Assembly: GCA_048498935.1 (NCBI GenBank)
Contig: JBEHXA010000001.1
Span: forward strand, 688-64,687
Reading direction: 5' to 3'
DNA: 64,000 nt
From: Myxococcota bacterium
GTDB taxonomy: Bacteria > Myxococcota_A > Polyangia > Polyangiales > Polyangiaceae
Shown: one piece after another, positions 1-64,000 of the stretch
How the letters are laid out: each line of letters begins with the position of its first letter
How positions within the stretch are numbered: position 1 is the first letter of the stretch
Notes under the pieces: generated by a model
The model's database searches: none
Seen by the model: only the letters and a program-made list of their open reading frames with translations
Told to the model about the DNA's origin: nothing
Position numbers and translations under genes: made by a program

Positions 1-933
1 GCGCGCTCGAACGATGAAGCGTGCGAAGCTGCGGCCGGCGAGCAGCTGACTCGTGGCGGCAGCGCCATCGATGCGGTGTTGGCTGGCTACTTCGCCGCTG
101 CCGGCGCTTATCCGGGCGTCCTGCTCGGCGCGGTCACGCTGCTGCTCGGTGGCACCGGCTCCGGTGAGCGTGCCTTCGATGGTCGCGTGCGGCAGCCCGG
201 CAAGAACGCAAAGCGTCCGCGTGGCACCGTGGCAGACGCGACGCCGCCCGCTACGGCGCGCGTAGGTGTGCCGTGCTCGATCCCGGCACTGGCCGTCTCG
301 CTCGGTTATGGGGCGCAGGCCACGCTCGGGCGCTTGGTGCAGCCCGGCGTCGCTTCGGCGCGCGAGCGCGGCGCCGAGCGGCGCGCGGCGGTGCTCACCC
401 GCGTTGGCCAGGTGGGCGCCTTGGCGTTTTCGGAGCCGGAGCTGTCGCTCGCGCTGGTGCGCGCGTTCGGGCCGCCCACCGGAGGCCTGGTGACGCCGGC
501 CGACTTTGCGCACCCGCAGAGCCTCGACATCCCGGCAGTTCGGGTGGAGCGTAATGGCGAGACTGCGCTCGAAGCGCCCTGGGCTGAAAGCGCCAGCACC
601 TTGCCAGGGCGTGGCATCGCGGTGAGCGCCATCGACATCAACGGCTTGTTTGCGGCCGTGAGCTTCGACATTTCGCCCGAAGCACTGCCGCTCGACGACC
701 TCGAGCTCTCATGCCCGCTGCTCGCCGCTCCCACGCTGCGCGGCGTGCCCCGCGTGGCGCCCGGCACACCGCTGCCGTCGACCGCTCCGCTCTGGATCAG
801 CTACGACGCGAGCGGCTCTGCCGTCGAGCTCTGGGCTGCCCCGACGTCGCTCGCTCCGCACTCGAGTGAAGGACGACGCCTCGGCATCCGCCGTAACAAC
901 ACCGCCCGCACCGTCGCCGCCCTCGAAGGCTAA
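1..933 (+). CDS. Gamma-glutamyltranspeptidase-like protein, compact and probably catalytically inactive; 5' end lies outside the window
   Basis: Frame +1 is open from base 1. GGT-like motifs GGSAIDAV, FDGRVRQP, VGVP, GGLVTPADF and AVSAIDING are present, but there is no Thr at the beta-subunit start position. Confidence 0.6.
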   Translation, partial: ARSNDEACEAAAGEQLTRGGSAIDAVLAGYFAAAGAYPGVLLGAVTLLLGGTGSGERAFDGRVRQPGKNAKRPRGTVADATPPATARVGVPCSIPALAVSLGYGAQATLGRLVQPGVASARERGAERRAAVLTRVGQVGALAFSEPELSLALVRAFGPPTGGLVTPADFAHPQSLDIPAVRVERNGETALEAPWAESASTLPGRGIAVSAIDINGLFAAVSFDISPEALPLDDLELSCPLLAAPTLRGVPRVAPGTPLPSTAPLWISYDASGSAVELWAAPTSLAPHSSEGRRLGIRRNNTARTVAALEG

Positions 934-1082
934 TTCGGTTTGGGCTTGCCATCCGGGCAGCCGACTAAAGATTCTCCACATCTGGCTCGAGCCGTTGGGC
1001 CAACGACACGGGGCACGGAGCGGCACGAACGATCATCGGCAGCGGTGCCCCGTATTCGGCTCGCGGACGTTGAAGCGTGGAC

Positions 1083-1229
1083 GGCGTCCCGAAGCTCATC
1101 GGCATCAGGTGGTGCCGATAAGCTTCGAGCGACGCCTCGATGACTACGCGCACGTATCCAACAGGGGCGTGAATGCTCGCACTTTTGGTGGATCCTCGGC
1201 GGGCTTATTGGATACGTGCGCGTAGTGAT
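1083..1229. repeat. Two adjacent long stem-loops in an intergenic region, including a perfect 19-bp inverted repeat
   Basis: ACTACGCGCACGTATCCAA (1143-1161) pairs with TTGGATACGTGCGCGTAGT (1208-1226). A nested hairpin GGCGTC/CGAAGCT/ATCGGCA with its complements lies at 1083-1136. Confidence 0.85.
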
Positions 1230-1403
1230 TTTCGGAACGCATCAGGGGCATGCAGCGCGCTCCGACTTTGCGGGGATCCCTCAGCGCCGGCGCGGCGCTG
1301 CTGAGACCAATCGGCACGTCCCAGCGGCGCTGCAACGCACGCGACATCGACGTGAGCAGACGCGGCTCTTTAGCCGCGCGGCGTTGCCCGACGTCGGTAC
1401 GGA

Positions 1404-1444
1404 AGCTTCTGCGAGGGGGCTGCGAAGTGGCAGCCCCCGCGTGA
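1404..1444. terminator. REP-like palindromic doublet, probable terminator downstream of rpmB
   Basis: GGGGGCTGC-gaagtg-GCAGCCCCC stem between convergent genes; a related copy occurs at 7478-7521. Confidence 0.6.
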
Positions 1445-1445
1445 A

Positions 1446-1673
1446 TCAAGCGAGCTTGATGCCGTGCTTCTTCGCGTAAGCGAGGAGGCCGACCTTGTCG
1501 ATCGAGCGCAAGTCACCGGTGGTGACCTTGAGCGTGATGTGACGACCGAGCTCGGGCACCCACAGGCGACGGCGCTGAACGTTCACGTTCTGCCAGCGCT
1601 TGGTCTTGATGTTGGAGTGCGAGACGTTTTGCGCTGCCATGCGGCGCTTGCCGGTGATTTCACTGCGGGCCAT
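1446..1673 (-). CDS. rpmB: 50S ribosomal protein L28
   Basis: 75 aa: MARSEITGKRRMAAQNVSHSNIKTKRWQNVNVQRRRLWVPELGRHITLKVTTGDLRSIDKVG, a typical L28 pattern. ATG at 1673 lies inside a longer shadow ORF. Confidence 0.95.
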   Translation of the reverse strand: MARSEITGKRRMAAQNVSHSNIKTKRWQNVNVQRRRLWVPELGRHITLKVTTGDLRSIDKVGLLAYAKKHGIKLA

Positions 1674-1738
1674 GGGGAAGGCCGCGGAACGTAGTAGATG
1701 GACAGCCCAAGTCAAGCCGCCAATGGCTGCTCGCGCGA

Positions 1739-2578
1739 TCAGGCGCGGCGCGCGCGGGCCAGCGGGACCACGCGAAGGCGCGCCATTTCCTGCACAATTG
1801 CGCGACAGTAGCTGCGAATCACACGGAATTCGTTGGGTTTTTTGGCGAGCGTCGTCTCGTCCATGTAGAGCTTTCGGCTGAGCTCTATTTGGACGGCGTG
1901 GATCCCGGCAGCGGGGCGGCCGTACCGCACCGTCGTGTGACCCCCGCGGTAAGGGTCGTCGTGGGAGAGCCCGAGGTGGAAGCGCTCCGACACGGCCTCG
2001 ACCACTTCGATGACCGAGGGGGCGGCGGTGGTGCGCTGGCGCGTGCCCGGCACCACGTCGGCGCGCTCGCGCCCGGGGTCGTCGTGGCCATCGCGTCCGC
2101 GGCTGGGCATCGAGTGCCCGGAGACGACGATCACGAAGCCGTGGCGGTCGAGCCGCGCGCGCACGAGCTCGTCGAGCTTGTCGTGATAGGGCCGGTAGTA
2201 CGCCTGCAGGCGTCGCTCGAGCTCGGTGCGCGGCAACGGCGAAGAAATGGCTGCGCGGTTCTCGGTGGTCGACCGCCAGATCAGGCCGTGGGGGCTGGTG
2301 CGGCCGGTCGCGCCCTGTACGGTGTCGCGATCGACGTCGTGCTCGGAGCGATTCAGGTCGCACACGTAGCGGCTCATGCGCGCGGTGAGCAGCGTGGCGC
2401 CGCAGTCGGGCGCGTCGGCGTACAGCTCGTCGACGTACAGGTCGGCGTCGCGCGCGATCGATTGCGCCGGCGCGGCCAAAGTGGCGAGCACCTGAGCGTC
2501 CAGCTCGAGGCCGGCGTGCGGGACCTCGACGACCACCGGGACCTCGTCGCCCCGGGGCGCTGTTAGCGTGAACGACAC
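1739..2578 (-). CDS. N-formylglutamate amidohydrolase family protein
   Basis: Motifs VEVPHAG, DLYVDELY, SRYVCDLNR, YYRPYH, GHSMPS, PYRGG and HAVQIEL. Confidence 0.9.
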   Translation of the reverse strand: MSFTLTAPRGDEVPVVVEVPHAGLELDAQVLATLAAPAQSIARDADLYVDELYADAPDCGATLLTARMSRYVCDLNRSEHDVDRDTVQGATGRTSPHGLIWRSTTENRAAISSPLPRTELERRLQAYYRPYHDKLDELVRARLDRHGFVIVVSGHSMPSRGRDGHDDPGRERADVVPGTRQRTTAAPSVIEVVEAVSERFHLGLSHDDPYRGGHTTVRYGRPAAGIHAVQIELSRKLYMDETTLAKKPNEFRVIRSYCRAIVQEMARLRVVPLARARRA

Positions 2579-2684
2579 TCGTCCACTTTACTTGCGCGCC
2601 GCCGCGGTTCAAGCACGCGGATGGGCTGGCGGTCTCGTGGGCGTTTCGGGCCCCAGCCCAAGCGCCGTGGGCGAACGGGGGATT

Positions 2685-3623
2685 TCACGCGCGCGGATGG
2701 GCTTTGCGATAGGCTGCGCGGACCCGATCTTGCGAAACGTGGGTATAGATTTCGGTCGTGGCGATGTTCGAGTGACCCAGCAGAGTCTGAACGCTGCGTA
2801 GGTCCGCCCCACCGGACAGCAGGTGAGTCGCGAAAGAATGGCGCAGCTGGTGTGGGTGCACGTGACCGCGGATGCCGGCGCCGCGCGCGGTCTTGCCGAC
2901 GATTTTCCAGAATGCCTGGCGCGTCAGCTTGCCGCCGCGGGGCGACGGGAACAGATACTGCGGCGGATTGCGAGCGCTCCCCTTGGTAGGGCGGCCTTTC
3001 GCCGATCGCGTCGGGGCGGCTTGCTCGGCGGTCACGCGCGCTTCGAGGTAGGCGGTCAGGTGATCGAGCGCGACCTCGCCGAGCGGCACCAGGCGTCGCT
3101 TGTTGCCTTTGCCCAGAGCCGAAACGACACCACGCGCGAGATCGACGTCACCCGGTGTGAGCGAGATGAGCTCGCTCACGCGCAGGCCCGCCGCGTAGGT
3201 CATGCTGAGCATGGCGCGATCGCGTAGGCCCCGGAGCGACTCGGGGTTCGGAGCGTCGATCAGCTCGAGCATCTCGGTCTCGCCCAGTGCGCGCGGCAAC
3301 TTGCGGCCGAAGCGCGGCCGCGCCTGCAGCTCCGTGGGGTCGGCGCGCAGCACGCCCTCGCGCATCAAGAACTTGCACAAGCCGCGCGCGGCCGAGAGGT
3401 GCCGCGCGGTGCTGCGCGGCCCGAGCCCGCCTTTCGACATCTCGCGGATCCACGCCGAGATCACGCCGAGGTCGACTTGCTCCACCTCGCTGACGCTTTC
3501 CTTCTCGGCGTAGCTCAGGAGCTTGGCGAGATCGCGTCCGTAGGCGTCGACGGTGTTTTTGGAGAGCGCGCGCTCGACCCGCAAATGTTGCAGGTAAAAA
3601 TCGAGGGCGGCGTCGAGGCGCAA
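2685..3623 (-). CDS. xerD: Site-specific tyrosine recombinase XerD
   Basis: ERALSKNTVDAYGRDL, YAAGLRVSEL, GKGNKRRLVP, TRQAFWK, HPHQLRHSFATHLL..GADLRSVQTLLGHSNIATTEIYTHV. Confidence 0.92.
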   Translation of the reverse strand: MRLDAALDFYLQHLRVERALSKNTVDAYGRDLAKLLSYAEKESVSEVEQVDLGVISAWIREMSKGGLGPRSTARHLSAARGLCKFLMREGVLRADPTELQARPRFGRKLPRALGETEMLELIDAPNPESLRGLRDRAMLSMTYAAGLRVSELISLTPGDVDLARGVVSALGKGNKRRLVPLGEVALDHLTAYLEARVTAEQAAPTRSAKGRPTKGSARNPPQYLFPSPRGGKLTRQAFWKIVGKTARGAGIRGHVHPHQLRHSFATHLLSGGADLRSVQTLLGHSNIATTEIYTHVSQDRVRAAYRKAHPRA

Positions 3624-3662
3624 AGCGCCTTCAATTTACGCCAGCCCGCCGGGGGCGACAAA

Positions 3663-4448
3663 TTAGGCGGGGGTAGGGGCGCCGACGCGCGCGGCCGCTG
3701 CCAGATCGCGCAGCAGCGGCTCCGGGTCGTATTGGCGCATCAAAGTTTCGCCGATCAACGCCGCGTCGACGCCGCTCTCACGGATGCGCGTCACGTCTTC
3801 GGGGCGCGCCACGCCCGACAGGTGCGCGCGCACGACGCCCTGGGGGATCGCCGCCAGCACACGCGCGGCGCGCGCTCCGTCCATCGCCAGCTTGTCGAGA
3901 TCGCGCGCGTTGACGCCGATCAAGTCGGCGCCCGCGTCGAGCGCGACCGCCAGCTCTTCTTCGTTCGCTACCTCGACGACCGGCACGAGCTCGCGCGCGC
4001 GTGCAGCTTTTACGAGCTCCACGGTGCGGGTCGGGGAGAGGCAGCGCACGATGATGAGCACAGCGTCGGCGCCGTAGGCGCGGGCCGCGTCGAGCTGCAC
4101 TTCGTCGATCACGAACTCTTTGCACAACAGCGGCAGCTTCACGGCCGCGCGCGCTTGCGCCAAATGCTCGAAGCTCCCGTCGAAGAAGCGCTCGTCGCAC
4201 AGCACGCTCAGCATCGAGGCGCCCGCGCGCTCGTAAGCGAGCGCTCGCTCAGCGACGGAGAGCGCCGTCGACAGCTGGCCCGCCGAGGGTGAGCGGTGCT
4301 TGATCTCGGTGATCAGGCTGAGCCGACCGCCCTGGCTCGCTGCATCGAGCCGAACTGGGCGGCGCGCGGGCGGAGCCGGCAACGCTCGGCTGCGCAGCTC
4401 CGCGAGCTCGCTCTGCTTCTGCGCCAGGATTTCGCCGAGGACGCCCAC
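3663..4448 (-). CDS. trpC: Indole-3-glycerol phosphate synthase
   Basis: EIKHRSPSAG, SVLCD..FFDGS, PLLCKEF, GADAVL, GVNARDL, ALIGETLM. GTG start at 4448, just after the trpD stop. Confidence 0.93.
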   Translation of the reverse strand: MGVLGEILAQKQSELAELRSRALPAPPARRPVRLDAASQGGRLSLITEIKHRSPSAGQLSTALSVAERALAYERAGASMLSVLCDERFFDGSFEHLAQARAAVKLPLLCKEFVIDEVQLDAARAYGADAVLIIVRCLSPTRTVELVKAARARELVPVVEVANEEELAVALDAGADLIGVNARDLDKLAMDGARAARVLAAIPQGVVRAHLSGVARPEDVTRIRESGVDAALIGETLMRQYDPEPLLRDLAAAARVGAPTPA

Positions 4449-4450
4449 GC

Positions 4451-5506
4451 TCAGGCTCCCTTCGCGCGGCGCTTTTCGGCGGCGCTGGCCCATGTCTTGA
4501 GCGTGGTGAGCGCCTTGCCGCTCGCCAGCGCCTCGCGTGCGCGCTCGCCCGCCTGGCGCTCCGAAATCCCTTCGAAGACCACCAGTGCCGCAGCCGCGTT
4601 CAGCGCGACCGCATCGGCCGCCGAATGCTTTTCGCCGCCCAAAATGGCCGTGAGCGCGCGGGCATTTTCGGCAGGCTCGCCACCGGCGATCGCGCCTGCC
4701 GGGCTCGGTGCGAAGCCGAAGCTCTCGGGCGAAATGCTGTGCTCGCGCAGCTTGCCGTCTTGCACCACGGTGACCCGCGTTTCGGCGAATGGGCTCACCT
4801 CGTCGAGGCCGTCGACGCTGCGCACCACCCAGGCGCGCTGGACACCGAGCTTCACGAGCGCTTCGGCGAGCAGCTTGCGGGAGGCGTCGTCGGGCGCGCC
4901 CAGCAGCTGATGGGTGACGCGCGCCGGGTTCGACAGCGGGCCGAGCAGGTTGAACAGCGTGCGGATACCGAGCTCGCGCCGCGTCGGCATGGCGTGGCGC
5001 ATGGCAGGGTGATGCGCTTGCGCGAACAAGAACGCGATGCCCGCCTCGTCGATGACCTCGCGCTGCAGCGCGGGCGCGACGTCGAGCGGGATACCCAGGG
5101 ACTCGAGCACGTCAGCGCTACCCGAGCGGCTCGTAGCGGCTCGATTGCCGTGCTTGGCGACGCGCGCACCGCATGCCGCCGCGACCACGGCCGCGCCCGT
5201 CGAAAGGTTCAAGCTACCCGAGCCGTCGCCGCCGGTACCGCAGGTATCGAGCAGCACCTTGAAATCATGAGCGACGGGCAGCATCGCAGCGCGCATCGCC
5301 GACGCAGCGGCGGCGATGATTTCGGCCGTTTCTCCGTGATGACGTAGCGCCACCAGAAACCCGCCGATTTGCGACGGCGTCCACTGCCCCGCGAAGATCG
5401 CGTCGAACACCGCGCGCGTGGTCGCTTCGCTCAGGCCGCGCTGGCTCGTCAGCTCCGCGTACACTTCGCCGAATTTGGGGGCGGGGGGAGTGCTCTCGGT
5501 CGTCAT
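4451..5506 (-). CDS. trpD: Anthranilate phosphoribosyltransferase
   Basis: DTCGTGGDG, NLST, KHGNRAATSRSGSADVLE, HPAM, RTLFNLLGPLSNP, DGLDE. Confidence 0.95.
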   Translation of the reverse strand: MTTESTPPAPKFGEVYAELTSQRGLSEATTRAVFDAIFAGQWTPSQIGGFLVALRHHGETAEIIAAAASAMRAAMLPVAHDFKVLLDTCGTGGDGSGSLNLSTGAAVVAAACGARVAKHGNRAATSRSGSADVLESLGIPLDVAPALQREVIDEAGIAFLFAQAHHPAMRHAMPTRRELGIRTLFNLLGPLSNPARVTHQLLGAPDDASRKLLAEALVKLGVQRAWVVRSVDGLDEVSPFAETRVTVVQDGKLREHSISPESFGFAPSPAGAIAGGEPAENARALTAILGGEKHSAADAVALNAAAALVVFEGISERQAGERAREALASGKALTTLKTWASAAEKRRAKGA

Positions 5507-6090
5507 AGACAGGACACCCAGTTTTGCACGAGCTGGGGCCCGTGCTGGGTCAGGATCGATTCCGGATGAAATTGAACCCCCTCGATGGGGAGCTCGCGGT
5601 GACGAATGCCCATGATTTCGCCTTGCTCGGCCGTCGCGGTCACTTCCATGCTGGGGCAAAGGCTGCCCGGCACCACCGCTAGGCTGTGGTAACGCGTGGC
5701 CTCGAAGGGGCTCGGCACGTCTCGAAACAGGCCGCGCCCGTCGTGCATCACCCGTGAGGTTTTGCCATGGACCGGCTCGGGCGCGCGCTCGACGCGGCCA
5801 CCGAACGCGAGCGCGATCGCCTGGTGGCCGAGGCAAACGCCCAAGATGGGCAGCTTGCCCGCCAGGGCGCGGATGATCGCGAGCGAGCTGCCCGCGTTCT
5901 CGGGCGCGCCCGGACCTGGCGAGATCAAAAGCCCGTCGGCACCGGCTGACGACACAGCGTCAGCGTCGACGCGATCGTTGAACCGCACCTCGCACTCCGC
6001 GCCGAGCGCGCGCAGGTACTGGACGAGGTTGTACGTGAACGAATCGTAGTTATCGACCAGCAGCACGCGCACGGGTCGCGCTCTCGGCAT
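5503..6090 (-). CDS. trpG: Anthranilate synthase component II (class I glutamine amidotransferase)
   Basis: VDNYDSFTYNL, ISPGPG, GVCLGHQ, HGKTS, RYHSL, GVQFHPES. Overlaps the trpD start. Confidence 0.93.
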   Translation of the reverse strand: MPRARPVRVLLVDNYDSFTYNLVQYLRALGAECEVRFNDRVDADAVSSAGADGLLISPGPGAPENAGSSLAIIRALAGKLPILGVCLGHQAIALAFGGRVERAPEPVHGKTSRVMHDGRGLFRDVPSPFEATRYHSLAVVPGSLCPSMEVTATAEQGEIMGIRHRELPIEGVQFHPESILTQHGPQLVQNWVSCL

Positions 6091-6321
6091 CGGCCGGGAG
6101 GCTCGCACCCGACCCGCGCTCGGTCAAAGCGTGACCCGCCAATCGAGCCGGGGGGTCTCTAGCGAATCGCGATAGACCGAGCGACCGACCCAATTCGTCC
6201 TCACGCTGGAAGTGGAATTTCAATCTTGCTCGGGCGGTACGCTGCCTGTACTGTCCCGGCCCGTCGCCCACTGGCTCGCCGCCGCTTTGGCAGCTGATCC
6301 AACACCGGCGATACACCAATA

Positions 6322-7470
6322 ATGTCCGAGGACAAGAAGCCCAAGATCGATCTCAAGGCCCGGCTCGGTAAAAAGACCGTCAGCGCCCCGGTTGCCAGTC
6401 CGGGAGCTTCGATCCCGCCGCCAGCGGGCATCGCGAGGCCGAGCGGGGTCGGTATCCCGGCGCCGCCGTTCCAGTCGCAGACGGGGTCGACCCGTCCCCC
6501 GGCTCCGGCGGTCGACGCTTCTAACCCGTACGGTGCGATGTCCCCGGCCGTGGCGCCGCGCGTCGAACCGGCTGCCATCAAGATCGAGCTGAGCGACGAG
6601 GTCGTTCGGGCCCAGAAGTCGGGCAAGACCAAGGTCTTGGTCCTGGCGGTGGTCACCGCCGTCATCGGCGGCTTCGTCGGTTTCACCCTGGGCGGCGCCT
6701 CCGAGCGCGGCAAGGGGCAAGAAGCGGCCCTTCAGGGCGCCCAGGACCTCACCAAAGAGGTCGAGGCCGCCAACGCCAAGATCGAAGAGCTCGCCAACGT
6801 GCTCAAGTCCGCCCGCGAGAAGCTCGGCAAGGCGCAGTTCCCGGAAGAAGAGGTGTCCAAGCTGGGCGCCATCAACATTCCGTTTGCGGGCGCCAACCTG
6901 AGCGGCAAGGGCATCGGTCGCTTCAAGTCCGACGTGCTCACCATGCTGATCGACTTCGCGTCCTCGTCATCGGAGGCGAACGACCAGAAGGAAACGATCC
7001 AGAACGTCCTCAACGGCAACAAGAAGGGCGTGCAGGAGTTTTTGGACTCGCAAACCAAGCCGCAGGTGCGCTGGTCGATCATCGTCGGCGGCTCGCCGAT
7101 GGGTCCGATCGCGTCGATGCAGCCCGTGCCGACGCCGTTTTTGCTCACCAGCGACGAGAAGAAGGACGGCAAGGCCTACGCCTGGCCGGATTCGTTCGAC
7201 TTGATGGCTGGCGGCAAGAAGCAAACCATCAAGCGCTACACCAAGGGTGAGGCGGCCACCGAGGACGCGACCTTCATCCCGGTCGATCCGTCGACGCAGG
7301 CGCTGGTTTGTCCCGCCGACGTGCTCGTCCGCATCCGTCGCGAGCTCACCAATATGGAAGAGGTGCTGCGCGGCAACCCGACCCCGGGCGAAGAGAAGAC
7401 CGGCCTGCTCGAGAGCGGCCAGAACCTGGTCAAGAAGCTGAAGCAGATCGGCGCCAGCGCCGGTCAGTGA
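6322..7470 (+). CDS. Hypothetical single-pass membrane protein (Pro-rich N-terminus, TM helix, coiled coil)
   Basis: 382-aa ORF with strong host-like codon usage and a hydrophobic segment VLVLAVVTAVIGGFVGFTLGG. Confidence 0.75.
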   Translation: MSEDKKPKIDLKARLGKKTVSAPVASPGASIPPPAGIARPSGVGIPAPPFQSQTGSTRPPAPAVDASNPYGAMSPAVAPRVEPAAIKIELSDEVVRAQKSGKTKVLVLAVVTAVIGGFVGFTLGGASERGKGQEAALQGAQDLTKEVEAANAKIEELANVLKSAREKLGKAQFPEEEVSKLGAINIPFAGANLSGKGIGRFKSDVLTMLIDFASSSSEANDQKETIQNVLNGNKKGVQEFLDSQTKPQVRWSIIVGGSPMGPIASMQPVPTPFLLTSDEKKDGKAYAWPDSFDLMAGGKKQTIKRYTKGEAATEDATFIPVDPSTQALVCPADVLVRIRRELTNMEEVLRGNPTPGEEKTGLLESGQNLVKKLKQIGASAGQ

Positions 7471-7477
7471 ACGCCCC

Positions 7478-7521
7478 GTGAAGCGAGGGGGCTGCCCAGC
7501 TGCAGCCCGCTTGCAGAAGCT
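7478..7521. repeat. REP-like palindromic doublet between convergent genes
   Basis: GCGAGGGGGCTGC (7483-7495) is identical to 1411-1423. GCAGCCCGCTTGCAGAAGCT (7502-7521) is close to the reverse complement of 1404-1423. Confidence 0.6.
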
Positions 7522-7592
7522 CACGTAACGGCGCCCGGTCCCGCCTCAACGCAGACCCGGCGCCGTTCGTGCGTTTGTTAGTGCTCTGAACG

Positions 7593-8918
7593 CTACGACG
7601 CGACCGGGATGCGCGACGAGGAGCGGGGCATCATCGACTCGGCGGGCGGCGTGCGGCGCGTGATCTCCACCTTGAGCACGCGGCGCTCGTCGGCCTCTTT
7701 GACCTCGAAATCCAGGTCGAACGCCGTGAGCCGTACGCCGACCTCCGGGACCGTACCGAGCTCGGCGACCACGAAGCCGGCAAGGGTGTGGTAGTCGCCG
7801 TCCGCCGGGAGCTCGGCGCCCAGGTAGCGGCTCAGGTCGGCGATTGAGACGCTCGCATCGACCAGCAGCTTGCCGTCGCCTAGATCCACGATCGGCGGCT
7901 CTTCGACGTCGTGCTCGTCGCGGATGTCGCCGACGATCTGCTCGAGCAGGTTCTCGAGCGTCAGGATGCCGCTCGTTCCGCCGAACTCGTCGAGCACGAT
8001 GGCGAGGTGGTGCTTACCGGCGCGCATCTCACGCAGCACGGTGTCGGCGGGCTGGCTCTCGGGGACGAACACGACTGGCTGACGCACCAGCGTCGGCAGC
8101 CCGACCTTCTCGAGATCGCCGTGAGCGAGGTGGGGTAAGAGATCTTTCGAGTGCAGCACGCCCACGACGTTGTCGAGGTTCTCGCGGTACACGGGGTAGC
8201 GCGAGTGTTCGCTCTCGGCGATCAAACGCAGCACCTCGTTGACCGGCGTGTCGACCTCGATGGCGTGAACCTGCGTGCGCGGCACCATCAGCTCGCCCGC
8301 GGTGATCCCGCCGAAATCGAGCACGTTGCGGATCATCTCGGACTGCTCGTGGCCGAGCGCGCCGCTGAGCTCACCTTCGCTCACGATCATCGACACTTCG
8401 CTCTCGACGATGCCGGGGGCGGGGGTCGGGCGACTCTCGTCCGTGTCGCGCTCGAAAAGCCGGCCAATCCAGACCAGGGGTGCTGCGATCGGCGAGAACA
8501 GCAGCTCGATGGGCGCGACCAACTGCAGGAGCAGCGGCGCGGAGCGGTCCGGGTTACGCTGGGCCAGAACGCGACCGATTTCGGTCGGGATGCCGTAGAT
8601 CACGACTGCGCCCAAGGCGCCGACGAGCGGCATCCAACCACCCAGGCTTGGGGGGAGCTGCTCACCGATGAGCAGGGCGGTGAGGGACGTCCCGAGCGCC
8701 CGGATCACGAGCCAGCGCGCTTCCATGGTGCCGCCCTGGCGCTCATAGCGCTCGAGGGCGCGCTTGGCGCCGCCGCGCAGGCCCTCACGCAGGGCCGAAC
8801 GGCGGGCGTCGGATAGAGCTCCGATCGACCAGCTAGCGGTGGCGAACGTCGCCGCAATCAGCGCCGGCAATACGGCGACGAGAATTCCGAATCTTAGAGC
8901 TGGTGGAGCCGAGTCCAA
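7593..8918 (-). CDS. Hemolysin-family / CNNM (DUF21)-CBS-CBS-CorC_HlyC transporter-associated protein
   Basis: N-terminal TM region, ELMVPRTQV, HSRYPVY, VLDEFGGTSGILTLENLLEQIVGDIRDEHD, DYHTLAGFV. Start is uncertain (TTG 8918 chosen). Confidence 0.88.
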   Translation of the reverse strand: MDSAPPALRFGILVAVLPALIAATFATASWSIGALSDARRSALREGLRGGAKRALERYERQGGTMEARWLVIRALGTSLTALLIGEQLPPSLGGWMPLVGALGAVVIYGIPTEIGRVLAQRNPDRSAPLLLQLVAPIELLFSPIAAPLVWIGRLFERDTDESRPTPAPGIVESEVSMIVSEGELSGALGHEQSEMIRNVLDFGGITAGELMVPRTQVHAIEVDTPVNEVLRLIAESEHSRYPVYRENLDNVVGVLHSKDLLPHLAHGDLEKVGLPTLVRQPVVFVPESQPADTVLREMRAGKHHLAIVLDEFGGTSGILTLENLLEQIVGDIRDEHDVEEPPIVDLGDGKLLVDASVSIADLSRYLGAELPADGDYHTLAGFVVAELGTVPEVGVRLTAFDLDFEVKEADERRVLKVEITRRTPPAESMMPRSSSRIPVAS

Positions 8919-9016
8919 TGCGTGTGCCCGGGGGTGGGGCCGAGCCTCCAACAGAGTTCTTAGCGGAGGGCTGCTGCCCCGCGCAACCCGTCCACCCGGC
9001 GGCCGAAAGGCCAGCC

Positions 9017-9619
9017 ATGGTTCAACCTGTCGGTAAAATGGCGCCGGGCGGTCGACCGGACGCGCACTGCGTGGCTGCTATAAATGTTAATAAAATCAAG
9101 AGCTTTAGCGCGGAGCTGCGGGCGCTGTTGGCCGCTCCGTTGGCCACCAAGCAGGGCGGGCTCGAGGTCCCCAGCGAGGCGTTTCGGCGCCCTCCAGCAG
9201 GGCGCGAAATCGGCCTGATGGAGGGCGATTCGCCGGGGCTTGCCCCCGTCGAGCCCCCGAGCGTGGGCCCACGCTGGGAAGCGGCGGAGTGGCTCAGCTG
9301 CTTCACCTCTGGGGGTGTTGAAGCGCCTACGGTGGCTCCGGCGCCCCCAGCTGCGCGGGGAGCTGAAGCGGAGGTTGGGCAGCTGCTAGAACGCTGGGTG
9401 CGGCGCGTGGGGCTAGGTGGTGATCAGCGTCGCGGGGTGGCGCGACTGGCCATCGGGGCAGGGCAACTGGCGGGGGCCGAGCTGGTCGTGGTGGCTGAGG
9501 GCTCTGCGGTCTCGGTAGAGCTTCAGCTGCCGAGCGATGTCCAGGGCTCGGGGCTCGAGCAGCGCCTGCGCAGCAGGCTCGAGCGCAAAGGGCTGCGGGC
9601 CGACGTGACCGTGCGGTGA
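9017..9619 (+). CDS. Hypothetical protein with FliK/YscP-like (T3S4) C-terminal domain
   Basis: ATG 9017 follows GAAAGG. Low-complexity N-terminus, then ARLAIGAGQLAGAELVVVAEGSAVSVEL...LEQRLRSRLERKGL, which resembles hook/needle length-control domains. Confidence 0.45.
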   Translation: MVQPVGKMAPGGRPDAHCVAAINVNKIKSFSAELRALLAAPLATKQGGLEVPSEAFRRPPAGREIGLMEGDSPGLAPVEPPSVGPRWEAAEWLSCFTSGGVEAPTVAPAPPAARGAEAEVGQLLERWVRRVGLGGDQRRGVARLAIGAGQLAGAELVVVAEGSAVSVELQLPSDVQGSGLEQRLRSRLERKGLRADVTVR

Positions 9620-9626
9620 GAGCGCT

Positions 9627-10511
9627 TCAGGCCGGCTCGAGCTGAAAGCCGCGCAGCACCTTGAGCTCGCCGCCGCGGGTCCCGATTGCGACGAGCTCAC
9701 CGGTCGGGGAGAGCCACGCCCCGGGACCGTCGCCGGGTGGTAGCTCCGTGAACTCGTTCGGGTCGAGTCGCTTGCCCTGGCGGGCTCGCAGCACCGCGCT
9801 TTCTGCCAGCACGCAGCGCGGCATCGCCGAGCAAGCCGCCTCGCTCAAGCCGAGCAAGGCGGGTGGGGTCGAGGTAGGCCAGGGGCTCGCCCGATCCAAG
9901 CCGAACGGGCCGCTCGAGAGGCGCCGCAGCGCCGAGAGATGGGCCACGGTGCCCAGGCGCTCGCCGAGGTCGCGCGCGAGCGAGCGCACGTAATAGCCCT
10001 TCGACACCCAAAGCTCGCAGCGCAGCCGGGGCGGTTCGAGCTCGGTGGCCATCAGCTCGAGCACTTCGACCGTTCGAGGCGCAAGCTCTGGAGCTTCACC
10101 GCGTCGCGCTAGGGCGTACGCGCGCTGCCCGTCGACCTTGATGGCGCTCACCGCGGGCGGTGTCTGCTCACGCCGCCCGCGCTCTTGCTCGAGCGCTGCC
10201 TCGACGGCCTCGATGGTCAGGGCGCCCGGAGCGAGCTCGCGCTCTTCAGTGGTTTGGCCGTCGGCATCCAAGCTGTCGGTGGCGCGACCGAAGTAGATCT
10301 CGGCGGCGTAGCGCTTGGATTCGGCGGTCAAGTAGCCCGAGAGCTTGGTGGCTTGCCCCACCAGCACGAGCAACACGCCCGTGGCCATCGGATCGAGCGT
10401 GCCGGCGTGCCCCACGTCTTTGCGACCGAACAAGCGACGCGCCTGCGCGACCACCGTGTGGCTGGTGAGCCCGCGCGGCTTGTCGATCACGGCGACTCCG
10501 GAAAGGAGCAT
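9627..10511 (-). CDS. truB: tRNA pseudouridine(55) synthase
   Basis: IDKPRGLTSH, GHAGTLDPMATGVL, Q.PPAVSAIKVDGQRAY.LAR, VSKGYYVRSLARDLG. Confidence 0.95.
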   Translation of the reverse strand: MLLSGVAVIDKPRGLTSHTVVAQARRLFGRKDVGHAGTLDPMATGVLLVLVGQATKLSGYLTAESKRYAAEIYFGRATDSLDADGQTTEERELAPGALTIEAVEAALEQERGRREQTPPAVSAIKVDGQRAYALARRGEAPELAPRTVEVLELMATELEPPRLRCELWVSKGYYVRSLARDLGERLGTVAHLSALRRLSSGPFGLDRASPWPTSTPPALLGLSEAACSAMPRCVLAESAVLRARQGKRLDPNEFTELPPGDGPGAWLSPTGELVAIGTRGGELKVLRGFQLEPA

Positions 10512-10516
10512 CGCGC

Positions 10517-11962
10517 TCAGAACCAGACGCTGCGGCGCTTGCTCAGCCCATTCTCGAGCATGCTCTGAATGGTGCTGCGCACGCGCTCCGACAGCCGTCC
10601 GACGAGCACGTCGTCGTCGGCGGCTTCGGGCCCGTAGTTGTCGAACGGAATCGGCTCGCCGAACTTGATGCGCCACTTGGTCGGCGCCGGCAACAAGCCG
10701 AGCGCGCCCAGCGCCGGGAACGTCGGCGTGACCGGCAGGTACGGGATCCGCAGCAAATCAGCTAGAGTATCGAAGCGATAGAGGAGCGGGCTCGACTCTT
10801 CCCCGCCGATGATCGAGCAGGGGATGAGCGGCGCGCGCGTGCGCAAGCAGAGCCGAATGTAGCCGCCGCGCCCGAAGCGCTGCAGGCGGTAACGGTCGCG
10901 GAACAGCTTGCGGATGCCCTGCACGCCTTCCGGAAACACCGCGATGAGACCGTCGCGGCTGAGCAAGCGCTCCGCGTTCTCTTGGCAGGCGCGGACCGCA
11001 CCGGCGCGGTTCATCGCCACGCCCGCGAACGGCAGGTAGAACAGGAAATCTTCCGCGAGCCAGCGCAGGTCGCGCGCCTGCGGGTGATCGAGCCTGAGCG
11101 CCGTGCGCAGCATCAGCCCGTCGATCGGGATGGAGCCGGAGTGATTGCCCACGATCACCGCGCGCCCCTCGGCCGGCACGTTGTTCAGACCCTCGGTTTG
11201 GATGCGGAAGTAGCGCCGGTACACGAAGTCGAGCACCGGGCGCAGGCGCGCCTCGAAGCTGCGATCCAGCCCGAATTCGTCGACCTCTTCCGCGCGGCTG
11301 CGGAGCCCTTTTCGGCCCCATTTCTGCACGTAATACTGGCTCTCGGCCAGCTCGGCCGTGCTCTCGACCGCGATCACCTCGGCACTCTGCTCGCCGGGCT
11401 CGAAGTCCAGCGCGGCGTCGCCGTCGCTCGGCAGCGGCGTGAGCGGCCCCGGCGACGCGAAAGGCGAGCTGTCGCGCACTGCGCCTTGAATCAAGCCGTC
11501 GAGTCGCGCTTCGAGCGCGCGGATCTGATCCTCGACATCGCCGGCCTCGGCGGGCGCGGGGCGATAGCTGTCGAGCGAGGAGCGCTCCTCGAAGCGCACG
11601 TGGGGCGCTACGACGCGCGAGCCGATGCCCAGCTCGGGCGCGTCGGCCGAGAGCGCGTCGAGATCATCGCCGTCCGCGGTGAGATCGTACGCGTCGTCGA
11701 GGCCGACGTGAGGCAAGCCTCCGAGATCGAGCGGTGGCACCGTGGGTTCGACCACCGGAACCGGCTCGGGGCGCTGCGGCGACTTGCGCTTTTTCGCGTC
11801 GCTCTTCCGGCGGCGGGGGCTGGGGGGCTCGCTCACGGCCGAGCGGCGCGTGTCGATCGCCACGCCGCGCTTGGGCTTACCCTTGCGCTTCTTTTCCTCG
11901 CCCTTGCCCTTGGTTTCGAGCGCGCGCGCGGTCGCCTTGTCTTTCTTGTCCTTGCGGGTCAC
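10517..11962 (-). CDS. Lysophospholipid/glycerol acyltransferase (PlsC family) with long basic, disordered N-terminus
   Basis: GNHSGSIPIDG (HxxxxD), VFPEGVQG, FGRGG and IPCSIIG motifs. Confidence 0.85.
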   Translation of the reverse strand: MTRKDKKDKATARALETKGKGEEKKRKGKPKRGVAIDTRRSAVSEPPSPRRRKSDAKKRKSPQRPEPVPVVEPTVPPLDLGGLPHVGLDDAYDLTADGDDLDALSADAPELGIGSRVVAPHVRFEERSSLDSYRPAPAEAGDVEDQIRALEARLDGLIQGAVRDSSPFASPGPLTPLPSDGDAALDFEPGEQSAEVIAVESTAELAESQYYVQKWGRKGLRSRAEEVDEFGLDRSFEARLRPVLDFVYRRYFRIQTEGLNNVPAEGRAVIVGNHSGSIPIDGLMLRTALRLDHPQARDLRWLAEDFLFYLPFAGVAMNRAGAVRACQENAERLLSRDGLIAVFPEGVQGIRKLFRDRYRLQRFGRGGYIRLCLRTRAPLIPCSIIGGEESSPLLYRFDTLADLLRIPYLPVTPTFPALGALGLLPAPTKWRIKFGEPIPFDNYGPEAADDDVLVGRLSERVRSTIQSMLENGLSKRRSVWF

Positions 11963-13014
11963 GCCGGAGTCTCCGAGAGCAGCTTGGCCTCACGCAGTTG
12001 TTCCGCGCTCGCGAAGTCGCTCAGGGCTTCGCGGCTGGAGAATACCGGAACGAAGCCCAGGCGGCTCTTCGCGAGAGCGCCGTCGGCCACGCAGGCATAC
12101 TGAAGGTAGTCGAGCAGTGACGGGGGAGCGGCGCCGACTCGGGTGAGCCACAGGGCGCCGAGCGTCGGACGCAGCAGGGGGCGGGGCAACGGCAAACGCG
12201 CGCGCCCCAGCGCCCGGATCGCCATGCTGAGCGGCAGCACGCCTTCACTCACGAGGTTGAAGACGCCGGGGGCGTCGCGGTCGACCGCGAGCTTCAGCGC
12301 CGCGACGGCGTCAGCCTCGTGAAGGAATTGCCACAACGGGTCGAAACCGAGCACCGTCGGCACGCGCGCCAGGCGCAGGTACCGGGTGACGAAGTTCTCC
12401 ACGCTGGGCCCGATGATCGGCGCGGTGCGCAGCACCGTCACGACGCGGCCCTGGCCTGGCTGACGGAAGCGCAGCAGCTGCTCCTCGATCGCCAATTTGT
12501 CTTGGAAAAACGGGTCCGCGCCGTGAGCGCGCAGGACGTGCTTTTCAGAGAGGAAGGCCGGGTTCGTGGCGCGAGCGCCGTACAGCCAGGTAAAGCTCCG
12601 GACGATGAGCTTGTGGGTGCGAGCACGTCGACAGGCGTTGAGCACCTGCATCGTGCCCACGCCTTCGAGCTCGTGGTTGTGAGCCGTTTCACGGGACGGC
12701 GACTCGAGCAGCGACAGGTGGACGACGGTGTCGACCTTCTCGGCTACTAGTACTTCGGTCAGGCGCTCTTCAGCGACTGGTTGCACCAGATCCAGCTCGT
12801 AAAAGCGCGACTTCTGACCCACCGTGGAGGGAGAGGTCGTGTCCAAACAGACGATCTTGGCGACGTGCGGATCGTCTTCGAGTAGCCCGATCAGGTTGAC
12901 GCCCAGGAAGGTTGCAGCGCCCGTGACGGCGACAACGCGGCGTTTACCAGTGATCCGAATACCCTCCGCGTTGGCTCGGCGGATCGAGTGGGGTGATGTG
13001 CGCTCCTCGCTCAC
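11959..13014 (-). CDS. NAD-dependent epimerase/dehydratase (extended SDR)
   Basis: VAVTGAATFLG Rossmann motif, LRTAPIIG, DPLWQFLHEADA. Overlaps the acyltransferase start; start chosen at GTG 13014. Confidence 0.85.
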   Translation of the reverse strand: MSEERTSPHSIRRANAEGIRITGKRRVVAVTGAATFLGVNLIGLLEDDPHVAKIVCLDTTSPSTVGQKSRFYELDLVQPVAEERLTEVLVAEKVDTVVHLSLLESPSRETAHNHELEGVGTMQVLNACRRARTHKLIVRSFTWLYGARATNPAFLSEKHVLRAHGADPFFQDKLAIEEQLLRFRQPGQGRVVTVLRTAPIIGPSVENFVTRYLRLARVPTVLGFDPLWQFLHEADAVAALKLAVDRDAPGVFNLVSEGVLPLSMAIRALGRARLPLPRPLLRPTLGALWLTRVGAAPPSLLDYLQYACVADGALAKSRLGFVPVFSSREALSDFASAEQLREAKLLSETPA

Positions 13015-13100
13015 TCTGAAACCGTAGTCCAAAGCGCACCGTAAATGCTCTTGAATTTTATGAGTTCGCGGCGTGAGACGCGCTAATCTGTGAGGCACCG

Positions 13101-14801
13101 ATGCAAGGCAAGCCACGCCCAGCGCGCACGCTGCTCGGCCCGTATGAGCTGGGCGAGCGTTTGGGCCTAGGCGGTATGGCAGAGGTGTTCGTGGCTTATC
13201 GCGCGGGCCCCCACGGCTTCGCCAAAAAAGTCGCGCTGAAGCGCATCTTGCCCGAGCTGGCCCAAGACGCGCGCTTCGTGGCCATGTTTTGCGACGAGGC
13301 GCGCATCTCGGCGCCGCTCTGCCACCCCAACATCGTGCAGGTGATCGACTTCGGCGAAAGCCAGGGCGAGCTCTTCATGGCGATGGAGTACGTGGAGGGG
13401 GTGTCGCTAGCCAAGCTGCTGCGCTACGTAGCAGGGCGGCGCGAGCGCTTTCCGCTCGGGGCGGCGCTGTTCATCGCGCACGAGGTTCTGTCCGGTCTCG
13501 CGTTCGCGCACGCCGCGTGCGACGAAAACGGCAACCCGCTCTCGATCGTGCACCGCGACGTGTCGCCGGGCAACGTGCTGATCGGCCGCGCGGGCGACGT
13601 GAAGCTCGCCGACTTCGGCATCGTGCGCAGCGCGTACGTGGACAGGCGCACGTACCCGGGCGAGCTCAAGGGCAAGGTCGGGTACATGTCACCCGAGCAG
13701 GTGATGGGCGTAGAGGTCGATCCGCGCAGCGACCTGTTCACGGTTGGCATCATCCTGTCGGAAATGCTGATCGCGCGGCCGCTCTTTTCGGGGCAAAACG
13801 AGTTCGACATCCTGACCAAGATCTACGAGGCCGATCTGTCGGCGCTCGATCGCTACGGGGCTGATTTGCCGACCGCCATGGTCGATGTGCTGCGGCAGGC
13901 CCTGGCCAAAGCGCCGGCCGATCGCTTCGACAGCGCGCGTGAATTCGCGGCCGCGTTGCGGCGCATCGCTCACGCTTCGCAAATTGCCCTCGATGATTCG
14001 GAGCTCGTGCCGTGGCTGTCGGCGCTCGGGGTGCTGCCCTCGCGCAGCGGCACGCACGAGGTGACGCGGATGCCGGCCAAGCTCGAGCCGTCTCCCGCGA
14101 TCCCTCCGCCGCCGCGCCTTTCAGTGGCCGCGCCCGCGCCCAGCTTGGCGCCGCCTCCGGTCATGAGGCCCACTTCGGCGGCGCCGCCGGCCGGGCTCAC
14201 CACCATACCGGCCGCGCCCATGCCGGGCCTGCCGTTTCGACGCGCGTTGGTTCGGCCAGAATTGCCCGCACTGGCATTCGCGATCGCGCTCAACGGTGAA
14301 ACGGGCGAGCTGCAGGTGGCCGGTACGCACGGCGAGCTGCGCCTCGCGTTCGACGGCGGCAAGCTCGTCGCGCCGCACGGCTCAGCCGCGGAAACGCTGC
14401 TGCGCAACTTGTTCGCTTTCGTCGACGGCAGCCTGACCTTCACGAACATGCGCACCGAGCACCCGGTGCACATGCAGCGGCTGTCCATCTTGCCCGTCGT
14501 CAGTCGCATCGTGCGCGAGCGCTTCACCATGAACGAAGTGGCCGCGTGGCTCGCGCCGATCCGGCGCTTGCCGCTCCATCGCGGCTCGGCCCTGCGCCGC
14601 GATCCAGCCGAATTTGGCCTCACGCTGGGTGAACGGCGCGCCATCGAGCAAGCGCCGCACAAGCGTTCGCTCGATGATTTGGGCGCCACGCTCGCGGCTG
14701 CCGGCATGGCCGAGCCGGGGGAAGTACTGCGCGGCGTCTTCTTGGGCCTGAGCCTGGGTTTGCTCAACGCACCCGGCTGGGCGTGGACGCAGGGCTCGTA
14801 A
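13101..14801 (+). CDS. Hanks-type Ser/Thr protein kinase with Pro-rich linker and C-terminal domain
   Basis: LGLGGMAEV, VALKRI, HRDVSPGNVL, KLADFG, GKVGYMSPE, SDLF. Confidence 0.93.
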   Translation: MQGKPRPARTLLGPYELGERLGLGGMAEVFVAYRAGPHGFAKKVALKRILPELAQDARFVAMFCDEARISAPLCHPNIVQVIDFGESQGELFMAMEYVEGVSLAKLLRYVAGRRERFPLGAALFIAHEVLSGLAFAHAACDENGNPLSIVHRDVSPGNVLIGRAGDVKLADFGIVRSAYVDRRTYPGELKGKVGYMSPEQVMGVEVDPRSDLFTVGIILSEMLIARPLFSGQNEFDILTKIYEADLSALDRYGADLPTAMVDVLRQALAKAPADRFDSAREFAAALRRIAHASQIALDDSELVPWLSALGVLPSRSGTHEVTRMPAKLEPSPAIPPPPRLSVAAPAPSLAPPPVMRPTSAAPPAGLTTIPAAPMPGLPFRRALVRPELPALAFAIALNGETGELQVAGTHGELRLAFDGGKLVAPHGSAAETLLRNLFAFVDGSLTFTNMRTEHPVHMQRLSILPVVSRIVRERFTMNEVAAWLAPIRRLPLHRGSALRRDPAEFGLTLGERRAIEQAPHKRSLDDLGATLAAAGMAEPGEVLRGVFLGLSLGLLNAPGWAWTQGS

Positions 14802-14805
14802 GCTC

Positions 14806-16620
14806 TCAGCGCGCAGTTGGCGTGCGGTTCGAAGACGAGGGTGGCGCCTGCTGCTGGAGCGTCTTCACCGTATTGGGCGGGCTCGACTCCAGGTGCGTGT
14901 CCACCAGCAGCTCGAGCAAGGTCTTCAGCTCGACGGGCTTGAAAAGCGTGTTGCAGCCCGCCGAGCGCAAGTAATCAGCTTCGTCTTTACCGAGCGCGCC
15001 GCCGGTCACGAACACGAAGCGCCTCGCTACGTCGGGCCGCAGCTTGGCGACGCGCGAGTGCAGTAAGTTGCCGTTGGCACCCGGCAAAAAGACGTCGCAA
15101 ATCACCAAATCGGGGGTGTAGCTCGGGTCGAGCAGCAGCGCCTGCGCTTCGGACGCGGCCGCGCAGGTCTTCACGTCGTGCGGCTTGAGCGAGCGACGCA
15201 CGGTGCGTGAAAATACCGGGTCGTCGTCGACCACCAGCACTTGCTTGCGCCGCGTCGGGGCGGGAGCAGGGCGCAAGCCTGCCGGCACCGGCAGCGCCAG
15301 CACGCCGCTGTCCTGGTGCGCGCGTGGTAAGAGCACTCGAAATGACGCGCCGCCACCGGCGCGCGCGTGCACCTCGATGTGCCCGCCGTGAGCGCTCACG
15401 ACGTCGCTGCAGATTTTGAGTCCCAGCCCGGTGCCCGAGCCGCGCTCTTTAGTGGTGTAAAACGGCTTGAAAATGTGCGGAATCGCCTGCGGTGGCACAC
15501 CGGGCCCGTTGTCTTCGACAATCAGCACGGCATGCTCTCCGGCTTCGAGCACGCGCACCCAAACTTCGGGCTGCGTCGCGTTCTGGCACGCGTCCATCGC
15601 GTTGAGCGCCAGGTTGAGCACCACTTGCGCCAGGTTGTCGCGCCGACCGATGGTGTAGCAGCCGACGTCGTAGCTCTTGCTCAGCGTGATGCCGCGTCGC
15701 TCGAAGTGCGGCCTGGCGACGCTCAGCGACTCTTCCACCACTTCGGTCAAGTCGACGTGCTCGGGCGCGACCTCGCGCCGGCTCACCATGCTGAGCTGCT
15801 CGACCGTGTCGCGGATGCGCGAGACGGCGGTACCGATGTCGCTCGACAGCTCGACGAGCTCCGTCACGGCTTCGCCGATCGCGCTGTCGGTGCCGCCGTC
15901 CAGCAAATCGAGCTGCTCGACCAGGCGCTTCAACTCTTCTTGCTGCAAAACGAGCGCGCCGGCGGGCCCGCGCAGCTCGTGCGCGACCGTGGCCGTGAGC
16001 AGGCCCAGGCTGACCATGTGCGCCGCTTCTTCTTGCTGCTCGAGCGACAGCTTGGCTTCGACGCGCCGCTCGCGCTGGGCGCGTAGGGCCGCCAGGCTGG
16101 CGATGCTGCTCGCGAACGTGATCGCGTCGGCGTCGACCCCCTGCGGATCCGGAAACAACAGCACCAGCGCGCCGATCGGCGCGCGCCCGTCGAGCACCGG
16201 CAGCGCGAGCACGCAGCTCGAGCCGATCGCCAGAAACTCACCTGCGTCGTCCACGCCGTCGCGGTCCACACGCAGGTCAGCGGACTTGGCGGGCTTGCGC
16301 GTTGCCAGCGCGCGCTCCGCGAAAGCCCCGGCCCCGCGCAGTAGCGCGGCGAGCGGGCGCCGAATCGAATCCAGCCCGCGATCGGCCACCAACTCCAGGC
16401 GGCTGTCGCTCACGAACGCGATACCGCTACGGGCCGACGTGCCGCTCAGCAGCGCATCCAGGCAATCGCCGAAAAAGCCGCCCACCTGATCGCCAGCCAA
16501 GCGCTGGGCGAGATCGTGAAGGAGCTGGGGGCGGAGGGAGCGGACCGACGTCGTCACTGAGGAGCTCGAGGCGTGCGCGGCGCGCACAGAAGACAGCCTC
16601 GCCAACATATCGCGCGGCAT
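14806..16620 (-). CDS. Hybrid sensor histidine kinase (GAF-HisKA-HATPase-REC)
   Basis: VAHELRGP H-box, NLALNAMDA, DNGPGV, FKPFYTTK, GTGLGL; receiver VLVVDDD...CDVFLP...FKP. Confidence 0.92.
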   Translation of the reverse strand: MPRDMLARLSSVRAAHASSSSVTTSVRSLRPQLLHDLAQRLAGDQVGGFFGDCLDALLSGTSARSGIAFVSDSRLELVADRGLDSIRRPLAALLRGAGAFAERALATRKPAKSADLRVDRDGVDDAGEFLAIGSSCVLALPVLDGRAPIGALVLLFPDPQGVDADAITFASSIASLAALRAQRERRVEAKLSLEQQEEAAHMVSLGLLTATVAHELRGPAGALVLQQEELKRLVEQLDLLDGGTDSAIGEAVTELVELSSDIGTAVSRIRDTVEQLSMVSRREVAPEHVDLTEVVEESLSVARPHFERRGITLSKSYDVGCYTIGRRDNLAQVVLNLALNAMDACQNATQPEVWVRVLEAGEHAVLIVEDNGPGVPPQAIPHIFKPFYTTKERGSGTGLGLKICSDVVSAHGGHIEVHARAGGGASFRVLLPRAHQDSGVLALPVPAGLRPAPAPTRRKQVLVVDDDPVFSRTVRRSLKPHDVKTCAAASEAQALLLDPSYTPDLVICDVFLPGANGNLLHSRVAKLRPDVARRFVFVTGGALGKDEADYLRSAGCNTLFKPVELKTLLELLVDTHLESSPPNTVKTLQQQAPPSSSNRTPTAR

Positions 16621-16656
16621 TCCAAATTGCCAACCCGCGCGGAGATAGGAATCGCT

Positions 16657-17277
16657 TCAGGACAGATGTAGGCGCAGCACCGGGTAGGGGCGAAAGTCGG
16701 ATACGGCGACGAAGCCTTGGTCGAGGAAAAGTGCCTCAGGCCCCTGCCAGACTTCGTCGGGACGCAGCCGGGCTGCGTCTCCCACATTTCCGCGCGGAAA
16801 GGCCTCGATCGCGATGCCGCCGGCTGCCTTCACGATGCTAGGCGCCGCTTCGAGCAGGGCGCGCAGCACGCCGCTGTGCCGGTCGGGCTCGGCCACGTAA
16901 CAGCAGCCGATCCCGTACACTTTGCTGCGATCACCGCCGAGCGCCGGGAGCGCGCGGTACACGCGCTGATCGTACAAGCGGGCCACGCTGCTGGCGGGCG
17001 TGACCTTCAGCCAGCCGCGCGCGGAGCCTGTCGGGCCGAGAGCGACGACTCCGGCGAGGGCAGGGGCAGCAAGGCGCGCGCGGAGGGCGTCGCGGTTCTT
17101 CTCCGGGTGGATGTAGCACTGCTCGAGCCAGGCGTTCTTGTCGCCCTCGAAGTGCCAGTAGTTGCAGAAGCAGCCACTGCCGGCGCCCTCGAAGAGCTCG
17201 AGCAGGGCGTCTGCATGCGCGCTCTCTGCGCGCACGCAGCTGAGCCAAGCTGCGCCTTCGCTCGTGCTCTCGCTCAT
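16657..17277 (-). CDS. GNAT-family acetyltransferase-like protein
   Basis: GCFCNYW, GWLKVTP, IGCCYV...[25 protein letters not shown]. Confidence 0.75.
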
Positions 17278-18797
17278 GACGCGGGCGGCCGACGGATCGA
17301 GCCCATGCGGCGCTCGACCTCGGCAGCCAGCGAGAACAGCCGCTCTTCCGCAAACGCGGGACCGAGCAGCTGCAAGCCCACCGGGAGCTCCGGCTGTCCT
17401 GCGCTCGGCGGCGTGGGCGCGCAGGGCACGCTGAGCCCGGCAATACCGGCCAAGCTGGCCGGCAGCGTGAACACGTCGGCCAGGTACATGGCGAGTGGGT
17501 CATCGACCTTTTCGCCGAACTTGAAGGCGGGGCTCGGGCTGGTCGGCACCGCGATCGCGTCGACGGCCTCGAAGGCTTGGTCGAAGTCGCGCTTGATCAG
17601 CGTGCGCACGCGCTGCGCCTTCTTGTAATAAGCGTCGTAATAGCCGGCGCTCAGCACGTAGGTGCCGAGCAAGATGCGCCGCTTCACTTCCGCGCCGAAA
17701 CCGGCGTTGCGGGTCTTGCCGTAAAGCGCGGTGAGGTCGCTCTTCGGTCCCTCGACGCGGAGGCCGAAGCGCACGCCGTCGAAGCGCGCGAGGTTGCTCG
17801 AGGCCTCCGCGGTCGCGACGATGTAGTAGGTCGCGATGCCGTAGCGCGTGTGCGGCAGGCTCACCGGTTTCACGGTGCAGCCGGCCTTCTCGAGCTCGCC
17901 GATCGCGCTCCGCACGCTCGCGGCGATGGCCGGGTCGAGCCCTTCGCCGAAATACTCCTCCGGCACGCCGATGCGCAGGCCCTTCACGTCGCGGGTGCAC
18001 GCCTGCTCGTACTCACCGACCGGCAGCTCCGCGCTCGTCGAATCGAGCGGATCGCGCCCCGAGATGACCTCCAGCAAGCGCGCCGCGCTCCGCACGTCGC
18101 GCGCGAACGGACCGATCTGGTCGAGGCTCGAGGCGAACGCCACCAGCCCGTAGCGCGACACGCGACCGTAGGTCGGCTTCACGCCGACCACGCCGCACAG
18201 CGCCGCCGGTTGGCGAATCGAGCCACCGGTATCGCTACCCAGCGCGCCCAGCGCGAGCCCGGCCGCCACCGCCGCGGCGCTACCGCCGCTCGAGCCGCCC
18301 GGCGTGCGCGAGCGATCCCACGGATTCTTGGGTGGGCCGAAGGCGCTGTTTTCGCCCGACGAGCCCATCGCGAACTCGTCCATGTTCGCCTTGCCGACCA
18401 AGATCGCGTCGGCAGCGCGCAGGCGCGCGACCACGGTCGCGTCGTACGGCGGGCGGAAGCCATGTTCGGGATCGCTGCCCGTGTTGCCGGCTTCGCCGAC
18501 GCGGGTGAGAATCTTCGACGCGCAGGTGGTCGGCGCATCGGTCGTGCACAGGGCGTCTTTGATGGCGATCGGAACGCCAGCCAACTTGCCGAGCGCTTCA
18601 CCGCGCGCGCGCTTGGCGTCCACAGCGTCGGCGGCTGCCAATGCAGCGTCCTTCGAGACGTGTAGAAATGCGTTCAGCTCGCGGGTTTGCTCGATGCGCG
18701 CGAGTGCCGCTTCGGTAGCGGCGCGCGCCGTGACACTGCCCGCTTTGACGCGATCGGCCAGGTCGGCGATCGAAAGATCCAGAACGTCGCTCATCAT
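17274..18797 (-). CDS. gatA: Asp/Glu-tRNA amidotransferase subunit A
   Basis: [73 protein letters not shown]. Confidence 0.97.
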
Positions 18798-19084
18798 TCG
18801 TCCACGAAGGCAGGGACGGCGAAGCCGTCGGAGTTGGAACGCGGGGCCTGACCGAGCGCGAGGTCGTGCGACAAGCTCGGGACCGGCACGTCACCTCGAA
18901 ACGGCGCTGCCACGACGGCAACCTGCGTGGTCGCGGCGACGTCATTCGTGTCGAGCTCGGAGAGCTGGTTCACGTATTCGAGGATCCCATCGAGATCGCG
19001 CTGCATCTTGTCGATCTCGGCTTCGGAGAGCTCGAGTCGCGCAAGCTTGGCGACGTGGAGCACGTTGTCGCGAGTGATAGCCAT
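18794..19084 (-). CDS. gatC: Asp/Glu-tRNA amidotransferase subunit C
   Basis: [17 protein letters not shown]...[13 protein letters not shown]...FAVPAFV; directly upstream of gatA. Confidence 0.95.
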
Positions 19085-19215
19085 CAGGTAGTGCGCAGTG
19101 TTTAGCTCAAGTTTTGGGGGCGGGGCCTCAAAACCTGCTCATGGCCGCGTAGCTTGCGGGTTTTGGCGCGAGAGCGCGCTGGTCGTCGGGGCGGCAAGGG
19201 GCCTATGCTGGGCCG

Positions 19216-19566
19216 ATGCAGCCACCGCCCGGCGGGTACGGGCCACCCAAGCCCATCACGGGTTCGCCCGAGACGATGGCCTTTCACGCGCTGACGATCG
19301 ATCCGAAGACGGGTCTCCCCAAAGGCGAGAAGCCGCCCGCCACGCCCGCCGCGGTGCTCGCCCTCGTCTGCGGCATGCTGCTGTGCCTCGGCCCGCTCAC
19401 CGGGGTCACGGCGATCGTGGCGGGGATCGTGGCGCGCGGGCAGGTGCAGCGTCGGCCCGCGCTCGTCGGCGGCGCCGGGATGGCTGCGATTGGCATCGCG
19501 CTCGGTGTGCTGAATCTCGTGATCTCCACGATCGCGCTCGCCTACTACCTGTCCACAGCCGGCTGA
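19216..19566 (+). CDS. DUF4190-like small membrane protein
   Basis: AVLALVCGMLLCLGPLTGVTAIVAGIVARGQV...GMAAIGIALG. Confidence 0.75.
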   Translation: MQPPPGGYGPPKPITGSPETMAFHALTIDPKTGLPKGEKPPATPAAVLALVCGMLLCLGPLTGVTAIVAGIVARGQVQRRPALVGGAGMAAIGIALGVLNLVISTIALAYYLSTAG

Positions 19567-19646
19567 CAGGCGTTCAGGGCCGCGTACTTCCTCGACTTTC
19601 GAGCGCTCGGCACGCAACCTGGCGCGGAGGTGGCCGACAGGCGCGC

Positions 19647-21158
19647 GTGCCCAGCCCACGCCTCCAGCACCCCCGAACTGCGCCGACCGCTTTCGAGTCG
19701 ACGCGACAACTCGCGCTCGCGGGCCTGCCCAGGAGTGTAGGACGCCGAGCGCGGCGCCGCACGCCGGTCACACCTCGCGAGTTTCGCGACGGTGAGGAGG
19801 TGTCCGGCACCCGCTACCGCGTCAGGCGCCTGCTCGGTGCGGGCGGCATGGGTCGCGTGTATGAAGTCGAGCACGTCGAGCTCGGCAAGCGCTTCGTGCT
19901 CAAAGCCTTGCAGCACGGCCTGGCTCAGCGCCGCGATCTGGTGGAGCGGCTGCGCAACGAGTGGCGAGCATTGGCGCGCCTGGAGCACCCGAACATCGTC
20001 AACGTGACCGACGCCGGCACTTCGCTCGACGGGGTGACGTACTACGTGATGGAGCGGCTCGAGGGCGAAACGCTCGCGCTGCGCTTGCTTCGCGAGGGGC
20101 GGTTGCTGCCGCAGGTGGCGCTGGCTATCGCGACCGGCATCCTCGAAGGTTTGAGCGCCGCGCACCGCATCGGTGTCGTCCACCGCGATGTCAAACCGCC
20201 CAACGTCTTTCTAACCGGACCCACGCAGGTCAAACTGCTCGATTTCGGAATCGCCAAGGTCGACGCTGCCACGAACGTGGTCACGGCGCGCGGCAGCGCA
20301 GTCGGCACGCCACGCTACATGTCGCCCGAGCAAGCCAACGGCGTCGAGGTGGACGCGCGCTCGGATATCTACGCGGCGGGCCTAATTTTGTTCGAAATGC
20401 TGAGCGGCACCGGGCCGTTCGACGACGTGCGTGATCCGAGCGATCTGCTGCTCGCACACCTGAGTCGCGAGGCGCCGCTTCTTTCTAGCGCGACCGTGGT
20501 CGCGCCGGAGCTCGATCGCCTGGTGGCCAGCATGCTCGCCAAAGATCCGCGGCAGCGCCCGCACGACGCGCATGCGCTCGCGCAGCAGCTTCAACTGCTC
20601 GCGCATCGCTACGATCGCTTCGCCTCGACCGACGACCCTACGGTTGCGTTTTCGATCCCGCGCATCGCCGCGCTGCCGCCCCCGACCTTCTACGGCGCCG
20701 ACACGCTCGTCGACGCCATCTCGCGCGTACCGACGGTCGTGCCCGGACTCGCACAGCAGCCGACCCAGCCGCTGCTCGCTCCCCCCCATCTGCACGGCGC
20801 CGCACCGAACGACACGCTGGAGCTGGCGCTCTCGGTGCTCGAACGGGCCGAGACCCGCACCGCATTACCGCCGCTGGCCCCAGCCCTCTCGCTTGCATCC
20901 GCTTCACGCCGTCGGGGCTCCAAGCGAGCGCTTTCGCCGCGCACCTTCAAGCTCGCCGCGCTGGGCGCTGCTGCGCTCGTGCTCTTGCAGCTTATAACTG
21001 CAGGTATTTACAGTGAAAAGTCCCAATCTGGCACGCCGGCGCAGTGTTCGGATCGACGAGTCTCATTGAGTGCCGGCCTGTTGGCCGATGGGCGGCTCAA
21101 GGCACCTCGGCTCCCGGGGCCGTCGCAGGCCCCGGTTTCTGAGCCAAATCAGCGCTGA
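19647..21158 (+). CDS. Hanks-type Ser/Thr protein kinase with C-terminal TM segment
   Basis: LGAGGMGRVY, FVLKAL, HRDVKPPNV, KLLDFG, GTPRYMSPEQ, SDIYA. Start is uncertain (first plausible in-frame GTG after the DUF4190 gene). Confidence 0.85.
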   Translation: MPSPRLQHPRTAPTAFESTRQLALAGLPRSVGRRARRRTPVTPREFRDGEEVSGTRYRVRRLLGAGGMGRVYEVEHVELGKRFVLKALQHGLAQRRDLVERLRNEWRALARLEHPNIVNVTDAGTSLDGVTYYVMERLEGETLALRLLREGRLLPQVALAIATGILEGLSAAHRIGVVHRDVKPPNVFLTGPTQVKLLDFGIAKVDAATNVVTARGSAVGTPRYMSPEQANGVEVDARSDIYAAGLILFEMLSGTGPFDDVRDPSDLLLAHLSREAPLLSSATVVAPELDRLVASMLAKDPRQRPHDAHALAQQLQLLAHRYDRFASTDDPTVAFSIPRIAALPPPTFYGADTLVDAISRVPTVVPGLAQQPTQPLLAPPHLHGAAPNDTLELALSVLERAETRTALPPLAPALSLASASRRRGSKRALSPRTFKLAALGAAALVLLQLITAGIYSEKSQSGTPAQCSDRRVSLSAGLLADGRLKAPRLPGPSQAPVSEPNQR

Positions 21159-21218
21159 TCGCCTTGCGCAGCCCGGGCCTTGCGGGTAGGTTCCGCGCCC
21201 CTCGCAATTGAGCGGGGA

Positions 21219-21301
21219 ACACCACACGTCCCACGCGCATCCAGAGCGTCCGGTGCCTTCGTTGCAGAGGGTTGGCGCTCGGTGGGACGGATGTCTAACC
21301 G
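21219..21301 (+). ncRNA. rpsB leader (t44-like cis-regulatory RNA)
   Basis: Directly upstream of rpsB. CGTCCCAC pairs with GTGGGACG, GAGCGTC-CGGTGCC pairs with GGTTGGCGCTC, and it ends in TAACC, matching the remembered t44/S2 leader architecture. Confidence 0.65.
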
Positions 21302-21318
21302 AAAAGGAGTAGCGCACC

Positions 21319-22170
21319 ATGACCGAGACGACCGACCAGGGCTTCGAAGCCCCGGAAATGAATCGCACCATCCGCAATTCCGAAGAGCCCTTGAGCGTCA
21401 AGGAGCTGTTCGAGGCTGGCGTGCACTTCGGCCACCAGACGAAGCGCTGGAACCCGAAGATGCGCCCGTTCATCTACGGCGCGCGCAGCGGCATCCACAT
21501 CGTCGACCTCGACCAGACCGCGCGTCTGTTCAAGCGCGCCTTCGACTTCCTGTCGGAGACGGTCGCCCGCGGCGGCAGCGTGCTGTTCGTCGGCACCAAG
21601 CGCCAGGCGCAAGAGATCGTGCGTGAAGAGGCGCGTCGCGCCGGCATGTACTTCGTGACCAACCGCTGGTTGGGCGGCACGCTGACGAACTTCCGCACCA
21701 TCAAGGGCGGTCTGGATCGCCTGCGCACCCTCGAGCGCATGAAGGAAGACGGCACCTACTCGCAGCTCCCCAAGAAGGAGACGGTCCAGCTCGAAAAGGA
21801 ACGCGCTCGTCTCGAGAAGTACATCGGCGGCTTGAAGGGTATGGGCACCGTGCCGCAAGCCATCTTCGTGATCGACCCCGCGCAAGAGACCATTGCCGTG
21901 AGCGAGGCCAAGCGCTTGGGCGTGCCAATCGTGGCCATCACGGACACGAACTGCGACCCGGACATGGTCGACTACGTCATCCCGGGTAACGACGACGCGA
22001 TCCGCTCGGTGCGTCTCATCACCGGCGCGGTTGCCGACGCCTGCATCTACGGCGCCGCTCGCCGTCGCGACTACCAGAGCCAGCGTGGCGATGCCCCGCA
22101 GGCGCAGCCGGGCAAGATCGAAGCCCAGGTCATTTACGCCGGTGGCCGTGGCCGCGGCGACAACAACTGA
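21319..22170 (+). CDS. rpsB: 30S ribosomal protein S2
   Basis: [54 protein letters not shown]. Confidence 0.98.
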
Positions 22171-22184
22171 GAGCGAGCACAGCT

Positions 22185-23126
22185 ATGTCCGCACCCAGCA
22201 TGCAGCAAGTGAAGGAGCTCCGCGACCGCACTCAAGCGGGGCTCAACGATTGTAAGGGCGCGCTCACCGAGTCCGGTGGCGACATGGAGAAGGCCGTCGA
22301 GATCATCCTGAAGAAGGGCCTGGCCAAGAGCGCGAAGCGCGCCGGCGCCGTGGCCGCTGAAGGCGTGGTCGTCTCGAAGGTCACCGCCGACAGCAAGCGC
22401 GGCGTGATCGTCGAGGTGAACATCCAGACGGACTTCGCCGCTCGTAACCCCGACTTCTTGGCGTTCGCCGAGAAGGTGTCGGAGGCCGCTCTCAAGGCCA
22501 AGCCGGGCAGCGATCTGGGAGCCGAAGCGTTCCCGGGTGGCTCTGCCACGGTCGAAGAGACGCGCGCGGCGCTCGTCGGTAAGCTCGGTGAGAACATCAC
22601 CGTGCGCCGCTGGGAGAGCCTGAGCGTCGACGGCCCCGGCAAGGTGCAGTCGTACGTGCACATGGGCGGAAAGATCGGCGTGCTCCTCGCGGTGCGCGCC
22701 GGTAGCGACGCGGCCGCCAAGGCCCCGGCGTTCGAGAAGCTCGCCGACGACTCCGCGATGCAAATCGCGGCGATGGCTCCGCTGTTCTTGTCGGCCGCCG
22801 AAATCCCGGCGGAATCCAAGACCGCGCAGGGCGAAATCTTCAAGGCGCAGCTGGCCGAGGATCCCAAGGCTCCTCCGGCGGCTTCGCACCCGAAGATCAT
22901 CGAAGGCAAGCTGGCCAAGTGGGCGAAGGAAATCTGCCTGCTCGACCAGCCGAGCGTGCTCGAGACCGACAAGACCGTCGACCAGATCCGCGCCGCAGTG
23001 GCCAAGGACCTGGGCGCCGACGTCGTCTTCTCGCGCTTCGTCCGCTTCGAGCGCGGCGAGGGCATCTCGAAGCCCACCGGCGAAGACTTCGCAGCTGAAG
23101 TCGCGAAGACCATGGCCGGCGGCTGA
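22185..23126 (+). CDS. tsf: Translation elongation factor Ts
   Basis: VKELRDRTQAGLNDCK, EVNIQTDFAARN, KLGENI, YVH..GKIGVL, FVRFERGEG. Confidence 0.97.
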   Translation: MSAPSMQQVKELRDRTQAGLNDCKGALTESGGDMEKAVEIILKKGLAKSAKRAGAVAAEGVVVSKVTADSKRGVIVEVNIQTDFAARNPDFLAFAEKVSEAALKAKPGSDLGAEAFPGGSATVEETRAALVGKLGENITVRRWESLSVDGPGKVQSYVHMGGKIGVLLAVRAGSDAAAKAPAFEKLADDSAMQIAAMAPLFLSAAEIPAESKTAQGEIFKAQLAEDPKAPPAASHPKIIEGKLAKWAKEICLLDQPSVLETDKTVDQIRAAVAKDLGADVVFSRFVRFERGEGISKPTGEDFAAEVAKTMAGG

Positions 23127-23156
23127 TCGCCCCAAGCTGACCTAGGTCAGCACGCG

Positions 23157-23191
23157 AAAGCCCCGCGTTGCACCAGCGACGCGGGGTTTTT
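23157..23191 (+). terminator. Rho-independent terminator after tsf
   Basis: AAAGCCCCGCGT-loop-ACGCGGGGTTTTT. Confidence 0.85.
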
Positions 23192-23247
23192 GCTTGGTTC
23201 GCATGCCATACTATCGACCTGCGTTTGCCATATGCTACGCTGGCTCC

Positions 23248-23445
23248 ATGTCGAGCGTGCGAAAGATCACGGTGAATTTGCCGCGCGAGGCGCTCATGAA
23301 GGCTCAGGCGGTGACGGGTAAGGGCGTCACCGCGACGCTCGTGGACGCCCTGGCCGCACTGGAGAACCAGGCAAAGCGTTCTGCCCTACGCAGCCTTCGT
23401 GGAAAGATCTCGTTCGACCTCGACATCGAGCAGTCTCGGCGTTGA
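23248..23445 (+). CDS. VapB-like antitoxin (ribbon-helix-helix type)
   Basis: 65 aa, RKITVNLPREALMKAQAVTG; overlaps the PIN gene start by 4 nt. Confidence 0.75.
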   Translation: MSSVRKITVNLPREALMKAQAVTGKGVTATLVDALAALENQAKRSALRSLRGKISFDLDIEQSRR

Positions 23446-23822
23446 TCCTCGTCGACACATCAGCCTGGATCGATTTCTTCCGAGGCAATGGCGCATTGGC
23501 TCATGCGGTCGACGACGCGCTGGGGTCGGGCGAGGCCGCGCTGTGCGGGCCTATCGTCACGGAACTTCGCCGTGGCTTGAAGGCGACGCAGCGCAAGCAC
23601 GTGATCGGGCTGCTCGCCGGGTGTCATTACCTGGACCAGCCGGATGATCTTTGGTCCTCGGCAGGCGACCTGGGAGCGATGCTCGGTCGACGCGGTCACA
23701 CCGTCAAGACGCTCGACTTGCTGATCGCCGCGCACGCTCTGGCCCATCAAGTTCCGCTACTCACGGCCGACCGTGACTTCGACCTGATCGCCAAGCTCAC
23801 ACCTGGCCTGTTCGTGCTGTGA
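23442..23822 (+). CDS. vapC: VapC-like PIN-domain toxin
   Basis: MILVDTSAWIDFF, IVTELRRG, DLLIAAHA, LLTADRDF. Confidence 0.9.
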   Translation: MILVDTSAWIDFFRGNGALAHAVDDALGSGEAALCGPIVTELRRGLKATQRKHVIGLLAGCHYLDQPDDLWSSAGDLGAMLGRRGHTVKTLDLLIAAHALAHQVPLLTADRDFDLIAKLTPGLFVL

Positions 23823-24145
23823 GCGACGCGCGGCTCTGCGGAGCGAGCCGCGCGTCGGAGTGCCGCTAGGGTTTTGTCGCTAGGGTTTCTGGGGTACCGG
23901 CGGCGTGGGCAAGGCGCAACCGATCAGTCGCGCTTCCCGGCAGCGCGCGTCGTGGCTCGCTCTTTCTAAGGCAGCGCGTGCGCTTGTGTGAGAGGCAACG
24001 TGCCTCAATCGGTCATTCATTGTCCACGTCGTCAGATGTCGCAGCATCGCCACGAACCGCGCTCGTGTTGTTGAAAGAGCGCGGCAGAGGCCTCCCCATC
24101 TTCGCGCTCTCGCCCTACGATGGGGTTCCACTCGAGGAGGACGAC

Positions 24146-24625
24146 ATGAAGCAGAGCAAGAACACCATCTGTCTGTGGTTCGACAAAGATGCGGAAGCAG
24201 CGGCTCGCTTCTACGCGGCGACATTTCCCAACAGTGAGGTGACGGCCGTGCGCAAAGCACCGGGTGATTTTCCCGGCGGTAAAGAAGGGCAGGTGCTCAC
24301 CGTCGAGTTCACGGTGCTCGGCATCCCGTGTCTCGGGCTAAACGGCGGCCCGCAGTTTCCGCAAAGCGAGGCCTTCTCGTTCCAGGTGGCGACCGACAGC
24401 CAAGAAGAGACGGATCGGTACTGGAACGCCATCGTGGGCAACGGCGGCGCGGAGAGTGCGTGCGGCTGGTGCAAAGACCGCTGGGGTCTCAACTGGCAAA
24501 TCACTCCGCGCACTTTGACCGAGGCCATGGCGGCTGGCGGCGCTGAAGCCAAGCGCGCCTTCGAAGCCATGATGACGATGCAAAAGATCGACGTCGCGGC
24601 GATCGATAAAGCCCGGCGCGGCTAG
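24146..24625 (+). CDS. VOC/PhnB-like (3-demethylubiquinone-9 3-methyltransferase family) protein
   Basis: ICLWFD..AEAAARFY, LNGGPQF, AFSFQV, CGWCKDRWGLNWQI; GAGGAGG ribosome-binding site. Confidence 0.9.
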   Translation: MKQSKNTICLWFDKDAEAAARFYAATFPNSEVTAVRKAPGDFPGGKEGQVLTVEFTVLGIPCLGLNGGPQFPQSEAFSFQVATDSQEETDRYWNAIVGNGGAESACGWCKDRWGLNWQITPRTLTEAMAAGGAEAKRAFEAMMTMQKIDVAAIDKARRG

Positions 24626-24676
24626 CTCCCGGGGCTCATGGACGCGGCCGCCGCCGTTCTGGTAGCGTCCGCGCCC

Positions 24677-25450
24677 ATGCTGCTTGCCCGTCGGCAAATC
24701 CTCGGCTCCAAGTCACTCTCCGCGCTCGTGTTGGGCGCTACCCTCGCTGGTTGTTCGCAGCAACCGGCGCCCGCTACGCCGGAGTCTGCGGTACCCGCGC
24801 CCGCCGCTACTGATGCGGCGCCCTCGGCAGACCCCGCGGCTCCGCAACTCATTCAGCACACTGGAGCGAGCGTCTTCGTCGCTCACGAAGTAGAAGACTT
24901 CGCCGCGTTCCAAAAGTACTTCGAGGACGGCGCGGCCCAGCGCGCTGCCGCAGGCATCGAAGGGCACCTCCTCACGCGCCTCGACAGCGGCAAAGTCGTC
25001 ATCCACTTCTTCGCTCCCGACGTCGCCAAGGTCCAGGCGGAGCTCAACTCCGACAGCTTCCAAAAGTACCTGAGCCGCAAGGGCGCTCCTGATGCATCAC
25101 TCGTCTGGGTGACGCGCGATGAGGTGGTTTACCTGCCGGCCAAGCCCGTCACCGGCCCCACCTTCAGCCTTTACCTCAAGCGCCGCACCACGGATTTTGC
25201 GCGCTTCCGCCAAGAGTTCGAAAAGCACGTCCCGGCGTTCTCCAAGCAGCTCGTCGGCTTCGGACTCCACCAGAGCGCGACCCAGCCCGACATGGCGATC
25301 CTGCACTTCGTCGCCACCACCAAAGCCGCCGTCGAGGCGCTCCCGAACCAGCCCGAGCTGAAAGAGCTGATGGCGCTCACCACCGAAGACGTGGTCAAAC
25401 CGCTGGTCGGCGAGGACGTCTCGCGGAGCCGTGCCGCTGCGAAACCCTAG
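24677..25450 (+). CDS. Hypothetical lipoprotein with two tandem dimeric alpha/beta-barrel-like domains
   Basis: Lipobox LAGC; repeated units VAHEVEDFAAFQKYFE... and LKRRTTDFARFRQEFE... Confidence 0.65.
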   Translation: MLLARRQILGSKSLSALVLGATLAGCSQQPAPATPESAVPAPAATDAAPSADPAAPQLIQHTGASVFVAHEVEDFAAFQKYFEDGAAQRAAAGIEGHLLTRLDSGKVVIHFFAPDVAKVQAELNSDSFQKYLSRKGAPDASLVWVTRDEVVYLPAKPVTGPTFSLYLKRRTTDFARFRQEFEKHVPAFSKQLVGFGLHQSATQPDMAILHFVATTKAAVEALPNQPELKELMALTTEDVVKPLVGEDVSRSRAAAKP

Positions 25451-25516
25451 CGCGCGCCGAATGTAGGGCGTCTGACGCCTGTTTCAATTCGCGCCGCCCC
25501 GCTGCGGCTGCCGTGT

Positions 25517-27337
25517 GTGGATGCGGTTCCCGAAAAAAAGGTGAACCAAACCGCGCGGTGCCGAACACACAGTAACGTGCATCCAGATTCGTCGCGCGCT
25601 AGCTTTGTTCGCAGGGTGAAGTCTTCCTGCGTGGTCGGACTCGCAGCGCTGCTTGCAGCTTGCGCGTCGGATCCGGCCACGGGCCCCGATGGGGCAACGC
25701 CCGGAACTGGCGGCAGCGGCACGGGGCCTGCCACCGGTGGAACAGGCGGCAGCGTGGGTGCCGGGGTGAGCGGAGCAGGGGGCAGCACTGCTCCCCAAGC
25801 GAGCGATGTCGGTATCGTCCCGGCTGGTCGGCTCAACCGCACCCAATACAACAACACCGTTCGGGACCTGCTCGGGACCACCCTCAAGCCTGCCGACGAG
25901 TTCCCGGCGGACGAGCTGGTGCTCGGCTTCGACGTCATCGCCGGCGTGCTCCGCGTGCAACCCGAGCACATTGAGGATTACCTCGAGGCGGCCGACAAGC
26001 TCGTCACCGAGCTCTTGGCTCGCCCCGCCACCGATCCGGTGCGCCAGCGCTACGTGAGCTGCGACTTGGCAACCGGTGCCGCCTGCGTCGGGCAAGTCGT
26101 CAAGAACCTGGCCACCGCCGCCTGGCGCCGACCCGCGACGGATGCGGAGCTCGCGCCGTACCTCGCGCTCGCTGCGGCGCAGCCAACGCCGGACGTGGGC
26201 GTCAGCCTGGCGCTCCGCGCGGTGCTCACGTCCTCCAAGTTCCTGTTCCGCTGGGAGCTGGATCCCAATCCCGACGATGCCGCCACGCATCTCGTGAACG
26301 GGTACGAAATGGCGACCCGCCTCAGCTACGCGCTCACCAGCAGCACGCCTGATGCGCCTCTGCTCGAGGCAGCAGCAAGCGGCGCGCTTCAAACCCCGGA
26401 GGGTGTGCTCGCGCAAACCAAGCGCCTGCTCAGCGCCCCGAACGGGCTGCAGCCCTTGCTGGATAACTTCGTCGCGCAATGGCTCAACGTGAATCAGGTC
26501 AACGCGGTCGTCCCCAACGCCGATCAGTTCCCGATGTTCGATGCCCCGCTGCGCGCATCGCTCATCGGCGAAACCAAAGCGGTGCTGAGTGACTTCTGGA
26601 CGAACGACGTCCCGGTGCAGCGCCTATTCGACGCTGATTTCACGTATGTGGATGCGCGCCTCGCTCAGCACTACGGCATCGTCGGCGTCACGGGCGGCTT
26701 CCAGCGCATTCCCACGGCCGGCACCACGCGCGGTGGCATCCTCACGCTCGGCAGCTTCCTCACCTCGACGTCGAACCCGACCCGCACGTCGCCGGTCAAG
26801 CGCGGCTTCTACGTGCTAGATCGCCTGCTCTGCTCGGCGCCTCCGCCTCCGCCCGGCAACGTCGACCTCAACATCGACACTGGCTCCGGCTTCGAAAAGC
26901 TTTCGGTGCGCGAGCGCTCCGCCAAGCACCTCCAAAAGGGCGGCACCTGCTTCGGCTGCCATCAAGTCATGGATCCGATTGGCCTCGGTCTCGAAAACTA
27001 CGACGCCATCGGCGCCTTCCGTGAAATGGACCCCTTCGGTCCCATCAACGCAACCGGTACCTTGCCAACCGACAACGGTGACGTTGCTTTCAACGGCCCG
27101 CGTGAGCTCGCAGCCCTACTGGCGGCTGACGCGCGCACCGTGCCCTGTGTCGTGACCAAGCTGATGACCTACACCATGGGTAGAGAGCTCGCAGCCCCTC
27201 AAGATCCTTTCAAAGCGACCATCGTGGCAGCCACCTCGCAGGGCGGCGGTCACTTGCGCGCAGCGATCGAGTCCGTCGTCGTCAACGAGCTGTTCCGCTC
27301 GCGGCGCGCCGCGGCTGCGACGGAGGTGATGCCGTGA
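25517..27337 (+). CDS. DUF1592/DUF1588/DUF1587/DUF1595-type (PSD) lipoprotein with CxxCH motif
   Basis: RLNRTQYNNTVRDL, YEMATRLSY.L...PD, RGGILTLGSFL, TSPVKRG, CFGCH..MDPIGLGLENYDAIG. Confidence 0.9.
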   Translation: MDAVPEKKVNQTARCRTHSNVHPDSSRASFVRRVKSSCVVGLAALLAACASDPATGPDGATPGTGGSGTGPATGGTGGSVGAGVSGAGGSTAPQASDVGIVPAGRLNRTQYNNTVRDLLGTTLKPADEFPADELVLGFDVIAGVLRVQPEHIEDYLEAADKLVTELLARPATDPVRQRYVSCDLATGAACVGQVVKNLATAAWRRPATDAELAPYLALAAAQPTPDVGVSLALRAVLTSSKFLFRWELDPNPDDAATHLVNGYEMATRLSYALTSSTPDAPLLEAAASGALQTPEGVLAQTKRLLSAPNGLQPLLDNFVAQWLNVNQVNAVVPNADQFPMFDAPLRASLIGETKAVLSDFWTNDVPVQRLFDADFTYVDARLAQHYGIVGVTGGFQRIPTAGTTRGGILTLGSFLTSTSNPTRTSPVKRGFYVLDRLLCSAPPPPPGNVDLNIDTGSGFEKLSVRERSAKHLQKGGTCFGCHQVMDPIGLGLENYDAIGAFREMDPFGPINATGTLPTDNGDVAFNGPRELAALLAADARTVPCVVTKLMTYTMGRELAAPQDPFKATIVAATSQGGGHLRAAIESVVVNELFRSRRAAAATEVMP

Positions 27338-28734
27338 AGATCAGCAAACGCTACGGCCGTCGCGCCTTCTTGGGCGGTGCCTCCACGCTCATCGCCCTCC
27401 CGTTTCTCGAAACGCTCGCTCCCAAGCACGCGCTCGGGCAGGCGGGCGGCGCCCCCAAGCGCTTCCTCGGCTACCTCTACCCGAACGGCATGATGATGGA
27501 CGATTGGCGTCCGGTCGGTTTCGGTACCAACTTCACCCTCGGCAAAACGATGGGCGCCTCCGGCCGCATCTTCGACGACGGTCGCACTCCGTTCCCGGCG
27601 ACGCAAGACGGCCCCAGCCTCGAGATGGTCAAGAGCAAGCTGCTCATCATCTCCGGCCTGCAAAACACACAGCAGATCGACAAGATACCGGGCGATCACG
27701 CGGGCGGCATCGGCTCGTTCATGACGAACCGCACCGTGCCCAAGACCGCCAACGCCAGCATGGGCGGGCCCTCGATCGACTACCTGCTCGCGCAGTCTAT
27801 CGGCAAGGACACGCGGCGCCCCTACTTCGTGATGTCAGGCGAGGGGTCGCGCCCCGCCGGCTCGCTCTGCGACTCCGGTTTCAGCTGCGCGGTCGCCGAT
27901 CACATCACCTTCGACGACAAGGGCATCAACGTGCCGCGCGTCGAAAACCCCGGCGCTATGTTCGACCAGCTGTTCGAAGGCCTGGATCCGAACGCCAACG
28001 CGCAGGCCGCCGCCGAGCGCAAAGCCCGCAACAAGAGCGTGCTCGATGTCGTGGCTGCCGAAGCGACTTCGCTCGAAGCGACGCTCAGCCGGCAAGATCG
28101 GCCGCGCCTTCAGGAGTACCTCACGTCGGTACGCGAGCTCGAGCGTCGCATCGACGCGGGTGGCGGCGCTGGTGCCCAGTGCACGCCCCCCACGCGCAAC
28201 GGTACTGCCTTCAGCTTCGAGAACGGCCGCGCCACCATCGACGTCTGCCACGAGCTCATGGCGCTCGCATTCCAGTGCGATGCCACGCGCGTCATCAGCT
28301 TCATGTGGGGCAATAGCTCGAACGGCCGCCCGCACAACTTCATCGACGCGCCTGGCGGCCATCACGACATCTCGCACTACGGCGGCAACGCCGACAGCAT
28401 CGCGCGCCTCCGCCGCATCGACTATTGGTGGTCGCGCCGCTTCGCCGAGCTCCTCATCCGTCTCGACGGCATGACCGACATCGACGGCCGCACCGTGCTC
28501 GACAACACCCTCGTCTTCCAATCGTCGGACATTTCGGACGGCGACGCGCACAACCACGACGACATGCCGGTCACACTCGCGGGCGGCGCCGCCGGTTTCG
28601 CCACGGGCCGCCACGTCGACCTCAAAGATCGCTGGTTCGGCGACCTCTTCATCTCCATCGCCAACGGCTTCGGCGCCCCCATCACCAGCTTCGGCGAAAA
28701 GGGCACGGCCCCGCTCACCGAGCTGGAAGCCTAA
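27334..28734 (+). CDS. DUF1552 domain protein (Tat signal)
   Basis: RRAFLGG...ALPFLE, YPNGM, SVLD, D..RLQEYLTSVRELE, AFQCDATRV, HHDISH, HNHDDMP. GTGA overlap with the upstream gene. Confidence 0.92.
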   Translation: MKISKRYGRRAFLGGASTLIALPFLETLAPKHALGQAGGAPKRFLGYLYPNGMMMDDWRPVGFGTNFTLGKTMGASGRIFDDGRTPFPATQDGPSLEMVKSKLLIISGLQNTQQIDKIPGDHAGGIGSFMTNRTVPKTANASMGGPSIDYLLAQSIGKDTRRPYFVMSGEGSRPAGSLCDSGFSCAVADHITFDDKGINVPRVENPGAMFDQLFEGLDPNANAQAAAERKARNKSVLDVVAAEATSLEATLSRQDRPRLQEYLTSVRELERRIDAGGGAGAQCTPPTRNGTAFSFENGRATIDVCHELMALAFQCDATRVISFMWGNSSNGRPHNFIDAPGGHHDISHYGGNADSIARLRRIDYWWSRRFAELLIRLDGMTDIDGRTVLDNTLVFQSSDISDGDAHNHDDMPVTLAGGAAGFATGRHVDLKDRWFGDLFISIANGFGAPITSFGEKGTAPLTELEA

Positions 28735-28770
28735 CAGCCCGTCGGGGCGGCAGGAGCGAGTCGGGCTCGC

Positions 28771-29174
28771 CTAGGTTCGCTCGAGCAGAGCGTCGAGCGA
28801 AGTCGACATCTCCGGCACCTCGGCCAGCGCTGCCAATTCTGCGACGCGCTCGCGGACGCGTGCGCGATCGATATTCGGGTACAGTGTCAGTAACGCTTCC
28901 GCGTCCTCAATGTCTTTCGCGCGGCCCGCGACCGCCTTGAACACGACCAAGCTTTCGGGCGTGCACATCGGGACCTGCACCCTGCCAAAAGACGCCACCG
29001 TCGCCGTCTCCAGCGCAACATGCTCGAATGCAGACCAAGCTAACGACACGTCGAGATCGACGCCCGTTTCTTGATGGCGAAGCAACAACACCAAATTGGC
29101 TTCAGCGAACGCTACGAAAGGGCGCCAAGCGCATCCTCGAGCAGGCGCTCACGCTTGGATGGCTTGCTTGGCAT
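28771..29174 (-). pseudogene. Nucleotidyltransferase (AbiEii/AbiGii-like) TA toxin with internal frameshifting deletion
   Basis: N-terminus MPSKPSKRERLLEDALGALS stops at 29112-29114. A different frame resumes VAFAEANLVLLLRH...DVSLAW..FE...ESLVVFKAVAGRAKDIED. The catalytic GG/DxD region is missing. Confidence 0.7.
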
Positions 29175-29403
29175 TTCGGCCGATACGCGCCCAGAGACTG
29201 CGCACTCGCTCCACGGCACGCTCATTGACGGGATCGCGGGGGCCAGGCCAGGTTCCCTGCTCCGCCAGCGCGTCTGCGGCAGCGATGGCTTCGGCCACGG
29301 CTTGCTCCGGCGCCGGCCCTTCGGCTCGCATGAGCTCGCGCTGCTTCTTTTCTGCTGCGCGAAACCCGCGAAGCATGCGCTGGATCGCGTCCCGCTCGGC
29401 CAC
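29149..29403 (-). CDS. Small helical protein, probable antitoxin of the nucleotidyltransferase TA module
   Basis: About 84 aa; overlaps the toxin start, as in this TA arrangement. Confidence 0.6.
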   Translation of the reverse strand: MAERDAIQRMLRGFRAAEKKQRELMRAEGPAPEQAVAEAIAAADALAEQGTWPGPRDPVNERAVERVRSLWARIGRNAKQAIQA

Positions 29404-29558
29404 GCTGCGACTGTAGCAGAGCTCTCCGGGCACGACTAATCAGGGTGCAACGCGGTGGGGGCGTTGGCTCGACCCCGGTGGGTTCTTAGTCTCACGGCGT
29501 TCGGGCGCTCTGGACACGGTCCAATCATGGGTTTGGGTGAGTCACGGACGGCGGAGCC

Positions 29559-31010
29559 ATGAGCCGAGCGGGGCAGGTTCAGGGGGGCAGCCGGTTTGCC
29601 CGGCGCGGCTTGCTGCGTGGCGCCGGGGTAGCCTTGGCGTTGCCCTGGCTCGAGTCGCTCGAGCCACGCAGCGCCCGCGCTCAGGCGGGGGCGAGCCCGC
29701 TGCGCTTCGTCCCGATCTTTCAGCCCAGCGGCGTAGCCGAGTTTTGGAGGCCGCCGGTGGTGGGAGAGGGGACCGCCTGGCAGCTCTCATCGGTGCTCGA
29801 GCCGATTGGGGCATTCAAGTCGAAGGTCACGGTCATCTCGGGCCTCGAGAATGGCTCGGTCTTCAACGCGGACGGCAGCTCTTCTGTCGAGCCCGCGCAC
29901 GGTCGTCAGCCGGGTGCCTGGCTCACGTGCGTCGACTCTCGGGTGGTCACCGAGCAGCTGGGCGCGCGCGAAGGGGCCAACGGCATCTCGGTCGATCAAG
30001 TGATGGCCGCTCACCCGAACGTCGGCCAGCGGACGTACCTCGACTCCCTACAGGTCGGAATTTCGTCGGTCTACAGCTACTGCGACGGGGCGCCCTGTTC
30101 GCTCGGGCGCAGCGTCTCTTGGCGATCGCCGACTGAACCGCTCTACAAAAAGACCGATCCCCGGCAAGCGTTCGATCTTTTGGTTGGCGCGCACGCCCCC
30201 GACAAGGACGTGGCCAAGCGCATCGCCGAGCGCAAGAGCGTGCTCGACGCTGCGGCTGAGAGCGCGCGCGTGGTGCGTGCTCGGCTCAGCGCCAGCGACC
30301 AGCTGCGCCTCGATGAATACCTGGAATCGGTGCGCGACATCGAAAGGCGTATGCCGCCCATACAGCCGGGGTGCCAGCTCACCCCGCCGCCGAACTTGCT
30401 ACCCAATGCCGATCTGACGAGCGGCGATGGCTATAGCAGGTCGACCGCCACTTACTCGAAGGGCGCCCACGCCGACATGATGAACGATCTCATCGTGCTC
30501 GCCTTTCAGTGCGACGCAACGCGCATCGTCAGCTACATGCTCGAAGACGAATACTGCGAGTTTACGTACGACGAAGTGCCGCGCCGCAAGTTCAGCGCCA
30601 CCACTTCCACGCCCGACATCGGCGTCTGCGGCAACTACTCCGGCGCGCAGCACGGCAGCCAAGACGAGTACGCCACCGTCAACTGGTGGCACGTCGGCAA
30701 GGTCGCCAGCCTCTGCACCAAGCTCGCTGCCATTCAAGACATCGACGGTAAGTCGCTCCTCGATAACACCATCCTCTTCCTCGGCAGCAGCATGCACGGC
30801 TCCAACCACGCCTGCGACCAACTGCCCGCGCTCCTCATCGGCAACGGCGGCGGCACCCTGAAGACCGACCACCACATCGACCTCGTCAAGCGCCCCATGC
30901 GCGACTTCTACTTCACCCTCATGAACGACGTCTTCGGCATGGGCGTCACCGATTTCGGCGTCAACCGCACCGGCGCGCCTATCGCGCGCATCGACGCAAT
31001 GCTGGCCTAG
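29559..31010 (+). CDS. Second DUF1552 domain protein (Tat signal), no adjacent DUF1592 partner
   Basis: RRGLLRGAGVALALPWLESL, ISVDQ, SVLD, D..RLDEYLESVRDIE, AFQCDATRI, GSSMHGSNH. Confidence 0.92.
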   Translation: MSRAGQVQGGSRFARRGLLRGAGVALALPWLESLEPRSARAQAGASPLRFVPIFQPSGVAEFWRPPVVGEGTAWQLSSVLEPIGAFKSKVTVISGLENGSVFNADGSSSVEPAHGRQPGAWLTCVDSRVVTEQLGAREGANGISVDQVMAAHPNVGQRTYLDSLQVGISSVYSYCDGAPCSLGRSVSWRSPTEPLYKKTDPRQAFDLLVGAHAPDKDVAKRIAERKSVLDAAAESARVVRARLSASDQLRLDEYLESVRDIERRMPPIQPGCQLTPPPNLLPNADLTSGDGYSRSTATYSKGAHADMMNDLIVLAFQCDATRIVSYMLEDEYCEFTYDEVPRRKFSATTSTPDIGVCGNYSGAQHGSQDEYATVNWWHVGKVASLCTKLAAIQDIDGKSLLDNTILFLGSSMHGSNHACDQLPALLIGNGGGTLKTDHHIDLVKRPMRDFYFTLMNDVFGMGVTDFGVNRTGAPIARIDAMLA

Positions 31011-31387
31011 CCCTTTTCGGGTGGATCCCCCGCGTTTTCCTGCGGCTCCTCTGGCTCCTCTGGCTCCGGGGGAGCCGGATCGACATTGGAGAGCTCCAGC
31101 GCAACCTGAACCCGCTTGTGGAGCAGGGCGTGCTGGATGTTGTCGTTGACGAACTTGATGGTGCCGCCGACCGGCGACAGAATCTGCTCCTTCTTTTTGG
31201 TCCGATCCCAGGTGATCGTCGCGAGCACACCGCCGACCGAGATGCGCTTACCGGCGCCCACCTCGACGCTCCAGCTCACGAAACGCGGCGAGTGGGCTTG
31301 CAGGAAGAACTCGGGGACGAAAAATAGAGTGAGGGTTTGCGGCTCGAACGTAACGGCAGGCATCGGGTCTTTCCGTTTCTGGCTCAC
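31007..31387 (-). CDS. Hypothetical protein with biotinyl/lipoyl-like barrel-sandwich signature
   Basis: VGAGKRISVGGVLATI...ILSPVGGTIK; GTGA overlap with the phosphoesterase stop. Confidence 0.5.
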   Translation of the reverse strand: MSQKRKDPMPAVTFEPQTLTLFFVPEFFLQAHSPRFVSWSVEVGAGKRISVGGVLATITWDRTKKKEQILSPVGGTIKFVNDNIQHALLHKRVQVALELSNVDPAPPEPEEPEEPQENAGDPPEKG

Positions 31388-33150
31388 TTCGCCGGCGGCG
31401 GCGGATAGCCGATGTAGTTGTTCTCGCGACGCGCACGACGCACGCCCGTCTCGTCATCTTGGCTAGCCCAGATTGCCTGGCAAACACGGTATTCCAGGTG
31501 CACGACTTTAGCGTCGGTGGGCGCCGCGCTGGGGTCACCGCTCAGCTTGTCCGGCAAGTCGCGATGGTCGTCAAAGTCACGCAGCGCCATGAGTAGGCTC
31601 CGCTTCGTGTTCAAGCTGGGCTTGTCGCTGCCCAAGGCCGCAACTGCGTCGATATTCGAGGCGAGCTCGGCGTCCGTTCGCGCCCGGAGACCAGCCGGAA
31701 AGACGTAGCTTTCAAGCGTCGGGATGGCTGGGATGAGGCTGCCGTCCGCGCGCGGCATTCGCCCGAGCATGCGCTTGTAGCTCTGCAGCAAGGAGTCGAA
31801 AATGAGCTTGCTCGTGCCGGGGGCATCCTTGAAAGTCTTGGTGTAGTCGACGTAGTAGTCGGGGTCGCCGCGCTTCGGTTGCCATTCAGGGTTGCACTTG
31901 GGCGTGTTGTCGCCGCTCAGCTCGATTAGCATCGAGTTCGTATAGAACGCCGCCCCGCCGTCGCTTGCTGGCGGCTTCAACACACGCAGGGTGCGAAATT
32001 CCAGGGGCCAATCGATGGTTGAGCCAACGTTCAGCTCGAGCCATCCGCCGTTGTCCTCGGCATGCGAGTAATAGGTGCCGTGGTGCGTGTGCGCCGAGAC
32101 GTACAAAAGGACGCCGTACTTTCGGCGCAGCTCATCGAAAGCCTTGCGCGCGCGCGCCGTCAACGCGGAGAACGGGTGATGTCCCATCAGGACCACGACG
32201 GGCCTCGAGCCTGGATATTTGTCGACGTTTTGATAATCGACGAGCCAGCTCTTCAAGATCTCGATCTGCTCTTCGCCCAGATCACCGGTGCTGCCGGGGT
32301 TGACGTGCGGGGGCACAGGTAGCAGCCGAGGCTCATACTCGAAATTGGCGGTGTCCAGGAGCACGTACTTGACCCGCCGCGCGCCGTTCAGGGTTGCATC
32401 CAGTTCTTGAATGACGAACGACTTGTGGGGCTCGTCGTCGTCGACGTGCCACGCAATGCGCGTCAACCACGCCGCAGGGTCACTACCGGGGTAGGTCCAG
32501 TTGCCTTGCTTGCGATCCCTGCGAGTGCGGGCAAAGGTTTTGCTGCCGTCTTCGTTGGCGTTGACGCGCCCACCAAGCTGGTCGTTGACGTACCCTTCAA
32601 CGAAGGCAGCCTGATTCATCGGGCCGCCGCCGCCGTCGCAAGCGGCGACCCAATCCGACTTTTCGTTGGAGCTGCCGAAGTAGATGCCGTCATGGTTGCC
32701 GGGCGCCATGAACCAGCCGCTCTTGGCGGTGTTCATGACGCCGACGAAGCGCTGGTACTCGTCGCGACAGGCCAGGTCCATGCCGTCCCCGAGGTGGATC
32801 ACGGGAGGGGGATCGGGGTCGAGGTAGTGCACGGCAGTTTCGAGAACGGCCGGCGCGAACAAGTCGAGCTGTGGCGCGCGTATCGCCGTGGTGATGAACT
32901 GATCAACCACCCTCTGACGAATCCAAACCGGCTCCCCGTACAGGTAGTGGTCCTGATTGTCGGCCATGATGAGCGTTTCTCGCCCGATGGGGTCGGCTCC
33001 GTGCACGTCCCCGCGCATGATCGCGTAGCCGCTCGGAAAGTCCGGGCCTGGGCCGCCACCGCAACCCGACAACGCGAGAGCGACCAACCCCCGCGCGAAT
33101 CTCGTGTTGATCACATTCCCCTGAATGGCCTTCTTCGCGCAAGTTGGCAA
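31384..33150 (-). CDS. Calcineurin-like metallophosphoesterase, probable lipoprotein
   Basis: ADNQDH, HLGDGMD, PGNHDG, MGHHP and SAHTH motifs; LALSGC lipobox. Confidence 0.85.
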   Translation of the reverse strand: MPTCAKKAIQGNVINTRFARGLVALALSGCGGGPGPDFPSGYAIMRGDVHGADPIGRETLIMADNQDHYLYGEPVWIRQRVVDQFITTAIRAPQLDLFAPAVLETAVHYLDPDPPPVIHLGDGMDLACRDEYQRFVGVMNTAKSGWFMAPGNHDGIYFGSSNEKSDWVAACDGGGGPMNQAAFVEGYVNDQLGGRVNANEDGSKTFARTRRDRKQGNWTYPGSDPAAWLTRIAWHVDDDEPHKSFVIQELDATLNGARRVKYVLLDTANFEYEPRLLPVPPHVNPGSTGDLGEEQIEILKSWLVDYQNVDKYPGSRPVVVLMGHHPFSALTARARKAFDELRRKYGVLLYVSAHTHHGTYYSHAEDNGGWLELNVGSTIDWPLEFRTLRVLKPPASDGGAAFYTNSMLIELSGDNTPKCNPEWQPKRGDPDYYVDYTKTFKDAPGTSKLIFDSLLQSYKRMLGRMPRADGSLIPAIPTLESYVFPAGLRARTDAELASNIDAVAALGSDKPSLNTKRSLLMALRDFDDHRDLPDKLSGDPSAAPTDAKVVHLEYRVCQAIWASQDDETGVRRARRENNYIGYPPPPAK

Positions 33151-33295
33151 TATCCCATCGAGTCGGGATCGAGAATTGACTACGCCAGCGTGACGAGAAC
33201 GAGAGTCGTCGCGTTGCCGCGATAAGACCGCCGTTGCTCTAATAAATGACTAGCCGTGCGTGTGAAGGAGCAGGGGCCGCGTACCGCGGAGGCGC

Positions 33296-33700
33296 TCAAA
33301 CGCCGAAGCTGAAGCCCAGCATCCCGCCCTGCAAGGTCTCGTCAGTGAACACGACGTCGTAGCGAATATCGAACGTGAACAAGAAGCGGCGACCGTGCAT
33401 CGTCAAGCCCAGCAGTAGGGCAGTCAGCCTTCGCTGCTGCCACCCGCCCACTCTCGTCTGCTTGTGTGTCCCCGACAAACGGTCACCCGTTCCCGCTGCA
33501 ACGAGCTGCTAGCAAGAATTCCATGGCCAGCGCTCCTAGCATCGGACGCCCAGCCCTCGCTACGGTACTCTCTCGACCACCGGTCAGGTGGCGCGCTCTC
33601 TCGTTGCCGCGCTCTCCCAATTTTGCTCAGCGGTGCGGTAGTTCTGGGATTGGCTGAGTAAATTTGGGAGATAGGGGTGCGTCGCAGAAGGGCAGGCGCA
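33296..33700 (-). pseudogene. Possible decayed gene; the C-terminus resembles terminal strands of a beta-barrel protein
   Basis: Last ~60 codons read RFLFTFDIRYDVVFTDETLQGGMLGFSFGV-stop; the same frame upstream has several stops. Confidence 0.25.
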
Positions 33701-34109
33701 GGATCGGTTGACTCGTCGGTCGTCTCGGTGGCGCCAGCGGCGAACTTCACCCGCGCGGCGCCTTGTCATCGAACGGAATCTCGAAGCGAACGACCTTATC
33801 CATGGCAACCTTCTAGGGAGCAAGACGCCCACCCTGTGTCCGCCACGTCGCAAGCAACAATGCAATGGACCGATCAGGTCGTCTCGAACTGGACCCAATC
33901 GCATCAGCCAGCACGAACCGTTGGACCTTCCGAATCGAAAATTTCGTTGGAGCTGGGTGAGCCTACCTCCGATCGAAACGTCACGGAGTGAACAGCCCGC
34001 TGGAGCTGCAGGAAGGGCCAGCGCCTAACGATCAAATGACTAAGTCCTAACCACTCCGCGCATCGCTCTCGCGTTGTACTGTCCGTTATCCGCTGCAAGG
34101 AGCATAAGG

Positions 34110-36866
34110 ATGGTTGGTACCACTGTTGGGCTTCAGTTGCGCATATTCATGCTTGGCATCTGTGCTCTCGGAACGACAGGCTGCAGCAGCGAGGACACCC
34201 CCGAGACATCGGTGGGTCAGGTCCGACAAACACTGATCTCGGACGGGGCGCACAATTCCGGGACTGCAGGCCTCCTCTTCCTGCCGCCAATCGGCTCGCC
34301 TGGGCGACCAAAGGAATCGTTCGAGGCGCGGCTGGCGCCCCAGGTTCGCATCGATCGCATCGATCCGCGGACAGGGACTTCCCTGCAGACAATTGCCACC
34401 TTTACGGCAGCAGCGCGGGTACGCAGCGATCGAGTCCTCCGCAATCCACGGCAGGGGTTCTACATCGCTCGCTGGCAAACACGTCGCTTTGCTCTAGAAC
34501 CGGCCATTTATCGTGCTCGAATCGTTGTTGGTGGCCGCGAGCTCGGCTTCGCCGACGTGCGGGTAGTGCGTCGTGCCAAAGATTTGGATCAAGTCGACCG
34601 CAAGCAATATCTGCCGTTGCTTGACGGTCGCACCCTTCCCATTCGGTTTCGAATCGCCAAGGGCACGGTCGACCAAGACGGTGACGGCGTGTTCGATTGG
34701 GACGACAATTGTCCCACGACTCCGAACCCACCGGCGAAGGCAACGCTCGATCCACTGCCCAGCACGTTTCCGGTGCCACCCGGCTGTGACGCGGACGAAG
34801 AGGACTGCGATCCGAATGAAGTGGCCTGCAATCCCGAGACGGCCAAGCAGCTCGACACCGACGGAGATGGGAAAGGCGACGCATGCGAATGTGACGGCGT
34901 TGCGTGTGCGCTGGAGGGCGCTTGTCGCGCCGCGGGTGTGTGTGTGCCGACGACCGGAACTTGCACCAGCCCGCCGCTCCCCGACGGACAAAGCTGCGAT
35001 GATGGCAACGCATGCACCCGCGTCGACCGTTGTATATTCGGTGTCTGCACGGGCGAGAGTCCGGTTGATTGCGTGAGCGGTGACCCTTGCCAGGAACCGG
35101 CTGGTTGTGATTCGGAGACGGGGCAATGCGCGTTTGTCGCTGCGATCAACGGCACCGCTTGTGACGACGCGAACGCTTGTACTTCCGGCGATGCATGCAG
35201 CGGAGGCGTCTGCGTGGGTGCGCCAGTTGCTTGCCAGCCGGTGGACGAGTGCCACGAGGTGGGAAGCTGCGACCCCACCACGGGCGTTTGCTCGCATCCG
35301 CTGAAAGACGGCAGCTGTCAGGCCTATTCGGGGCTGCCAGTGGTCGCACTGGTCCATTCTGCCGCGGTGGTTGGTCCAGCAGGCGCCCACATCGACGTAG
35401 CTCCGGGCTTTGCTCTCGATATTCCGGTAGGTGCCCTCGATACACCCACGACTATCTCGGCTGAGCTAGCGGCTCCTTGGCCCCACGTGGCAGCGTTGGG
35501 CGAACAACTCGCGCCCGTCATCGAGCTTCGACCTCATGGACTCGAGTTCGACGAGCGAGTGCGGCTGACTCTGCCCATGCCCGCACTTGGAATCGACGCA
35601 ATTCGTGTCACCGCGATGCAGCCGGACGAAACGGAGCCGGTCCCGCTACCGATTTGGTCGGGAGCCACGCCAGGCCTTCTCTACGCAGGGCTCGATCACT
35701 TCTGCCAGATCGACGTCACCGCCATTACGGGTGCGTCGCCCGAAATGCAGCGTCTTCTCGACAAGCGGACGGGTCCCGGTACCGTGTACTCCTATACACG
35801 CGCGCAACCTAACACGGGATGCACGACGGACGGAGTCGTCGGCTTGAGTGCGCAGATCTTCGACGAGTATAACGATGTCCTCGGGGTGTTCGTTAACCCG
35901 CCCGCAAAGCTGATCGATTCAAATGGTATCGGATGGCTCAACGTCAACGTCGTTGAGCCGACATGGCCCCGACTGTCAAAGCTCGCGCGGCTCCAGGTCC
36001 CGGCAATGGCTCATCTCATCTTTGCGGACACTGATCCCCGTGCTCCGGGCTGGGGTTTCAATGTGAACTCCTCGTGGCGCTCCTTGGCCCAGCAGTTCGT
36101 GCTCTGGTCCTGCCGGGGGACGAGCGTCGTGAGCGAGCCTGGCAAGAGTCCGCATGCGGATGGACGAGCGATCGATATCGGCCCGCAGAAGTTACAGGAG
36201 CAAGTCGCGATCTGCCGGCAAGCACTGTCGATACCCGGTTCTACCGTGGCCGACGCTCTCGAGGTCGTTCATCCCGGCTGGGGCCGCATCCTCGAGGACG
36301 CGGGCTTTAGATGGTACGGCACAGCGAGGAGCACCACGGAAGAGCTCGAAAGGATTTGCGGCCCGAATAGATCGTGGTGTCCCGAATTGTCGATCGAAGC
36401 GTGCAAAGACCCGGTTCACTTCGAACAGCCGCCAACCGCAGCGCCGGAGTCACGCGACTTGAAAAGGAAGTCCGTGTTGGCTTTTCAACGGCTGTGGAAT
36501 CGGCAGCATCCTTGCGCTCAAGTCGAACTGACAAGCAACTTCGATCTCGCGACGCAAGCAGCACTCGAGGCCTCGCCGGCAGACGGGTTCACCACGCCCT
36601 TGCTGGAGGAAGATCTGCCGCGAGAAGGGGTCGAGGTGGAAGAGTGTGACTCAAGCGCGAAGCGCTGCTGTTCAGATGCCAATGGTACCGGAAACTACTG
36701 TAGTGATGATTGCAGTCCAGCGTGTCCGCCTCCCTACTATCATTGCTCTTGCAGCGCGTGTCGGTTCTCGGGCCCCACGGAGTTTTGTATCAGTGAGAGC
36801 TGCGGAATGATCGACGGTTGTTCTCAACCGCCCGTAGACTGCATGCACGACGATATTCATCCTTGA
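34110..36866 (+). CDS. Modular secreted lipoprotein: N-terminal Ig-like domain, TSP3-like Ca-binding repeats, Cys-rich repeats, ZU5, M15 Zn peptidase, PG-binding-like domain
   Basis: Lipobox TTGC; DQDGDGVFDWDDNCP and DTDGDGKGDAC; CDDGNACT repeats; VGPAG..LDIPVGAL...PHGLEF...DHFC; SWRSLAQQ, SPHADGRAID, DPVHFE; VLAFQRLWN. Confidence 0.8.
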   Translation: MVGTTVGLQLRIFMLGICALGTTGCSSEDTPETSVGQVRQTLISDGAHNSGTAGLLFLPPIGSPGRPKESFEARLAPQVRIDRIDPRTGTSLQTIATFTAAARVRSDRVLRNPRQGFYIARWQTRRFALEPAIYRARIVVGGRELGFADVRVVRRAKDLDQVDRKQYLPLLDGRTLPIRFRIAKGTVDQDGDGVFDWDDNCPTTPNPPAKATLDPLPSTFPVPPGCDADEEDCDPNEVACNPETAKQLDTDGDGKGDACECDGVACALEGACRAAGVCVPTTGTCTSPPLPDGQSCDDGNACTRVDRCIFGVCTGESPVDCVSGDPCQEPAGCDSETGQCAFVAAINGTACDDANACTSGDACSGGVCVGAPVACQPVDECHEVGSCDPTTGVCSHPLKDGSCQAYSGLPVVALVHSAAVVGPAGAHIDVAPGFALDIPVGALDTPTTISAELAAPWPHVAALGEQLAPVIELRPHGLEFDERVRLTLPMPALGIDAIRVTAMQPDETEPVPLPIWSGATPGLLYAGLDHFCQIDVTAITGASPEMQRLLDKRTGPGTVYSYTRAQPNTGCTTDGVVGLSAQIFDEYNDVLGVFVNPPAKLIDSNGIGWLNVNVVEPTWPRLSKLARLQVPAMAHLIFADTDPRAPGWGFNVNSSWRSLAQQFVLWSCRGTSVVSEPGKSPHADGRAIDIGPQKLQEQVAICRQALSIPGSTVADALEVVHPGWGRILEDAGFRWYGTARSTTEELERICGPNRSWCPELSIEACKDPVHFEQPPTAAPESRDLKRKSVLAFQRLWNRQHPCAQVELTSNFDLATQAALEASPADGFTTPLLEEDLPREGVEVEECDSSAKRCCSDANGTGNYCSDDCSPACPPPYYHCSCSACRFSGPTEFCISESCGMIDGCSQPPVDCMHDDIHP

Positions 36867-38443
36867 TGGGCTCGTCGGGTCGGCTGCACAGCTTGGAAGA
36901 CCTCCTGAGCACCGCCATTCGCGTTGCTGCGCGTGAATGGCGCTTGATAGGTCTGGCGTTCGCGCTGGTCGCCTCGTTCATGGTGCTGATGACGTTCGCA
37001 CTGCGTCCCCAGCTGGCAGACGAGGGCGTCTATTTCTATGCCGCCCTGCGGGTGGCCCAGGGGGCTTTGCCCAACCGGGATTTCTTCTTCGCGCATCCTC
37101 CTTTTCATCTACTGCCGACCGCGCTGCTTTTCTATCTCATTGGTGGTTACAGTCTGTTTGCTGCGAAGCTTACGGTATTCGCGTGTGGCGCCGTTCAGAT
37201 TGTTGCAGTGATGTACGTCGTGGCACGACAATTCCGTGCGCAGGCAGCGATAACAGGTGGAGTCGTTGCAGCAGGCAGTTTGGTGGCGCTTTCCGAGGGC
37301 TTCCTGCGCCTCAGCTGTTATGACACGGGCGTCGTGCAGGCGACATCGCTCGCGGTTCTTTCGCTCGCGCTGCAGCTCGAGGGACGTTCGAAACTAGCTG
37401 GCGTTTGCGCCGGGCTCGCGGCGAGCTGCGCGCCGCAGTTGCTTTTACTTTCGTTGTCCATTGGTGCGTTGGCAGAGTGGCGTAAGAGCTATTGGCTAGC
37501 CTTCGGTGCTTGTGTCGCGCTCGCCGGTGCGGCTTGGCTCGGCGTTTGCGGCACAGCGGCGATTACGCAATCATTCAACTATCACTTTGCGAAAGTCTCA
37601 CCCAGCGGACATGCAAAACGCCAAGTTCTTTCGTTCTTGGTGGTGTGTTGGCCGTTGATACTCACTGGGGTCATTGTCGGCGTCTTGCCTCTGGTTAATG
37701 CCGCGCGCCGTCAGTTGCGCCGTCGCCTCCTGCTCGTTTGCGTCGCGCATGTCGTCGTGGTTGGGAACTTCACGGTTCCCTTTGGCCACTACTTCTTGCC
37801 GGTGCTACCGCTGCTCGCCCTCATCGCTGGTCTTGGCATCGGGGAGGTGATCGAAGGGCGTGACCATTGCGGATCACGACCAGCGTGGGTTCGAGCGGCG
37901 CCCGTGGCGGTAGCGCTCTTCGCGCTGTTGGCACCCAGCCCGATGACTTCGGAGCTCGCTTCGATGCGAGGGCCGTGGTCGGATGCGCCCGGCATCGGTC
38001 CTCTCAACTCCGTCGTCCAGGCCGCTTTCTGGCGCTCGGACGGCGTCGCTATAGGACCAATTAGCCGCTACCTCTGGGTCCAATCCTGCTGGCTCGACCC
38101 GACCGCCCAAGTGGTAGCCGCAATCCGAGCCGATTCGCCCGCGCGCGAGCCCACCATCCTAGGCGATAGCGTGCTGACTCCCAGCGTTGCGCTTGTTGGA
38201 GGCTTTCGAATCCTCGACGATCTAATTGACACTAACTCACAGCGCTTCAGCGCCGACCCAAGCCTCGCCTCAGAAATGGAACACAGACTCGCCGGTTCTC
38301 CCTCGACGTACGTTCTGACGACGGACGCGGGTCTCGGCAAAACATTCGCTCTGCGCCGCTACGTCACGCAGACTCGTCCCTTGCTCGCAAAATTTACCTC
38401 GACCTGCGGGCTGAAGTACTCGCTTTTCGGACCGGTTCGGTAA
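36866..38443 (+). CDS. ArnT/PMT-like (GT-C fold) multi-pass membrane glycosyltransferase
   Basis: DEGVYFYAA, RDFFFAHPP, many TM helices, HYFLPVLP; TGATG overlap with the upstream stop. Confidence 0.75.
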   Translation: MGSSGRLHSLEDLLSTAIRVAAREWRLIGLAFALVASFMVLMTFALRPQLADEGVYFYAALRVAQGALPNRDFFFAHPPFHLLPTALLFYLIGGYSLFAAKLTVFACGAVQIVAVMYVVARQFRAQAAITGGVVAAGSLVALSEGFLRLSCYDTGVVQATSLAVLSLALQLEGRSKLAGVCAGLAASCAPQLLLLSLSIGALAEWRKSYWLAFGACVALAGAAWLGVCGTAAITQSFNYHFAKVSPSGHAKRQVLSFLVVCWPLILTGVIVGVLPLVNAARRQLRRRLLLVCVAHVVVVGNFTVPFGHYFLPVLPLLALIAGLGIGEVIEGRDHCGSRPAWVRAAPVAVALFALLAPSPMTSELASMRGPWSDAPGIGPLNSVVQAAFWRSDGVAIGPISRYLWVQSCWLDPTAQVVAAIRADSPAREPTILGDSVLTPSVALVGGFRILDDLIDTNSQRFSADPSLASEMEHRLAGSPSTYVLTTDAGLGKTFALRRYVTQTRPLLAKFTSTCGLKYSLFGPVR

Positions 38444-38640
38444 CGCCACCGTCATGCGCTCAGGCTGCCAAAGCGCAGCTGCGCCTTGCAGAAGCTATCG
38501 TGGCGTCGGCGGGCAAAAGCGTCCGGTGCAAACCACCGCACCACGTCACGACGCGCCCACCGCCACTGCCATTCAACGCAGCTGAGAGCGGAGAGGGAAG
38601 CCTTCGCCTTGCGGCACAAACCCTGCAAAGGCGCGGCTTC

Positions 38641-39258
38641 ATGAACCGAATCGTTGCAGCCCTATGCCTTGGTAGCCTCGCCGCCTGCTCGCAGCAGCCC
38701 CCGGCCCAGCATGCTGAGCTGACGCCGGCGAGTGCCGAAGCAGCTCCTGTGTTGCACTCGCCACGCGATCCGGAGGCCACCGACGTCGGCCCCGATCACG
38801 CTTCGAGCACCAGCTCGCGGACCGATACTGCTCCGCACACTACCAACACCGAACCCCTACGCGACACGCATGCAACCACCGGCGCCAACGCGAACGCGAC
38901 CGACGCGCCGAGAGCGAACGCGGCAAGCGGCAGCTCCGCGCCCCTCATGCCGACCGACGGCCCCGCCGCGGACAACACCAAGCGCAACGAGCGCGACCGA
39001 GACAGCTCCGCCATCACGCCGATCGATCAGGGCAACAACGAGAGCGACCTGAAGATCACGCAGCAGATCCGCCAAGCCGTGATGGCCGACAAGTCACTCT
39101 CGTTCAACGCCAAGAACGCCAAGATCATCACCGCCAATGGCAAGGTCACACTGCGTGGCGTCGTTGCCACCGACGCAGAACGCACCGCTATCGGCAACGC
39201 CGCCACGCGCGTGGTCGGCCCAACCCAGGTCGAAAACCTGCTCGAAGTGAAGAAGTGA
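38641..39258 (+). CDS. BON-domain lipoprotein
   Basis: LAAC lipobox; ADNTKRNERDR, DQGNNESDLKITQQIRQAV, NAKIIT.NGKVTLRGVV, VENLLEV. Confidence 0.9.
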   Translation: MNRIVAALCLGSLAACSQQPPAQHAELTPASAEAAPVLHSPRDPEATDVGPDHASSTSSRTDTAPHTTNTEPLRDTHATTGANANATDAPRANAASGSSAPLMPTDGPAADNTKRNERDRDSSAITPIDQGNNESDLKITQQIRQAVMADKSLSFNAKNAKIITANGKVTLRGVVATDAERTAIGNAATRVVGPTQVENLLEVKK

Positions 39259-39268
39259 AAGGCACACC

Positions 39269-39808
39269 ATGAGCAAGAAAACCGTCGTCGTCGGCGTGAT
39301 CGAGAGCCAAGTCCAGGCTGAAAACATCGTTAAAGAGCTCGAACAGTCCGGCATCCCCACGCCCGACATCTCGGCCATCTTCCCCGACCGTCATGGTGGC
39401 AAGGACTTCGCGCACGAGCACAATACCAAAGCCCCCGAGGGCGCCATCACGGGCGTCGCCGGCGGTGGAGTCATCGGCGGTACCATCGGCCTCCTCGCCG
39501 GCATCGGTGCCCTCGCCATCCCGGGCCTCGGCCCGTTCATCGCTGCAGGCCCCCTCATGGCGGCACTCAGCGGTGCCGCAGCCGGCGCGGCCGTAGGCGG
39601 CGTGGCCGGCGCCCTCATCGGCATGGGCATCCCCGAAATCGAAGCCAAAAAATACGAAGGCAAACTCCGCGGCGGCAACATCCTCATCGCCGCTAGCGTC
39701 GCCAACTCCGACCAAGAAAAAATCGCCAAAGAGATCTTCCGTCGCCAAGGAGCGCACGACATCTCCTCGACGACAGAAGCTTCCGTGCCCGCCCAACGCG
39801 AAAGCTAG
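39269..39808 (+). CDS. General-stress-type membrane protein (Gly-zipper; DUF3341/YflT-like)
   Basis: TKAPEGAITG..GG.IGG.IGLLAGIGALAIPGLGPFIAAGP, GMGIPEIEAKKYE; typical partner of the BON gene. Confidence 0.8.
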   Translation: MSKKTVVVGVIESQVQAENIVKELEQSGIPTPDISAIFPDRHGGKDFAHEHNTKAPEGAITGVAGGGVIGGTIGLLAGIGALAIPGLGPFIAAGPLMAALSGAAAGAAVGGVAGALIGMGIPEIEAKKYEGKLRGGNILIAASVANSDQEKIAKEIFRRQGAHDISSTTEASVPAQRES

Positions 39809-39830
39809 CTGGTCTGCCGCGACACCTTCA

Positions 39831-39861
39831 GGCGCGCTCGAGCATCATGCTGGAGCGCGCC
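39831..39861. terminator. Hairpin between convergent genes
   Basis: GGCGCGCTC-GAGCATCATGCTG-GAGCGCGCC. Confidence 0.55.
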
Positions 39862-39888
39862 GTCGCCTTGCTCACGCCTGCAGTGGAC

Positions 39889-40263
39889 TCAGCCGCCTTC
39901 AAAAAGGCCCACAATGTTGCCCTCAGTATCGGCAACGCGAGCGAACGCTCCCATGCCCGGAATCGGAGTCTTGGGTGTCACCACCTTGCCCCCAGCGCTC
40001 GCCACCTTCTTGAGCGCATCGTCGATCGAGGCAACCCCCACGTAGATCGTCGGGTGCGGCGCCTCCTTCGGACGCGCGAACAACCCGCCATTGATGCCCC
40101 CCGGCTCCGTCGGTCGCTGCTGTTCATCGACCGCCGACGACTGCGCCATCACGTAGTTCATCTCCGGAAAATCGGTCATCTGCCACCCGAACGCTTCCGC
40201 GTAGAACTTCACCGCACGCGCCTTGTCATCGAACGGGATCTCGAAGTGAACGACCTTGTCCAT
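39889..40263 (-). CDS. VOC/glyoxalase family protein
   Basis: VVHFEIP.DD..RAVKFY..FGW, GGINGGL, GGKVV.PK..IPGMG.FA...DTEGN..GL. Confidence 0.9.
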   Translation of the reverse strand: MDKVVHFEIPFDDKARAVKFYAEAFGWQMTDFPEMNYVMAQSSAVDEQQRPTEPGGINGGLFARPKEAPHPTIYVGVASIDDALKKVASAGGKVVTPKTPIPGMGAFARVADTEGNIVGLFEGG

Positions 40264-40461
40264 GCTGCCTCCTTTGGGAGCGCTGACCGTCACCTCGCAT
40301 CCGTTAGTTCGCAAGCAACAAAGCGGCGACGCGAGTCGGATCGCGCAAGCGCCGGCATGGCGTGTATCCGAACGCGACAAGGCCGACCTGGTGACCCAGC
40401 ATCGGGCTTTCGCTTTGCGAGGCGTTCAGTAGCCGTTTCGGACTTGACCGTGGAGAAGGGG

Positions 40462-41574
40462 TCACGGCCCGCAGTAGGGGCTGACTTCGATCCCGCCCAG
40501 CTGGTCGCCGTCCTCGAAGGGCTCGGCGGCCAGCAAGTAAGTCGTGCCCGCTTCGACCTCGAACTCCGTGCCGCCCTGGTGGCATTCCAAGACGTCACCC
40601 GTGCATGCGTCGAGGATCGCAAAGATCGGATGCGTGCCTTGATCCGAGATCCGCACGTTGAAGTGAACGCATCCAGTCGTAGTCGCCGTCCAGCGATAGA
40701 CGCGGTCCGCGCTCGTTCCTTCGGTGTTGCAGGGCAAAGTGACATCGTCACCGTCGTAGTCGACGTGTGAATCCCACGTCAGATCATCGGTGCCGAGGTC
40801 CTCGTCGTACGCGGGCGCCGAGCAGGCCTGCGCGCCAGCGCAAATCGGGGTTGAATCGTCGACCTCATCGTCGTCCAGCACGCTGTCTCCGGCGGTGCCG
40901 TCGCCCGCGCCGTCGTCGAGCCCCACCTCTACCAAGGTCCCGCCGTGCTCACAGGAGCCGCCGGGGGTTAGCGCCGTGAGCCTGATCAAGGAGCTGTAGC
41001 CATCCTGGCCGTCGTTACCGGGAATGCCTTGCGGTCCTTGACCGCCTTGCGGTCCGACATCGCCGCGCGGTCCAGCGCCACCTTGCGGCCCCGTGTCGCC
41101 CTTTGGACCCATATCGCCCTGCGCCCCGGTATCACCCTTGGAACCCATATCGCCCTGGGCACCCGTATCGCCCTTCGCCCCGGTATCACCCTTGGAACCC
41201 ATATCGCCTTGGGCACCGGTATCGCCCTTCGCCCCGGTATCGCCTTGCGCCCCGGTATCGCCTTGCGGCCCGGCTTCGCCTTGCGGCCCTACTTCGCCTT
41301 GTGGCCCCGCCTCGCCTTGTGCTCCGTCGACACCGTTACACAGCAACAAGGTCTCCTCGACTTCGACGTCGTCCAGCACGCCGTTGGCGTCGTCATCAAC
41401 GCCGAACCTCACCAGGTTGCCGCCTGCATCGCAGCCATCGCCCGGCGCTTCGTCCCGCACCGACACCAACACGCTCGCCGCGCCACTCGTCTCAGGGCTC
41501 GCCGTATCATCATCGGAGCACCCAACGATCGCGAGACCCACGAGCATAACCAACGCCGACCGGCAACCGAGCAT
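40462..41574 (-). CDS. Collagen triple-helix repeat lipoprotein flanked by two DUF7151-like acidic Cys-bounded domains
   Basis: IVGC lipobox; about 38 uninterrupted Gly-X-Y triplets; CDAGG..G.DDD.NG.LDD.EVE..C and CEHGG..G.DDG....LDDDEVD..C. Confidence 0.85.
   Translation of the reverse strand: MLGCRSALVMLVGLAIVGCSDDDTASPETSGAASVLVSVRDEAPGDGCDAGGNLVRFGVDDDANGVLDDVEVEETLLLCNGVDGAQGEAGPQGEVGPQGEAGPQGDTGAQGDTGAKGDTGAQGDMGSKGDTGAKGDTGAQGDMGSKGDTGAQGDMGPKGDTGPQGGAGPRGDVGPQGGQGPQGIPGNDGQDGYSSLIRLTALTPGGSCEHGGTLVEVGLDDGAGDGTAGDSVLDDDEVDDSTPICAGAQACSAPAYDEDLGTDDLTWDSHVDYDGDDVTLPCNTEGTSADRVYRWTATTTGCVHFNVRISDQGTHPIFAILDACTGDVLECHQGGTEFEVEAGTTYLLAAEPFEDGDQLGGIEVSPYCGP
40993..41334 (-). repeat. Coding 9-bp-unit tandem repeat (Gly-X-Y) with near-identical longer duplications
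   Basis: Repeated GCCCCGGTATCACCCTTGGAACCCATATCGCC units. Confidence 0.9.
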
Positions 41575-41885
41575 GGCAACCTCTTCCTTTGGAGTGAAGG
41601 CGCTATCCCAGGCGCCGACACGCCAGTACGGACGCCCCCGTTCAACCATAAGGGTTCCCCCTCGAAACGGCAGGCCGACCCGCCGCGAACCCCCGGCATC
41701 GATCTTGAACGAACGCCGTTCGCAGAGCCGCGCCTCCCGTGTCAGTCAGAGCCGTTCGAGCTCATTGCTTCGCGAAGCGCGCAGGCTCTGAAGAAGGAAA
41801 CGATGGCTCGCAACCTTATCAGTCGTCGGCGATGTCTGATGCTGCGGCGAATCTGCCTCCGCTCAAAGTCAGATTGCAGCATTTC

Positions 41886-42193
41886 AGGGGTCGACCCCCT
41901 CAAAACATGTGCGAAGTCGATCGCGAGGGGTTCGACCCCTGAAATGCGACTCGAATTCCAGTTTGCGATGGGGTCGACCGCTCGTTGGTGACGCTCAATT
42001 CCACAACCGAGCGGTTCGACCCCTCTCTTGGTGAAACCAATTCCAAAAAAAGAGGGGTTCGACCCCTCGAAATCTCTCCGCAAAGCAGCAAAGCAGGGGT
42101 CGACCCCCTCTCGGAGCGATTTTGAAGTCGCAAATCAGCGGTCGGACCCTCGCCGACGGCTCACCAGGTTTGCAAAACAGGGGTGGAACCGGT
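41886..42193. repeat. Non-coding array of eight 14-15-bp palindromes (consensus AGGGGT(T)CGACCCCT), period 40-43 bp, with non-identical spacers
   Basis: Copies start at 41886, 41926, 41969, 42010, 42053, 42095, 42137 and 42179; the last two are degenerate. Confidence 0.9.
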
Positions 42194-42467
42194 CGTAAGT
42201 CAGAAAGCCACGGACGGTCTGGTACTAGTCGCGTCAGCGGCCAGCACACGTGGCGACGGGACCCGTTCCGTCTGGGTGCCATGCCTCCCGCTTGAGCGCC
42301 CATGCCCAGTACGTGAGCGACTATCGGCTGAGCAGATCGATTTTCGAGAAATGACCAAGCGAGGACACGAAGGCTTGAGGGGAGGGACGCCCTCTTCTCC
42401 GGCACTCGTCGTGGGAAACGAGAACGACGACGCTTCTTCATCGATAGATGCGGCCGCCAGACCTTGG

Positions 42468-42713
42468 CTAGAAAGGGGCAAAGCGAGCGCGTGAAATGCG
42501 TCCGTCGCGTACTCCCAACCAAATATTGGCATTGCCCCCGCGGCTGTTGCAGTTGGTGCGTATTCGGACCAGCCAGAATCCTTGGTTAATGGCAATTGGC
42601 TCAACCCAGGGCCAGCCACGCGCATCGCACTCCCTGCGCGCCACCTGCAGTAACGCGGCCTCATCGAGCGAAGAAAGCCCCAAGACCGCTCGTAAAGCGC
42701 CCCAGAGTTTCAT
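42468..42713 (-). CDS. Candidate cognate immunity protein of the Rhs toxin (81 aa)
   Basis: ATGA overlap with the Rhs stop; one helix followed by beta strands (ECDARGWPWVEP...WLVRIRTN...ANIWLGVRDGRISRA). Confidence 0.7.
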   Translation of the reverse strand: MKLWGALRAVLGLSSLDEAALLQVARRECDARGWPWVEPIAINQGFWLVRIRTNCNSRGGNANIWLGVRDGRISRARFAPF

Positions 42714-45700
42714 TGGGTTGCTCCGACGTAGAGTGCGCCGCCTACGAAGCCGACGTACACCGTGCCCTCAATGGTAAAGCGCAGGGGCGTGACATATCCG
42801 TGAGTGAACGGAAAGGCAAGCCCCTGCGAAACGCTGCTCATGCCGTAGCCTTGCGCAATCATCTCTTCAACGCCAGCAAGGAGCGCTGAGTTGTTGTATC
42901 CCCAAGTTAGCAAGCGCGCACGTGCGGCCTGAAGTGGATTGGCTCCTGGCGACAGAAAAGCGTGAACGGACTCGTGGCGGAGGACCTGGTTCACTGTGTA
43001 GGGCGACTGCGCGATCTGCTCCAAGTCTAACGTAATCTGCCCGATCGGCGAGGTGCGGCCCAGCGTGCCCTGCGGCAGACGCGCGAACATGACCGCGCCG
43101 GGCTCTTCGAATGTCGTCAGAAGCGCGCCATACCCAATGCGCTGAACAATTGCGGTTGCCAATGGTTTTGCGACCAGGCCGCCTACGCCTCCGAGGGTTG
43201 CGCCGAAAATGATCGCATCCTCGCGCGTCTCCAAATTTGTGAAGGCGCGACCAACTTCAATGGCGCCTCCATCCCAAAGCAGCTGATACACGACATAACC
43301 AGTGCCAAGTACGGCGACCCCGGCAGCGACTCCGGCACAGCCCGGACCTGCGGCGACGCAGACGGCAGCAAGCTTGGTTAAGCCTGCGCCGGCGCCGACC
43401 GCGACCCCAGCCGAAATGCTGCCGAACAACAGTTTCTCGCCTGTGCTGGCAGCCGGGCCGCGCGGTGCCGCGCTGCTGGTGTACTTGCTCTCGGAATAGC
43501 CAGGCTCGTAAGGACCATACGTTGCCACGCCGGCACCTTCAAAGCCGCCGCCAACAGGTGTAGAACCGCCGAAGAAGCCACCCGAGCCGCAAGCAGAAAG
43601 CTCGTCACACGCCTGAAACCCCGTCGGGTCGGTGAAGCGCAGCGGATTGTTGCCTACGTAGGCTTTGAGGTTGAACGACTCGCTGCGGAGCGGCGAACCA
43701 GTGATCGGATCCGAAGATAGGAACTGTCCAACCTGAGGATCGTAGAAGCGCCCGCCCATGTCTACGAGACCATGTTCGGACTCTTGCCAATGGCCAGTGT
43801 AGCCGAGCCCCTTGATCGAGTTTCCACCAACCGTTGAGGCAGCGCCAAAATAGTCGAACTGGCGGCGCTCCACGACGCCTGCCGACTCGTTGGTGACCAG
43901 CTGCACGCTACCGAGATGGTCATCGTGAAAGTACTGCGTGCGCACCTGTTCTGGAGCACCTCCCGGTGGAACGTCGCGGACCACCTCGGCGACCGCGCGC
44001 TTTCCGTTTCCAATCAGATAGTGGTGTGTGGCGCTGCCATCGGAGGTGCTGGTCTCGCGATAATAGAGTTGGCCCCAATACACGGTGGTTGCATCGGGCG
44101 CCCGCTTAACGGTCTTGGTCGCGGTGGCGTCGTACTCGTAGGTCGTCGGCGCTTGAGGATCACTTCCCCAGACGCGTCGCGGCTTTTCGAAGTCTGTGTA
44201 TTCGATGTTGAGTTCTGGAAGAACTCCGACGCTGCGATGGCTCAGTGTGCCGTTTGGATTGTATTCAAAGCTTGAGGAGTCCTCTCCGTTATCAATCGTA
44301 TGCACGGAATGTGGTGCAGTTGAGTCGTAGTTGTACGTCCAGTTGTTGGCATTTACGTGTAGCGAACCGAACGCCGTGTAATCGAAGTCCGCCGTGATCT
44401 GGCTGCCTTCATGAACCTGATCGATGCGCCCGAAAGCGTCGTATTCGTAAGACTCGGCGTTGCCGTAAGAGTCGGACCTGCTCTCTAGGTTTCCGTCGGT
44501 GAAGAAGGTGTGATGGAGTTCCTGGATGGGGTCTTCGTTGGGTAGCCCGGTAGAGATGCCATCGGGAAGCCCTGTGTAAGGATGATAGGTGCGCGTCGTG
44601 GCGAGGCCGTTTCCGAAAGTCTCTACCGTTGGCTGTCCGAAGTCGTCGACTTGGTCCAGTTTCCAAAAGCTAGTCTGCGCTGGGGTCTCGCTGTCGGGAC
44701 CTGACCTGACCTGTTTGAGAATACCGCTGGATTCGTCGTAGACGTTCTCAATCTGGAAGGTGTCGCCTGGGTAGGTGACATAGCGCGGGCGTCCGTGTTC
44801 GTCCCTCTCATCGATCGAGACAACGTGGTCCTCACCGTCGAGCGTTTTGGTGAGCGATTTGACGCGGCCGAAGTCGTCATAGTCCACCGTCGTTGCGATG
44901 CCGTCGGTTGCGTTGAAGTCAAGGCGTTGAGGAAAGTCTTCACGCCAGACCCACGTATCCGAACGATTAGGTTCGTTGGGGGCGCGCGGGTCGACGATGC
45001 GAAAGTGCCTGCGACCAAGACGATCGTAGGTAAAGGTGACGGTCGCGTCAGCGTCGACCGTGCGCTGGAGCTCGCCGAACGGCGTGTAGAAATACGTCAT
45101 CGGATCCGAACCGATATTAGTTCGTGACGCCTGTCGCCCCAGGCGGTCCGATCGCATTTCGCTGACAATGGTCCCTTCGGGCATCCGGATGGCTTGCTCG
45201 AAGCGCGAGAACGGACCGTACTTGTACGCAATTCCCGCCCGTTGCGCAGTCTGGGTCGCCGCAAACTCCTCGGCGAAGCTGACACAGTCTTGTTCACCCA
45301 TCTTGATGGGGTCGCCAGCGAAGAGGATTCGTCCGTGGTAGTCCTTTTCGACGCACCGAGCGCTGTTGTCGGCACCGACGGTGCAGCTCGTTAACCCGAC
45401 GTAGCAGTGGGTGCTCTGCCCGCCGCCCGGTTCGGAGACGAAAGTCAGTCTGTTTTGATTGTCGTAGTCGTATTCTGTGTTGTTATCGACGTTGAACGAT
45501 TTCAGCCAACGCGACCTGGTGGCAACCGACCCTGTCGTGTCGTAGGTGGTGTAGGTCGCGTACGGTATTCCGCCGAAACCAGTGGCGGATTCTGACAGCT
45601 CTCGTCCTAGCTCGTCGTACCGGTGCTTGACGGTGGGGCCGCCGTCGAGCTCTGACACGACATCGAGGCCATTGCCTCCGGTCGAAGGATACGACGTGCG

Positions 45701-48700
45701 TGTCGTGTTGTTATCCGGTGCGATAGTGACGCGGGGCCGACCAAATCCATCATGGACCGCCTGCGTAGTGAGCGTTTTAGAGCCGGTCTTGCCGTGCTCG
45801 ATCGCCTTGGTGATGACGCCAAGACCATGACGGTATTCAGTTTCCTTGCTGTAGCCTTCGGCGTCTGTGATGAGGGCTGGGAAAACTTGCCTGGCCTCAT
45901 CGTAGACCACGGTGGTCGTGCGCTTCTTGTCCTCATCACAACTTGTGCTCCCTCCGCACGTCTCGATCAGCGTGACGTTTCCGTACTCATCGCGTCCCAG
46001 CCGCGTCGACAGCGTATAGGTGGCAGTGTCTGGCTCGATTGTCGTGCGTTCGAGGAGCCCGTTGTCGTAGTACTCGAAAGCGGTTGTTCGCGAAAAGCCA
46101 GCCTGGTGGGACTCACCCGCGATGCCGGACGATGTAACTACTCTTCGCTCGGGTAAGCGGACGAGCCACGCTTCGACGAACTCGGGCCGACTCTCGTATG
46201 CGAAGATTACGTTGAGTTTCTCCTGCTCGTTGCGGCCTCCTCCACTCCAATCAGAGACGACGGACTTCTGGTTGCCGTAGTCGTCGATCTCGATCGTGTG
46301 ATCGACGCGGCCAAGCAGTGTGGATATGCCATCGCGCGTTTCGAATTTGGTCTCTGTTACGATATGCTCGTAAGGCAGCAGCACCCGCGGTGAGTCTGCG
46401 CTTGGCTTGACAGCCCACTGCGCGAATCGCCGCGTGAGGATGCTTCCTTGTTCAGTGGCGGAAAGATCGATGCGCGAGTACTCGCGCCCGGCAAACGGGA
46501 ATGCGCCCGTGTTGGCATCGCGTGTCACGTTGTCGAGATGTGAAACAATCGTGGTGCCGCGATCTAGCTCGGACGCCGCGTGGAAGGAGAATCCGAGGTT
46601 TCCGCGGCCGTTGAGGCCGATCTTTTCTCCGCTGTAGCTGTGCGTGAATTCTCGAATGAATCCAGTGAGATAGCTGGGGCCTTGAAACTCCCGATGACGG
46701 GCCACCAGAGAATGCCGAGGTGTCCTGCAGCGCAAACCGTTGGTGTAGGTGCAGTTTGCGTCAACCGAATTGCTGTAGACGTTCTCGGTAAAGAAGGAGG
46801 CGAGGGGATCGCTGGCAGCCGGTGGATGGTCCGGCACGGATGCGTTCGCGTAGTCGACCTCTATTCGCCCATCCAGGCCATTGGTGACGGCGGTGAGCTT
46901 TGCCACCTGAGGACCTCGACGGATATAGGCGGCCAAGTTGGCCGGTGCAAAACCGCCTGCAGGTTTTTGGACGAAGTCCTTGACGCCGTCGCCGTTGACG
47001 TCCATCGCCAATCCGCGTCCAGCCAAGACCATGCCTACGAAGGTGGTGGGCGGTGCATTGCCGGCAGGGAAATCCCGAACGCGCCAGCCAGAGAAAGTTC
47101 CCCCCAAGGCAGCGTCGGGATTTTCGACTCGTGACTGGAGCCAGCGCCAATTCGCTTCACCAGGACCGGCGATCATGACGTCATCGCGCCCATCGCCATC
47201 GATGTCCACGACTGGTCCGAGAATGTACTGATAGCCTCCCGCGGTTAGGAGGCGCCTGGGCTTGCCATCGACGACAGGCTGGCCGTCAAAAAGGTTGCTC
47301 TCTTCTCGGCAATCAAACGGGTCTTCGGCATCACCCGTACCGAGGCATGTTGAGAGATGGCCGGCATTGTCGTGCGTGACAATATCTGTGAAGCCATCGC
47401 CATTGGCGTCGAGTGGGGTCCCTGACTCGCCGCGCGCTACTGAGACAGGAACGTGAGTCTGGACGACATCGGTGCCGACAGGTCCTTCTTCTCCGTATTC
47501 CGCGTCATCGAAGGTGATGGACAGATAGTCTTCAATGTCCTGAAACTGCTGATTATGATGGTGATACGCATAATTCTGAATCAATAGCGCCTGTTTTCCG
47601 CTTCCGTCGACGTCGGCGGCTATGTAGTGCATGAAGCAAAAGCCGTTGAAATCGATCGGGCGTTCTGTCAGGTCGGGCAAGTGGACGAGCGTCCACGTCC
47701 AGGGCCCCTCATGGACATAGTAACCTCCTTCGTGCCCACCGGTGCATTTGATGATGTCTTTAACGCCATCGCCATCGGCGTCCAGGATGTAGCTGCGGTG
47801 AATGGGGATCTCGAGGCCGATTGGAGAGGTCGGCGAGGGGACGCCGAGATCGAGAACCTTCAGCTTCGAGTCCTTGTAGGTGAGGACCTGATAGTTGCCC
47901 GCCGTGGTAGCCCCTTCCATGAGGAGGTCGTCGAGCCCGTCATTGTCGTAGTCGACGACGTTGTAGATCTCAGGGGCGTTGTAAACCTTGGGTATGAAGA
48001 AATCGGCGGGAGTCTCGGGTACTACTCGATCTCGGCCCGACATCAGCACCTCGAGGTGCTTGCGCCAGCCGTTTACATTCCCATCCGAAGGCCGTCCGTC
48101 CAGAACGACCATCAAGAGGTCGTCGACTCCGTCTCCGTTCAAATCCGCGGGCATGTCGGGGACTACATCGAATTGCGCACTTTCGGGGTCATTGGGGTGA
48201 AACCCGATGGGCACTCCTTGTGACAATGCGGGGACTTCGTTTTGGTACGAGAAGGATGTGGCTGGCTTGCAGACCATGTCGCTGAAGTTGGTCAATCCTT
48301 CCAGCGCCGGCACACATTCGCTGATTTGAGTCAACCAGCTTGGTCCAGAGTACGCGATCTCGTGGTCCATTCTGTATTCGCGAACGATCGTCGAACCAAC
48401 GGACGTGCGAATCCGTTTTAGAATGCGATCATTTCTAAATAAGACACCGCTGCGGTACCCATCGGTGATGTCGTTGCGTCGCTCGTATTCGAACTCGATC
48501 CGGCTGTCGGGCTCAGTTCCGTCAGTATGCCCTGCGTACCAAATGTTTTTGGGCTGGATGAGCGCGCTCTCCTTCGTGGCAAAGCTCTTTCCGCGAACCT
48601 CGTACTCGATCGTCATGTAGTTGCCGGCGCGGTCCTCGACACGTGTGGCGACCCACAGATCGTTGTGAAAGTTGCTGATGCCGGGTTCTATGAAAGTGAC

Positions 48701-51700
48701 CACGCGGCCGTCGGGATAGAAGGCCCGGTACCCCTTCGACAACCTTTGGTCGATGGTAACGACTTTGGTTCCATCGTTGATTTCGGTCTGGTACTCCGAT
48801 TCAGGTGCGTCGATATCGCTGATGCGAATTAGCCTCGCGCCATCGAGGCAGAGCCTGTCCGACTGCGCAGGACCAACGGCTTTCCCGTCTTGGGAAATCG
48901 TTGCCGGGCAGCTGGTGATCCGCGGGAGACCCGTCAAGGACCAGCCCTGGCCGAGGTCTCCGTTGCCGTTCGCGCTATTGTAGTAGAGACTCAGTCGAGG
49001 TTGCATCTCGCCACGACCTGGCGGCACCAGGAGCGGAATGGTGTACGTCGCCTGTCCGTTGTGAGTGACGGCGAATGTGCCGTCGATTGTTCCGGAGCGT
49101 TGTGTGGCGTAGTCGGAGGAAGGGATGCCCGGAGGGGGAGATGACGCGAGTTGGAAATTTCCGATACAGCGTTGCTCGGGGCCTTCGAATTCGTCCGGAA
49201 GGCAGGTTCCGCAGCTCCCATGGCAGCCGTCGTCGCCGTAGTCCTTCCCGGCGCAGTCGGGTTCACAGGCTTCGCAGAGTCCGCAGGCAGACGTCGTCGT
49301 GCCGCAAGGCACGTCCTGGGGGGCGAGCGCGTCGCAGATACGCTGCCGGCAAGCACGGTTCACACCGGTAAGGCCGAAGAGCGGACCGGCGCCCTCGCGG
49401 CAAACAAGTCCGGGGGCGCACTCGCCGTCCTTGTGGCACTCGCCTTCGCGCTCGTTGCAAAGCACGCAGGTGCCGCCGCACCCGTCATCCGAATTGTCTC
49501 CGCAGACTTTCCCGGCGCAGCTAGGCTCACAGTTCGGGAGGGGGTTCTGAGCAAAGCAGAGACCGCAGGGGCTGTCGATTGAGCCGCACCAGGTTCCGAT
49601 AGACCCCAGATCACATCCACCTGCCCAGCAGTATCGGCCGGGCGGCTTGCCAAAAGCCCACCCGCTATCGCTTGGACACACTAGCCCCGCTCGACATGAG
49701 CCATCGGTGCAGGGGTCGCCGACCTCGTCGTCTCCTGCACACACGCCAGCCTGACAAGTTTGGGTAGGAGAACACACATTGGCATTCGCACAGGTCTGCC
49801 CCTCCGACCGACACTTCCCGTCCGCCGCGCAGTACTCTCCTGGCGCGCAATCGGCGAACGTGCTGCAGGTTGAATTGGGGGGCGCCAACTCCTTGGGTAT
49901 CAACAACCCCTCTGGCCCCTGATACAAATAAGGCGGTACGTTGAGCAGCACGCGTTCGCCGACGGTGCCGGCGGCGCCGTCGTTGAAGTACCAGAGCTCG
50001 TCGGTGGGGGCGCCGGAGGGGATGGGGATGATGAAGTGATCCCAGAGGCCGGAGAGGCCGCCGTTGGCGATGTCGTGGGGATTGGTGCAGGCGTGGCCGA
50101 CGGCGTAGTCGGAGAGGTAGCGGGCGGGCTCGGTGACCCAGGCGGTGCCGGCCGCGTTCTTCTTGTTGCGGAAGAAGGTGCCGTCGGATTGGGACCAGCC
50201 GACGACTCGCGTGGTGCCGGCTGGCACGAAGAAGTAGGCCTGCCAGCGGTAGTTGAGGGCGAGCGGTTGGTCTTTGCGTCCTACCGGAATGGCTAGAGCC
50301 GTTCCATCCGGCACGTTGGCGTACATGCGACTGCCGGAATCGTCCAGGTCGAGGCGGTAGACCGCGTTCGGTAGAGCGTTGTCGAAGACCCAATCGGTCT
50401 CGGTTTCGGGTACGGCGTCCGACAAGAAGCGATACTCGAGGCCGACGTTCGGTGTGCTCGGCAGCGAGAGCCGCCCGGCGAGGATTTCTCCCGGAGCGTA
50501 TTTGATGACGTGCGCGGTCAGCGGGCCCGCGGAGCTCGGGCGTTGGAAGAAGAAGTAGTGCGGTTGCCGGGTGTAGATGCTTTGGAGTCGCTTCGGCAGT
50601 GTGGGCGTGAGCTGGTACGGCACCAAGTCCCGCGAGAAGTCCTTGATGAGCGTTGGATCGACGCCCGTGTCGAGGATGGGTACGTTGGCGGCGCCAGCCG
50701 TGACGTAGCCGTAGATCTCCTCGGGTGAGGGGCTGGTGCCGGTCTTCATGGGGTTGCAGCCGGCAGGCGGCGTGGCGCCTGAGCACGTGCCGCACGTGGC
50801 CGTCGCGGTCGCGGACGGGCACGTGGGGTTCCAGACCGGCATGTCGCAAGCGGGGCCGCTAGTGGGCTCGACGGTGCCCGTGCAGTTCGGCACGCCTTGG
50901 ACAATTTCTGTGATGGCGTCGTACGACTCGAGGATGCGGCGGTCGCGCGTTGCGTAGGTGAACCGCAGGAGGTCCCTGAGTTGGCTCTGCTCGCTATTGG
51001 GGCTTTGCGCGTCGCAGCGATTCCAGAACTTGCGGCTGAGCTCGAGGTAGCGCGTGTAGACGGCGAGATCGTCGAGGCGCAAGCGGATGCGCTGGTTGAC
51101 GGTAGTGTTCTCCGTCGTGGCCTCGTAGGCCTTCTTGAGGGCGCGGTACATCACGCCGACCATGTTGTCGCTCCACAGCGCTCGGTCTTCGGTCACCTCA
51201 TAAAACTTGTTCATGTCGCCCGCGGCCGACCCGAACGCTTTGGTCAGGAAGTCGCTGCGATAGGTGGCTGCGTTGACTGCGCTGGGAGTATCCAGATCCC
51301 AGAGCGCGTTCGATAGAGCCCACCAGGCCGGTCCGGACGCGCCGAACCCCCAGTTCACGTTGAGCTCGTAGCGACGCACGCCGAGGTCGTAGAAGGTTCG
51401 AATGCGATCAACGATGGACTGCGTCGAGATTTGAGCTTGGCCCGGGAACTCGTTGGCACTGCCAGAGATGGCATCCGTGATGCCCGCCTCGAAGCCTGCG
51501 CTGCCCCAGCCGCGCACCCGGTTCTCGAGCGCGAACGGGATCGGCGCCACGTACGTGGTGTGGACGTTGACGATGGCGTTCTGCCTGAGCGCGATCGTCG
51601 GTGCATCCGCAGAGTCGTAGAGGAAGTCCGCAACGACGACTTTCGTCGGTTGCGCTTCAGCGGCAGCGTTCAGGATGGCCGCAACTCGGTTGGAGATGTT

Positions 51701-53269
51701 GCGGAACGTCGGGTCGTTGACGTCGTTGCAGTTCAGGCCAGTTCCGCTGCTGTCGGGCACCGAAACCCAAGTGACGTTGGCCGTCGGCGAAAGCGAGAGC
51801 CTGGTCGCGGCGTTCTGCTCACTTGCCCACCTGTTGACTATCTTTTGGACCGTCCAGTCCTCACCGGCCGCGTTGGCAACGCCAGTCAGGCAGAGTTGTC
51901 GATTTCCGGGGCTGGTACCGGGGTTGGTGGAGAGCGCCGGCGGGAACGTGACGCCATACTTGTTCTGCCACCACGTCACGACCTGGGCGTAGCTGCCGCC
52001 CAGAGCCAGAGCCGTGGATGTGTACAGGCGGTTGTGCTTGCGCCAGGCGTCGAAGTAGCTGTTGCTGACGGTGGTGAAGCCGGCTTCCCAGGAGTCGCCT
52101 GGGAAATTCAGGGTGCGCGACGGGACGGCGGGCTTCTCGTCGACGGCCAGCGAGAGCGGCTGCTGAAGGGTCGCAGGCTCCGGAAACACTTCCCAAGTAG
52201 GGCTCGGAAAGTAGTGGCGATACCCGATGCGGGCGAGCAGATCCGAGACCGCGTCTTGCAGGGCGTCGACGGTGGCGCCGGCCACGATGACACGGTTCGA
52301 GTTTTGAGGCGTGTGGAGTACGTATTGTTCCGCCAGCTGGAGGCGTTGAGGGCGAAGCACGCCACCTGCCAACGTATCGTTCGGGCGGAAATAACCTTGG
52401 TATGGCCAGCCGGTGTTCGGAAAGTCACCGTCGATGCCGAGCGAAATGCCTGAAGGCGTATTGGTCGCAGCGGCCACGCTGAACTGTGTGCCAGTCAGGC
52501 CCTTGATCTTGTTGAGCTTGTCGCGCAGGTCGTTCGCGATCGCGACGATCTTGTTCTGTAGGTTCTGGTCGGTATGGGGAGCGATGACGATCGACAGAAC
52601 CGCATCGTTAGAGGAGACGAGCGTGACCGGGCCCGGAGTGGGGGGTGTGCACGGCGCACACGAGCCGCCGCAATCGACGGCCGTCTCGTTCCCATCCTTC
52701 ACGCCGTTCTGGCAGGTGGAAGCCCAGCAGACATCGGTGCCGGCGGGGAGGTGGAACGCGGGGCCGTTGCCGTTGCCGCAAACGAGACCGGGCTGGCATT
52801 CCTGGACGCTGTCGCAGTCGCCTTCGCCGGCGCTGCAGGGGCAGTCCGTGCTGCAGTGCGAGGTGCTGCCGTTCGAGGTGTCGCAGGTAACGGTGCAGTC
52901 TGAGCCGCAGGGACCGCCGCAGTCGATTGAGGATTCGCCCCCGTTCTTGCTTCCGTCGCTACAAGTGCTCGGAGCGCAGGCGCCTCCGCTGAAAGGGCCG
53001 CGCTTGGCGAGGTTGCCTGCAACGCAGGTGTAACCTGAAGCGCACTGAGAAGAGTCGGTGCAGGGGCCTTCACCGAGCCCGCAGAGGTGCGAGTTACTCG
53101 CGCCGCAGTAATCGGGGTCTCCGACGGCCGCACCGGGCGTCCCCTTCATCGCGCTTTGATGAATCGCCCCGAGCTCCTCGCCGCCACCACCGTCGACCTG
53201 CGAAGAGTCGCTGCACGCGAGCAAAATGACACTCGCCCAAGCCGCCCAAGTCCATGCGCCCCAGTTCAT
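42710..53269 (-). CDS. Giant Rhs/YD-repeat polymorphic toxin: lipoprotein signal, Cys-rich repeats, DUF4838-like module, SpvB, FG-GAP repeats, YD shell, Rhs core, C-terminal HExxH zincin
   Basis: ILLAC19; GQATYTIPLLVPPGRGEMQPRLSLYYNS..GNG.LGQGWSL; DLNGDG/DVNGDG repeats; YD repeats; GYTGH...MGGRFYDP..GQFLSSDP...N..AYVGNNP.RFTDPTG; LRHESVH...EEMIA. Confidence 0.92.
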   Translation of the reverse strand: MNWGAWTWAAWASVILLACSDSSQVDGGGGEELGAIHQSAMKGTPGAAVGDPDYCGASNSHLCGLGEGPCTDSSQCASGYTCVAGNLAKRGPFSGGACAPSTCSDGSKNGGESSIDCGGPCGSDCTVTCDTSNGSTSHCSTDCPCSAGEGDCDSVQECQPGLVCGNGNGPAFHLPAGTDVCWASTCQNGVKDGNETAVDCGGSCAPCTPPTPGPVTLVSSNDAVLSIVIAPHTDQNLQNKIVAIANDLRDKLNKIKGLTGTQFSVAAATNTPSGISLGIDGDFPNTGWPYQGYFRPNDTLAGGVLRPQRLQLAEQYVLHTPQNSNRVIVAGATVDALQDAVSDLLARIGYRHYFPSPTWEVFPEPATLQQPLSLAVDEKPAVPSRTLNFPGDSWEAGFTTVSNSYFDAWRKHNRLYTSTALALGGSYAQVVTWWQNKYGVTFPPALSTNPGTSPGNRQLCLTGVANAAGEDWTVQKIVNRWASEQNAATRLSLSPTANVTWVSVPDSSGTGLNCNDVNDPTFRNISNRVAAILNAAAEAQPTKVVVADFLYDSADAPTIALRQNAIVNVHTTYVAPIPFALENRVRGWGSAGFEAGITDAISGSANEFPGQAQISTQSIVDRIRTFYDLGVRRYELNVNWGFGASGPAWWALSNALWDLDTPSAVNAATYRSDFLTKAFGSAAGDMNKFYEVTEDRALWSDNMVGVMYRALKKAYEATTENTTVNQRIRLRLDDLAVYTRYLELSRKFWNRCDAQSPNSEQSQLRDLLRFTYATRDRRILESYDAITEIVQGVPNCTGTVEPTSGPACDMPVWNPTCPSATATATCGTCSGATPPAGCNPMKTGTSPSPEEIYGYVTAGAANVPILDTGVDPTLIKDFSRDLVPYQLTPTLPKRLQSIYTRQPHYFFFQRPSSAGPLTAHVIKYAPGEILAGRLSLPSTPNVGLEYRFLSDAVPETETDWVFDNALPNAVYRLDLDDSGSRMYANVPDGTALAIPVGRKDQPLALNYRWQAYFFVPAGTTRVVGWSQSDGTFFRNKKNAAGTAWVTEPARYLSDYAVGHACTNPHDIANGGLSGLWDHFIIPIPSGAPTDELWYFNDGAAGTVGERVLLNVPPYLYQGPEGLLIPKELAPPNSTCSTFADCAPGEYCAADGKCRSEGQTCANANVCSPTQTCQAGVCAGDDEVGDPCTDGSCRAGLVCPSDSGWAFGKPPGRYCWAGGCDLGSIGTWCGSIDSPCGLCFAQNPLPNCEPSCAGKVCGDNSDDGCGGTCVLCNEREGECHKDGECAPGLVCREGAGPLFGLTGVNRACRQRICDALAPQDVPCGTTTSACGLCEACEPDCAGKDYGDDGCHGSCGTCLPDEFEGPEQRCIGNFQLASSPPPGIPSSDYATQRSGTIDGTFAVTHNGQATYTIPLLVPPGRGEMQPRLSLYYNSANGNGDLGQGWSLTGLPRITSCPATISQDGKAVGPAQSDRLCLDGARLIRISDIDAPESEYQTEINDGTKVVTIDQRLSKGYRAFYPDGRVVTFIEPGISNFHNDLWVATRVEDRAGNYMTIEYEVRGKSFATKESALIQPKNIWYAGHTDGTEPDSRIEFEYERRNDITDGYRSGVLFRNDRILKRIRTSVGSTIVREYRMDHEIAYSGPSWLTQISECVPALEGLTNFSDMVCKPATSFSYQNEVPALSQGVPIGFHPNDPESAQFDVVPDMPADLNGDGVDDLLMVVLDGRPSDGNVNGWRKHLEVLMSGRDRVVPETPADFFIPKVYNAPEIYNVVDYDNDGLDDLLMEGATTAGNYQVLTYKDSKLKVLDLGVPSPTSPIGLEIPIHRSYILDADGDGVKDIIKCTGGHEGGYYVHEGPWTWTLVHLPDLTERPIDFNGFCFMHYIAADVDGSGKQALLIQNYAYHHHNQQFQDIEDYLSITFDDAEYGEEGPVGTDVVQTHVPVSVARGESGTPLDANGDGFTDIVTHDNAGHLSTCLGTGDAEDPFDCREESNLFDGQPVVDGKPRRLLTAGGYQYILGPVVDIDGDGRDDVMIAGPGEANWRWLQSRVENPDAALGGTFSGWRVRDFPAGNAPPTTFVGMVLAGRGLAMDVNGDGVKDFVQKPAGGFAPANLAAYIRRGPQVAKLTAVTNGLDGRIEVDYANASVPDHPPAASDPLASFFTENVYSNSVDANCTYTNGLRCRTPRHSLVARHREFQGPSYLTGFIREFTHSYSGEKIGLNGRGNLGFSFHAASELDRGTTIVSHLDNVTRDANTGAFPFAGREYSRIDLSATEQGSILTRRFAQWAVKPSADSPRVLLPYEHIVTETKFETRDGISTLLGRVDHTIEIDDYGNQKSVVSDWSGGGRNEQEKLNVIFAYESRPEFVEAWLVRLPERRVVTSSGIAGESHQAGFSRTTAFEYYDNGLLERTTIEPDTATYTLSTRLGRDEYGNVTLIETCGGSTSCDEDKKRTTTVVYDEARQVFPALITDAEGYSKETEYRHGLGVITKAIEHGKTGSKTLTTQAVHDGFGRPRVTIAPDNNTTRTSYPSTGGNGLDVVSELDGGPTVKHRYDELGRELSESATGFGGIPYATYTTYDTTGSVATRSRWLKSFNVDNNTEYDYDNQNRLTFVSEPGGGQSTHCYVGLTSCTVGADNSARCVEKDYHGRILFAGDPIKMGEQDCVSFAEEFAATQTAQRAGIAYKYGPFSRFEQAIRMPEGTIVSEMRSDRLGRQASRTNIGSDPMTYFYTPFGELQRTVDADATVTFTYDRLGRRHFRIVDPRAPNEPNRSDTWVWREDFPQRLDFNATDGIATTVDYDDFGRVKSLTKTLDGEDHVVSIDERDEHGRPRYVTYPGDTFQIENVYDESSGILKQVRSGPDSETPAQTSFWKLDQVDDFGQPTVETFGNGLATTRTYHPYTGLPDGISTGLPNEDPIQELHHTFFTDGNLESRSDSYGNAESYEYDAFGRIDQVHEGSQITADFDYTAFGSLHVNANNWTYNYDSTAPHSVHTIDNGEDSSSFEYNPNGTLSHRSVGVLPELNIEYTDFEKPRRVWGSDPQAPTTYEYDATATKTVKRAPDATTVYWGQLYYRETSTSDGSATHHYLIGNGKRAVAEVVRDVPPGGAPEQVRTQYFHDDHLGSVQLVTNESAGVVERRQFDYFGAASTVGGNSIKGLGYTGHWQESEHGLVDMGGRFYDPQVGQFLSSDPITGSPLRSESFNLKAYVGNNPLRFTDPTGFQACDELSACGSGGFFGGSTPVGGGFEGAGVATYGPYEPGYSESKYTSSAAPRGPAASTGEKLLFGSISAGVAVGAGAGLTKLAAVCVAAGPGCAGVAAGVAVLGTGYVVYQLLWDGGAIEVGRAFTNLETREDAIIFGATLGGVGGLVAKPLATAIVQRIGYGALLTTFEEPGAVMFARLPQGTLGRTSPIGQITLDLEQIAQSPYTVNQVLRHESVHAFLSPGANPLQAARARLLTWGYNNSALLAGVEEMIAQGYGMSSVSQGLAFPFTHGYVTPLRFTIEGTVYVGFVGGALYVGATQ

Positions 53270-53347
53270 GTCCGGAGAAATACGCCAAGTTGGCCGCGTT
53301 GGTCACGCCTAAAGATTAAGCGGCGCGCAAATCTTACTTGTTTGGCT

Positions 53348-53523
53348 TTGACGCCGTGCACGATGGGACAAATGACAAAAGCGTCAACAGTGAGCGTCCG
53401 CGTTGACGCTTCCGCGAAACGTCACGCGCCTCTCGTCGATTGCATGAAGATGCCGCGACCACTTCTCTCCGCTCCGACGGTCCGTCGCAGCATCACATGG
53501 TCGCGGTTTCGAAGAAGTGACGT
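53348..53523. promoter_or_regulatory. Putative regulatory region upstream of the Rhs gene, with inverted repeats and repeated TGACG motifs
   Basis: AAGCGTCAAC (53379-53388) pairs with GTTGACGCTT (53402-53411); CCGCGACCA pairs with TGGTCGCGG (about 53454-53506). Confidence 0.4.
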
Positions 53524-53560
53524 GGCGGGGGCGGGCGGTACCGACTCGTTCCCGCTTGGA

Positions 53561-55816
53561 CTAGGGCGTTACCGGCGCAATGAAGCACTCGTTGTTGGCA
53601 GCTCGGCCCAGAATTTTGAGGCCGTCGCCGGAGATGTAGGGGCCGGGCGGGTAATAGTCGGCAAACCAGGTGTCGGCGTGGGCGTTGGGGTAGGGATTGA
53701 GCCCGGCTGGAAGCACGTCGTGCATGGGCCGGATGCCGCCGGCGCGGGACCAATAGAACGGAAGGTAGCGGTTACCGTCGTCGAGCTGGAAACCGACGCC
53801 TGCGTCTCCTGCATCGTTCATGTCGAGCATGGCGACGAAGAGCTCGAAGCTCGCATACGGGCACTCCGAGCTTTCGAGCGGCGCGTCGGGAATGCAACCG
53901 ACGTTTTCATCGATCCAGCCGCCGTTGTGGGCGTAGAAATAGGCGACCTTCGAGCCGTCTGCCGACATCGCGGTCACGCGCAGGTAAAAGCTCGCAAAGT
54001 CCGCCTCGACCAACCCGCCCGCCAGGCTCCAGGCCGAACGACCTCGGTCGCGGCTGAATTGAGCGGCCGTACCGGCATCGTTGAGCTGAGCGTCAATGAA
54101 GTTGGTCATGACGCCGAAGGTTGCGACCGTGCCCAGCTGCGTGAAGCCGTCGCTGGTCCAACGAAAAGGTTGCGCGGTTTCCGGCTGGTGCGCGAAGACG
54201 TTGTCGTTCGTCCAGCCCACGGCAACGGAACCATCCAGGCTCGAGGCGAAAGGTACGTAAGTACTTCCAAGCCCTTGAATGCCGCCGGCCGCGGTCCAGC
54301 GATACATCTCGCTGCCGAGTGCGGAGCCGCTGTTCCCGAACACCACTTTGCCGTCGGGCGAAAGAGCGTGCGGCTGATTGCTCACCGCACCACCGGGCAG
54401 ATCGGGCAGCGCTTGCCAACCGGTGGCTGCGGTCCACACGCCTTCTTGCGCCAGTACGGTTTGCCCGTCCTTGCTGAAGCCGAGCGGCGTACATACGCCG
54501 AGGTGTTGCACGGGATCGGCAGGTGCTTCGACCACGTTGATGCTGGCTGGGTCCGAGATGCTTTCGGATGACACGATCGTCGTGCCGGCGGCGCGCACCA
54601 GCACTCGCACGTCACGCGGGCCGAGTGGCGCGTCCGCTGGTGGAGACCAATCGCAAGTGGGTGAGCTGGAATAACGGCAGACGGGGGTCCAGCTAGCGGA
54701 CATGGCCGTCTTCACTTGGAACTGATACTCGGGACTGGAGCAGTCGGCGGTGGCCGTGAACGTGGCCGTGCCGCCCGGGGTGACGCTTGCTGGTGCCGTC
54801 ACGCTCGCAGTCATGCAGGAATCGGCGAAGTGTCGGGTCCCCTGCTTCGCGCTATACACCTGCGACGTCCCTTGTGCCTTCACGAGTGCACGAATGAGGT
54901 GCGTGCCGGTGAGGCTCGCTGTGTGCCACACCGTCTGCGGGCTAGGTGAGCCCGCCACCAACACTTCGGCCGTGCCGTCCGGTGCGATGTCTTCAAACCG
55001 GTATTCTGGCACGCCACCGCCCGAGCAAACGGAGGTGGCGGTGACGGTGTAGTCTGGGCCAACCTTGCCGACCTTAATGCTCGCTGCTGCGCAGCTTGCT
55101 CCACCCAGCTTGAAGGGCGTGACGACCTCCGCCTCCTCCAGCTTGTAGCCCCGTTGGCGTACCGTGACGCGCACGTCGCTAGCGCCAGCCGGAGTGCCCC
55201 CCGAGCTCCAAGCCTGCTGTGGTGACGTCTGCCAACTGCCAACGGGCTCATAAACGGTCGCGCCGGGTTTGCGCACCTCGAAGTAGTATTCGGGTACGAC
55301 TCCCGCATCGCAAGTTGCGGCTGCGGTGAAGCTGACCAGGTCGCCTGGCTCGGGGATGTTCGGCGAAATTCCGACGCTCGCGCTCGTGCACGCACGGCCG
55401 ACGGCGTAGCGCAGTGTCTTCTGGAGGTCGATTGCCGCTTGCCCGACTCGCCGCACATTCAGCAGTAGCTTGTAGTTGCCTTCTTGAGTGAGCGCAGAGG
55501 TATTCCAGTTGCAGCTGCTGCTGGTCTGCCAGTCACAGGGGATGCTCTTGCTGTTGGTGCGCGGAGCGAACACGGTGAAGCGGTAGTCGAGCGCATCGCT
55601 TCCGAGGCAGGAGGCGGTGCTGGTCAACGTGACGCCACCGGCTAGCGCCGGCTGGCGCGGCTGTGGACTCGCTTCGAACGTCGCCGAGCAGTAGCCCGTC
55701 AATTCTTGCTCCGAGCTGCCCAAATTCTCCTCCCTCGGTGGCTGCCCGTCACCACAACCGAGCACGGCCAGCGCACTGAGACTCAGAACCCCTAAACCCG
55801 TCCCTACGCTCCGCAT
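53561..55816 (-). CDS. Lipoprotein with tandem Ig-like (Y_Y_Y-type) domains and a C-terminal HAF-type beta-propeller
   Basis: VLGC lipobox; repeated C..AS....PEY.F.V....W units; WTAATGWQAL, ALSPDGKVVFG, RWTAAGGIQGLG, SSLDGSVAVG. Confidence 0.75.
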   Translation of the reverse strand: MRSVGTGLGVLSLSALAVLGCGDGQPPREENLGSSEQELTGYCSATFEASPQPRQPALAGGVTLTSTASCLGSDALDYRFTVFAPRTNSKSIPCDWQTSSSCNWNTSALTQEGNYKLLLNVRRVGQAAIDLQKTLRYAVGRACTSASVGISPNIPEPGDLVSFTAAATCDAGVVPEYYFEVRKPGATVYEPVGSWQTSPQQAWSSGGTPAGASDVRVTVRQRGYKLEEAEVVTPFKLGGASCAAASIKVGKVGPDYTVTATSVCSGGGVPEYRFEDIAPDGTAEVLVAGSPSPQTVWHTASLTGTHLIRALVKAQGTSQVYSAKQGTRHFADSCMTASVTAPASVTPGGTATFTATADCSSPEYQFQVKTAMSASWTPVCRYSSSPTCDWSPPADAPLGPRDVRVLVRAAGTTIVSSESISDPASINVVEAPADPVQHLGVCTPLGFSKDGQTVLAQEGVWTAATGWQALPDLPGGAVSNQPHALSPDGKVVFGNSGSALGSEMYRWTAAGGIQGLGSTYVPFASSLDGSVAVGWTNDNVFAHQPETAQPFRWTSDGFTQLGTVATFGVMTNFIDAQLNDAGTAAQFSRDRGRSAWSLAGGLVEADFASFYLRVTAMSADGSKVAYFYAHNGGWIDENVGCIPDAPLESSECPYASFELFVAMLDMNDAGDAGVGFQLDDGNRYLPFYWSRAGGIRPMHDVLPAGLNPYPNAHADTWFADYYPPGPYISGDGLKILGRAANNECFIAPVTP

Positions 55817-56093
55817 GGCATCATTCTATTCGCGGCTCCGGTTTCGGACAACATGAGCCAACCGGCGCGCTTCTTCACCCGCAATTGTTAGCGGAGTGAC
55901 GATGGTTGGGCAGCTGTGCTTCAAAGTCGCGCAGCGAGCGAGGCAAATGACGACGGCGAGGGACCTGCTGATGCTTGTTGGCTTGTGAGTTTTTTCAAAC
56001 AGCCGTGAGCTTAGCGTTTTATGTGGATCCCGCGTCGCGCCCGACTCTAGCGTCGCTGTGCTTCGAGTGAGCTGAAGCCGCAGGAGGGAGCCG

Positions 56094-58847
56094 ATGGCGA
56101 GAACCAGGCATGAGCAGGGCGAAGTGCGGTCGCGCGCGCGGCGCGGATTCGCGCGCAAGCTGGCGATCCACGGTGTGTGGGTCACGTTGCTGGCTTGGGC
56201 GCTGCTGGCGCTCGTCTCGGAACGCACGTCGGCGCAGGCGGCGTCGCCTACGGAGGATTGGTCGACGGGGGTGCTCAACGGCAGCTGGCCGAGCCAGTGG
56301 ACGAGCGAAGCTATTTCCGGTCCGGCGCTGACCTTTCGAACCGAAACTGCGAGTTTCAATGGCTCCGATCAGTTGGGGAGCGCGAGGGGCGGGGCGACTG
56401 ACCTGAGTGTGCAGTTCCTCAACGCGTCCAATGCTTCGACGCTCGACGCGGATCAGACAGTCAAGATCGCCGTCAGTAGCAATTCGGTGTGGGGTGGTCT
56501 CATCGCCAGGCACGGCGGCAGCCCGAGTCATTTCTACGGCTGCATGGTGGGCTACGGGCCGACCACCGATCGCCTGCGCATCTTCAAGCAAGTCGGAAGC
56601 ACACAAGCCACCTTGGCCACGGCACCGACCAACCCCGCAGCGGGCTTGGCCAACCTCACGACGACGAGCACCTGGTTCAACCTTCGCTGCAGCGTTACTC
56701 AGAACGGCGCGGGCACCGACCTGCGGGCGAAAGTTTGGGCGGTCGGCGATCCCGAGCCCGGTTGGACCCTCGAGGTGCTCGGAGACAGCGAGGCTTCGTT
56801 GCAGAGCAGCGGTCGCGTCGGCCTCGTCGCGCGTGGTGGCTCCGTATCCAGCAAGAAGGTTTACTTCGACGACTACACGGCGCCGACGTTCGAGCGCCGC
56901 TGGAGCGACCCGAATACGTGGGGCGAGGCCGGTTTGCCCAGCGCTACCAATCCAGCGCTGGTGACCGGCACCGTAATCGTTGATGGCAACGCGACGGCGC
57001 AGAGCATCGAGATCGCCGAGGGTGCCACCTTGCGCTTCGATCCACTCGCCGACACCACGCTCACATCGCTAGGCAACGTGGTCGTTCACGGCACATTGGA
57101 GATGAGGCCCGCGACCGCGGATGAAGATCACGTGCTGAGCCTCGCGGGTGCCGACGAACAGGCGTTCGTGGGTTCAGGCATGGAAGTGCTCGCCACGGAC
57201 GTTGGGCTCTGGGTGATGGGCCGCGGGCGACTCGACCTGGAGGGGGCAACCAAGACCGCGTGGGTGTGGGCGAACGGGGCGATTGCAGCCGGAGCAAGCT
57301 CGATCCCTCTCAAGACGGTTCCCGAAGGGTGGCGTGCGACCGACGAGGTCGCCATCACGCCCACCGGCTCGGTCACGAACGTCGATAACCCGACCCAGTT
57401 CGACGTGCGCACCATCGCGAGCATCGATGGTGCTGCGCTCACGCTCCAGTCGAATACGACCTTTGCTCACCCGTCGGCCGAGGTCTCGCCCGGCCGCGTC
57501 TTCACTGCGGAGGTGCTGAACCTGACGCGAAACGTGCGCATCGAGGGGCGCCCGCCGCTCGTGAAGTATCCGCGTGCCGCCGACTATGTCGCCAATCCGA
57601 ATCCCAATGGTCCCGGTCACGGTCGCTCGCACATCTTCATTCACAACGACGACGTGAACGTCGTTCACACGTTGAAGAACGTGGCCATCCGCTACATGGG
57701 GCCCCGCAAGTTTCTTCCTGCCGGGAACGAGACCGAGTCGTTCGTCGGGCGCTACGGGCTGCACTTTCACCATAGCCTGAACGAGGGGACGACCGTCGAG
57801 GGGGTGGTTGTGCGAGATACCGATGCGCACGCGTTCGTCCCGCACGTGGCCGACGGGATCACGTTTCGGGATTGCATTTCGTTCATGACTTCGGACGATG
57901 CCTATTGGTGGGACTTGCGCCATTCGGCCGGGCAGCCCGAAGAAGACTTCACGAGCAATAATGTGGTTTGGAATAACTGCGTGGCCGCGGGTGTCTTGAC
58001 CGACCCTGGCAATGGCTTCAGCCCGACGGGTTTTCTCTTGGGGCGCGGCTCGGGCAACCAAGTGACCAACTGCGTGGCGGTCGGAGTGCAGGGCGTCACA
58101 GGCTCTCCTTCGGGCTACTTTTGGCAAGAGCACGCCGGCGGCAGCGTCTGGCTCTTCGAAAACAACCTCTCACACAACAGCCGCGGCTTCGGCGCCTACG
58201 CTTGGCAAAACGACCAAGAGGAACACGTGATGGACGGCTTCGTGGCCTATCGGCACCGCCTCGGGGGCATCAATCACGGCGCGTACAACAATAGGTACCA
58301 TTGGCGGAATGCCACTTTGTTCAACAACAATGGTGTGCCTGGTACCGACCGAGACGTTGGTCAATTTCAGCTCCACAACAACAGCTCGCCCGCAGGTATG
58401 TGGCTCGCGGAGGACTTCATCGCCGACAGCGCGCAGACGTCACACCACATCGTGCGGTTCGCGTCCGTGCGAAGTGCGCCGACCTATCCGGCTCGCCTCT
58501 TGCGCTGGAAAGTGCGAGGCAACGTCGGGAGCGCGATCAAGGTCCATCACGAGTTCGACTACTTGAACCCGTCGACCCAATCGCATCCAGTGTTCGGCAT
58601 GTACGAGCTCATCGATTGGGAGGTCGGTGACGCGCCGGTGCGCGACGTGGAACCGAGCGACTTCGAAGTCGTTCACATGACTCCCTGGAGCGTGATCAGA
58701 GTCCAGCGTCGCGACGGCTCTGCCTATCAGATCCTCCCGGATGAAAGCGCCCCGTCCAGGTTCAAATGCGAATGCATCGCGCGATTCTACGGAGACGGCC
58801 CGGCACCCGCGTGTCCTAATCCGCCGGTTTGCGGAGGTGCGCCATGA
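56094..58847 (+). CDS. Secreted G8-domain / parallel beta-helix protein with N-terminal ConA-like beta-sandwich
   Basis: Signal ending SAQA; WSDPNTWG, IAEGATLRF, VVVHGTLEM, LNLTRNVRIEG, GRYGLHFHH, HAFVPH. Confidence 0.75.
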   Translation: MARTRHEQGEVRSRARRGFARKLAIHGVWVTLLAWALLALVSERTSAQAASPTEDWSTGVLNGSWPSQWTSEAISGPALTFRTETASFNGSDQLGSARGGATDLSVQFLNASNASTLDADQTVKIAVSSNSVWGGLIARHGGSPSHFYGCMVGYGPTTDRLRIFKQVGSTQATLATAPTNPAAGLANLTTTSTWFNLRCSVTQNGAGTDLRAKVWAVGDPEPGWTLEVLGDSEASLQSSGRVGLVARGGSVSSKKVYFDDYTAPTFERRWSDPNTWGEAGLPSATNPALVTGTVIVDGNATAQSIEIAEGATLRFDPLADTTLTSLGNVVVHGTLEMRPATADEDHVLSLAGADEQAFVGSGMEVLATDVGLWVMGRGRLDLEGATKTAWVWANGAIAAGASSIPLKTVPEGWRATDEVAITPTGSVTNVDNPTQFDVRTIASIDGAALTLQSNTTFAHPSAEVSPGRVFTAEVLNLTRNVRIEGRPPLVKYPRAADYVANPNPNGPGHGRSHIFIHNDDVNVVHTLKNVAIRYMGPRKFLPAGNETESFVGRYGLHFHHSLNEGTTVEGVVVRDTDAHAFVPHVADGITFRDCISFMTSDDAYWWDLRHSAGQPEEDFTSNNVVWNNCVAAGVLTDPGNGFSPTGFLLGRGSGNQVTNCVAVGVQGVTGSPSGYFWQEHAGGSVWLFENNLSHNSRGFGAYAWQNDQEEHVMDGFVAYRHRLGGINHGAYNNRYHWRNATLFNNNGVPGTDRDVGQFQLHNNSSPAGMWLAEDFIADSAQTSHHIVRFASVRSAPTYPARLLRWKVRGNVGSAIKVHHEFDYLNPSTQSHPVFGMYELIDWEVGDAPVRDVEPSDFEVVHMTPWSVIRVQRRDGSAYQILPDESAPSRFKCECIARFYGDGPAPACPNPPVCGGAP

Positions 58848-59995
58848 TGAGGCGTGATTGGTTGCGTAATAGCGGCGCGGCCGTCGTCGCGGCGCTGGGG
58901 GCGCTGGCGTGGGGTTGCGAGGGGGAGCCCGAACGCTCATCACCAAAGGTCGAGGACGCGCACCGCCCCGGGCTCTCCCACGACCTCGTGGAGGCTGCCG
59001 GGGGGGCCTCGCTCAACGAGGTTGACCTGGAGCTGATGTACAACTTGCTCGAGCGTGGCGCTCTCGCAATTTCGGTCGAGGAGCGCCTTGCGGTAGGTAG
59101 CTGCCTCGAATACCGGGCACCAACGCAGCGCAGCGCGTGGCTCGAGCAACTCGTCCAGTGCTTCGAGCTAGCTCCGTTGCCGCACACCTACGCCCGCGGC
59201 GAGCTGGCGTGGACGAGTGACGACCTCCTGTTCGAGCGCACCGGAGTGGGAGGCGTCTCCTGGTTCGGCGCCGTGCACGATTACGACTCCAAAACCGAGC
59301 GGCTTTCATTGTGGGGCATCGAGCGCACCGAGCATGGTCCGGGCCAGGTTGCGGTCGCGCGTTCACATGTTCACGACGCTGCAGTAGCGCCGTCGAACGT
59401 GGCAACGACCGCGCCGCGCCTGCTCAATACGCGGCTGGGCTACGGAAAGGGGTCCGAGCCGACGCGCACCGTCCGCGATGAGCTGTTGCGGTTGCGCGTC
59501 ACCAGCGCTGCGGTGCTCGGCCTGCTGCAGAAGGCGCCAGCGGCAGCGCGTTTCGCTGATCCGACGACCGAAAGTTGGGCGACCGCGCAAGTGGTGCGCA
59601 AGGTCGGTACGCGCTCCGTCACGTTGACGCAGCGCGTGCGGATCGCGGACGATACGCTCATCGTCTCGCAGGAGTCGGCCGCGCCCGCGTCGAGCGAGCG
59701 ATACGAAGTGCCCCTCGAAACGGTATCGTTGGTGTCGGACGTGTACGAGTCCATCCAACCGCGAGAGTGGCGCTTCCATCTTGCCGGAGGGAGCGGGCGC
59801 ACCCGCGAGGGTAGCGGGTGGCGGTTGACCCTATCGGGCGTGGACCATGAGGCGCCCTTCGAGTCGGTCGTCCCGTCGCTCCCGCTCACGTTCGCTTCCA
59901 AAGCAGAAGCTGTCGAGGCACGCGAGTGGTTCCTGGGTAAGCAGGCGCACTTCCCGTTCACCGGGCCGTTTGACCCGACCCGTCGCACGCGATAG
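58844..59995 (+). CDS. Hypothetical Tat-lipoprotein
   Basis: MMRRDWLR...ALAWGC; ATGA overlap with the G8 gene stop. Confidence 0.65.
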   Translation: MMRRDWLRNSGAAVVAALGALAWGCEGEPERSSPKVEDAHRPGLSHDLVEAAGGASLNEVDLELMYNLLERGALAISVEERLAVGSCLEYRAPTQRSAWLEQLVQCFELAPLPHTYARGELAWTSDDLLFERTGVGGVSWFGAVHDYDSKTERLSLWGIERTEHGPGQVAVARSHVHDAAVAPSNVATTAPRLLNTRLGYGKGSEPTRTVRDELLRLRVTSAAVLGLLQKAPAAARFADPTTESWATAQVVRKVGTRSVTLTQRVRIADDTLIVSQESAAPASSERYEVPLETVSLVSDVYESIQPREWRFHLAGGSGRTREGSGWRLTLSGVDHEAPFESVVPSLPLTFASKAEAVEAREWFLGKQAHFPFTGPFDPTRRTR

Positions 59996-60020
59996 CAACG
60001 CCAGTGGCAGTCGTCGCCGT

Positions 60021-61112
60021 TCAGTTACACCCGACGCGCTCTTTGCCTAGCACGACGTCGTCGATCCACCAGCTGGTGGGGGTGGGGACGTTTTGCCAGG
60101 TGACGATGCCGAGCTCGATGACCGTGAAGTTGCCGGCGAGGTCGCGGAAGGGTGGGGGGGCGCCGGCGGGCTCGGAGTAGGTGAAGTGTTCGGGCCAGGC
60201 GAGCTCGCTGCCGTCGAGCCAGGCTTTGGGGAGCGCGGCTTGGGCGGGGTCGGTGGGGTTGTTTTTGCCGTCGAAGAGCCACTCGACGCAGGTCCATTGA
60301 TCGAGCACCAGCTGCGTGTCCGAGACTTGCACGTCTTCCGGGAAGCCGGGCGGCCACGGTGGGTGCCAGATGGTCATGTACTTCTGTTGGTAACTGGCAA
60401 TCTCGTACCAATCGAGTTGGTTCTCGGGTGCGTTGTCGGGTTGGCCGGGCTTGGGGTAACGCGCGTTGAAGAAGCCGGCGTGTGCATCCGGGCGAGTTGG
60501 CGTGGTGTAGAGGCGCAAGCGACCCCACATCACGGGTCCCCAATTCGCGGGCAGCACGTACTTGAGGGTGTGCTGCGGGCCGCCCTGCAGATCTCTAGCG
60601 TGGAGGGAGTAGCCGGTACCGCCATACGGCTTGCTGTTGTCGACCAGTAGCTGACCCGTGCCGGCCGTGCGCCACGGCGTGAAGCCGGCGGGGAGCTGAC
60701 CCGAGTCGAAGTTCCAGCACAGCGTCTTGTCGTCGCCCGTGCAGCCAGTGCCGATGCTGCTCGCGCCGCCGCTGCCGCCCGCGCCACCTTGCGTGCTTCC
60801 ACCAGTGCCGGCACCGCCCGAGCCTGCCGTGGGCAACACGCTCGCGCCGCCGGTGCCACCGCTGGCGGCGGGCTGTCCGCCCGCTCCGCCCGTCGGTGCT
60901 GCGGTGCCGCCCGCGCCGCCCGTCGTCGACGAGCTGCCAGAGGTGCTCCCACCCGTGGCCGAGGAACCGGCCGTGGCGTTGCTACCGCCTGATGCTGGCT
61001 GACCAGCAGTGCCGGCGCTGCCGCCGGGCGCGTTGGGCGCTGGGCTCTCGCTGCACGCCTGAAGGATAAACACCGTCGAGAGCGCCGAGACCGTAAGCCT
61101 GCTGCGAAGCAT
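60021..61112 (-). CDS. Lipoprotein with Gly/Ser/Thr linker and C-terminal ConA/polysaccharide-lyase-like (Cip1-like) domain
   Basis: LQAC lipobox; long GG-rich linker; LCWNFDSG, WTCVEWLFDG, WWIDDVVLGKERVGC. Confidence 0.65.
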   Translation of the reverse strand: MLRSRLTVSALSTVFILQACSESPAPNAPGGSAGTAGQPASGGSNATAGSSATGGSTSGSSSTTGGAGGTAAPTGGAGGQPAASGGTGGASVLPTAGSGGAGTGGSTQGGAGGSGGASSIGTGCTGDDKTLCWNFDSGQLPAGFTPWRTAGTGQLLVDNSKPYGGTGYSLHARDLQGGPQHTLKYVLPANWGPVMWGRLRLYTTPTRPDAHAGFFNARYPKPGQPDNAPENQLDWYEIASYQQKYMTIWHPPWPPGFPEDVQVSDTQLVLDQWTCVEWLFDGKNNPTDPAQAALPKAWLDGSELAWPEHFTYSEPAGAPPPFRDLAGNFTVIELGIVTWQNVPTPTSWWIDDVVLGKERVGCN

Positions 61113-61318
61113 GTCGTGAAATACTACGCGTAGCACAGTCACTAGATGACGCGTGGCGTTTTGCTACGCACATAATAGTGCTGTATTTGTAGATTGTTAG
61201 GTGAGCCCGAGAGTCGCAGGTCCGGCTCAGTCAGAAGGAATGAGACCCGCAGGAAGGGACGCGACCCCGATTCCGTAAGCTGGACGTGAGCGAAATGGCG
61301 TTCCAAGGCCCTGGTTTG

Positions 61319-61729
61319 ATGGCTCGCACCGTCGGCATGGTCGGCGTGCTGCTCGGATTGGCTGGTTGCAGCGTTACGATGCAGAGCGCCGTGCCGAGCG
61401 GAGCCGTTGGGTCGCCCGTTTACTACGCGAGTGCGGAGTCGTCGCGTCCGGTGGAGGTCGTGCCGACTCGGCATGTCGAGAGCAAGCCGCGGCATGTAGC
61501 GCCTCCGGTGCATGGAGATGACGAGCATCAACTGCCCGCCGCTACTCCGCCCGTCGCTCGTCCGACACGCGCCGGCGACTACCGCCAAGAGCGTGTCGCT
61601 CATCAAACGTCGACCAAGCCACCGCACGTGCCGAAGTCGGGGAAGAAGCCGGCGTGGGCGTTGCCGTTCACGCCTTTGCGCTCGAACGGTCCGTCAAAGC
61701 AGCACACGGTCGCGGTCTCGAAAAAGTGA
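61319..61729 (+). CDS. Small hypothetical Pro-rich lipoprotein
   Basis: VGVLLGLAGC lipobox, low-complexity tail. Confidence 0.5.
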   Translation: MARTVGMVGVLLGLAGCSVTMQSAVPSGAVGSPVYYASAESSRPVEVVPTRHVESKPRHVAPPVHGDDEHQLPAATPPVARPTRAGDYRQERVAHQTSTKPPHVPKSGKKPAWALPFTPLRSNGPSKQHTVAVSKK

Positions 61730-61758
61730 CGCGCGCCGCAGATCGGGTCGTTTGGGCG

Positions 61759-62748
61759 TTAGTGCCCGCGCGCCTCGCGCGCTGCGGCCAAACGTGCGGT
61801 GAGGAACGCCGTGATGGGTTCGCGGAACGCGGCAACGCCGTTGGGATTCGGGTGAACGCAGTCCCCGAAATAGCCAGGGAGCGCCGCGCGATCCAGATCG
61901 AGTAGAGGCCGGTCGCCCACGGCCTTCAGCATGGCGCTGTAGTACTCGGAGTACGGCCACTCGGGTCGGTGCTTGCCGGCCTCACAAACGGGCATGTTGA
62001 TCACCGCGGTTTGTGCCCCCCGCGCCTCGGCCTCGTGCAGGAAGTCCCTCAAGGCTTGGAATTGTTCTGCCGAAGGCGTCATGGCCCGCAGGGTTTGACC
62101 TTCTGTCGGCACGGCATCTCCGTCGAGCGCTTCGCGACGCGCTTTGGGCCTGCGCGGCCCGCCCCGCCACAACGCACGTAGCTGCGTCACGAACGCGGCG
62201 TCTAGGTGATGCCCACCGAACTTGACTAGCGCCACGTTGTTCTGAATCCAGAGCGAGAGGCGGCGGTTTTCGAGATACGCTCCGCCGCCGGGGGAGTGCT
62301 CGATGAGCTGCTCCAGATGCTCGTTCCAGTGAGCGACCGACATCGGGCCGACCGTAACGACGACGAGCGAGGGCATCTGTTGGTCGAAGAGCACTCGCGT
62401 TCCCAAGAGGCGTCCGACGGACATGTTTGCCCCCGGGATAGCGGCATTGATTGTTCTCAAGCCTCGCCCGTTGAGCTGCTCCTGATCGATCCAGGTATAG
62501 CCTTGTGAGGTTCCGAAGATCACGACGTCGAGAGGCTCATGCGTTGCCGCCTGGGCGCGGTAGCGATCGACTAGTGTTTGTACCTTGGCATGGCCCCACT
62601 TGTTCGGGCGAGGCAGCAAGCGCGGGCCGACGGCGCGCAAGCCTAGCTCGGCGAGCAGCAGTACGGTGATGACGACGAGCCATGCCACCAAGCGGCGGGC
62701 ATGGCTGGGGTCGACCGTTTCAAAACTGAAAATAGATGAACGTGGCAT
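61759..62748 (-). CDS. SGNH/GDSL-like protein (DltD/AlgJ/PatB-like O-acyl transfer partner)
   Basis: N-terminal TM anchor; VVIFGTS (block I), INAAIPG, DCVHPN (DxxH); directly downstream of the MBOAT gene. Confidence 0.75.
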   Translation of the reverse strand: MPRSSIFSFETVDPSHARRLVAWLVVITVLLLAELGLRAVGPRLLPRPNKWGHAKVQTLVDRYRAQAATHEPLDVVIFGTSQGYTWIDQEQLNGRGLRTINAAIPGANMSVGRLLGTRVLFDQQMPSLVVVTVGPMSVAHWNEHLEQLIEHSPGGGAYLENRRLSLWIQNNVALVKFGGHHLDAAFVTQLRALWRGGPRRPKARREALDGDAVPTEGQTLRAMTPSAEQFQALRDFLHEAEARGAQTAVINMPVCEAGKHRPEWPYSEYYSAMLKAVGDRPLLDLDRAALPGYFGDCVHPNPNGVAAFREPITAFLTARLAAAREARGH

Positions 62749-64000
62749 TCTGCGCGCCGCCCAGGAAGAAGATGAGCACGAGGATTGCAGAGTAGGCCAG
62801 GGCACGGGCCGGAAGCGAAAGCCGCTCGATAGCATCGTGGTCCCTCAGCAAATACTGGGGAACGTCCACTAGCAAGGTCAGGGTCAGGAACAGCGCGGGT
62901 AGGGCAAGCGCAGACAACCCTTGGATGCTGAAGCCGTGGGGGAGTAGCTGCAGGTAAAGGAGGGCCTTGTCGAGATTGTCCGCTCTGAAAAAGATCCAGG
63001 CAAATACGACGAAGTGCACGGTGACGAGCATGCTGGCTCCGGTCGTCAACCAGCGAAGCGCGCCGCTTCGCTGGTGCGGCCCGCGGCGCGCTCGAAAGCT
63101 CGTCCAAGCTTTGTGAACAGCCAATGCGGCGCCGTGCAAGCCGCCCCAGACGACGAAGGTCCAGTTGGCGCCGTGCCACAGGCCGCCGAGCAACATGGTC
63201 AAGAAGAGGTTGCGGTAGGTGTCGAGCTTGCCGTGCCGGTTGCCGCCGAGCGGAATGTACAGGTAGTCGCGCAGCCAGCTGGACAGCGAAATGTGCCAGC
63301 GTCGCCAGAAATCAGTGATGTTTTGCGAGAGGTACGGCTGGTTGAAGTTCACCATCAGGTCGAACCCCAACAGACGAGCGCTGCCGCGAGCGATGTCACT
63401 GTAGCCCCCAAAATCACCGTAGATTTGCAACGCGAACATGTAGGCGGCGCGCAGTAGCTGGGGACCGGTCAGTTGCCCTGGTTCGGAGAAGGCGGCCGAA
63501 ACCTCTGCCGACACGGCATCGGCGATGCACAGCTTGCGAAATAAGCCGAGCACGATTAGGCCCAGCCCTGACGAGACCTGCGCCATATTCACGCGACGAG
63601 GATTGCGAATCACCGGCAGGATGTGTGTTGCCCGCTCGATAGGTCCCGCCACGAGTTGTGGGAAGAAAGCGACGTAAAGCGCGAACTCGCTGAGGCGTGT
63701 CGCAGGTGCCAGCGCGCCCCTATAGACGTCGACTGTGTAGGAGATCGACTGGAAGGTGTAGAACGACACGCCAACCGGGAGCACTAGATTGAGCACCGGA
63801 ACGTGGGCTTCCACACCAAGAGTGGTGAGCAGCGTGACCAGCGACTGGCTGAAGAAGCCAAAGTACTTGAAGGTTGCCAGCACCCCGAGGTTCGAGAGCA
63901 AGCTGACCATCAGCCAGCGTCGGCGCGGCTTGCTGCCGAGCGGCGACGCACCGATCCGCAACGCCACTGCGAAGTCGAGCACCGTCGTGAACATCAGCAG
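62720..64000 (-). CDS. MBOAT family O-acyltransferase (AlgI/PatA/DltB-like); 5' end lies outside the window
   Basis: LPVGVSFYTFQSISY, FFPQLVAGPIERA, QIYGDFGGYSDIA, NFNQPY, FWRRWHISLS.WLRDYLYIPLGG, GLWHGA. Confidence 0.95.
   Translation of the reverse strand: MLMFTTVLDFAVALRIGASPLGSKPRRRWLMVSLLSNLGVLATFKYFGFFSQSLVTLLTTLGVEAHVPVLNLVLPVGVSFYTFQSISYTVDVYRGALAPATRLSEFALYVAFFPQLVAGPIERATHILPVIRNPRRVNMAQVSSGLGLIVLGLFRKLCIADAVSAEVSAAFSEPGQLTGPQLLRAAYMFALQIYGDFGGYSDIARGSARLLGFDLMVNFNQPYLSQNITDFWRRWHISLSSWLRDYLYIPLGGNRHGKLDTYRNLFLTMLLGGLWHGANWTFVVWGGLHGAALAVHKAWTSFRARRGPHQRSGALRWLTTGASMLVTVHFVVFAWIFFRADNLDKALLYLQLLPHGFSIQGLSALALPALFLTLTLLVDVPQYLLRDHDAIERLSLPARALAYSAILVLIFFLGGAQNATFIYFQF

Follow-up and report, generated by a model that had tools for sequence, protein, structure and literature searches.

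An array of palindromes at 42-bp phase beside an Rhs locus in a Myxococcota genome, a probable orphan copy of a protein-binding platform linked to a HerA/FtsK-type ATPase module

The F-plasmid sopC system is a type Ia ParABS system that consists of SopA, SopB and the site sopC. In type II and type III partition loci, the repeat array doubles as the control region of the operon; the iterons are 11-12 bp long and one helical turn apart, the NTPases are actin-like or tubulin-like, and the DNA binders are of the RHH or wHTH kind. Motors of the HerA/FtsK superfamily are known from repair, conjugation, packaging and defence, and the plasmid and transfer biology of myxobacteria is poorly known. The site sopC is composed of 12 direct 43-bp repeats, each with a 16-bp inverted repeat to which SopB, a centromere-binding protein, attaches as a dimer (PMC3177203). 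Streptomyces TraB is an FtsK-like conjugative dsDNA translocase, clt is its cis-acting locus of transfer, and the 8-bp repeats of clt are recognised by the cognate TraB (PMC4447253). TdtA of Thermus is a HerA-like donor ATPase (PMC5365140).

The array described here lies on contig C1 of a Myxococcota genome (a 7.65-Mb draft in 868 contigs), within a stretch of 64,000 nucleotides that was analysed as a whole and that we call the window. An earlier note on this DNA had pointed to eight short palindromes next to an Rhs locus, and the coordinates bear this out. The eight units share the core GGGGT(T)CGACCCC, and the strict form GGGGT(N)CGACCCC has 6 matches in the window as against 0.02 expected from dinucleotide shuffles. 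The features of the locus are the following.

40462..41649, minus strand: left neighbour, gene for a collagen-repeat/DUF7151 protein (Pfam), outside the module.
41858..42196, no strand: whole array element, homologous to the copies on C242, C312 and C464/C507 (blastn/MAFFT).
41858..41885, no strand: short conserved left flank (..AAGTCAGATTGCAGCA..), from the alignment of copies.
41887..41898, no strand: unit 1, perfect palindrome GGGGTCGACCCC.
41927..41939, plus strand: unit 2, GGGGTTCGACCCC.
41970..41981, no strand: unit 3, GGGGTCGACCGC.
42011..42023, plus strand: unit 4, GCGGTTCGACCCC.
42054..42066, plus strand: unit 5, GGGGTTCGACCCC.
42096..42107, no strand: unit 6, perfect palindrome GGGGTCGACCCC.
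42138..42149, no strand: unit 7, degenerate variant GCGGTCGGACCC (AGCGGTCGGACCGCT type in other copies).
42180..42191, no strand: unit 8, degenerate GGGGTGGAACCG, with the phase kept.
42468..42713, minus strand: right neighbour, small ORF 3' of the Rhs gene, candidate immunity gene (ORF list).
42710..53269, minus strand: giant Rhs/SpvB/FG-GAP gene (Pfam), with its 3' end toward the array.

Measured from centre to centre, the units are spaced at 41, 43, 41, 43, 42, 42 and 42 bp. These are the spacings of the earlier note except for the first, which had been given as 40 bp and depends on how a unit is defined. Degeneracy does increase toward the right end, as had been described, with units 7 and 8 both degenerate. 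The spacers, which had been called non-identical, are indeed unlike one another within the array, yet they are conserved across the four genomic copies described below. Because the inter-core sequences differ, Tandem Repeats Finder reports the window array only as a 43-bp period in units 3-5. The GC content of the array region is about 56%, as against 66% for the genome.

The array sits between the 3' end of the small ORF and Rhs gene on one side and the 5' end of the collagen-repeat/DUF7151 gene on the other. The neighbouring gene had been taken for an Rhs-type gene, and Pfam confirms this, with SpvB, FG-GAP and RHS repeat matches in a product of 3519 aa. The collagen-repeat/DUF7151 gene is transcribed away from unit 1 and holds the position that is occupied on contig C464 by the gene for a helical protein, P0001. 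It starts about 240 bp from the array, in the same geometry as P0001 on C464, and an effect of the array on this collagen-like gene is therefore conceivable from the arrangement of the sequence. No tRNA adjoins the array in scans of the window and of the four further array contigs; a 78-bp multi-copy element that adjoins the C312 copy is not a tRNA.

The array of about 340 bp, "spacers" included, is a dispersed repeat with at least four copies of 89-91% identity over 280-300 bp, a number that is a lower bound in a draft assembly. The copies at C242:10044-10400 and C312:6085-6415 are 89% and 91% identical to the window array, respectively, with blastn/MAFFT alignments at C242:10044-10339 and C312:6085-6365. 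At the start of contig C464 there is a left array end, in reverse orientation, and at the start of contig C507 a right one; these contig-end pieces may be the two ends of a single copy that broke the assembly. Over the 56 bp assembled, the C464 array is 88% identical to that of the window, and C242 and C464 are 97% identical over 115 bp. A blastn search of the genome with the array returned nothing beyond C1, C242, C312, C464 and C507. The contexts of the copies differ, with the Rhs locus on C1, an IS3 transposase on C242, an alpha/beta hydrolase and an antitoxin on C312 and a 1152-aa AAA_16 protein on C507. Genome-wide, the strict core is matched 27 times (17 forward and 10 reverse), at about 17 distinct sites, about 13 of which are inside the four to five arrays. 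A genome-wide scan for a lag of 42 mostly picked up 14-aa coding repeats. Neither the array nor its two-unit pattern was found in the 46 other species of the genus searched or in 400 genomes sampled across the phylum, although one genome had a different, 44-bp array; hhalign of the P0001 family against the DUF6261-like family found beside 44-bp arrays gave no similarity.

The regular repeat-spacer look and the hairpin-forming repeats would suit processed small RNAs or CRISPR-like guides acting in trans. However, the spacers are conserved among the four copies rather than unique, and a CRISPR-like or guide-RNA reading therefore fails; the CRISPR-like candidate was rejected on this ground. Where a CRISPR has near-identical repeats of 23-55 bp and unique spacers, the window array has a conserved core of 12-15 bp, and its period is 42 bp, not 60-72 bp. 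An Rfam scan with permissive filters gave sub-threshold chance matches only, and Pfam and PADLOC showed no cas-like gene among the neighbours of any copy. In addition, the related arrays described next lie upstream of protein genes and have cores in both orientations. We give this explanation next to no credence.

The earlier note had seen no relevant gene nearby. This holds for the window, where tblastn finds neither a P0001-family gene nor the ATPase gene that accompanies it, but the cognate genes adjoin a sister copy on another contig. On C464, the unit-1 side of the array is about 210 bp upstream of the gene for P0001 (305 aa), which is followed by the gene for a 509-aa ATPase. We define the module as at least six short palindromes with a centre spacing of 41-43 bp in a non-coding stretch, located about 150-700 bp upstream of a P0001-family gene and then an ATPase gene. 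The window array has the palindromes at this spacing and is homologous to an operon-linked array; the adjacent operon is present at the C464 sister copy and not here. As the module genes are absent from the window, its array is filed as an orphan and not as a complete module.

The link between array and operon recurs in this genome and beyond it. A P0001 paralogue on C136 (44% identity) is followed by an ATPase 78% identical to that of C464, and a second paralogue, on C628, is truncated. Both are preceded by arrays with a 40-42-bp phase and a different palindrome, GGGCTAGCTAGCCC, and further arrays with this core are found at the ends of C225 and C493. Public data hold about 100 P0001 homologues, none of them named and many on contigs of 1-3 kb. 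At six of seven homologue loci from metagenomes a 42-bp array precedes the gene, with a core of its own in each case.

L183/L184: core GGGCTAGGAAGCCC, four units inverted and four forward, with 86 bp between the halves.
L181: core GGGCTAGGAAGCCC, 42-bp array upstream.
L185: core GGGTATCGGATACCC, 42-bp array upstream.
L186: core GGGGGTCGACCCCC, identical to that of the window array.
L188: GGTCACC-type unit, 42-bp array upstream.
L187: GAGCGCTC-type unit, beside a homologue only 30% identical to P0001.

At the seventh locus, L180, no array was seen and the ATPase gene is fragmentary. The ATPase gene follows the homologue in L183, L185, L186 and L188. A scan of metagenomes for the pattern also led to a distant homologue, P0002 on L151, with an array directly downstream of its gene. 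Of the spacings in 13 arrays, 49 lie between 40 and 43 bp (mean 41.7, sd 0.94); the 10 that remain, at 84-86 or 124 bp, are twice or three times the period, so that the phase is kept across degenerate units.

Within the genus, 24 of 47 genomes carry one to six P0001 homologues. Among the 24 homologue upstream regions of sufficient length, the best k-mer lag was 41-43 bp or a multiple of it in 16, and such a lag appeared in 47 of 3000 random 750-bp windows of this genome (1.6%); the other 8 of the 24 loci gave no 42-bp signal in what is a crude test of k-mer periodicity. These tallies include an unpublished genome, G046, on which no conclusion depends: without it, 0 of 45 congeners have the array, 23 of 46 genomes have a homologue and 16 of 23 upstream regions have the signal. 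The congener cores (for example GGCAGCTAGCTGCC, GGCTGCCGGCAGCC, GAGCAGCTAGCTGCTC, GCTTGCCGGCAAGC, GACGGTNCGACCGTC and CAGGTCACCTG) are perfect inverted repeats of 12-16 bp, many without a central loop, as would suit DNA-binding proteins that act as dimers. Cores are largely confined to the arrays: the genomes G008 and G052 have theirs solely in the operon-linked array, whereas the congener G053, besides two operon-linked arrays, has at least one orphan (C15:39292-39554), and its core recurs twice in isolation. In all, at least ten different palindromes are found on one 42-bp frame.

These properties bear directly on the suggestion, also made in the earlier note, that the array is a REP/BIME cluster left by a RAYT. 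Such a structured repeat would act at the level of RNA or DNA structure, as a terminator, an mRNA stabiliser or a gyrase/IHF site, and would have spread by a RAYT or by recombination, with adjacent units pairing as REPIN-like hairpins. The array is extragenic, and on C1, C312 and C507 it is found 3' of minus-strand genes. Its fold pairs units 1-2, 3-4 and 5-6 (z=-7.2; both strands z about -7), and units 3/4 and 4/5 have complementary non-consensus halves, the right half of unit 3 matching the left half of unit 4 in the RNA fold. Read on the minus strand, unit 5 resembles a terminator, with a hairpin and a T7 run behind it (42068 down to about 42042), and may mark the end of Rhs/immunity gene transcription. 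The pairing of flanks between neighbouring units was rightly noticed in the window copy. In the other copies, however, the flanks of units 1 and 2 do not pair in this way, with AAAAC in their flank instead of ATTTC, and as this helix is not kept elsewhere it is unsupported by covariation, among only three to four similar copies. Moreover, a low folding energy is given by any array of palindromes. The genome does encode two Y1_Tnp-like proteins, on C168 and C586, which are weak PF01797 (RAYT-like) matches of 24 bits, but the repeats beside their genes are unrelated tandem ones of 18 bp and 7 bp, not this palindrome. The GTAG/GTGG head is absent, the units being preceded by CA/GA and GGGG, often as GCAAANCA. 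A REP family is normally shared among species or replaced by hundreds of copies, whereas this array was not found in the 46 congeners searched and forms about four arrays with almost no solitary units. Instead of hundreds of RAYT-tied clusters there are about 17 strict core sites, with the RAYT-like genes unlinked to them, so that an ordinary REP family does not account for the array. Nor do REPs have a strict 42-bp phase or a link to a specific operon with locus-specific cores. We hold both the structural role and this mode of spread to be quite improbable.

A further possibility is that the array is an iteron or origin array of an integrated replicon, or an array of terminal binding sites as in Tn7- or Mu-like transposon ends. 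Phased repeated sites, AT-richer spacers, accessory or mobile genes in the surroundings (the IS3 transposase at C242, toxin-antitoxin genes, Rhs) and the patchy, multi-copy distribution of the module would all suit such an origin. However, Rep, DnaA boxes, an integrase or a DDE transposase are not consistently adjacent; the conserved partners are the helical protein and the HerA-type ATPase. Neither terminal inverted repeats nor target duplications were found at the copies, there is no second inverted end, and the left boundaries are nested, with about 95 bp shared by C464 and C242, about 70 bp by C312 and about 25 bp by the window copy. We consider an explanation of this kind very unlikely.

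P0001 is an all-alpha protein of about 300 aa that matches no family in Pfam, NCBIfam, PADLOC or PHROGs. Its AF2 model (pLDDT 86) consists of long helices over residues 2-235 followed by a disordered tail, and the alignment of the helical proteins shows a nearly invariant C-terminal Pro-Phe motif. Foldseek of the model against the PDB returned nothing with E<0.1; with Pfam blank as well, the protein has no recognisable DNA-binding (HTH/RHH) fold. In the ESM Atlas the family falls within Myxococcota and is likewise unnamed. The module ATPase is a protein of about 480-510 aa in the HerA/FtsK superfamily. That of C464 matches HerA_C, DUF87 and, weakly, TrwB_AAD_bind in Pfam, and by sequence it aligns with HerA (7f6d/8wiv) and YjgR (11kk) in the PDB, all of them partial matches. 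To the NCBIfam models for TraB, TraD and CedB it is similar in the Walker A region only, far below their cut-offs (22 bits against a cut-off of 800 for TraB). Its AF2 model has a pLDDT of 48 and is too poor to draw on.

Given that arrays of the same phase recur upstream of this operon, we consider it likely, on the layout of the sequence, that the window array is an orphan copy of a dsDNA protein-binding platform with helical phasing, of the class that forms the conserved cis-element of a so far uncharacterised two-gene module in Myxococcota-type genomes. Of the three hypotheses offered earlier, the phased protein-binding or bending site is the one favoured by the comparison of loci, whereas the REP/RAYT cluster and the small-RNA array are not supported. 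From locus to locus no base of the unit is constant, yet the frame of about 42 bp persists, and this speaks for selection acting on length and hence on helical phase (4 x 10.5 bp). Since 42 bp is about four helical turns, the palindromes are all on one face of the DNA. At L183 the units occur in both orientations and the 86-bp gap is in phase, and duplex DNA therefore fits better than RNA.

Whereas the arrays with their phase, their linkage to the operon, their varied cores and the orphans are observations, protein binding to the arrays, the identity of the binder and the role of the resulting complex are inferences. As the palindrome is particular to each module, its reader is most likely encoded there too. 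Between modules with unrelated cores the ATPases are 73-81% identical and the helical proteins 41-59%; so well conserved an ATPase would be a general-purpose motor, and the helical protein is then the sole reader candidate encoded in the module. By this comparison of sequences, the fast-evolving helical protein is a better candidate reader than the highly conserved ATPase. However, the identity of the helical proteins does not track that of the cores, and the reader could therefore be a host factor.

In the mechanism that we propose for the layout of 6-12 palindromes 42 bp apart, the helical protein gene and the HerA/FtsK-superfamily ATPase gene, a protein encoded in the module, probably the helical one, would sit as a dimer on each palindrome along one face of the duplex and build a higher-order complex over about 250-500 bp. 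This helical-protein complex would then recruit the ring ATPase as a generic motor. The arrays of the window, C242 and C312 have the sites without the genes, and would be bound in trans by the C464-encoded protein and serve as extra docking sites. The role of the complex might be segregation in the manner of sopC/SopB, loading of a dsDNA translocase in the manner of TraB/clt or TdtA, or autoregulation and control of neighbouring genes. More tentatively, the arrays, the P0001-family protein and the ATPase might constitute a class of DNA-handling machine in Myxococcota, for segregation or for dsDNA translocation or loading, that has so far gone undescribed; no published description of such a module was found in the literature searched. 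In such a machine the helical protein would polymerise along one face of the array with a repeat of about 14 nm, the ring ATPase would be recruited through the C-terminal Pro-Phe tail, and specificity would diversify fast, as in plasmid incompatibility groups. Orphan arrays would then be added chromosomal sites for loading or anchoring in regions of accessory genes.

The window copy itself may nevertheless be a functionless relic, namely a decaying leftover of a duplicated or rearranged module region in which the operon was lost or never copied. This is suggested by the lack of module genes nearby together with the two degenerate distal units, 7 and 8. The nested left boundaries of the four copies, which are not sharp, fit such a history, as does the failure to find an empty site or conserved synteny in the 46 congeners, where the flanks of the C312 copy are nowhere adjacent and the insertion boundaries are thus undefined. 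In addition, substitutions among the copies amount to 11% in cores and 18% in spacers, so that the cores are not significantly better conserved (p=0.13). On the other hand, six of the eight cores are perfect or have at most two mismatches, all units are in phase, and the identity of 89-91% over 280-300 bp is retained by copies in unrelated contexts. Orphans also recur in G053, and the cognate protein, if made from C464, would still bind the sites of the window. We therefore regard a relic as unlikely, and prefer the reading of the array as an orphan copy of a binding platform.

Should the arrays be docking platforms, a DNA target open to testing would be at hand for about 100 "hypothetical" proteins and for a conserved branch of the HerA/FtsK ATPases, and the ten or more palindromes on the same 42-bp frame would offer natural swaps of specificity. 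A HerA/FtsK motor brought to a sopC-like array by a novel adaptor distinct from it would be coupled to specific DNA in a new manner, and the module may shed light on the upkeep or movement of accessory regions or mobile elements in myxobacteria. There is also a practical side, in that arrays of this kind break short-read assemblies, as the many homologues on 1-3-kb contigs indicate, and 42-bp arrays can be mistaken for CRISPR or REP arrays.

How the module relates to known systems depends on whether layout or proteins are compared. Clusters of the REP/BIME type are similar in being extragenic groups of GC-rich palindromes about 40 bp apart whose neighbours can pair, but they number tens to hundreds as against about four arrays here, where no cognate RAYT was found and where a strict phase, an operon link and locus-specific cores set the arrays apart. 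The parC-ParR-ParM and tubC-TubR-TubZ loci have the same order, with a phased array upstream, then a small DNA-organising protein and then an NTPase, although none of their proteins is present here. In protein logic, the closest system is TraB-clt, which likewise combines a hexameric FtsK/HerA-superfamily motor with an array of short repeats that differs between related elements. However, TraB reads direct 8-bp repeats through its own C-terminal domain, whereas the sites here are palindromes 42 bp apart; with palindromes instead of direct 8-mers and a TraB match confined to the Walker A region, the module falls outside TraB-clt, whose defining proteins are absent here, as are those of sopC. 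Unlike in TraB, a separate reader is implied here because the ATPase hardly varies between modules of different specificity. The known object most similar in layout is sopC. The arrays here have 6-12 units of 42 bp, each with an inverted repeat of 12-16 bp, the eight units of the window being 41-43 bp apart with palindromes of 12-13 bp and the sister arrays having palindromes of 14-16 bp. An NTPase operon is adjacent, and specificity differs between related modules, as it does between incompatibility groups. In contrast to sopC, the arrays lie upstream and not downstream, orphan arrays are scattered in the genome, ParA and ParB/SopB domains are absent among the neighbours of all array copies and module loci, and a novel all-alpha protein and a HerA/FtsK-type ATPase take their place as partners. 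By analogy with these systems, the array may be classed as a phased binding-site array tied to an NTPase module.

Metagenomic loci carrying the module, which joins the 42-bp palindrome array to genes for a P0001-family helical protein and a HerA/FtsK-type ATPase, have neighbours of defence or addiction type (weak PycTM, Hypoth_Ymh, ParE toxin):

L183/L184 1503-2234 and 9292-10089; L186 706-1249, defence/addiction-type genes

The orphan arrays of the draft genome, which lack module genes beside them, likewise lie among such genes (Rhs, antitoxin, AAA_16), and the module may be part of variable or defence islands. Orphan arrays are not unique to this genome, because the congener G053 has, besides two operon-linked arrays, the following, orphan or at a contig end, built on its own core CTTGCCGGCAAG with 42/84-bp spacing:

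C15:39292-39554
C58:181-361

Ahead of P0001-family genes, a conserved CCGA(C/T) motif lies about 55-60 nt before the ATG. At roughly 35 nt before the ATG there is a short hairpin-like element whose stem varies and whose loop is rich in A/T (e.g. GACGG-AATTTC-CCGTC). Together they could constitute a promoter, operator or 5'-UTR element of the module. Upstream stretches with both:

L183 4931-5003; L181 4931-5003; L186 2931-3003
L185 1321-1393; L188 2931-3003; L009 168-240; L178 449-521

Tandem arrays with a 44-bp period (39 bp in one) and the core GGGG(G)T(T/C)CGACCCC(C) were found at other loci, their unit sequence outside the core being unrelated to that of the window array:

Sorangium: L040 1990-2220; L065 5197-5341; L094 4860-5178
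genome G186: C18:151891-152035; C30:28851-29039
further loci: L062; L054; metagenome L149-L163

Four arrays of this type (L040, L065, L161, L165) adjoin a different helical protein family of about 300 aa, with weak DUF6261 similarity, and no profile similarity was detected between this family and the P0001 family.

Other repeats occur in the draft genome. Those of 18, 36 and 54 bp in the window are Gly-X-Y coding repeats and have no relation to the palindrome array:

41026-41319, tandem repeats within a collagen-like gene

Immediately to the right of the C312 array, at the 3' terminus of a minus-strand ORF encoding 323 aa, lies a stretch of about 78 bp (L008 6499-6576) that contains the palindrome TCAGGGA-NN-TCCCTGA and has matches of up to 94% identity at many loci across many genomes of the genus; a tRNA identity was ruled out.

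Two Y1_Tnp (RAYT/IS200-like) genes of 255-259 aa are present, one on C168 and one on C586, the former having on its flanks a 7-bp GACGAAC repeat and about nine tandem copies of an 18-bp unit:

C168:8500-8670 and 9520-9570; C586

Copies of the 12-bp palindrome TACGTGCACGTA number 55 and are spread over many contigs, often paired at a distance of 68-77 bp (e.g. C123:12975/13042, C165:56/132/209). They form a dispersed repeat family separate from the 42-bp array, one that is a stronger candidate for a REP family than the GGGGT(T)CGACCCC array.

Follow-up and report, generated by a model that had tools for sequence, protein, structure and literature searches.

Rhs toxins that end in zinc-protease-like tips are a class already known. 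PepSY domains, which are extracytoplasmic in the cases known so far, have been proposed as regulators of peptidases, with the evidence coming mainly from propeptides: propeptides with a PepSY domain help M4 peptidases to fold, and they are thought to block the active-site cleft of these enzymes. The Tox-MPTases have been described as small, distant relatives of minimal zincins (Wss1-like), and the table of Zhang et al. 2012 assigns no immunity family to Tox-MPTase1-5 (PMC3482391). Most of the zinc-protease-like Rhs tips were left in the founding survey without an assigned immunity family or a known target.

Here we describe a locus from a Polyangiaceae-type myxobacterial MAG, analysed within a window of 64,000 nucleotides (the whole stretch of DNA under study), in which a giant Rhs gene overlaps a small downstream gene. 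We think it probable that the end of this Rhs protein and its small neighbour constitute a polymorphic toxin-immunity cassette, with a minimal zincin as the toxin and a PepSY-fold protein as the antidote.

The carrier and its two-part tip

The features of the locus, in the order of translation, are as follows:

42710..53269, minus strand: giant Rhs/TcB-TcC-type polymorphic toxin gene P0001, 3519 aa (ORF list and translation)
43619..43852, minus strand: Rhs-associated core, residues 3140-3217, terminated by DPTG (TIGR03696 and direct reading of the sequence)
43070..43615, minus strand: conserved pre-toxin module, residues 3219-3400, with no Pfam family (relatives at 35-57% identity, hydropathy)
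42713..43087, minus strand: C-terminal toxin domain with a predicted zincin-like fold, residues 3395-3519, unnamed family (homologues, alignment A1, AF2 model)
42962..42976, minus strand: HESVH (HExxH), residues 3432-3436, in the predicted helix 32-45 of the domain
42854..42868, minus strand: EEMIA, residues 3468-3472, in the predicted helix 68-83; family consensus EExxAE
42468..42713, minus strand: P0002, 81-aa immunity candidate with a predicted PepSY fold (ATGA overlap with the Rhs stop at 42710-42713)

P0001 is an Rhs/YD-repeat polymorphic toxin of the TcB-TcC type, as it possesses a core with DPxG, the shell domains and a variable C-terminus. An N-terminal lipobox-like leader and Cys-rich regions are followed by SpvB, FG-GAP repeats, YD repeats and the Rhs core. 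In the Pfam scan SpvB and FG-GAP_3, with 38.5 and 31 bits, exceeded their cut-offs of 22 and 26.9, while the single RHS_repeat match, at 19.6 bits, was slightly below its cut-off of 22. The core was aligned with TIGR03696 over model positions 3-75 of 76 (63.1 bits, cut-off 32.5), and it is closed by a DPTG autoproteolysis motif at 43630-43619 of the minus strand, which the earlier note had recognized but placed two bases away, at 43632-43621. SpvB, FG-GAP, the YD repeats and the DPxG-ended core are all shared with the Rhs/TcB-TcC cocoon toxins, and so is the exchange of the variable tip between orthologues: P0004, a full-length orthologue of P0001 (55% identity across 3472 aa), matches its tip until about residue 190, and then continues into another toxin with a DUF7919 gene downstream. 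P0001 differs from the cocoon toxins by the lipobox-like N-terminus together with approximately 1300 aa of Cys-rich N-terminal sequence without any assignment, and by a conserved hydrophobic pre-toxin module, for which there is no Pfam model, inserted between the core and the toxin.

Downstream of DPTGF 301 residues of P0001 remain, which agrees with the length of about 300 aa proposed earlier for the tip; this region had been taken for one toxin, but it comprises two modules, a pre-toxin module of approximately 180 aa and a toxin domain of approximately 125 aa. HMMER matches to the tip accordingly fall into two sets, one covering tip residues 1-190 and the other residues 180-305. The pre-toxin module contains paired Cys residues, a Gly-rich linker, two to three Gly/Ala-rich hydrophobic helices and the motifs GTGY and DGG, and its alignment exhibits 26 invariant columns. 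It is common to P0003, P0004, P0005, P0007, P0034 and P0141 at 35-57% identity, and the C-terminal regions of these six proteins lack HExxH and are mostly unlike one another. Within the family of this bacterium the module is rare (1/61 genomes). The Gly/Ala-rich hydrophobic stretch that had been noticed in the tip is indeed present, at residues 3280-3332 (43432-43274), but it is a part of this separate conserved module and not of the toxin domain; in the whole of P0001 a 19-residue Kyte-Doolittle mean of at least 1.5 is reached only at residues 3280-3332 and 3352-3371, both in the pre-toxin module. PT-TG, a lead for the module from the ESM Atlas feature search, received no confirmation from Pfam and was not adopted; the term was not found in the accessible portion of Zhang et al. 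2012 (PMC3482391).

The toxin domain among minimal zincins

When 1.84 billion representatives (50% clustering) were searched exhaustively with HMMER, 315 homologues of the toxin domain emerged at E<=1e-3, from Myxococcota, Planctomycetota, Verrucomicrobiota and metagenomes, so that judging from sequence comparison it belongs to a sizeable, widespread and unnamed family, although within the phylum it is rare (2/401 genomes). In nearly all homologues the domain occupies the C-terminus, and its carriers include Rhs+DUF6531 proteins, TcdB_midN proteins, eCIS_core/DUF4157 proteins and PT-HINT cassette arrays. In the alignment of 122 family members (A1) the residues H38, E39, H42, E75 and A78 are invariant, while E74 and E79 are conserved in at least 90% of the sequences; among the best 150 of the 315 homologues only three have a degenerate HExxH. 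The number of homologues and the invariance of these five residues argue that HExxH is not a chance motif. Both elements of the putative active site had been located correctly before, HESVH at exactly 42976-42962 and EEMIA downstream of it, and the latter includes the invariant E75 and A78. E3469 is a candidate for the third zinc ligand.

None of the peptidase families in Pfam and NCBIfam accommodates this domain at the level of significance required by these databases. The tip of P0001 yielded no Pfam match at E<=1, no Pfam or NCBIfam model, whether of a peptidase or not, reached its cut-off with the toxin domain (NCBIfam remained silent), and when the tip or the A1 profile was searched against PDB sequences only noise was returned. 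Weak Pfam matches of the 122 family members are mainly to zincins (M78, DUF6782, Tox-MPTase2 and SprT), with the best E-values of 2.8e-4 for M78, 0.034 for DUF6782 and 0.032 for Tox-MPTase2. Membership in Tox-MPTase2-5, Peptidase_M78, DUF6782 or SprT-like was therefore rejected, since the scores of all 122 members are below the gathering cut-offs. M48 and Tox-MPTase4 were the leads offered for the tip by the ESM Atlas feature search.

The AF2 model of the toxin domain (pLDDT 97.1) places the conserved HExxH on a predicted helix, as expected for a zincin/gluzincin of clan MA, and the neighbours of the domain in sequence and fold, all of them weak, are minimal zincins (M78/IrrE, SprT, YgjP, M48/M56, Peptidase_MA_2 and DUF4157). 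The named neighbours in AFDB are YgjP, M48, M56 and DUF4157; the Peptidase_MA_2 models in the Atlas superimpose with TM 0.47-0.53; and the VIA list comprises PprI, YbeY, abylysin, selecase, Spartan and LF, mixed with unrelated folds. Matches to solved structures are all weak, the best being collagenase H in the Foldseek search of the PDB (E 3.4) and Z 4.0 in VIA. With the minigluzincins and M48/M56 cores (abylysin, selecase), IrrE/M78, SprT/Spartan and YgjP/DUF45 the predicted domain shares a size of approximately 100-125 aa, a short β-hairpin that precedes the helix with HExxH and, further on, a helix with a conserved Glu-x-x-Ala. It differs from them in the weakness of the structural likeness (Z 2.8-3.5), in having only two predicted strands and a long Gly-rich C-terminal helix, and in an additional helix that separates the active-site helix from the one bearing the Glu residue. 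The invariant HExxH and Glu, together with these weak neighbours, lend computational support to the suggestion that the tip ends in a zincin.

Among polymorphic toxins the closest described counterparts are Tox-MPTase1-5, Tox-HopH1 and ALF-MPTase (PMC3482391), which are likewise small HExxH domains at the extreme C-terminus of RHS or TcdB/TcaC-type carriers. The range of Tox-MPTase1 (delta-proteobacteria, planctomycetes, TcdB/TcaC, RHS) is, by its description, compatible with the family described here, and the two may be identical. Tox-MPTase2 is matched by just 5/122 family members, with the best E-value of 0.03, and the models of Tox-MPTase2-5 all score below cut-off. Unlike Tox-MPTase1-5 in that survey, the present domain has a defined partner family.

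The small partner protein and its pairing with the toxin

P0002 is translationally coupled to the toxin gene by an ATGA stop/start overlap. The ORFs at 42200-42664 and 41995-42522, which cover P0002 in other frames, were treated as spurious, the latter having no support in Pfam. In the AF2 model (pLDDT 85.9) P0002 comprises a helix (residues 18-32) and four strands, in good agreement with the helix and three to four strands foreseen from the sequence, and the predicted arrangement is that of the PepSY fold, in which a single helix packs against an antiparallel sheet of four strands. The best matches of the model in VIA are YpeB (Z 7.8), CD1622 (7.2), YpmB (6.9) and FoxB (6.0), and Foldseek superimposes it on the PepSY domain of FoxB with TM 0.65 and rmsd 2.0; designed cystatin folds and PepSY clusters of AFDB are also among the matches. 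The PepSY/cystatin-like character proposed in the earlier note is thus borne out by structure comparison, with P0002 itself below the PepSY cut-off.

At the level of sequence the relationship is much fainter. The Pfam scan found no match of P0002 to PepSY (PF03413, gathering cut-off 24 bits), a PDB sequence search with P0002 gave only noise, and a word-based homologue search with P0002 alone returned nothing except the query, so the relatives were obtained by a profile search seeded from the neighbours of toxin homologues. Six of the 16 members of the resulting family match PepSY in Pfam, and only P0164 passes the cut-off of 24 bits (24.6 bits, model positions 2-56 of 60), followed by P0165 with 22.7 and P0158 with 19.3 bits. 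With four bona fide PepSY domains hhalign reached a probability of no more than 10%, at E 0.003. Imm-NTF2-2 (PF15631), which together with PepSY had emerged from the ESM Atlas feature search, was rejected, with 12.6 bits for P0002 (E 0.16) and 17.7 bits for the best member (from locus L028) against a cut-off of 26. P0002 resembles the PepSY domains of M4 propeptides, YpeB, YpmB and FoxB in the predicted helix with a four-stranded sheet, in the end of its sequence, which recalls the '..D..tG.v' ending of PepSY, and in its association with an HExxH/Glu zincin. On the other hand, it is a standalone protein, leaderless and presumably cytoplasmic, and it is presumed to act in trans on the toxin. 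That it lacks a signal peptide had been pointed out before and holds for the family, whose core begins with Met-Thr; the N-terminal extensions bear charged residues (alignment A3). The toxin-adjacent copies carry an amphipathic N-terminal extension, and a short amphipathic N-terminal peptide, h-h-R-x-h-L/F-G, is common to the PepSY-type partner and to an unrelated partner of 150 aa.

Genes of the P0002 type (A3) are located immediately downstream of the toxin in 8/15 toxin-sampled loci, mostly with an ATGA overlap (the locus described here, L004, L005, L007, L008, L013, L027 and L028), and searches with the immunity gene gave three further toxin-bearing loci, two of them with three to four tandem copies. 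Tandem arrays of these genes comprise two to four paralogues, and orphan copies without a toxin also exist. In one toxin clade (support 100/99) the unrelated 150-aa partner replaces the P0002 type, and because nearly half of the toxin-sampled loci (n=15) use a different partner, the PepSY type is not obligatory. The partner goes with the toxin domain and not with the hydrophobic module, since P0004 has the same module and a DUF7919 neighbour. A gene directly downstream, co-directional, and paired with the toxin over unrelated genomes has the hallmarks of an immunity gene, and the homologues that immediately follow the toxin at numerous independent loci strengthen P0002 as the immunity candidate that it had been proposed to be. 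In our literature searches, which are no proof of absence, no paper came up that connects PepSY with immunity to polymorphic toxins.

Proposed mode of action and alternatives

In the mechanism that we propose the Rhs shell would enclose the tip and release it by cleavage at DPTGF. Once the tip is delivered, the Gly/Ala-rich module would insert in the target membrane and help the toxin to reach the cytoplasmic side, where the toxin, a minimal gluzincin-type zinc metallopeptidase with the two His residues of HExxH and E3469 as its ligands, may cleave an essential protein of the cytoplasm or of the inner-membrane face. The PepSY-fold protein would bind the toxin 1:1 and block its active-site cleft, in the manner ascribed above to the M4 propeptides, and thereby guard the producer and its kin. 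As to the route, a search of the MAG (93% complete) for TssC found no such gene, which disfavours a T6SS, and delivery probably does not proceed by such a system.

The zincin-like scaffold of the tip could instead serve an activity other than proteolysis, either as a metal-dependent nuclease/RNase resembling YbeY or by damaging membranes with its Gly-rich helices, with P0002 still the immunity protein. YbeY/AQ_1354 score equal to true peptidases in the structure search (Z 3.0-3.6), no peptidase family cut-off is reached, and the pre-toxin module, like the final helix of the toxin domain, is Gly/Ala-rich and hydrophobic. However, the invariant HExxH with a Glu-bearing helix is the signature of gluzincins, unlike the HxxxHxxxxxH of YbeY, the weak sequence matches are mostly to peptidase families, and the hydrophobicity of the C-terminal helix of the toxin is no more than moderate (median best 17-residue KD 1.1), hence we regard a non-peptidase as improbable. 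Even less can be said for P0002 as a folding chaperone or adaptor of the tip rather than its antidote, by analogy to the PepSY propeptides of M4 peptidases or to the Eag chaperones, which shield hydrophobic helices of effectors. The PepSY fold, the hydrophobic helices of the tip that might need shielding and the amphipathic extension of the toxin-adjacent copies would suit such a role, but the downstream stop/start overlap, the paralogue arrays, the orphans and the unrelated replacement in one clade are typical of immunity genes, and a partner that tracks the toxin domain across a shared hydrophobic module, as in the comparison with P0004, speaks against it; we consider this explanation very improbable.

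It is also conceivable, though again with small probability, that the cassette is aimed mainly at eukaryotic prey or hosts, as are the Tc toxins, and that P0002 only guards the producer before export. The TcB/TcC-like architecture of SpvB, FG-GAP and Rhs, the failure to find the T6SS sheath gene in the MAG and the occurrence of the same toxin domain behind eCIS_core are in line with such a target. Against it, the expanded immunity arrays and orphans point to inter-bacterial pressure from incoming toxin; a match to a TcA-type binding domain is absent too, although control genomes are equally silent, which makes this absence uninformative. We retain the toxin-immunity cassette as our preferred reading. 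A bolder combination, which we put forward as doubtful, would see leaderless standalone PepSY-fold proteins as dedicated cytoplasmic inhibitors that act in trans on unclassified minimal gluzincin toxins, the N-terminal h-h-R-x-h-L/F-G peptide as a plug of the substrate cleft, and the Gly/Ala-rich module as a new portable device for the membrane translocation of Rhs cargo. If true, no pair of a zincin and its PepSY inhibitor would have been defined genetically before this one outside propeptides.

The unnamed toxin family is now delimited (315 representatives) and genetically linked to a PepSY-fold partner. The portable hydrophobic module that lies between the Rhs core and the toxin may explain how the cargo of Rhs proteins passes through the membrane of the target, and the two-gene toxin/antidote pair provides a simple selectable system in which to ask if, and by what mechanism, a zincin is blocked by PepSY.

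The Rhs carrier and its pre-toxin module

Every element of a predicted zincin toxin and its immunity gene named in an earlier note on this DNA was located in P0001, the giant Rhs protein of the window, or in P0002, the candidate immunity protein encoded directly 3' of it; the whole list is therefore present, with the coordinates of the DPTG cleavage motif corrected by two bases:

42710-53269, minus strand: Rhs ORF of 3519 aa (P0001), from the ORF list and translation
43630-43619, minus strand: DPTG motif, closing the Rhs core as RFTDPTGF
P0001 residues 3280-3332: Gly/Ala-rich hydrophobic stretch, supported by hydropathy
42976-42962, minus strand: HESVH, read from the P0001 sequence
42868-42854, minus strand: EEMIA, read from the P0001 sequence
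42468-42713, minus strand: ORF of 81 aa (P0002), its start joined to the Rhs stop codon by an ATGA overlap

Pfam finds SpvB and FG-GAP domains and a weak RHS repeat in P0001, and the NCBIfam Rhs-associated core lies at residues 3140-3217 (63.1 bits, cut-off 32.5). In the first third of P0001 (residues 1 to ~1320, window 49300-53269) a lipobox-like leader and Cys-rich cassettes occur, and ~1000 aa match nothing in Pfam. Just 3' of the immunity gene lies an array of short GC-rich palindromes (window 41881-42193; GGGGTCGAACCCCTC-type units, ~42-bp spacing); behind the minus-strand unit at 42068-42052 comes a T run, and this unit has a terminator-like score. The next gene downstream (40462-41649, minus strand) encodes 395 aa with DUF7151, collagen triple-helix repeats and a T9SS-associated galactose-binding-like domain.

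The expected tip length of ~300 aa agrees with the 301 residues that remain after RFTDPTGF, but the tip is not a single unit. The 305-aa tip was compared with 1.84 billion representatives in an exhaustive HMMER search (E<=1e-3), which returned 315 matches; these split by the region matched into two sets and define two modules. P0003, P0004, P0005, P0007, P0034 and P0141 match tip residues 1-190 only, and all are devoid of HExxH. Alignment of this region has 26 invariant columns, which include two Cys pairs, GEK, Gly-rich hydrophobic helices, GTGY and DGG. Beyond it the C-terminal sequences are mostly unlike one another, P0003 and P0004 sharing one type. P0004 (JGI metagenome 3300078620, 27-kb contig) is a 3538-aa orthologue of P0001, with 55% identity across 3472 residues, and departs from it only beyond this region; its next gene encodes a 177-aa DUF7919 protein in place of a P0002-like one. 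With the DUF7919 gene, P0004 represents a second allele of this Rhs carrier for toxin and immunity. Because they are common to Rhs proteins with differing C-terminal ends, P0004 included, residues 3219-3400 of P0001 are a pre-toxin module of the portable kind. It has no match among Pfam models, and among 61 genomes of the family it occurs in the window's genome only.

The toxin domain as a candidate gluzincin

The large HMMER set covers tip residues ~180-305, and the match is C-terminal in nearly all of its proteins. In an alignment of 122 sequences H38, E39, H42, E75 and A78 are invariant, and conservation reaches 90% or more at G10, T12, G16, V41, R56, Y64, S67, E74, E79, G89, Y98 and E107; the motif is degenerate in 3 of the 150 best HMMER matches. 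Elsewhere the domain is carried by Rhs proteins with DUF6531, by TcdB_midN proteins with FG-GAP, by eCIS_core (DUF4157) proteins and by a PT-HINT cassette array in the NCBI genome GCA_000255655.1. Its position and range of carriers are those of a polymorphic-toxin C-terminal domain. The array (L013, JH636434.1 1048320-1056919) is chromosomal and made up of short toxin cassettes that bear PT-HINT; one of these, P0015 (199 aa), ends in the same toxin domain and is directly followed by a divergent PepSY-type gene.

Membership in the named families tested was rejected, as no Pfam or NCBIfam model attains its cut-off on the domain; the weak Pfam matches that recur fall mostly in zincin families (M78, DUF6782, Tox-MPTase2, SprT). 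The AF2 model built on the 122-sequence alignment is very confident (pLDDT 97.1): a two-stranded hairpin, an HExxH helix (32-45) and an EExxAE helix (68-83) are followed by a terminal helix that is long and rich in Gly. Fold searches in PDB, VIA, AFDB clusters and the ESM Atlas gave no strong match: the best Foldseek match in PDB was collagenase H (E 3.4); VIA against 48,161 chains reached Z 4.0, with PprI, YbeY, lugdulysin, deuterolysin, selecase, abylysin, Spartan and lethal factor mixed among unrelated folds; AFDB clusters yielded one family member (TM 0.65) and weak YgjP, M48, M56 and DUF4157 matches; the ESM Atlas yielded Peptidase_MA_2 models (TM 0.47-0.53). In thermolysin, the Glu of the N-E-x-x-S-D helix is the third zinc ligand; the E-E-x-x-A-E helix parallels it and offers a candidate third ligand. 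We read the modeled domain as a probable divergent minimal gluzincin, and the zincin assignment of the earlier note thus finds computational support in the invariant HExxH, the EExxAE helix and weak neighbors that are mostly (sequence) or partly (fold) zincins.

The PepSY-type partner and its pairing with the toxin

P0002 alone has no word-sharing relatives in a word-based homologue search, and in Pfam only a weak Imm-NTF2-2 match. ORFs directly 3' of the toxin homologues P0008, P0014 and P0010 are clearly homologous to it, as are two ORFs that follow the toxin in tandem in the genome G075, which belongs to the same GTDB family. Profile search extended the family to 16 members, one annotated as from a Polyangiaceae MAG. 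Pfam PepSY matches six of them, P0164 with 24.6 bits (cut-off 24) over nearly the whole model, and hhalign against just four bona fide PepSY domains gives 10% probability. The AF2 model of the family (pLDDT 85.9) has a helix (18-32) and four strands, much as had been proposed from the sequence. Its best PDB matches by Foldseek are the FoxB PepSY domain (TM 0.65, rmsd 2.0), YpmB and CD1622; VIA places YpeB on top (Z 7.8), ahead of designed cystatin folds, CD1622, YpmB, DUF2874 and FoxB; the AFDB clusters that match belong for the most part to PepSY, others being NTF2-type immunity proteins. By its modeled fold the family therefore belongs to PepSY; by sequence its membership is marginal.

Pairing was surveyed by scanning every fetched locus in six frames for ORFs matching the toxin and PepSY-type profiles and reading the junctions directly. 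A PepSY-type gene lies directly 3' of the toxin in 8 of the 15 toxin-found loci (the window's own, L004, L005, L007, L008, L013, L027 and L028), an unrelated ~150-aa gene in six (L029-L034; Planctomycetota, Verrucomicrobiota) and a CxxC zinc-ribbon ORF in one (L006). Three more toxin-bearing loci were reached via the immunity gene, two of which (L017 and L020) hold 3-4 tandem copies; copies without a nearby toxin occur in L009-L012 and L016. At most of the junctions the genes overlap in ATGA. In a maximum-likelihood tree of 18 toxin domains, those with the 150-aa partner form a single clade (support 100/99) and PepSY-type partners fill the remainder, sister of that clade included, a distribution that denotes clustering only, as related sequences are not independent. 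Pairing, tandem arrays and toxin-less copies, together with an immunity swap, are standard immunity-gene signatures.

The L029-L034 partners (~150-165 aa, no Pfam match) show conserved patterns, among them GIVLEE.G.P.G.VT and RDGV.Y..WG. In L004 (G075:C88) a shell-less 383-aa toxin-domain protein is followed by two tandem PepSY-type genes and a 193-aa ORF (389-970, minus strand) with two internal repeats (MTxxEA...YGWIFYY...), which may be another immunity-type gene.

Site of action, delivery and significance

The P0002-family core starts with Met-Thr and has no leader, and the N-terminal extensions (12-25 residues) of toxin-adjacent copies carry Arg and Lys inside the hydrophobic run. Export of the immunity protein is therefore unlikely, as the missing signal peptide had suggested, and the expected place of action of the toxin is the cytoplasmic side. 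A short amphipathic peptide, h-h-R-x-h-L/F-G/C, opens both unrelated immunity classes in similar form; it lies within the first 12-25 residues in P0002, L005, L013, L015, L027 and L029-L034 and is missing from orphan and G075 copies. This peptide may serve as a contact with the toxin, or may be left over from recombination inside the immunity gene's 5' end. In the source MAG (868 contigs, 93% complete) four Rhs cores are present and the T6SS sheath gene TssC was not detected; a lipobox-like leader begins both P0001 and P0004. Our guess is that P0001 might be delivered by a surface-anchored BC-type cocoon.

Zincin toxin tips of RHS and TcdB/TcaC proteins have been described as Tox-MPTase1-5, HopH1 and ALF, and no immunity family is listed for Tox-MPTase1-5 in the table of that study (Zhang et al. 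2012, PMC3482391). The present toxin family fails the Pfam models of Tox-MPTase2-5, the members of that series compared here. Our literature search found no paper tying PepSY to polymorphic-toxin immunity. The P0001 tip with P0002 is judged a toxin-immunity cassette that is both real and conserved; computation, as far as it can reach, supports the zincin and PepSY-immunity interpretation. Toxin and P0002 are a new pair of families within an already known kind of polymorphic-toxin system, of additional interest for its PepSY-fold antidote and its portable hydrophobic pre-toxin module.

Follow-up and report, generated by a model that had tools for sequence, protein, structure and literature searches.

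A lipoprotein-type, single-chain TcB/TcC-like Rhs toxin with a glycosidase-fold module from a Polyangiaceae-like myxobacterium

Described relatives of the toxin

Polymorphic toxins of the TcdB/TcaC type, which are also found in delta-proteobacteria, comprise a signal peptide, SpvB, an integrin-like β-propeller, RHS repeats and, at the C-terminus, a toxin that varies; the immunity gene lies downstream (Zhang, de Souza, Anantharaman, Iyer, Aravind 2012, PMC3482391). The toxin described here has the same parts; it is encoded in a stretch of 64,000 nucleotides (the window, as the whole of the analysed DNA is called below) on contig C1 of a metagenome bin (MAG; 868 contigs, 93% complete). An earlier reading made from the sequence only had put it forward as a candidate new delivery system, which is not supported because toxins with signal peptide, SpvB, propeller and RHS repeats form a defined class (PMC3482391). 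The window's toxin belongs, as a new form, to this known Sec-exported class, from whose other members it differs by about 1390 extra residues between signal peptide and SpvB; the added block, in which a lipobox and a pair of Cys-rich stalks go with a predicted dead module of DUF4838/GH115 fold, recombines independently of the shell.

The TcB-TcC cocoon of Photorhabdus and Yersinia shares the SpvB N-terminus, the FG-GAP propeller gate, TcdB_toxin_midN and the YD shell, as well as an Rhs core by which the cargo is cleaved off and enclosed; the window's toxin, in contrast, unites B and C in one lipid-anchored chain with a large N-terminal extension, and the tips in its family are toxins typical of antibacterial systems and come with immunity genes, for example, AHH with Imm11. 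SGS1 and SGS4 of mosquito saliva (PDB 8FJP, 9ON3) likewise have an Rhs/YD shell in one chain of about 3400 aa; carbohydrate-binding receptor domains decorate the shell, predicted membrane helices at the start of the cargo lie buried inside it, and the core aspartyl protease cleaves the cargo (PMC9935623). Both are, however, eukaryotic proteins of bacterial origin without lipobox or glycosidase-like module, and their receptor domains are inserted into the shell instead of forming an N-terminal cassette.

Myxococcus is known to have very large Rhs toxins that bear a signal peptide and do not depend on T6SS (PMC10433427). M. xanthus Rhs4 and Rhs5, of about 4000 aa, act in kin discrimination without T6SS, their recognition and delivery being stated as unknown (reviewed in PMC10433427, PMC10047993). 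Compared by description, they resemble the window's toxin in being myxobacterial and giant and in carrying a signal sequence; they lie on Mx-alpha prophages, whereas no prophage genes were found at the locus of the window's toxin.

The toxin gene and its family

Translation of the minus strand, on which all features listed below lie, gives a single uninterrupted ORF of 3519 codons at 42710-53269; its GC3 (0.73) is similar to that of nearby genes, and the ORF is real. The order of its parts is lipobox, Cys-rich stalk, DUF4838/GH115-fold module of ~916 aa, Cys-rich stalk, SpvB, FG-GAP propeller, YD shell, Rhs core and variable tip, which supports a B-C (TcB/TcC-like) Rhs toxin made as one chain, of the lipoprotein type and variable at its tip. 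Lipobox at C19, flanking Cys-rich repeats, SpvB, FG-GAP, YD repeats, Rhs core and the B-C shell architecture had all been recognized in the sequence-only reading and are borne out by the translation, the profile matches and the domain order in one chain. The same build is found in 11 full-length homologues (3475–3812 aa), all from independent metagenome assemblies; one further relative, in a Polyangiaceae MAG, is partial, with the N-module only, and lies where a 9-kb contig ends. Among 400 other sampled genomes of the phylum, none has the N-module fused to an Rhs shell.

The type II signal peptide (53213..53269) ends in the lipobox LLAC with lipidated Cys19, followed by Ser at +2 and Val at +7; a lipobox is present in 12/12 family members. 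Stalk 1 (residues 40–214; 52628..53152) is built of repeated units C..GEGDCD..C..GL.C and C.NG.KD..ET..DCGG.C, and shares a 42-residue motif (43% identity) with stalk 2 (residues 1131–1390; 49100..49879), which on its other side flanks the N-module and has a weak Dickkopf_N-like match.

The SpvB/TcaC N-terminal domain (residues 1403–1451; 48917..49063; PF03534, E 3.2e-11) is placed at the same spot by the genome profile search and the protein scan. The FG-GAP (integrin-like) β-propeller with TcdB_toxin_midN covers residues of about 1700–2150 (46820..48172; PF13517, PF01839, PF12256), with FG-GAP repeats at about 1700–2100 and TcdB_toxin_midN at 2088–2144 (26.3 bits, cut-off 24.8). The RHS/YD-repeat shell follows (residues about 2151–3139; 43853..46819; PF05593); shells of homologues carry the TEN_YD-shell family PF25023 according to precomputed annotation. 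The Rhs-associated core (residues 3140–3218; 43616..43852; TIGR03696, E 2.5e-17, match at 3140–3217) aligns with the core of SGS4 and SGS1, the sole PDB sequence match to it, and ends in DPTGF, the presumed site of aspartyl autoproteolysis; the motif DP[ST]G[FM] is kept in 12/12 family members.

The variable tip and a candidate immunity gene

Behind DP[ST]G[FM] the tips diverge in all family members. In homologues they are AHH, Tox-PL-2, DUF2380, deaminase-like, Tox-HDC-like and Tlde1-like (weak, below cut-off). The 301-aa cargo of the window's toxin (42713..43615), a candidate toxin, has no match in Pfam, NCBIfam or PDB and no homologue among proteins of 1111–3535 aa, and its single-sequence fold (pLDDT 33.5) is unusable. 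A protease tip had been proposed; HESVH (HExxH; residues 3432–3436, 42962-42976) is its sole support, and with neither family nor PDB match the assignment is not confirmed. Near the head of the cargo, at residues of about 3280–3370 (43160..43432), a hydropathy scan found Gly/Ala-rich hydrophobic segments, with three 19-residue windows of Kyte-Doolittle mean 1.5–2.0; at least one segment of this kind is present in 10 of the 12 family tips.

The ATG of an 81-aa ORF (42468..42713) overlaps the toxin stop codon (ATGA). This candidate immunity protein has no significant family match, the leads to Imm-NTF2-2 being faint (Pfam E 0.16, Atlas score 0.82). Small ORFs lie 2–16 nt downstream of homologues, including P0011, P0008 and P0003; in P0002, a close homologue, an Imm11 gene starts 2 nt downstream of the AHH tip, which shows, as far as predicted domains go, toxin-immunity pairing.

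A glycosidase fold with a degenerate active site

The N-module (residues 215–1130; 49880..52627) was delimited from an AlphaFold2 model (pLDDT 88.4, pTM 0.91), Foldseek and 544 relatives found in a search of 1.8 billion representatives. Four domains and a Cys-containing linker were distinguished: a GH20b/GH67N-like α/β domain, a TIM barrel, a helical bundle, the linker and a β-sandwich; the best PDB matches to the model are GH115, GH84 and GH67 glycosidases (Foldseek E about 1e-12). The barrel is of the DUF4838 type (residues 354–690; 51200..52210; Pfam PF16126, E 2.2e-6; 27.5 bits, cut-off 26.6; profile positions 1–324 of 325 covered), a match that appears when residues 205–800 are scanned alone and is absent from the whole-protein scan. 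The call is nevertheless solid because of the 544 relatives, the model with its PDB matches, and the stand-alone relatives, nine of ten sampled of which match DUF4838 (E 1e-14 to 1e-32 in seven). The ~700-aa DUF4838/GH20-like region of the sequence-only reading was thus right in fold, profile, relatives and model all agreeing, and too small in extent, the module measuring ~916 aa in four domains. The model shows a glycosidase fold, and the predicted succession of α/β domain, TIM barrel, helical and β domains is that of GH163 (BT1035), GH185 (Sp_0475) and the GH115/GH84/GH67/GH20 group; Sp_0475 has the same structural neighbours, GH115 4C90 first (PMC10570127).

In contrast to these free enzymes, the N-module is fused to a toxin, and it is devoid of their conserved barrel-mouth Asp, His, Tyr, Glu and Arg. 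Across the 59 stand-alone relatives compared, 38 columns with a polar or aromatic residue are at least 80% conserved; the fused family retains 26 of them, mostly invariant, and has lost 11, ten in the barrel, of which six lie at or just after strand ends predicted by the AlphaFold2 model (the one measure by which spatial clustering was judged). An Asp invariant in 59/59 stand-alone proteins reads A/A/A/D/T/V/A/V/P/S/S/G/V in the fused family, and most of the lost columns vary freely there (1.3–2.6 bits); in the window's toxin the degenerate active-site crown consists of G425, P444, Q458, A497, L550, S553, A600, N637 and N654. In Sp_0475, a characterised DUF4838 enzyme to which the lost residues were mapped by order and spacing in the family alignment, without aligning Sp_0475 directly, the exchange D309A cuts kcat 7800-fold (PMC10570127). 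With its catalytic residues lost, the N-module is probably a pseudo-enzyme that would recognise targets without digesting them, and the digestion of glycans formerly suggested for it is not upheld.

It is nonetheless conceivable, if rather improbable, that the N-module is an enzyme with a rebuilt active site which cuts capsule, EPS or LPS of the target so that the toxin capsule reaches the membrane. The entire GH115/GH163/GH185-like four-domain fold is retained in a high-confidence model, the family's columns average 59% identity, several barrel residues are still invariant (E360, R385, W409, N413, R414, W501, N534, W588 and W657; also D599), and DUF4838 is very diverse, GH185 using unorthodox residues (PMC10570127). 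However, besides the loss of the ten signature barrel residues, the invariant Asp among them, the substitutes at these positions are not conserved among family members, a pattern that speaks for relaxed constraint rather than for a new catalytic set; partial degeneration is already seen in P0056 and P0098, the closest of the stand-alone relatives.

A recombining cassette in a lectin slot

Starting 6 nt ahead of the ATG and up to codon 1123 (49900..53275; blastn of the window against L019 and windowed protein identity) the gene is 90.9% identical in DNA to that of P0002; past this codon no DNA similarity is detectable, and the shells are 27% identical. As the cassette is found on at least five shell lineages, the sequence comparisons show that the N-terminal 1123 residues recombine as one unit, apart from the shell. 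The sharp stop of similarity at codon 1123, in a sequence that comes from a metagenome bin, could also be taken as the seam of an assembly chimera, a lipoprotein gene joined to an unrelated Rhs gene. This is extremely improbable and was rejected: P0003 and P0008, which come from other assemblies, combine the same N-module with the same shell type, the N-module is fused to other shells in eight more members, always in one frame, and P0002 was independently assembled from three sequencing runs. Further, identity between the cassette and its nearest relative is no higher than 91%, so that no shared repeat is in view which might have misled the assembler.

Nearest shell relatives carry true lectin modules, identified by their domains, where the window's toxin has the glycosidase-like one: P0164 (shell 51% identical, lipobox present) has CBM6/CBM35 and an adhesive domain ahead of SpvB, ConA-like lectin domains are in this slot of P0187 and P0177, and a discoidin domain in P0198. 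Binding of target glycans by the N-module, as proposed before, is made plausible, by analogy, by these carbohydrate-binding modules in the same slot; a replacement of TcA is not, the module offering at most the receptor-binding half, with no sign of a pore.

A role of the N-module in cis is the strongest competitor of target recognition, though still unlikely: the module might space, fold, export or hold the capsule in the envelope or exopolysaccharide of the producer, recognition being elsewhere, for example, on the propeller or shell surface. Lineage-specific N-terminal domains have been proposed as surface anchors (Zhang et al. 2012, PMC3482391). A cassette paralogous to stalk 1 (44% identity), on contig C207, heads an otherwise unrelated lipoprotein of the same genome with RCC1 repeats, and part of the N-terminus is therefore a generic stalk; N-module identity of 45–94% within the family, as opposed to 25–30% between types of shells, would fit housekeeping in the producer. 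However, the lipid anchor already tethers the protein, and the classical carbohydrate-binding and adhesion modules in the slot of the nearest relatives usually look outward. CDI and MafB systems also combine a conserved recogniser with variable toxins, so conservation of the module does not speak for the producer's side only.

Proposed mode of action and delivery

The reading we favour, somewhat above even confidence, is that a Polyangiaceae-like myxobacterium exports, by Sec/SPII, a lipid-anchored Rhs polymorphic toxin of the single-chain TcB/TcC type, with a lectin-like N-module, and uses it against neighbouring bacteria. The toxin would sit in the outer membrane on disulfide-rich stalks, probably facing outward (surface exposure is assumed), with the small, translationally coupled immunity gene as its partner. 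The Rhs-core aspartyl protease would cleave off the cargo of about 300 aa, which the YD shell would then enclose, with the propeller as its gate. The dead GH163/GH185-like module, in the slot filled by CBM6/35, ConA-like or discoidin domains in the nearest relatives, would serve in lectin-like recognition of, or adhesion to, a polysaccharide on the target surface, and once contact is made the Gly/Ala-rich hydrophobic helices heading the cargo may insert into the target's membrane and bring the toxin domain through it. A similar membrane entry has been proposed for the buried helices of SGS1, with its shell decorated by receptor domains (PMC9935623).

Alternatively, delivery might rely on a T6SS, a TcA-like pore or outer-membrane exchange by TraAB, encoded at some other locus, with the N-terminus only parking the toxin; we regard this as very unlikely. 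As claimed earlier, PAAR, VgrG, Hcp and TcA are lacking in the window; profile searches of the MAG for TssC, VgrG and PAAR had no match, and the protein itself has no PAAR or VgrG domain. The sole Hcp match of the MAG is an ORF on contig C40 (E 3.4e-29) which adjoins another, truncated Rhs gene, and for this reason, in a MAG as fragmented as this one, absence of a T6SS is unproven; the N-terminus of this ORF, however, is hydrophobic, and there are no T6SS genes next to it. T6SS cargo does not travel by way of a Sec/SPII signal. Differing from TcB-TcC, the window's toxin has no TcA match (TcA_TcB_BD, VRP1) in searches of the MAG run without positive control, and no flanking genes are common to the loci of homologues. 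Outer-membrane exchange does pass on lipoprotein toxins in Myxococcus, but SitA is found only in species with traAB (PMC5562445), and the four best-matching complete-size PA14 ORFs of the MAG were not TraA-like on inspection; the giant Rhs toxins of M. xanthus work without T6SS (PMC10433427).

SitA toxins share with the window's toxin the myxobacterial origin, the lipobox, polymorphism and a downstream immunity gene, but lack Rhs and SpvB domains. Lys at +2 and Ala at +7 are absent from both (the M. xanthus lipoprotein sorting rule is quoted in PMC5562445). The n-region of the signal peptide of the window's toxin is free of Lys and Arg.

Domain order, export signal and family

The lipoprotein Rhs toxin P0001 is encoded on the minus strand of the window as one open reading frame of 3519 uninterrupted codons (42710-53269), the GC3 of which (0.73) is similar to that of neighbouring genes. 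Family scans largely bore out the domains that a sequence-only reading had listed for it: lipobox, Cys-rich stretches, SpvB, FG-GAP, RHS repeats and Rhs core. The hydrophobic N-terminus is closed by a lipobox (LLAC, Cys19), which all 12 members of the family (P0001 and its full-length homologues P0002-P0012) possess, and it would fit the export signal expected of TcdB/TcaC-type Rhs polymorphic toxins. Lipoproteins of Myxococcus xanthus are retained in the inner membrane by Lys at position +2 or Ala at position +7 (PMC5562445); position +2 is Ser or Gly throughout the 12 members, and position +7 is Val in P0001 and Ala in P0007 only. By this rule, which is that of M. xanthus and may not be that of Polyangiaceae, P0001 would carry no inner-membrane retention signal.

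Two Cys-rich stretches (residues 40-214 and 1131-1390), which have one motif in common and to which an NCBIfam search assigned no family, flank the large N-terminal module. They are followed by SpvB (residues 1403-1451; PF03534, E 3.2e-11), FG-GAP repeats (approximately 1700-2100; PF13517, E 4.2e-9; PF01839, E 1.4e-6), a TcdB_toxin_midN signature (2088-2144; PF12256, 26.3 bits, cut-off 24.8), RHS repeats (PF05593, E 3.7e-6) and the Rhs-associated core (3140-3217; TIGR03696, E 2.5e-17). P0001 therefore has both the order of SpvB and integrin-like FG-GAP β-propeller and the RHS/YD repeats with a core ending in DPxG[LF] that characterize TcdB/TcaC-type Rhs toxins; the core ends in DPTGF (3214-3218), and DP[ST]G[FM] is found at this place in all 12 proteins.

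Two elements of the N-terminus recur outside the family. A 1009-codon open frame elsewhere in the genome (C207:3763-6789, minus) encodes a lipoprotein with RCC1 repeats, the N-terminus of which (lipobox, post-lipobox stretch and three Cys-rich cassettes) is 44% identical to toxin residues 17-209; the Cys-rich stalk is a building block shared by both proteins. A short motif behind the lipobox Cys (approximately ..LG...[QE].AL[TS]..; window 53150-53212), common to the toxin family, is also present in the N-termini of P0164, P0165, P0177, P0184 and P0192, which are lipoprotein Rhs relatives with other N-modules, as well as in a 751-aa lipoprotein encoded upstream of the toxin (53561-55816); it might serve in sorting or surface export.

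The combination of lipobox, DUF4838, SpvB and Rhs singled out by the sequence-only reading was found again in 11 proteins (3475-3812 aa) encoded in Logan, ENA and JGI assemblies, which have the whole build of P0001 and vary in their N-modules (45-94% identity) and tips. An assembly chimera is rejected, because these homologues have the same build and one of them, P0002, was recovered in three separate assembly runs. A further protein of 1504 aa, P0013, matches the N-module with 65% identity. The sole named genome with a relative from the fused clade is a Polyangiaceae MAG; there the match is limited to the N-module and is cut short by the end of a 9-kb contig, so that a fusion is not visible. 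A sample of 400 other genomes from the phylum encodes the N-module in stand-alone ORFs only (approximately 780-1010 aa, at most 31% identity), which indicates that its fusion to an Rhs shell is confined to a narrow lineage.

A glycosidase fold that has lost most of its signature residues

The N-module of P0001 comprises approximately 916 residues (215-1130), arranged as an alpha/beta domain, a TIM barrel, a helical bundle, a Cys-containing linker and a β-sandwich. That it is DUF4838-like, as first read from the sequence, holds, although the Pfam match itself is weak: DUF4838 is not reported when the whole protein is scanned, and PF16126 reaches 27.5 bits (cut-off 26.6), with the whole profile covered, when residues 205-800 are scanned alone. 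A DUF4838 profile search of the genome missed even the toxin gene itself, and a protein query was therefore used for genomes. The assignment is nevertheless solid because three other lines support it. HMMER, run in full over 1.8 billion representatives, yielded 544 relatives of the N-module, with E-values down to 1e-46. Nine of ten sampled stand-alone relatives, that is, N-module-like proteins without a toxin shell, match DUF4838, with E-values of 1e-14 to 1e-32 for seven of them; some have a GH20b- or GH67N-like first domain. Finally, the AlphaFold2 model of the module, built from 72 sequences, is confident (pLDDT 88.4, pTM 0.91), and its best PDB matches in Foldseek are GH115, followed by GH84 and GH67, the same structural neighbours reported for Sp_0475, a characterized DUF4838 enzyme of family GH185 (PMC10570127). 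When the 72-sequence alignment was used as a profile against the PDB, the GH67 N-terminal domain was the sole match, and no solved DUF4838 template emerged. The module thus has the DUF4838 TIM-barrel fold with accessory domains known from GH163/GH185 enzymes.

What it has lost is apparent from an alignment of 13 fused modules with 59 stand-alone relatives. The latter have the signature motifs GH.Y, PSDGGGW, YAY..H, R[ED]Y...W, AE and R..LW, and 38 polar or aromatic columns are conserved in at least 80% of them; 26 of these columns are kept by the fused clade, mostly invariantly, and 11 are lost, ten of them in the barrel. P0001 keeps one of 11 scored signature residues, while 52 of the 59 stand-alone relatives keep at least nine. 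The column of the signature Asp, which is present in all 59, varies across the fused family (A, A, A, D, T, V, A, V, P, S, S, G, V). Of the ten positions lost from the barrel, six are at or just past predicted strand ends (module positions 212, 278, 336, 385 and 423); the strand ends of such a barrel are the usual catalytic face. Judging from their order and spacing in the sequence, the His, Asp and Tyr that are lost probably correspond to H227, D309 and Y436 of Sp_0475, in which the exchange D309A lowers kcat 7800-fold (PMC10570127). The conserved active-site residues of GH163/GH185 DUF4838 enzymes, namely the D309 equivalent, His and Tyr, are accordingly predicted to be absent from P0001. 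A rival view would be that the module is a rebuilt enzyme; the alignment, however, contains no new conserved set of residues in place of the lost signature positions. The glycosidase-like module is thus most probably a catalytically dead pseudo-enzyme, and would be a clear natural example of a glycoside hydrolase fold that a toxin has taken up in this form.

A branch with 100% support sets the fused modules apart in a maximum-likelihood tree. Closest to them among the stand-alone proteins are P0056 (1012 aa) and P0098 (1021 aa), which are already partly degenerate; both keep four of the 11 scored residues, the Asp among them. The loss of active-site residues may have set in earlier than the fusion to the toxin.

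Modules in the corresponding position of shell relatives

When the shell of P0001 alone was used for searching, the nearest shells outside the family were found in other large proteins, several of which bear a lipobox. In P0164, the shell of which is 51% identical to that of P0001, the slot between lipobox (AAAC25) and SpvB (starting at 1173) is occupied by CBM6/CBM35 and an adhesive domain; P0187, also with a lipobox, has ConA-like lectin domains there (SpvB start 1175); P0177, in which a lipobox was not found, combines a ConA-like lectin with PD40 repeats (SpvB start 1205); and P0198, with neither a lipobox found nor SpvB matched, contains a discoidin domain. Further shell relatives carry Ig, Kelch, RCC1 or PQQ propeller domains. 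The variety of CBM, ConA-like, discoidin and propeller modules argues that the slot is a general place for binding modules and that the overall design is widespread; by analogy, this supports a role in recognition for the presumably dead glycosidase. A rival, that the N-module works in cis, would have to accommodate this company of lectin-type modules. Of the initial proposal that the N-module binds or digests glycans, digestion is not supported in view of the lost signature residues, while recognition has gained in plausibility through the lectin-type modules in the same slot of relatives.

A recombining front end

Between P0001 and P0002, protein identity is 92-97% up to approximately residue 1000, 73% over residues 1001-1200, and approximately 27% afterwards. 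The DNA of the two genes is 90.9% identical between a point 6 nt ahead of the ATG and codon 1123, and no similarity is detectable beyond; the genes upstream of the two differ. At least five shell lineages, with 24-32% identity between them, can be distinguished among the 12 members: one comprises P0001, P0003 and P0008, a second P0002, P0005, P0009 and P0011, a third P0007 and P0010, a fourth P0004 and P0012, while P0006 stands alone. The shells of P0001, P0003 and P0008 are closer to that of the CBM-bearing P0164 than to other shells of the family. In the N-module tree the different shell types are intermingled, which, together with the break in identity of the cassette, indicates that front end, shell and tip assort separately. 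From these comparisons the front end is a cassette that recombines against divergent shells of at least five lineages, and recombination of polymorphic toxins is thus not limited to the C-terminal tip.

Delivery

The genome encoding P0001 is an assembly of 7.65 Mb in 868 contigs, with 93% completeness. Rhs effectors delivered by a T6SS are linked to PAAR or VgrG and come from a genome with a T6SS; PAAR and VgrG domains are absent from P0001 in the family scan, and profile searches for VipB/TssC, PAAR and Phage_GPD/VgrG gave no match in the 93%-complete genome, which extends to genome scale what had been read from the window. One Hcp-domain ORF was found, on contig C40. This contig also contains a second Rhs gene (C40:2-7229), truncated by the contig end with 1952 aa of open frame; the Hcp-domain ORF (309 aa) is convergent to it, begins with a hydrophobic stretch and contains a complete Hcp domain (E 3.4e-29), and no T6SS genes are nearby. 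The TcA profiles TcA_TcB_BD (PF18276) and VRP1 (PF03538) likewise had no match in the genome, but this negative is weak as neither matched in any control genome; a TcA gene beside the toxin is missing from four homologue loci. Among 17 PA14 matches in the genome, the four best-matching ORFs of complete size lack the hallmarks of TraA (Cys-rich repeats and C-terminal sorting tag). These searches bear on a rival, delivery by machinery that is encoded elsewhere: the missing VipB/TssC, PAAR and VgrG matches in the 93%-complete genome speak against it, the Hcp-domain ORF and the weak TcA negative leave it some room.

On the observed anatomy, family behaviour, loss of catalytic residues and cassette exchange a mechanism may be built in which P0001 would be an outward-facing outer-membrane lipoprotein, its pseudo-glycosidase N-module would recognize the target, and the cargo would be cut off by the Rhs-core protease and stored in the shell. 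Gly/Ala-rich hydrophobic segments, present at the head of the tip in ten of 12 members, could then help entry, by analogy to the mosquito salivary protein SGS1, in which helices are buried in the shell (PMC9935623). It is conceivable, if at present doubtful, that this amounts to a family of partner-free toxin capsules, in which an interchangeable front end directs a lipid-anchored B-C cocoon to its target and the cargo passes through the target membrane by means of its buried hydrophobic helices; equally tentative is the part of the front end in this reading, which in P0001 would be a dead glycosidase now serving as a lectin, and in relatives a CBM, ConA-like or discoidin module. If true, free recombination among these three parts, the front end, the shell and the tip, would make target range and toxicity independent of each other, and it would be explained how very large Sec-exported myxobacterial Rhs toxins recognize and enter their targets.

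The sequence-only reading had proposed a candidate new delivery system. On present evidence it is not categorically new: the TcdB/TcaC-type class, defined in 2012, likewise combines signal peptide, SpvB, propeller and RHS (PMC3482391), and giant T6SS-independent Rhs toxins are known in Myxococcus (PMC10433427). New with respect to the known class are the lipobox-anchored front end, the glycosidase fold turned pseudo-enzyme, and front-end recombination against divergent shells. Reviews regard recognition and delivery of very large myxobacterial Rhs proteins as unknown (PMC10047993); with a strongly conserved, well-folded, lipid-anchored and shuffled dead glycosidase in the slot that holds lectins in relatives, the family offers a concrete handle on this question, and its main interest is that the question becomes testable.

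Tip, candidate immunity gene and neighbouring sequence

As expected of TcdB/TcaC-type toxins, the C-terminal toxin domain varies among close homologues; tips are different in every family member, and identity falls to 15-26% in the last segment compared. Six types were distinguished among the 11 homologues, AHH nuclease, papain-like Tox-PL-2 and DUF2380 above the Pfam cut-off, and deaminase-like, Tox-HDC-like and Tlde1-like by weaker matches; several tips have no assigned type. For P0001, the "protease tip" initially proposed was not confirmed, the label being a guess at the level of one motif, HESVH. Searches of Pfam, NCBIfam and PDB sequences gave nothing significant for this tip, nor did it have a homologue among proteins of 1111-3535 aa; Tox-MPTase4 and M48 were sub-threshold Atlas leads (0.78-0.79), and the single-sequence AlphaFold2 model has a pLDDT of 33.5.

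An 81-aa ORF, the ATG of which overlaps the toxin TGA (ATGA), has two independent, faint leads to NTF2-fold immunity proteins (Imm-NTF2-2). The immunity gene is clear in P0002, with an AHH tip, where an Imm11 gene follows after 2 nt; small ORFs are located 7-16 nt downstream in other family members. A 154-aa ORF (42200-42664) was rejected as immunity gene; its GC3 is 0.59 compared with 0.71-0.78 in real genes, and it is Arg/Ser/Pro-rich and an off-frame artefact. Flanking genes are not conserved between homologue loci, and the 751-aa upstream lipoprotein and other neighbours were dismissed as toxin partners because none recurs beside homologues.

Downstream of the putative toxin-immunity pair, GGGGT(T)CGA(A)CCCC palindromes are spaced at approximately 42 bp (window 41881-42193). 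They were discounted as part of the toxin system since the same element is present on contigs C242 and C312; the array is a dispersed repeat element outside the toxin locus proper. The C242 element, beside an IS3-like transposase, has five copies and much sequence matching the window array, and the motif occurs 16 times on seven contigs. Further on, a 395-aa lipoprotein-like ORF (40462-41649, minus) contains DUF7151, collagen triple-helix repeats and a T9SS-associated galactose-binding-like domain.
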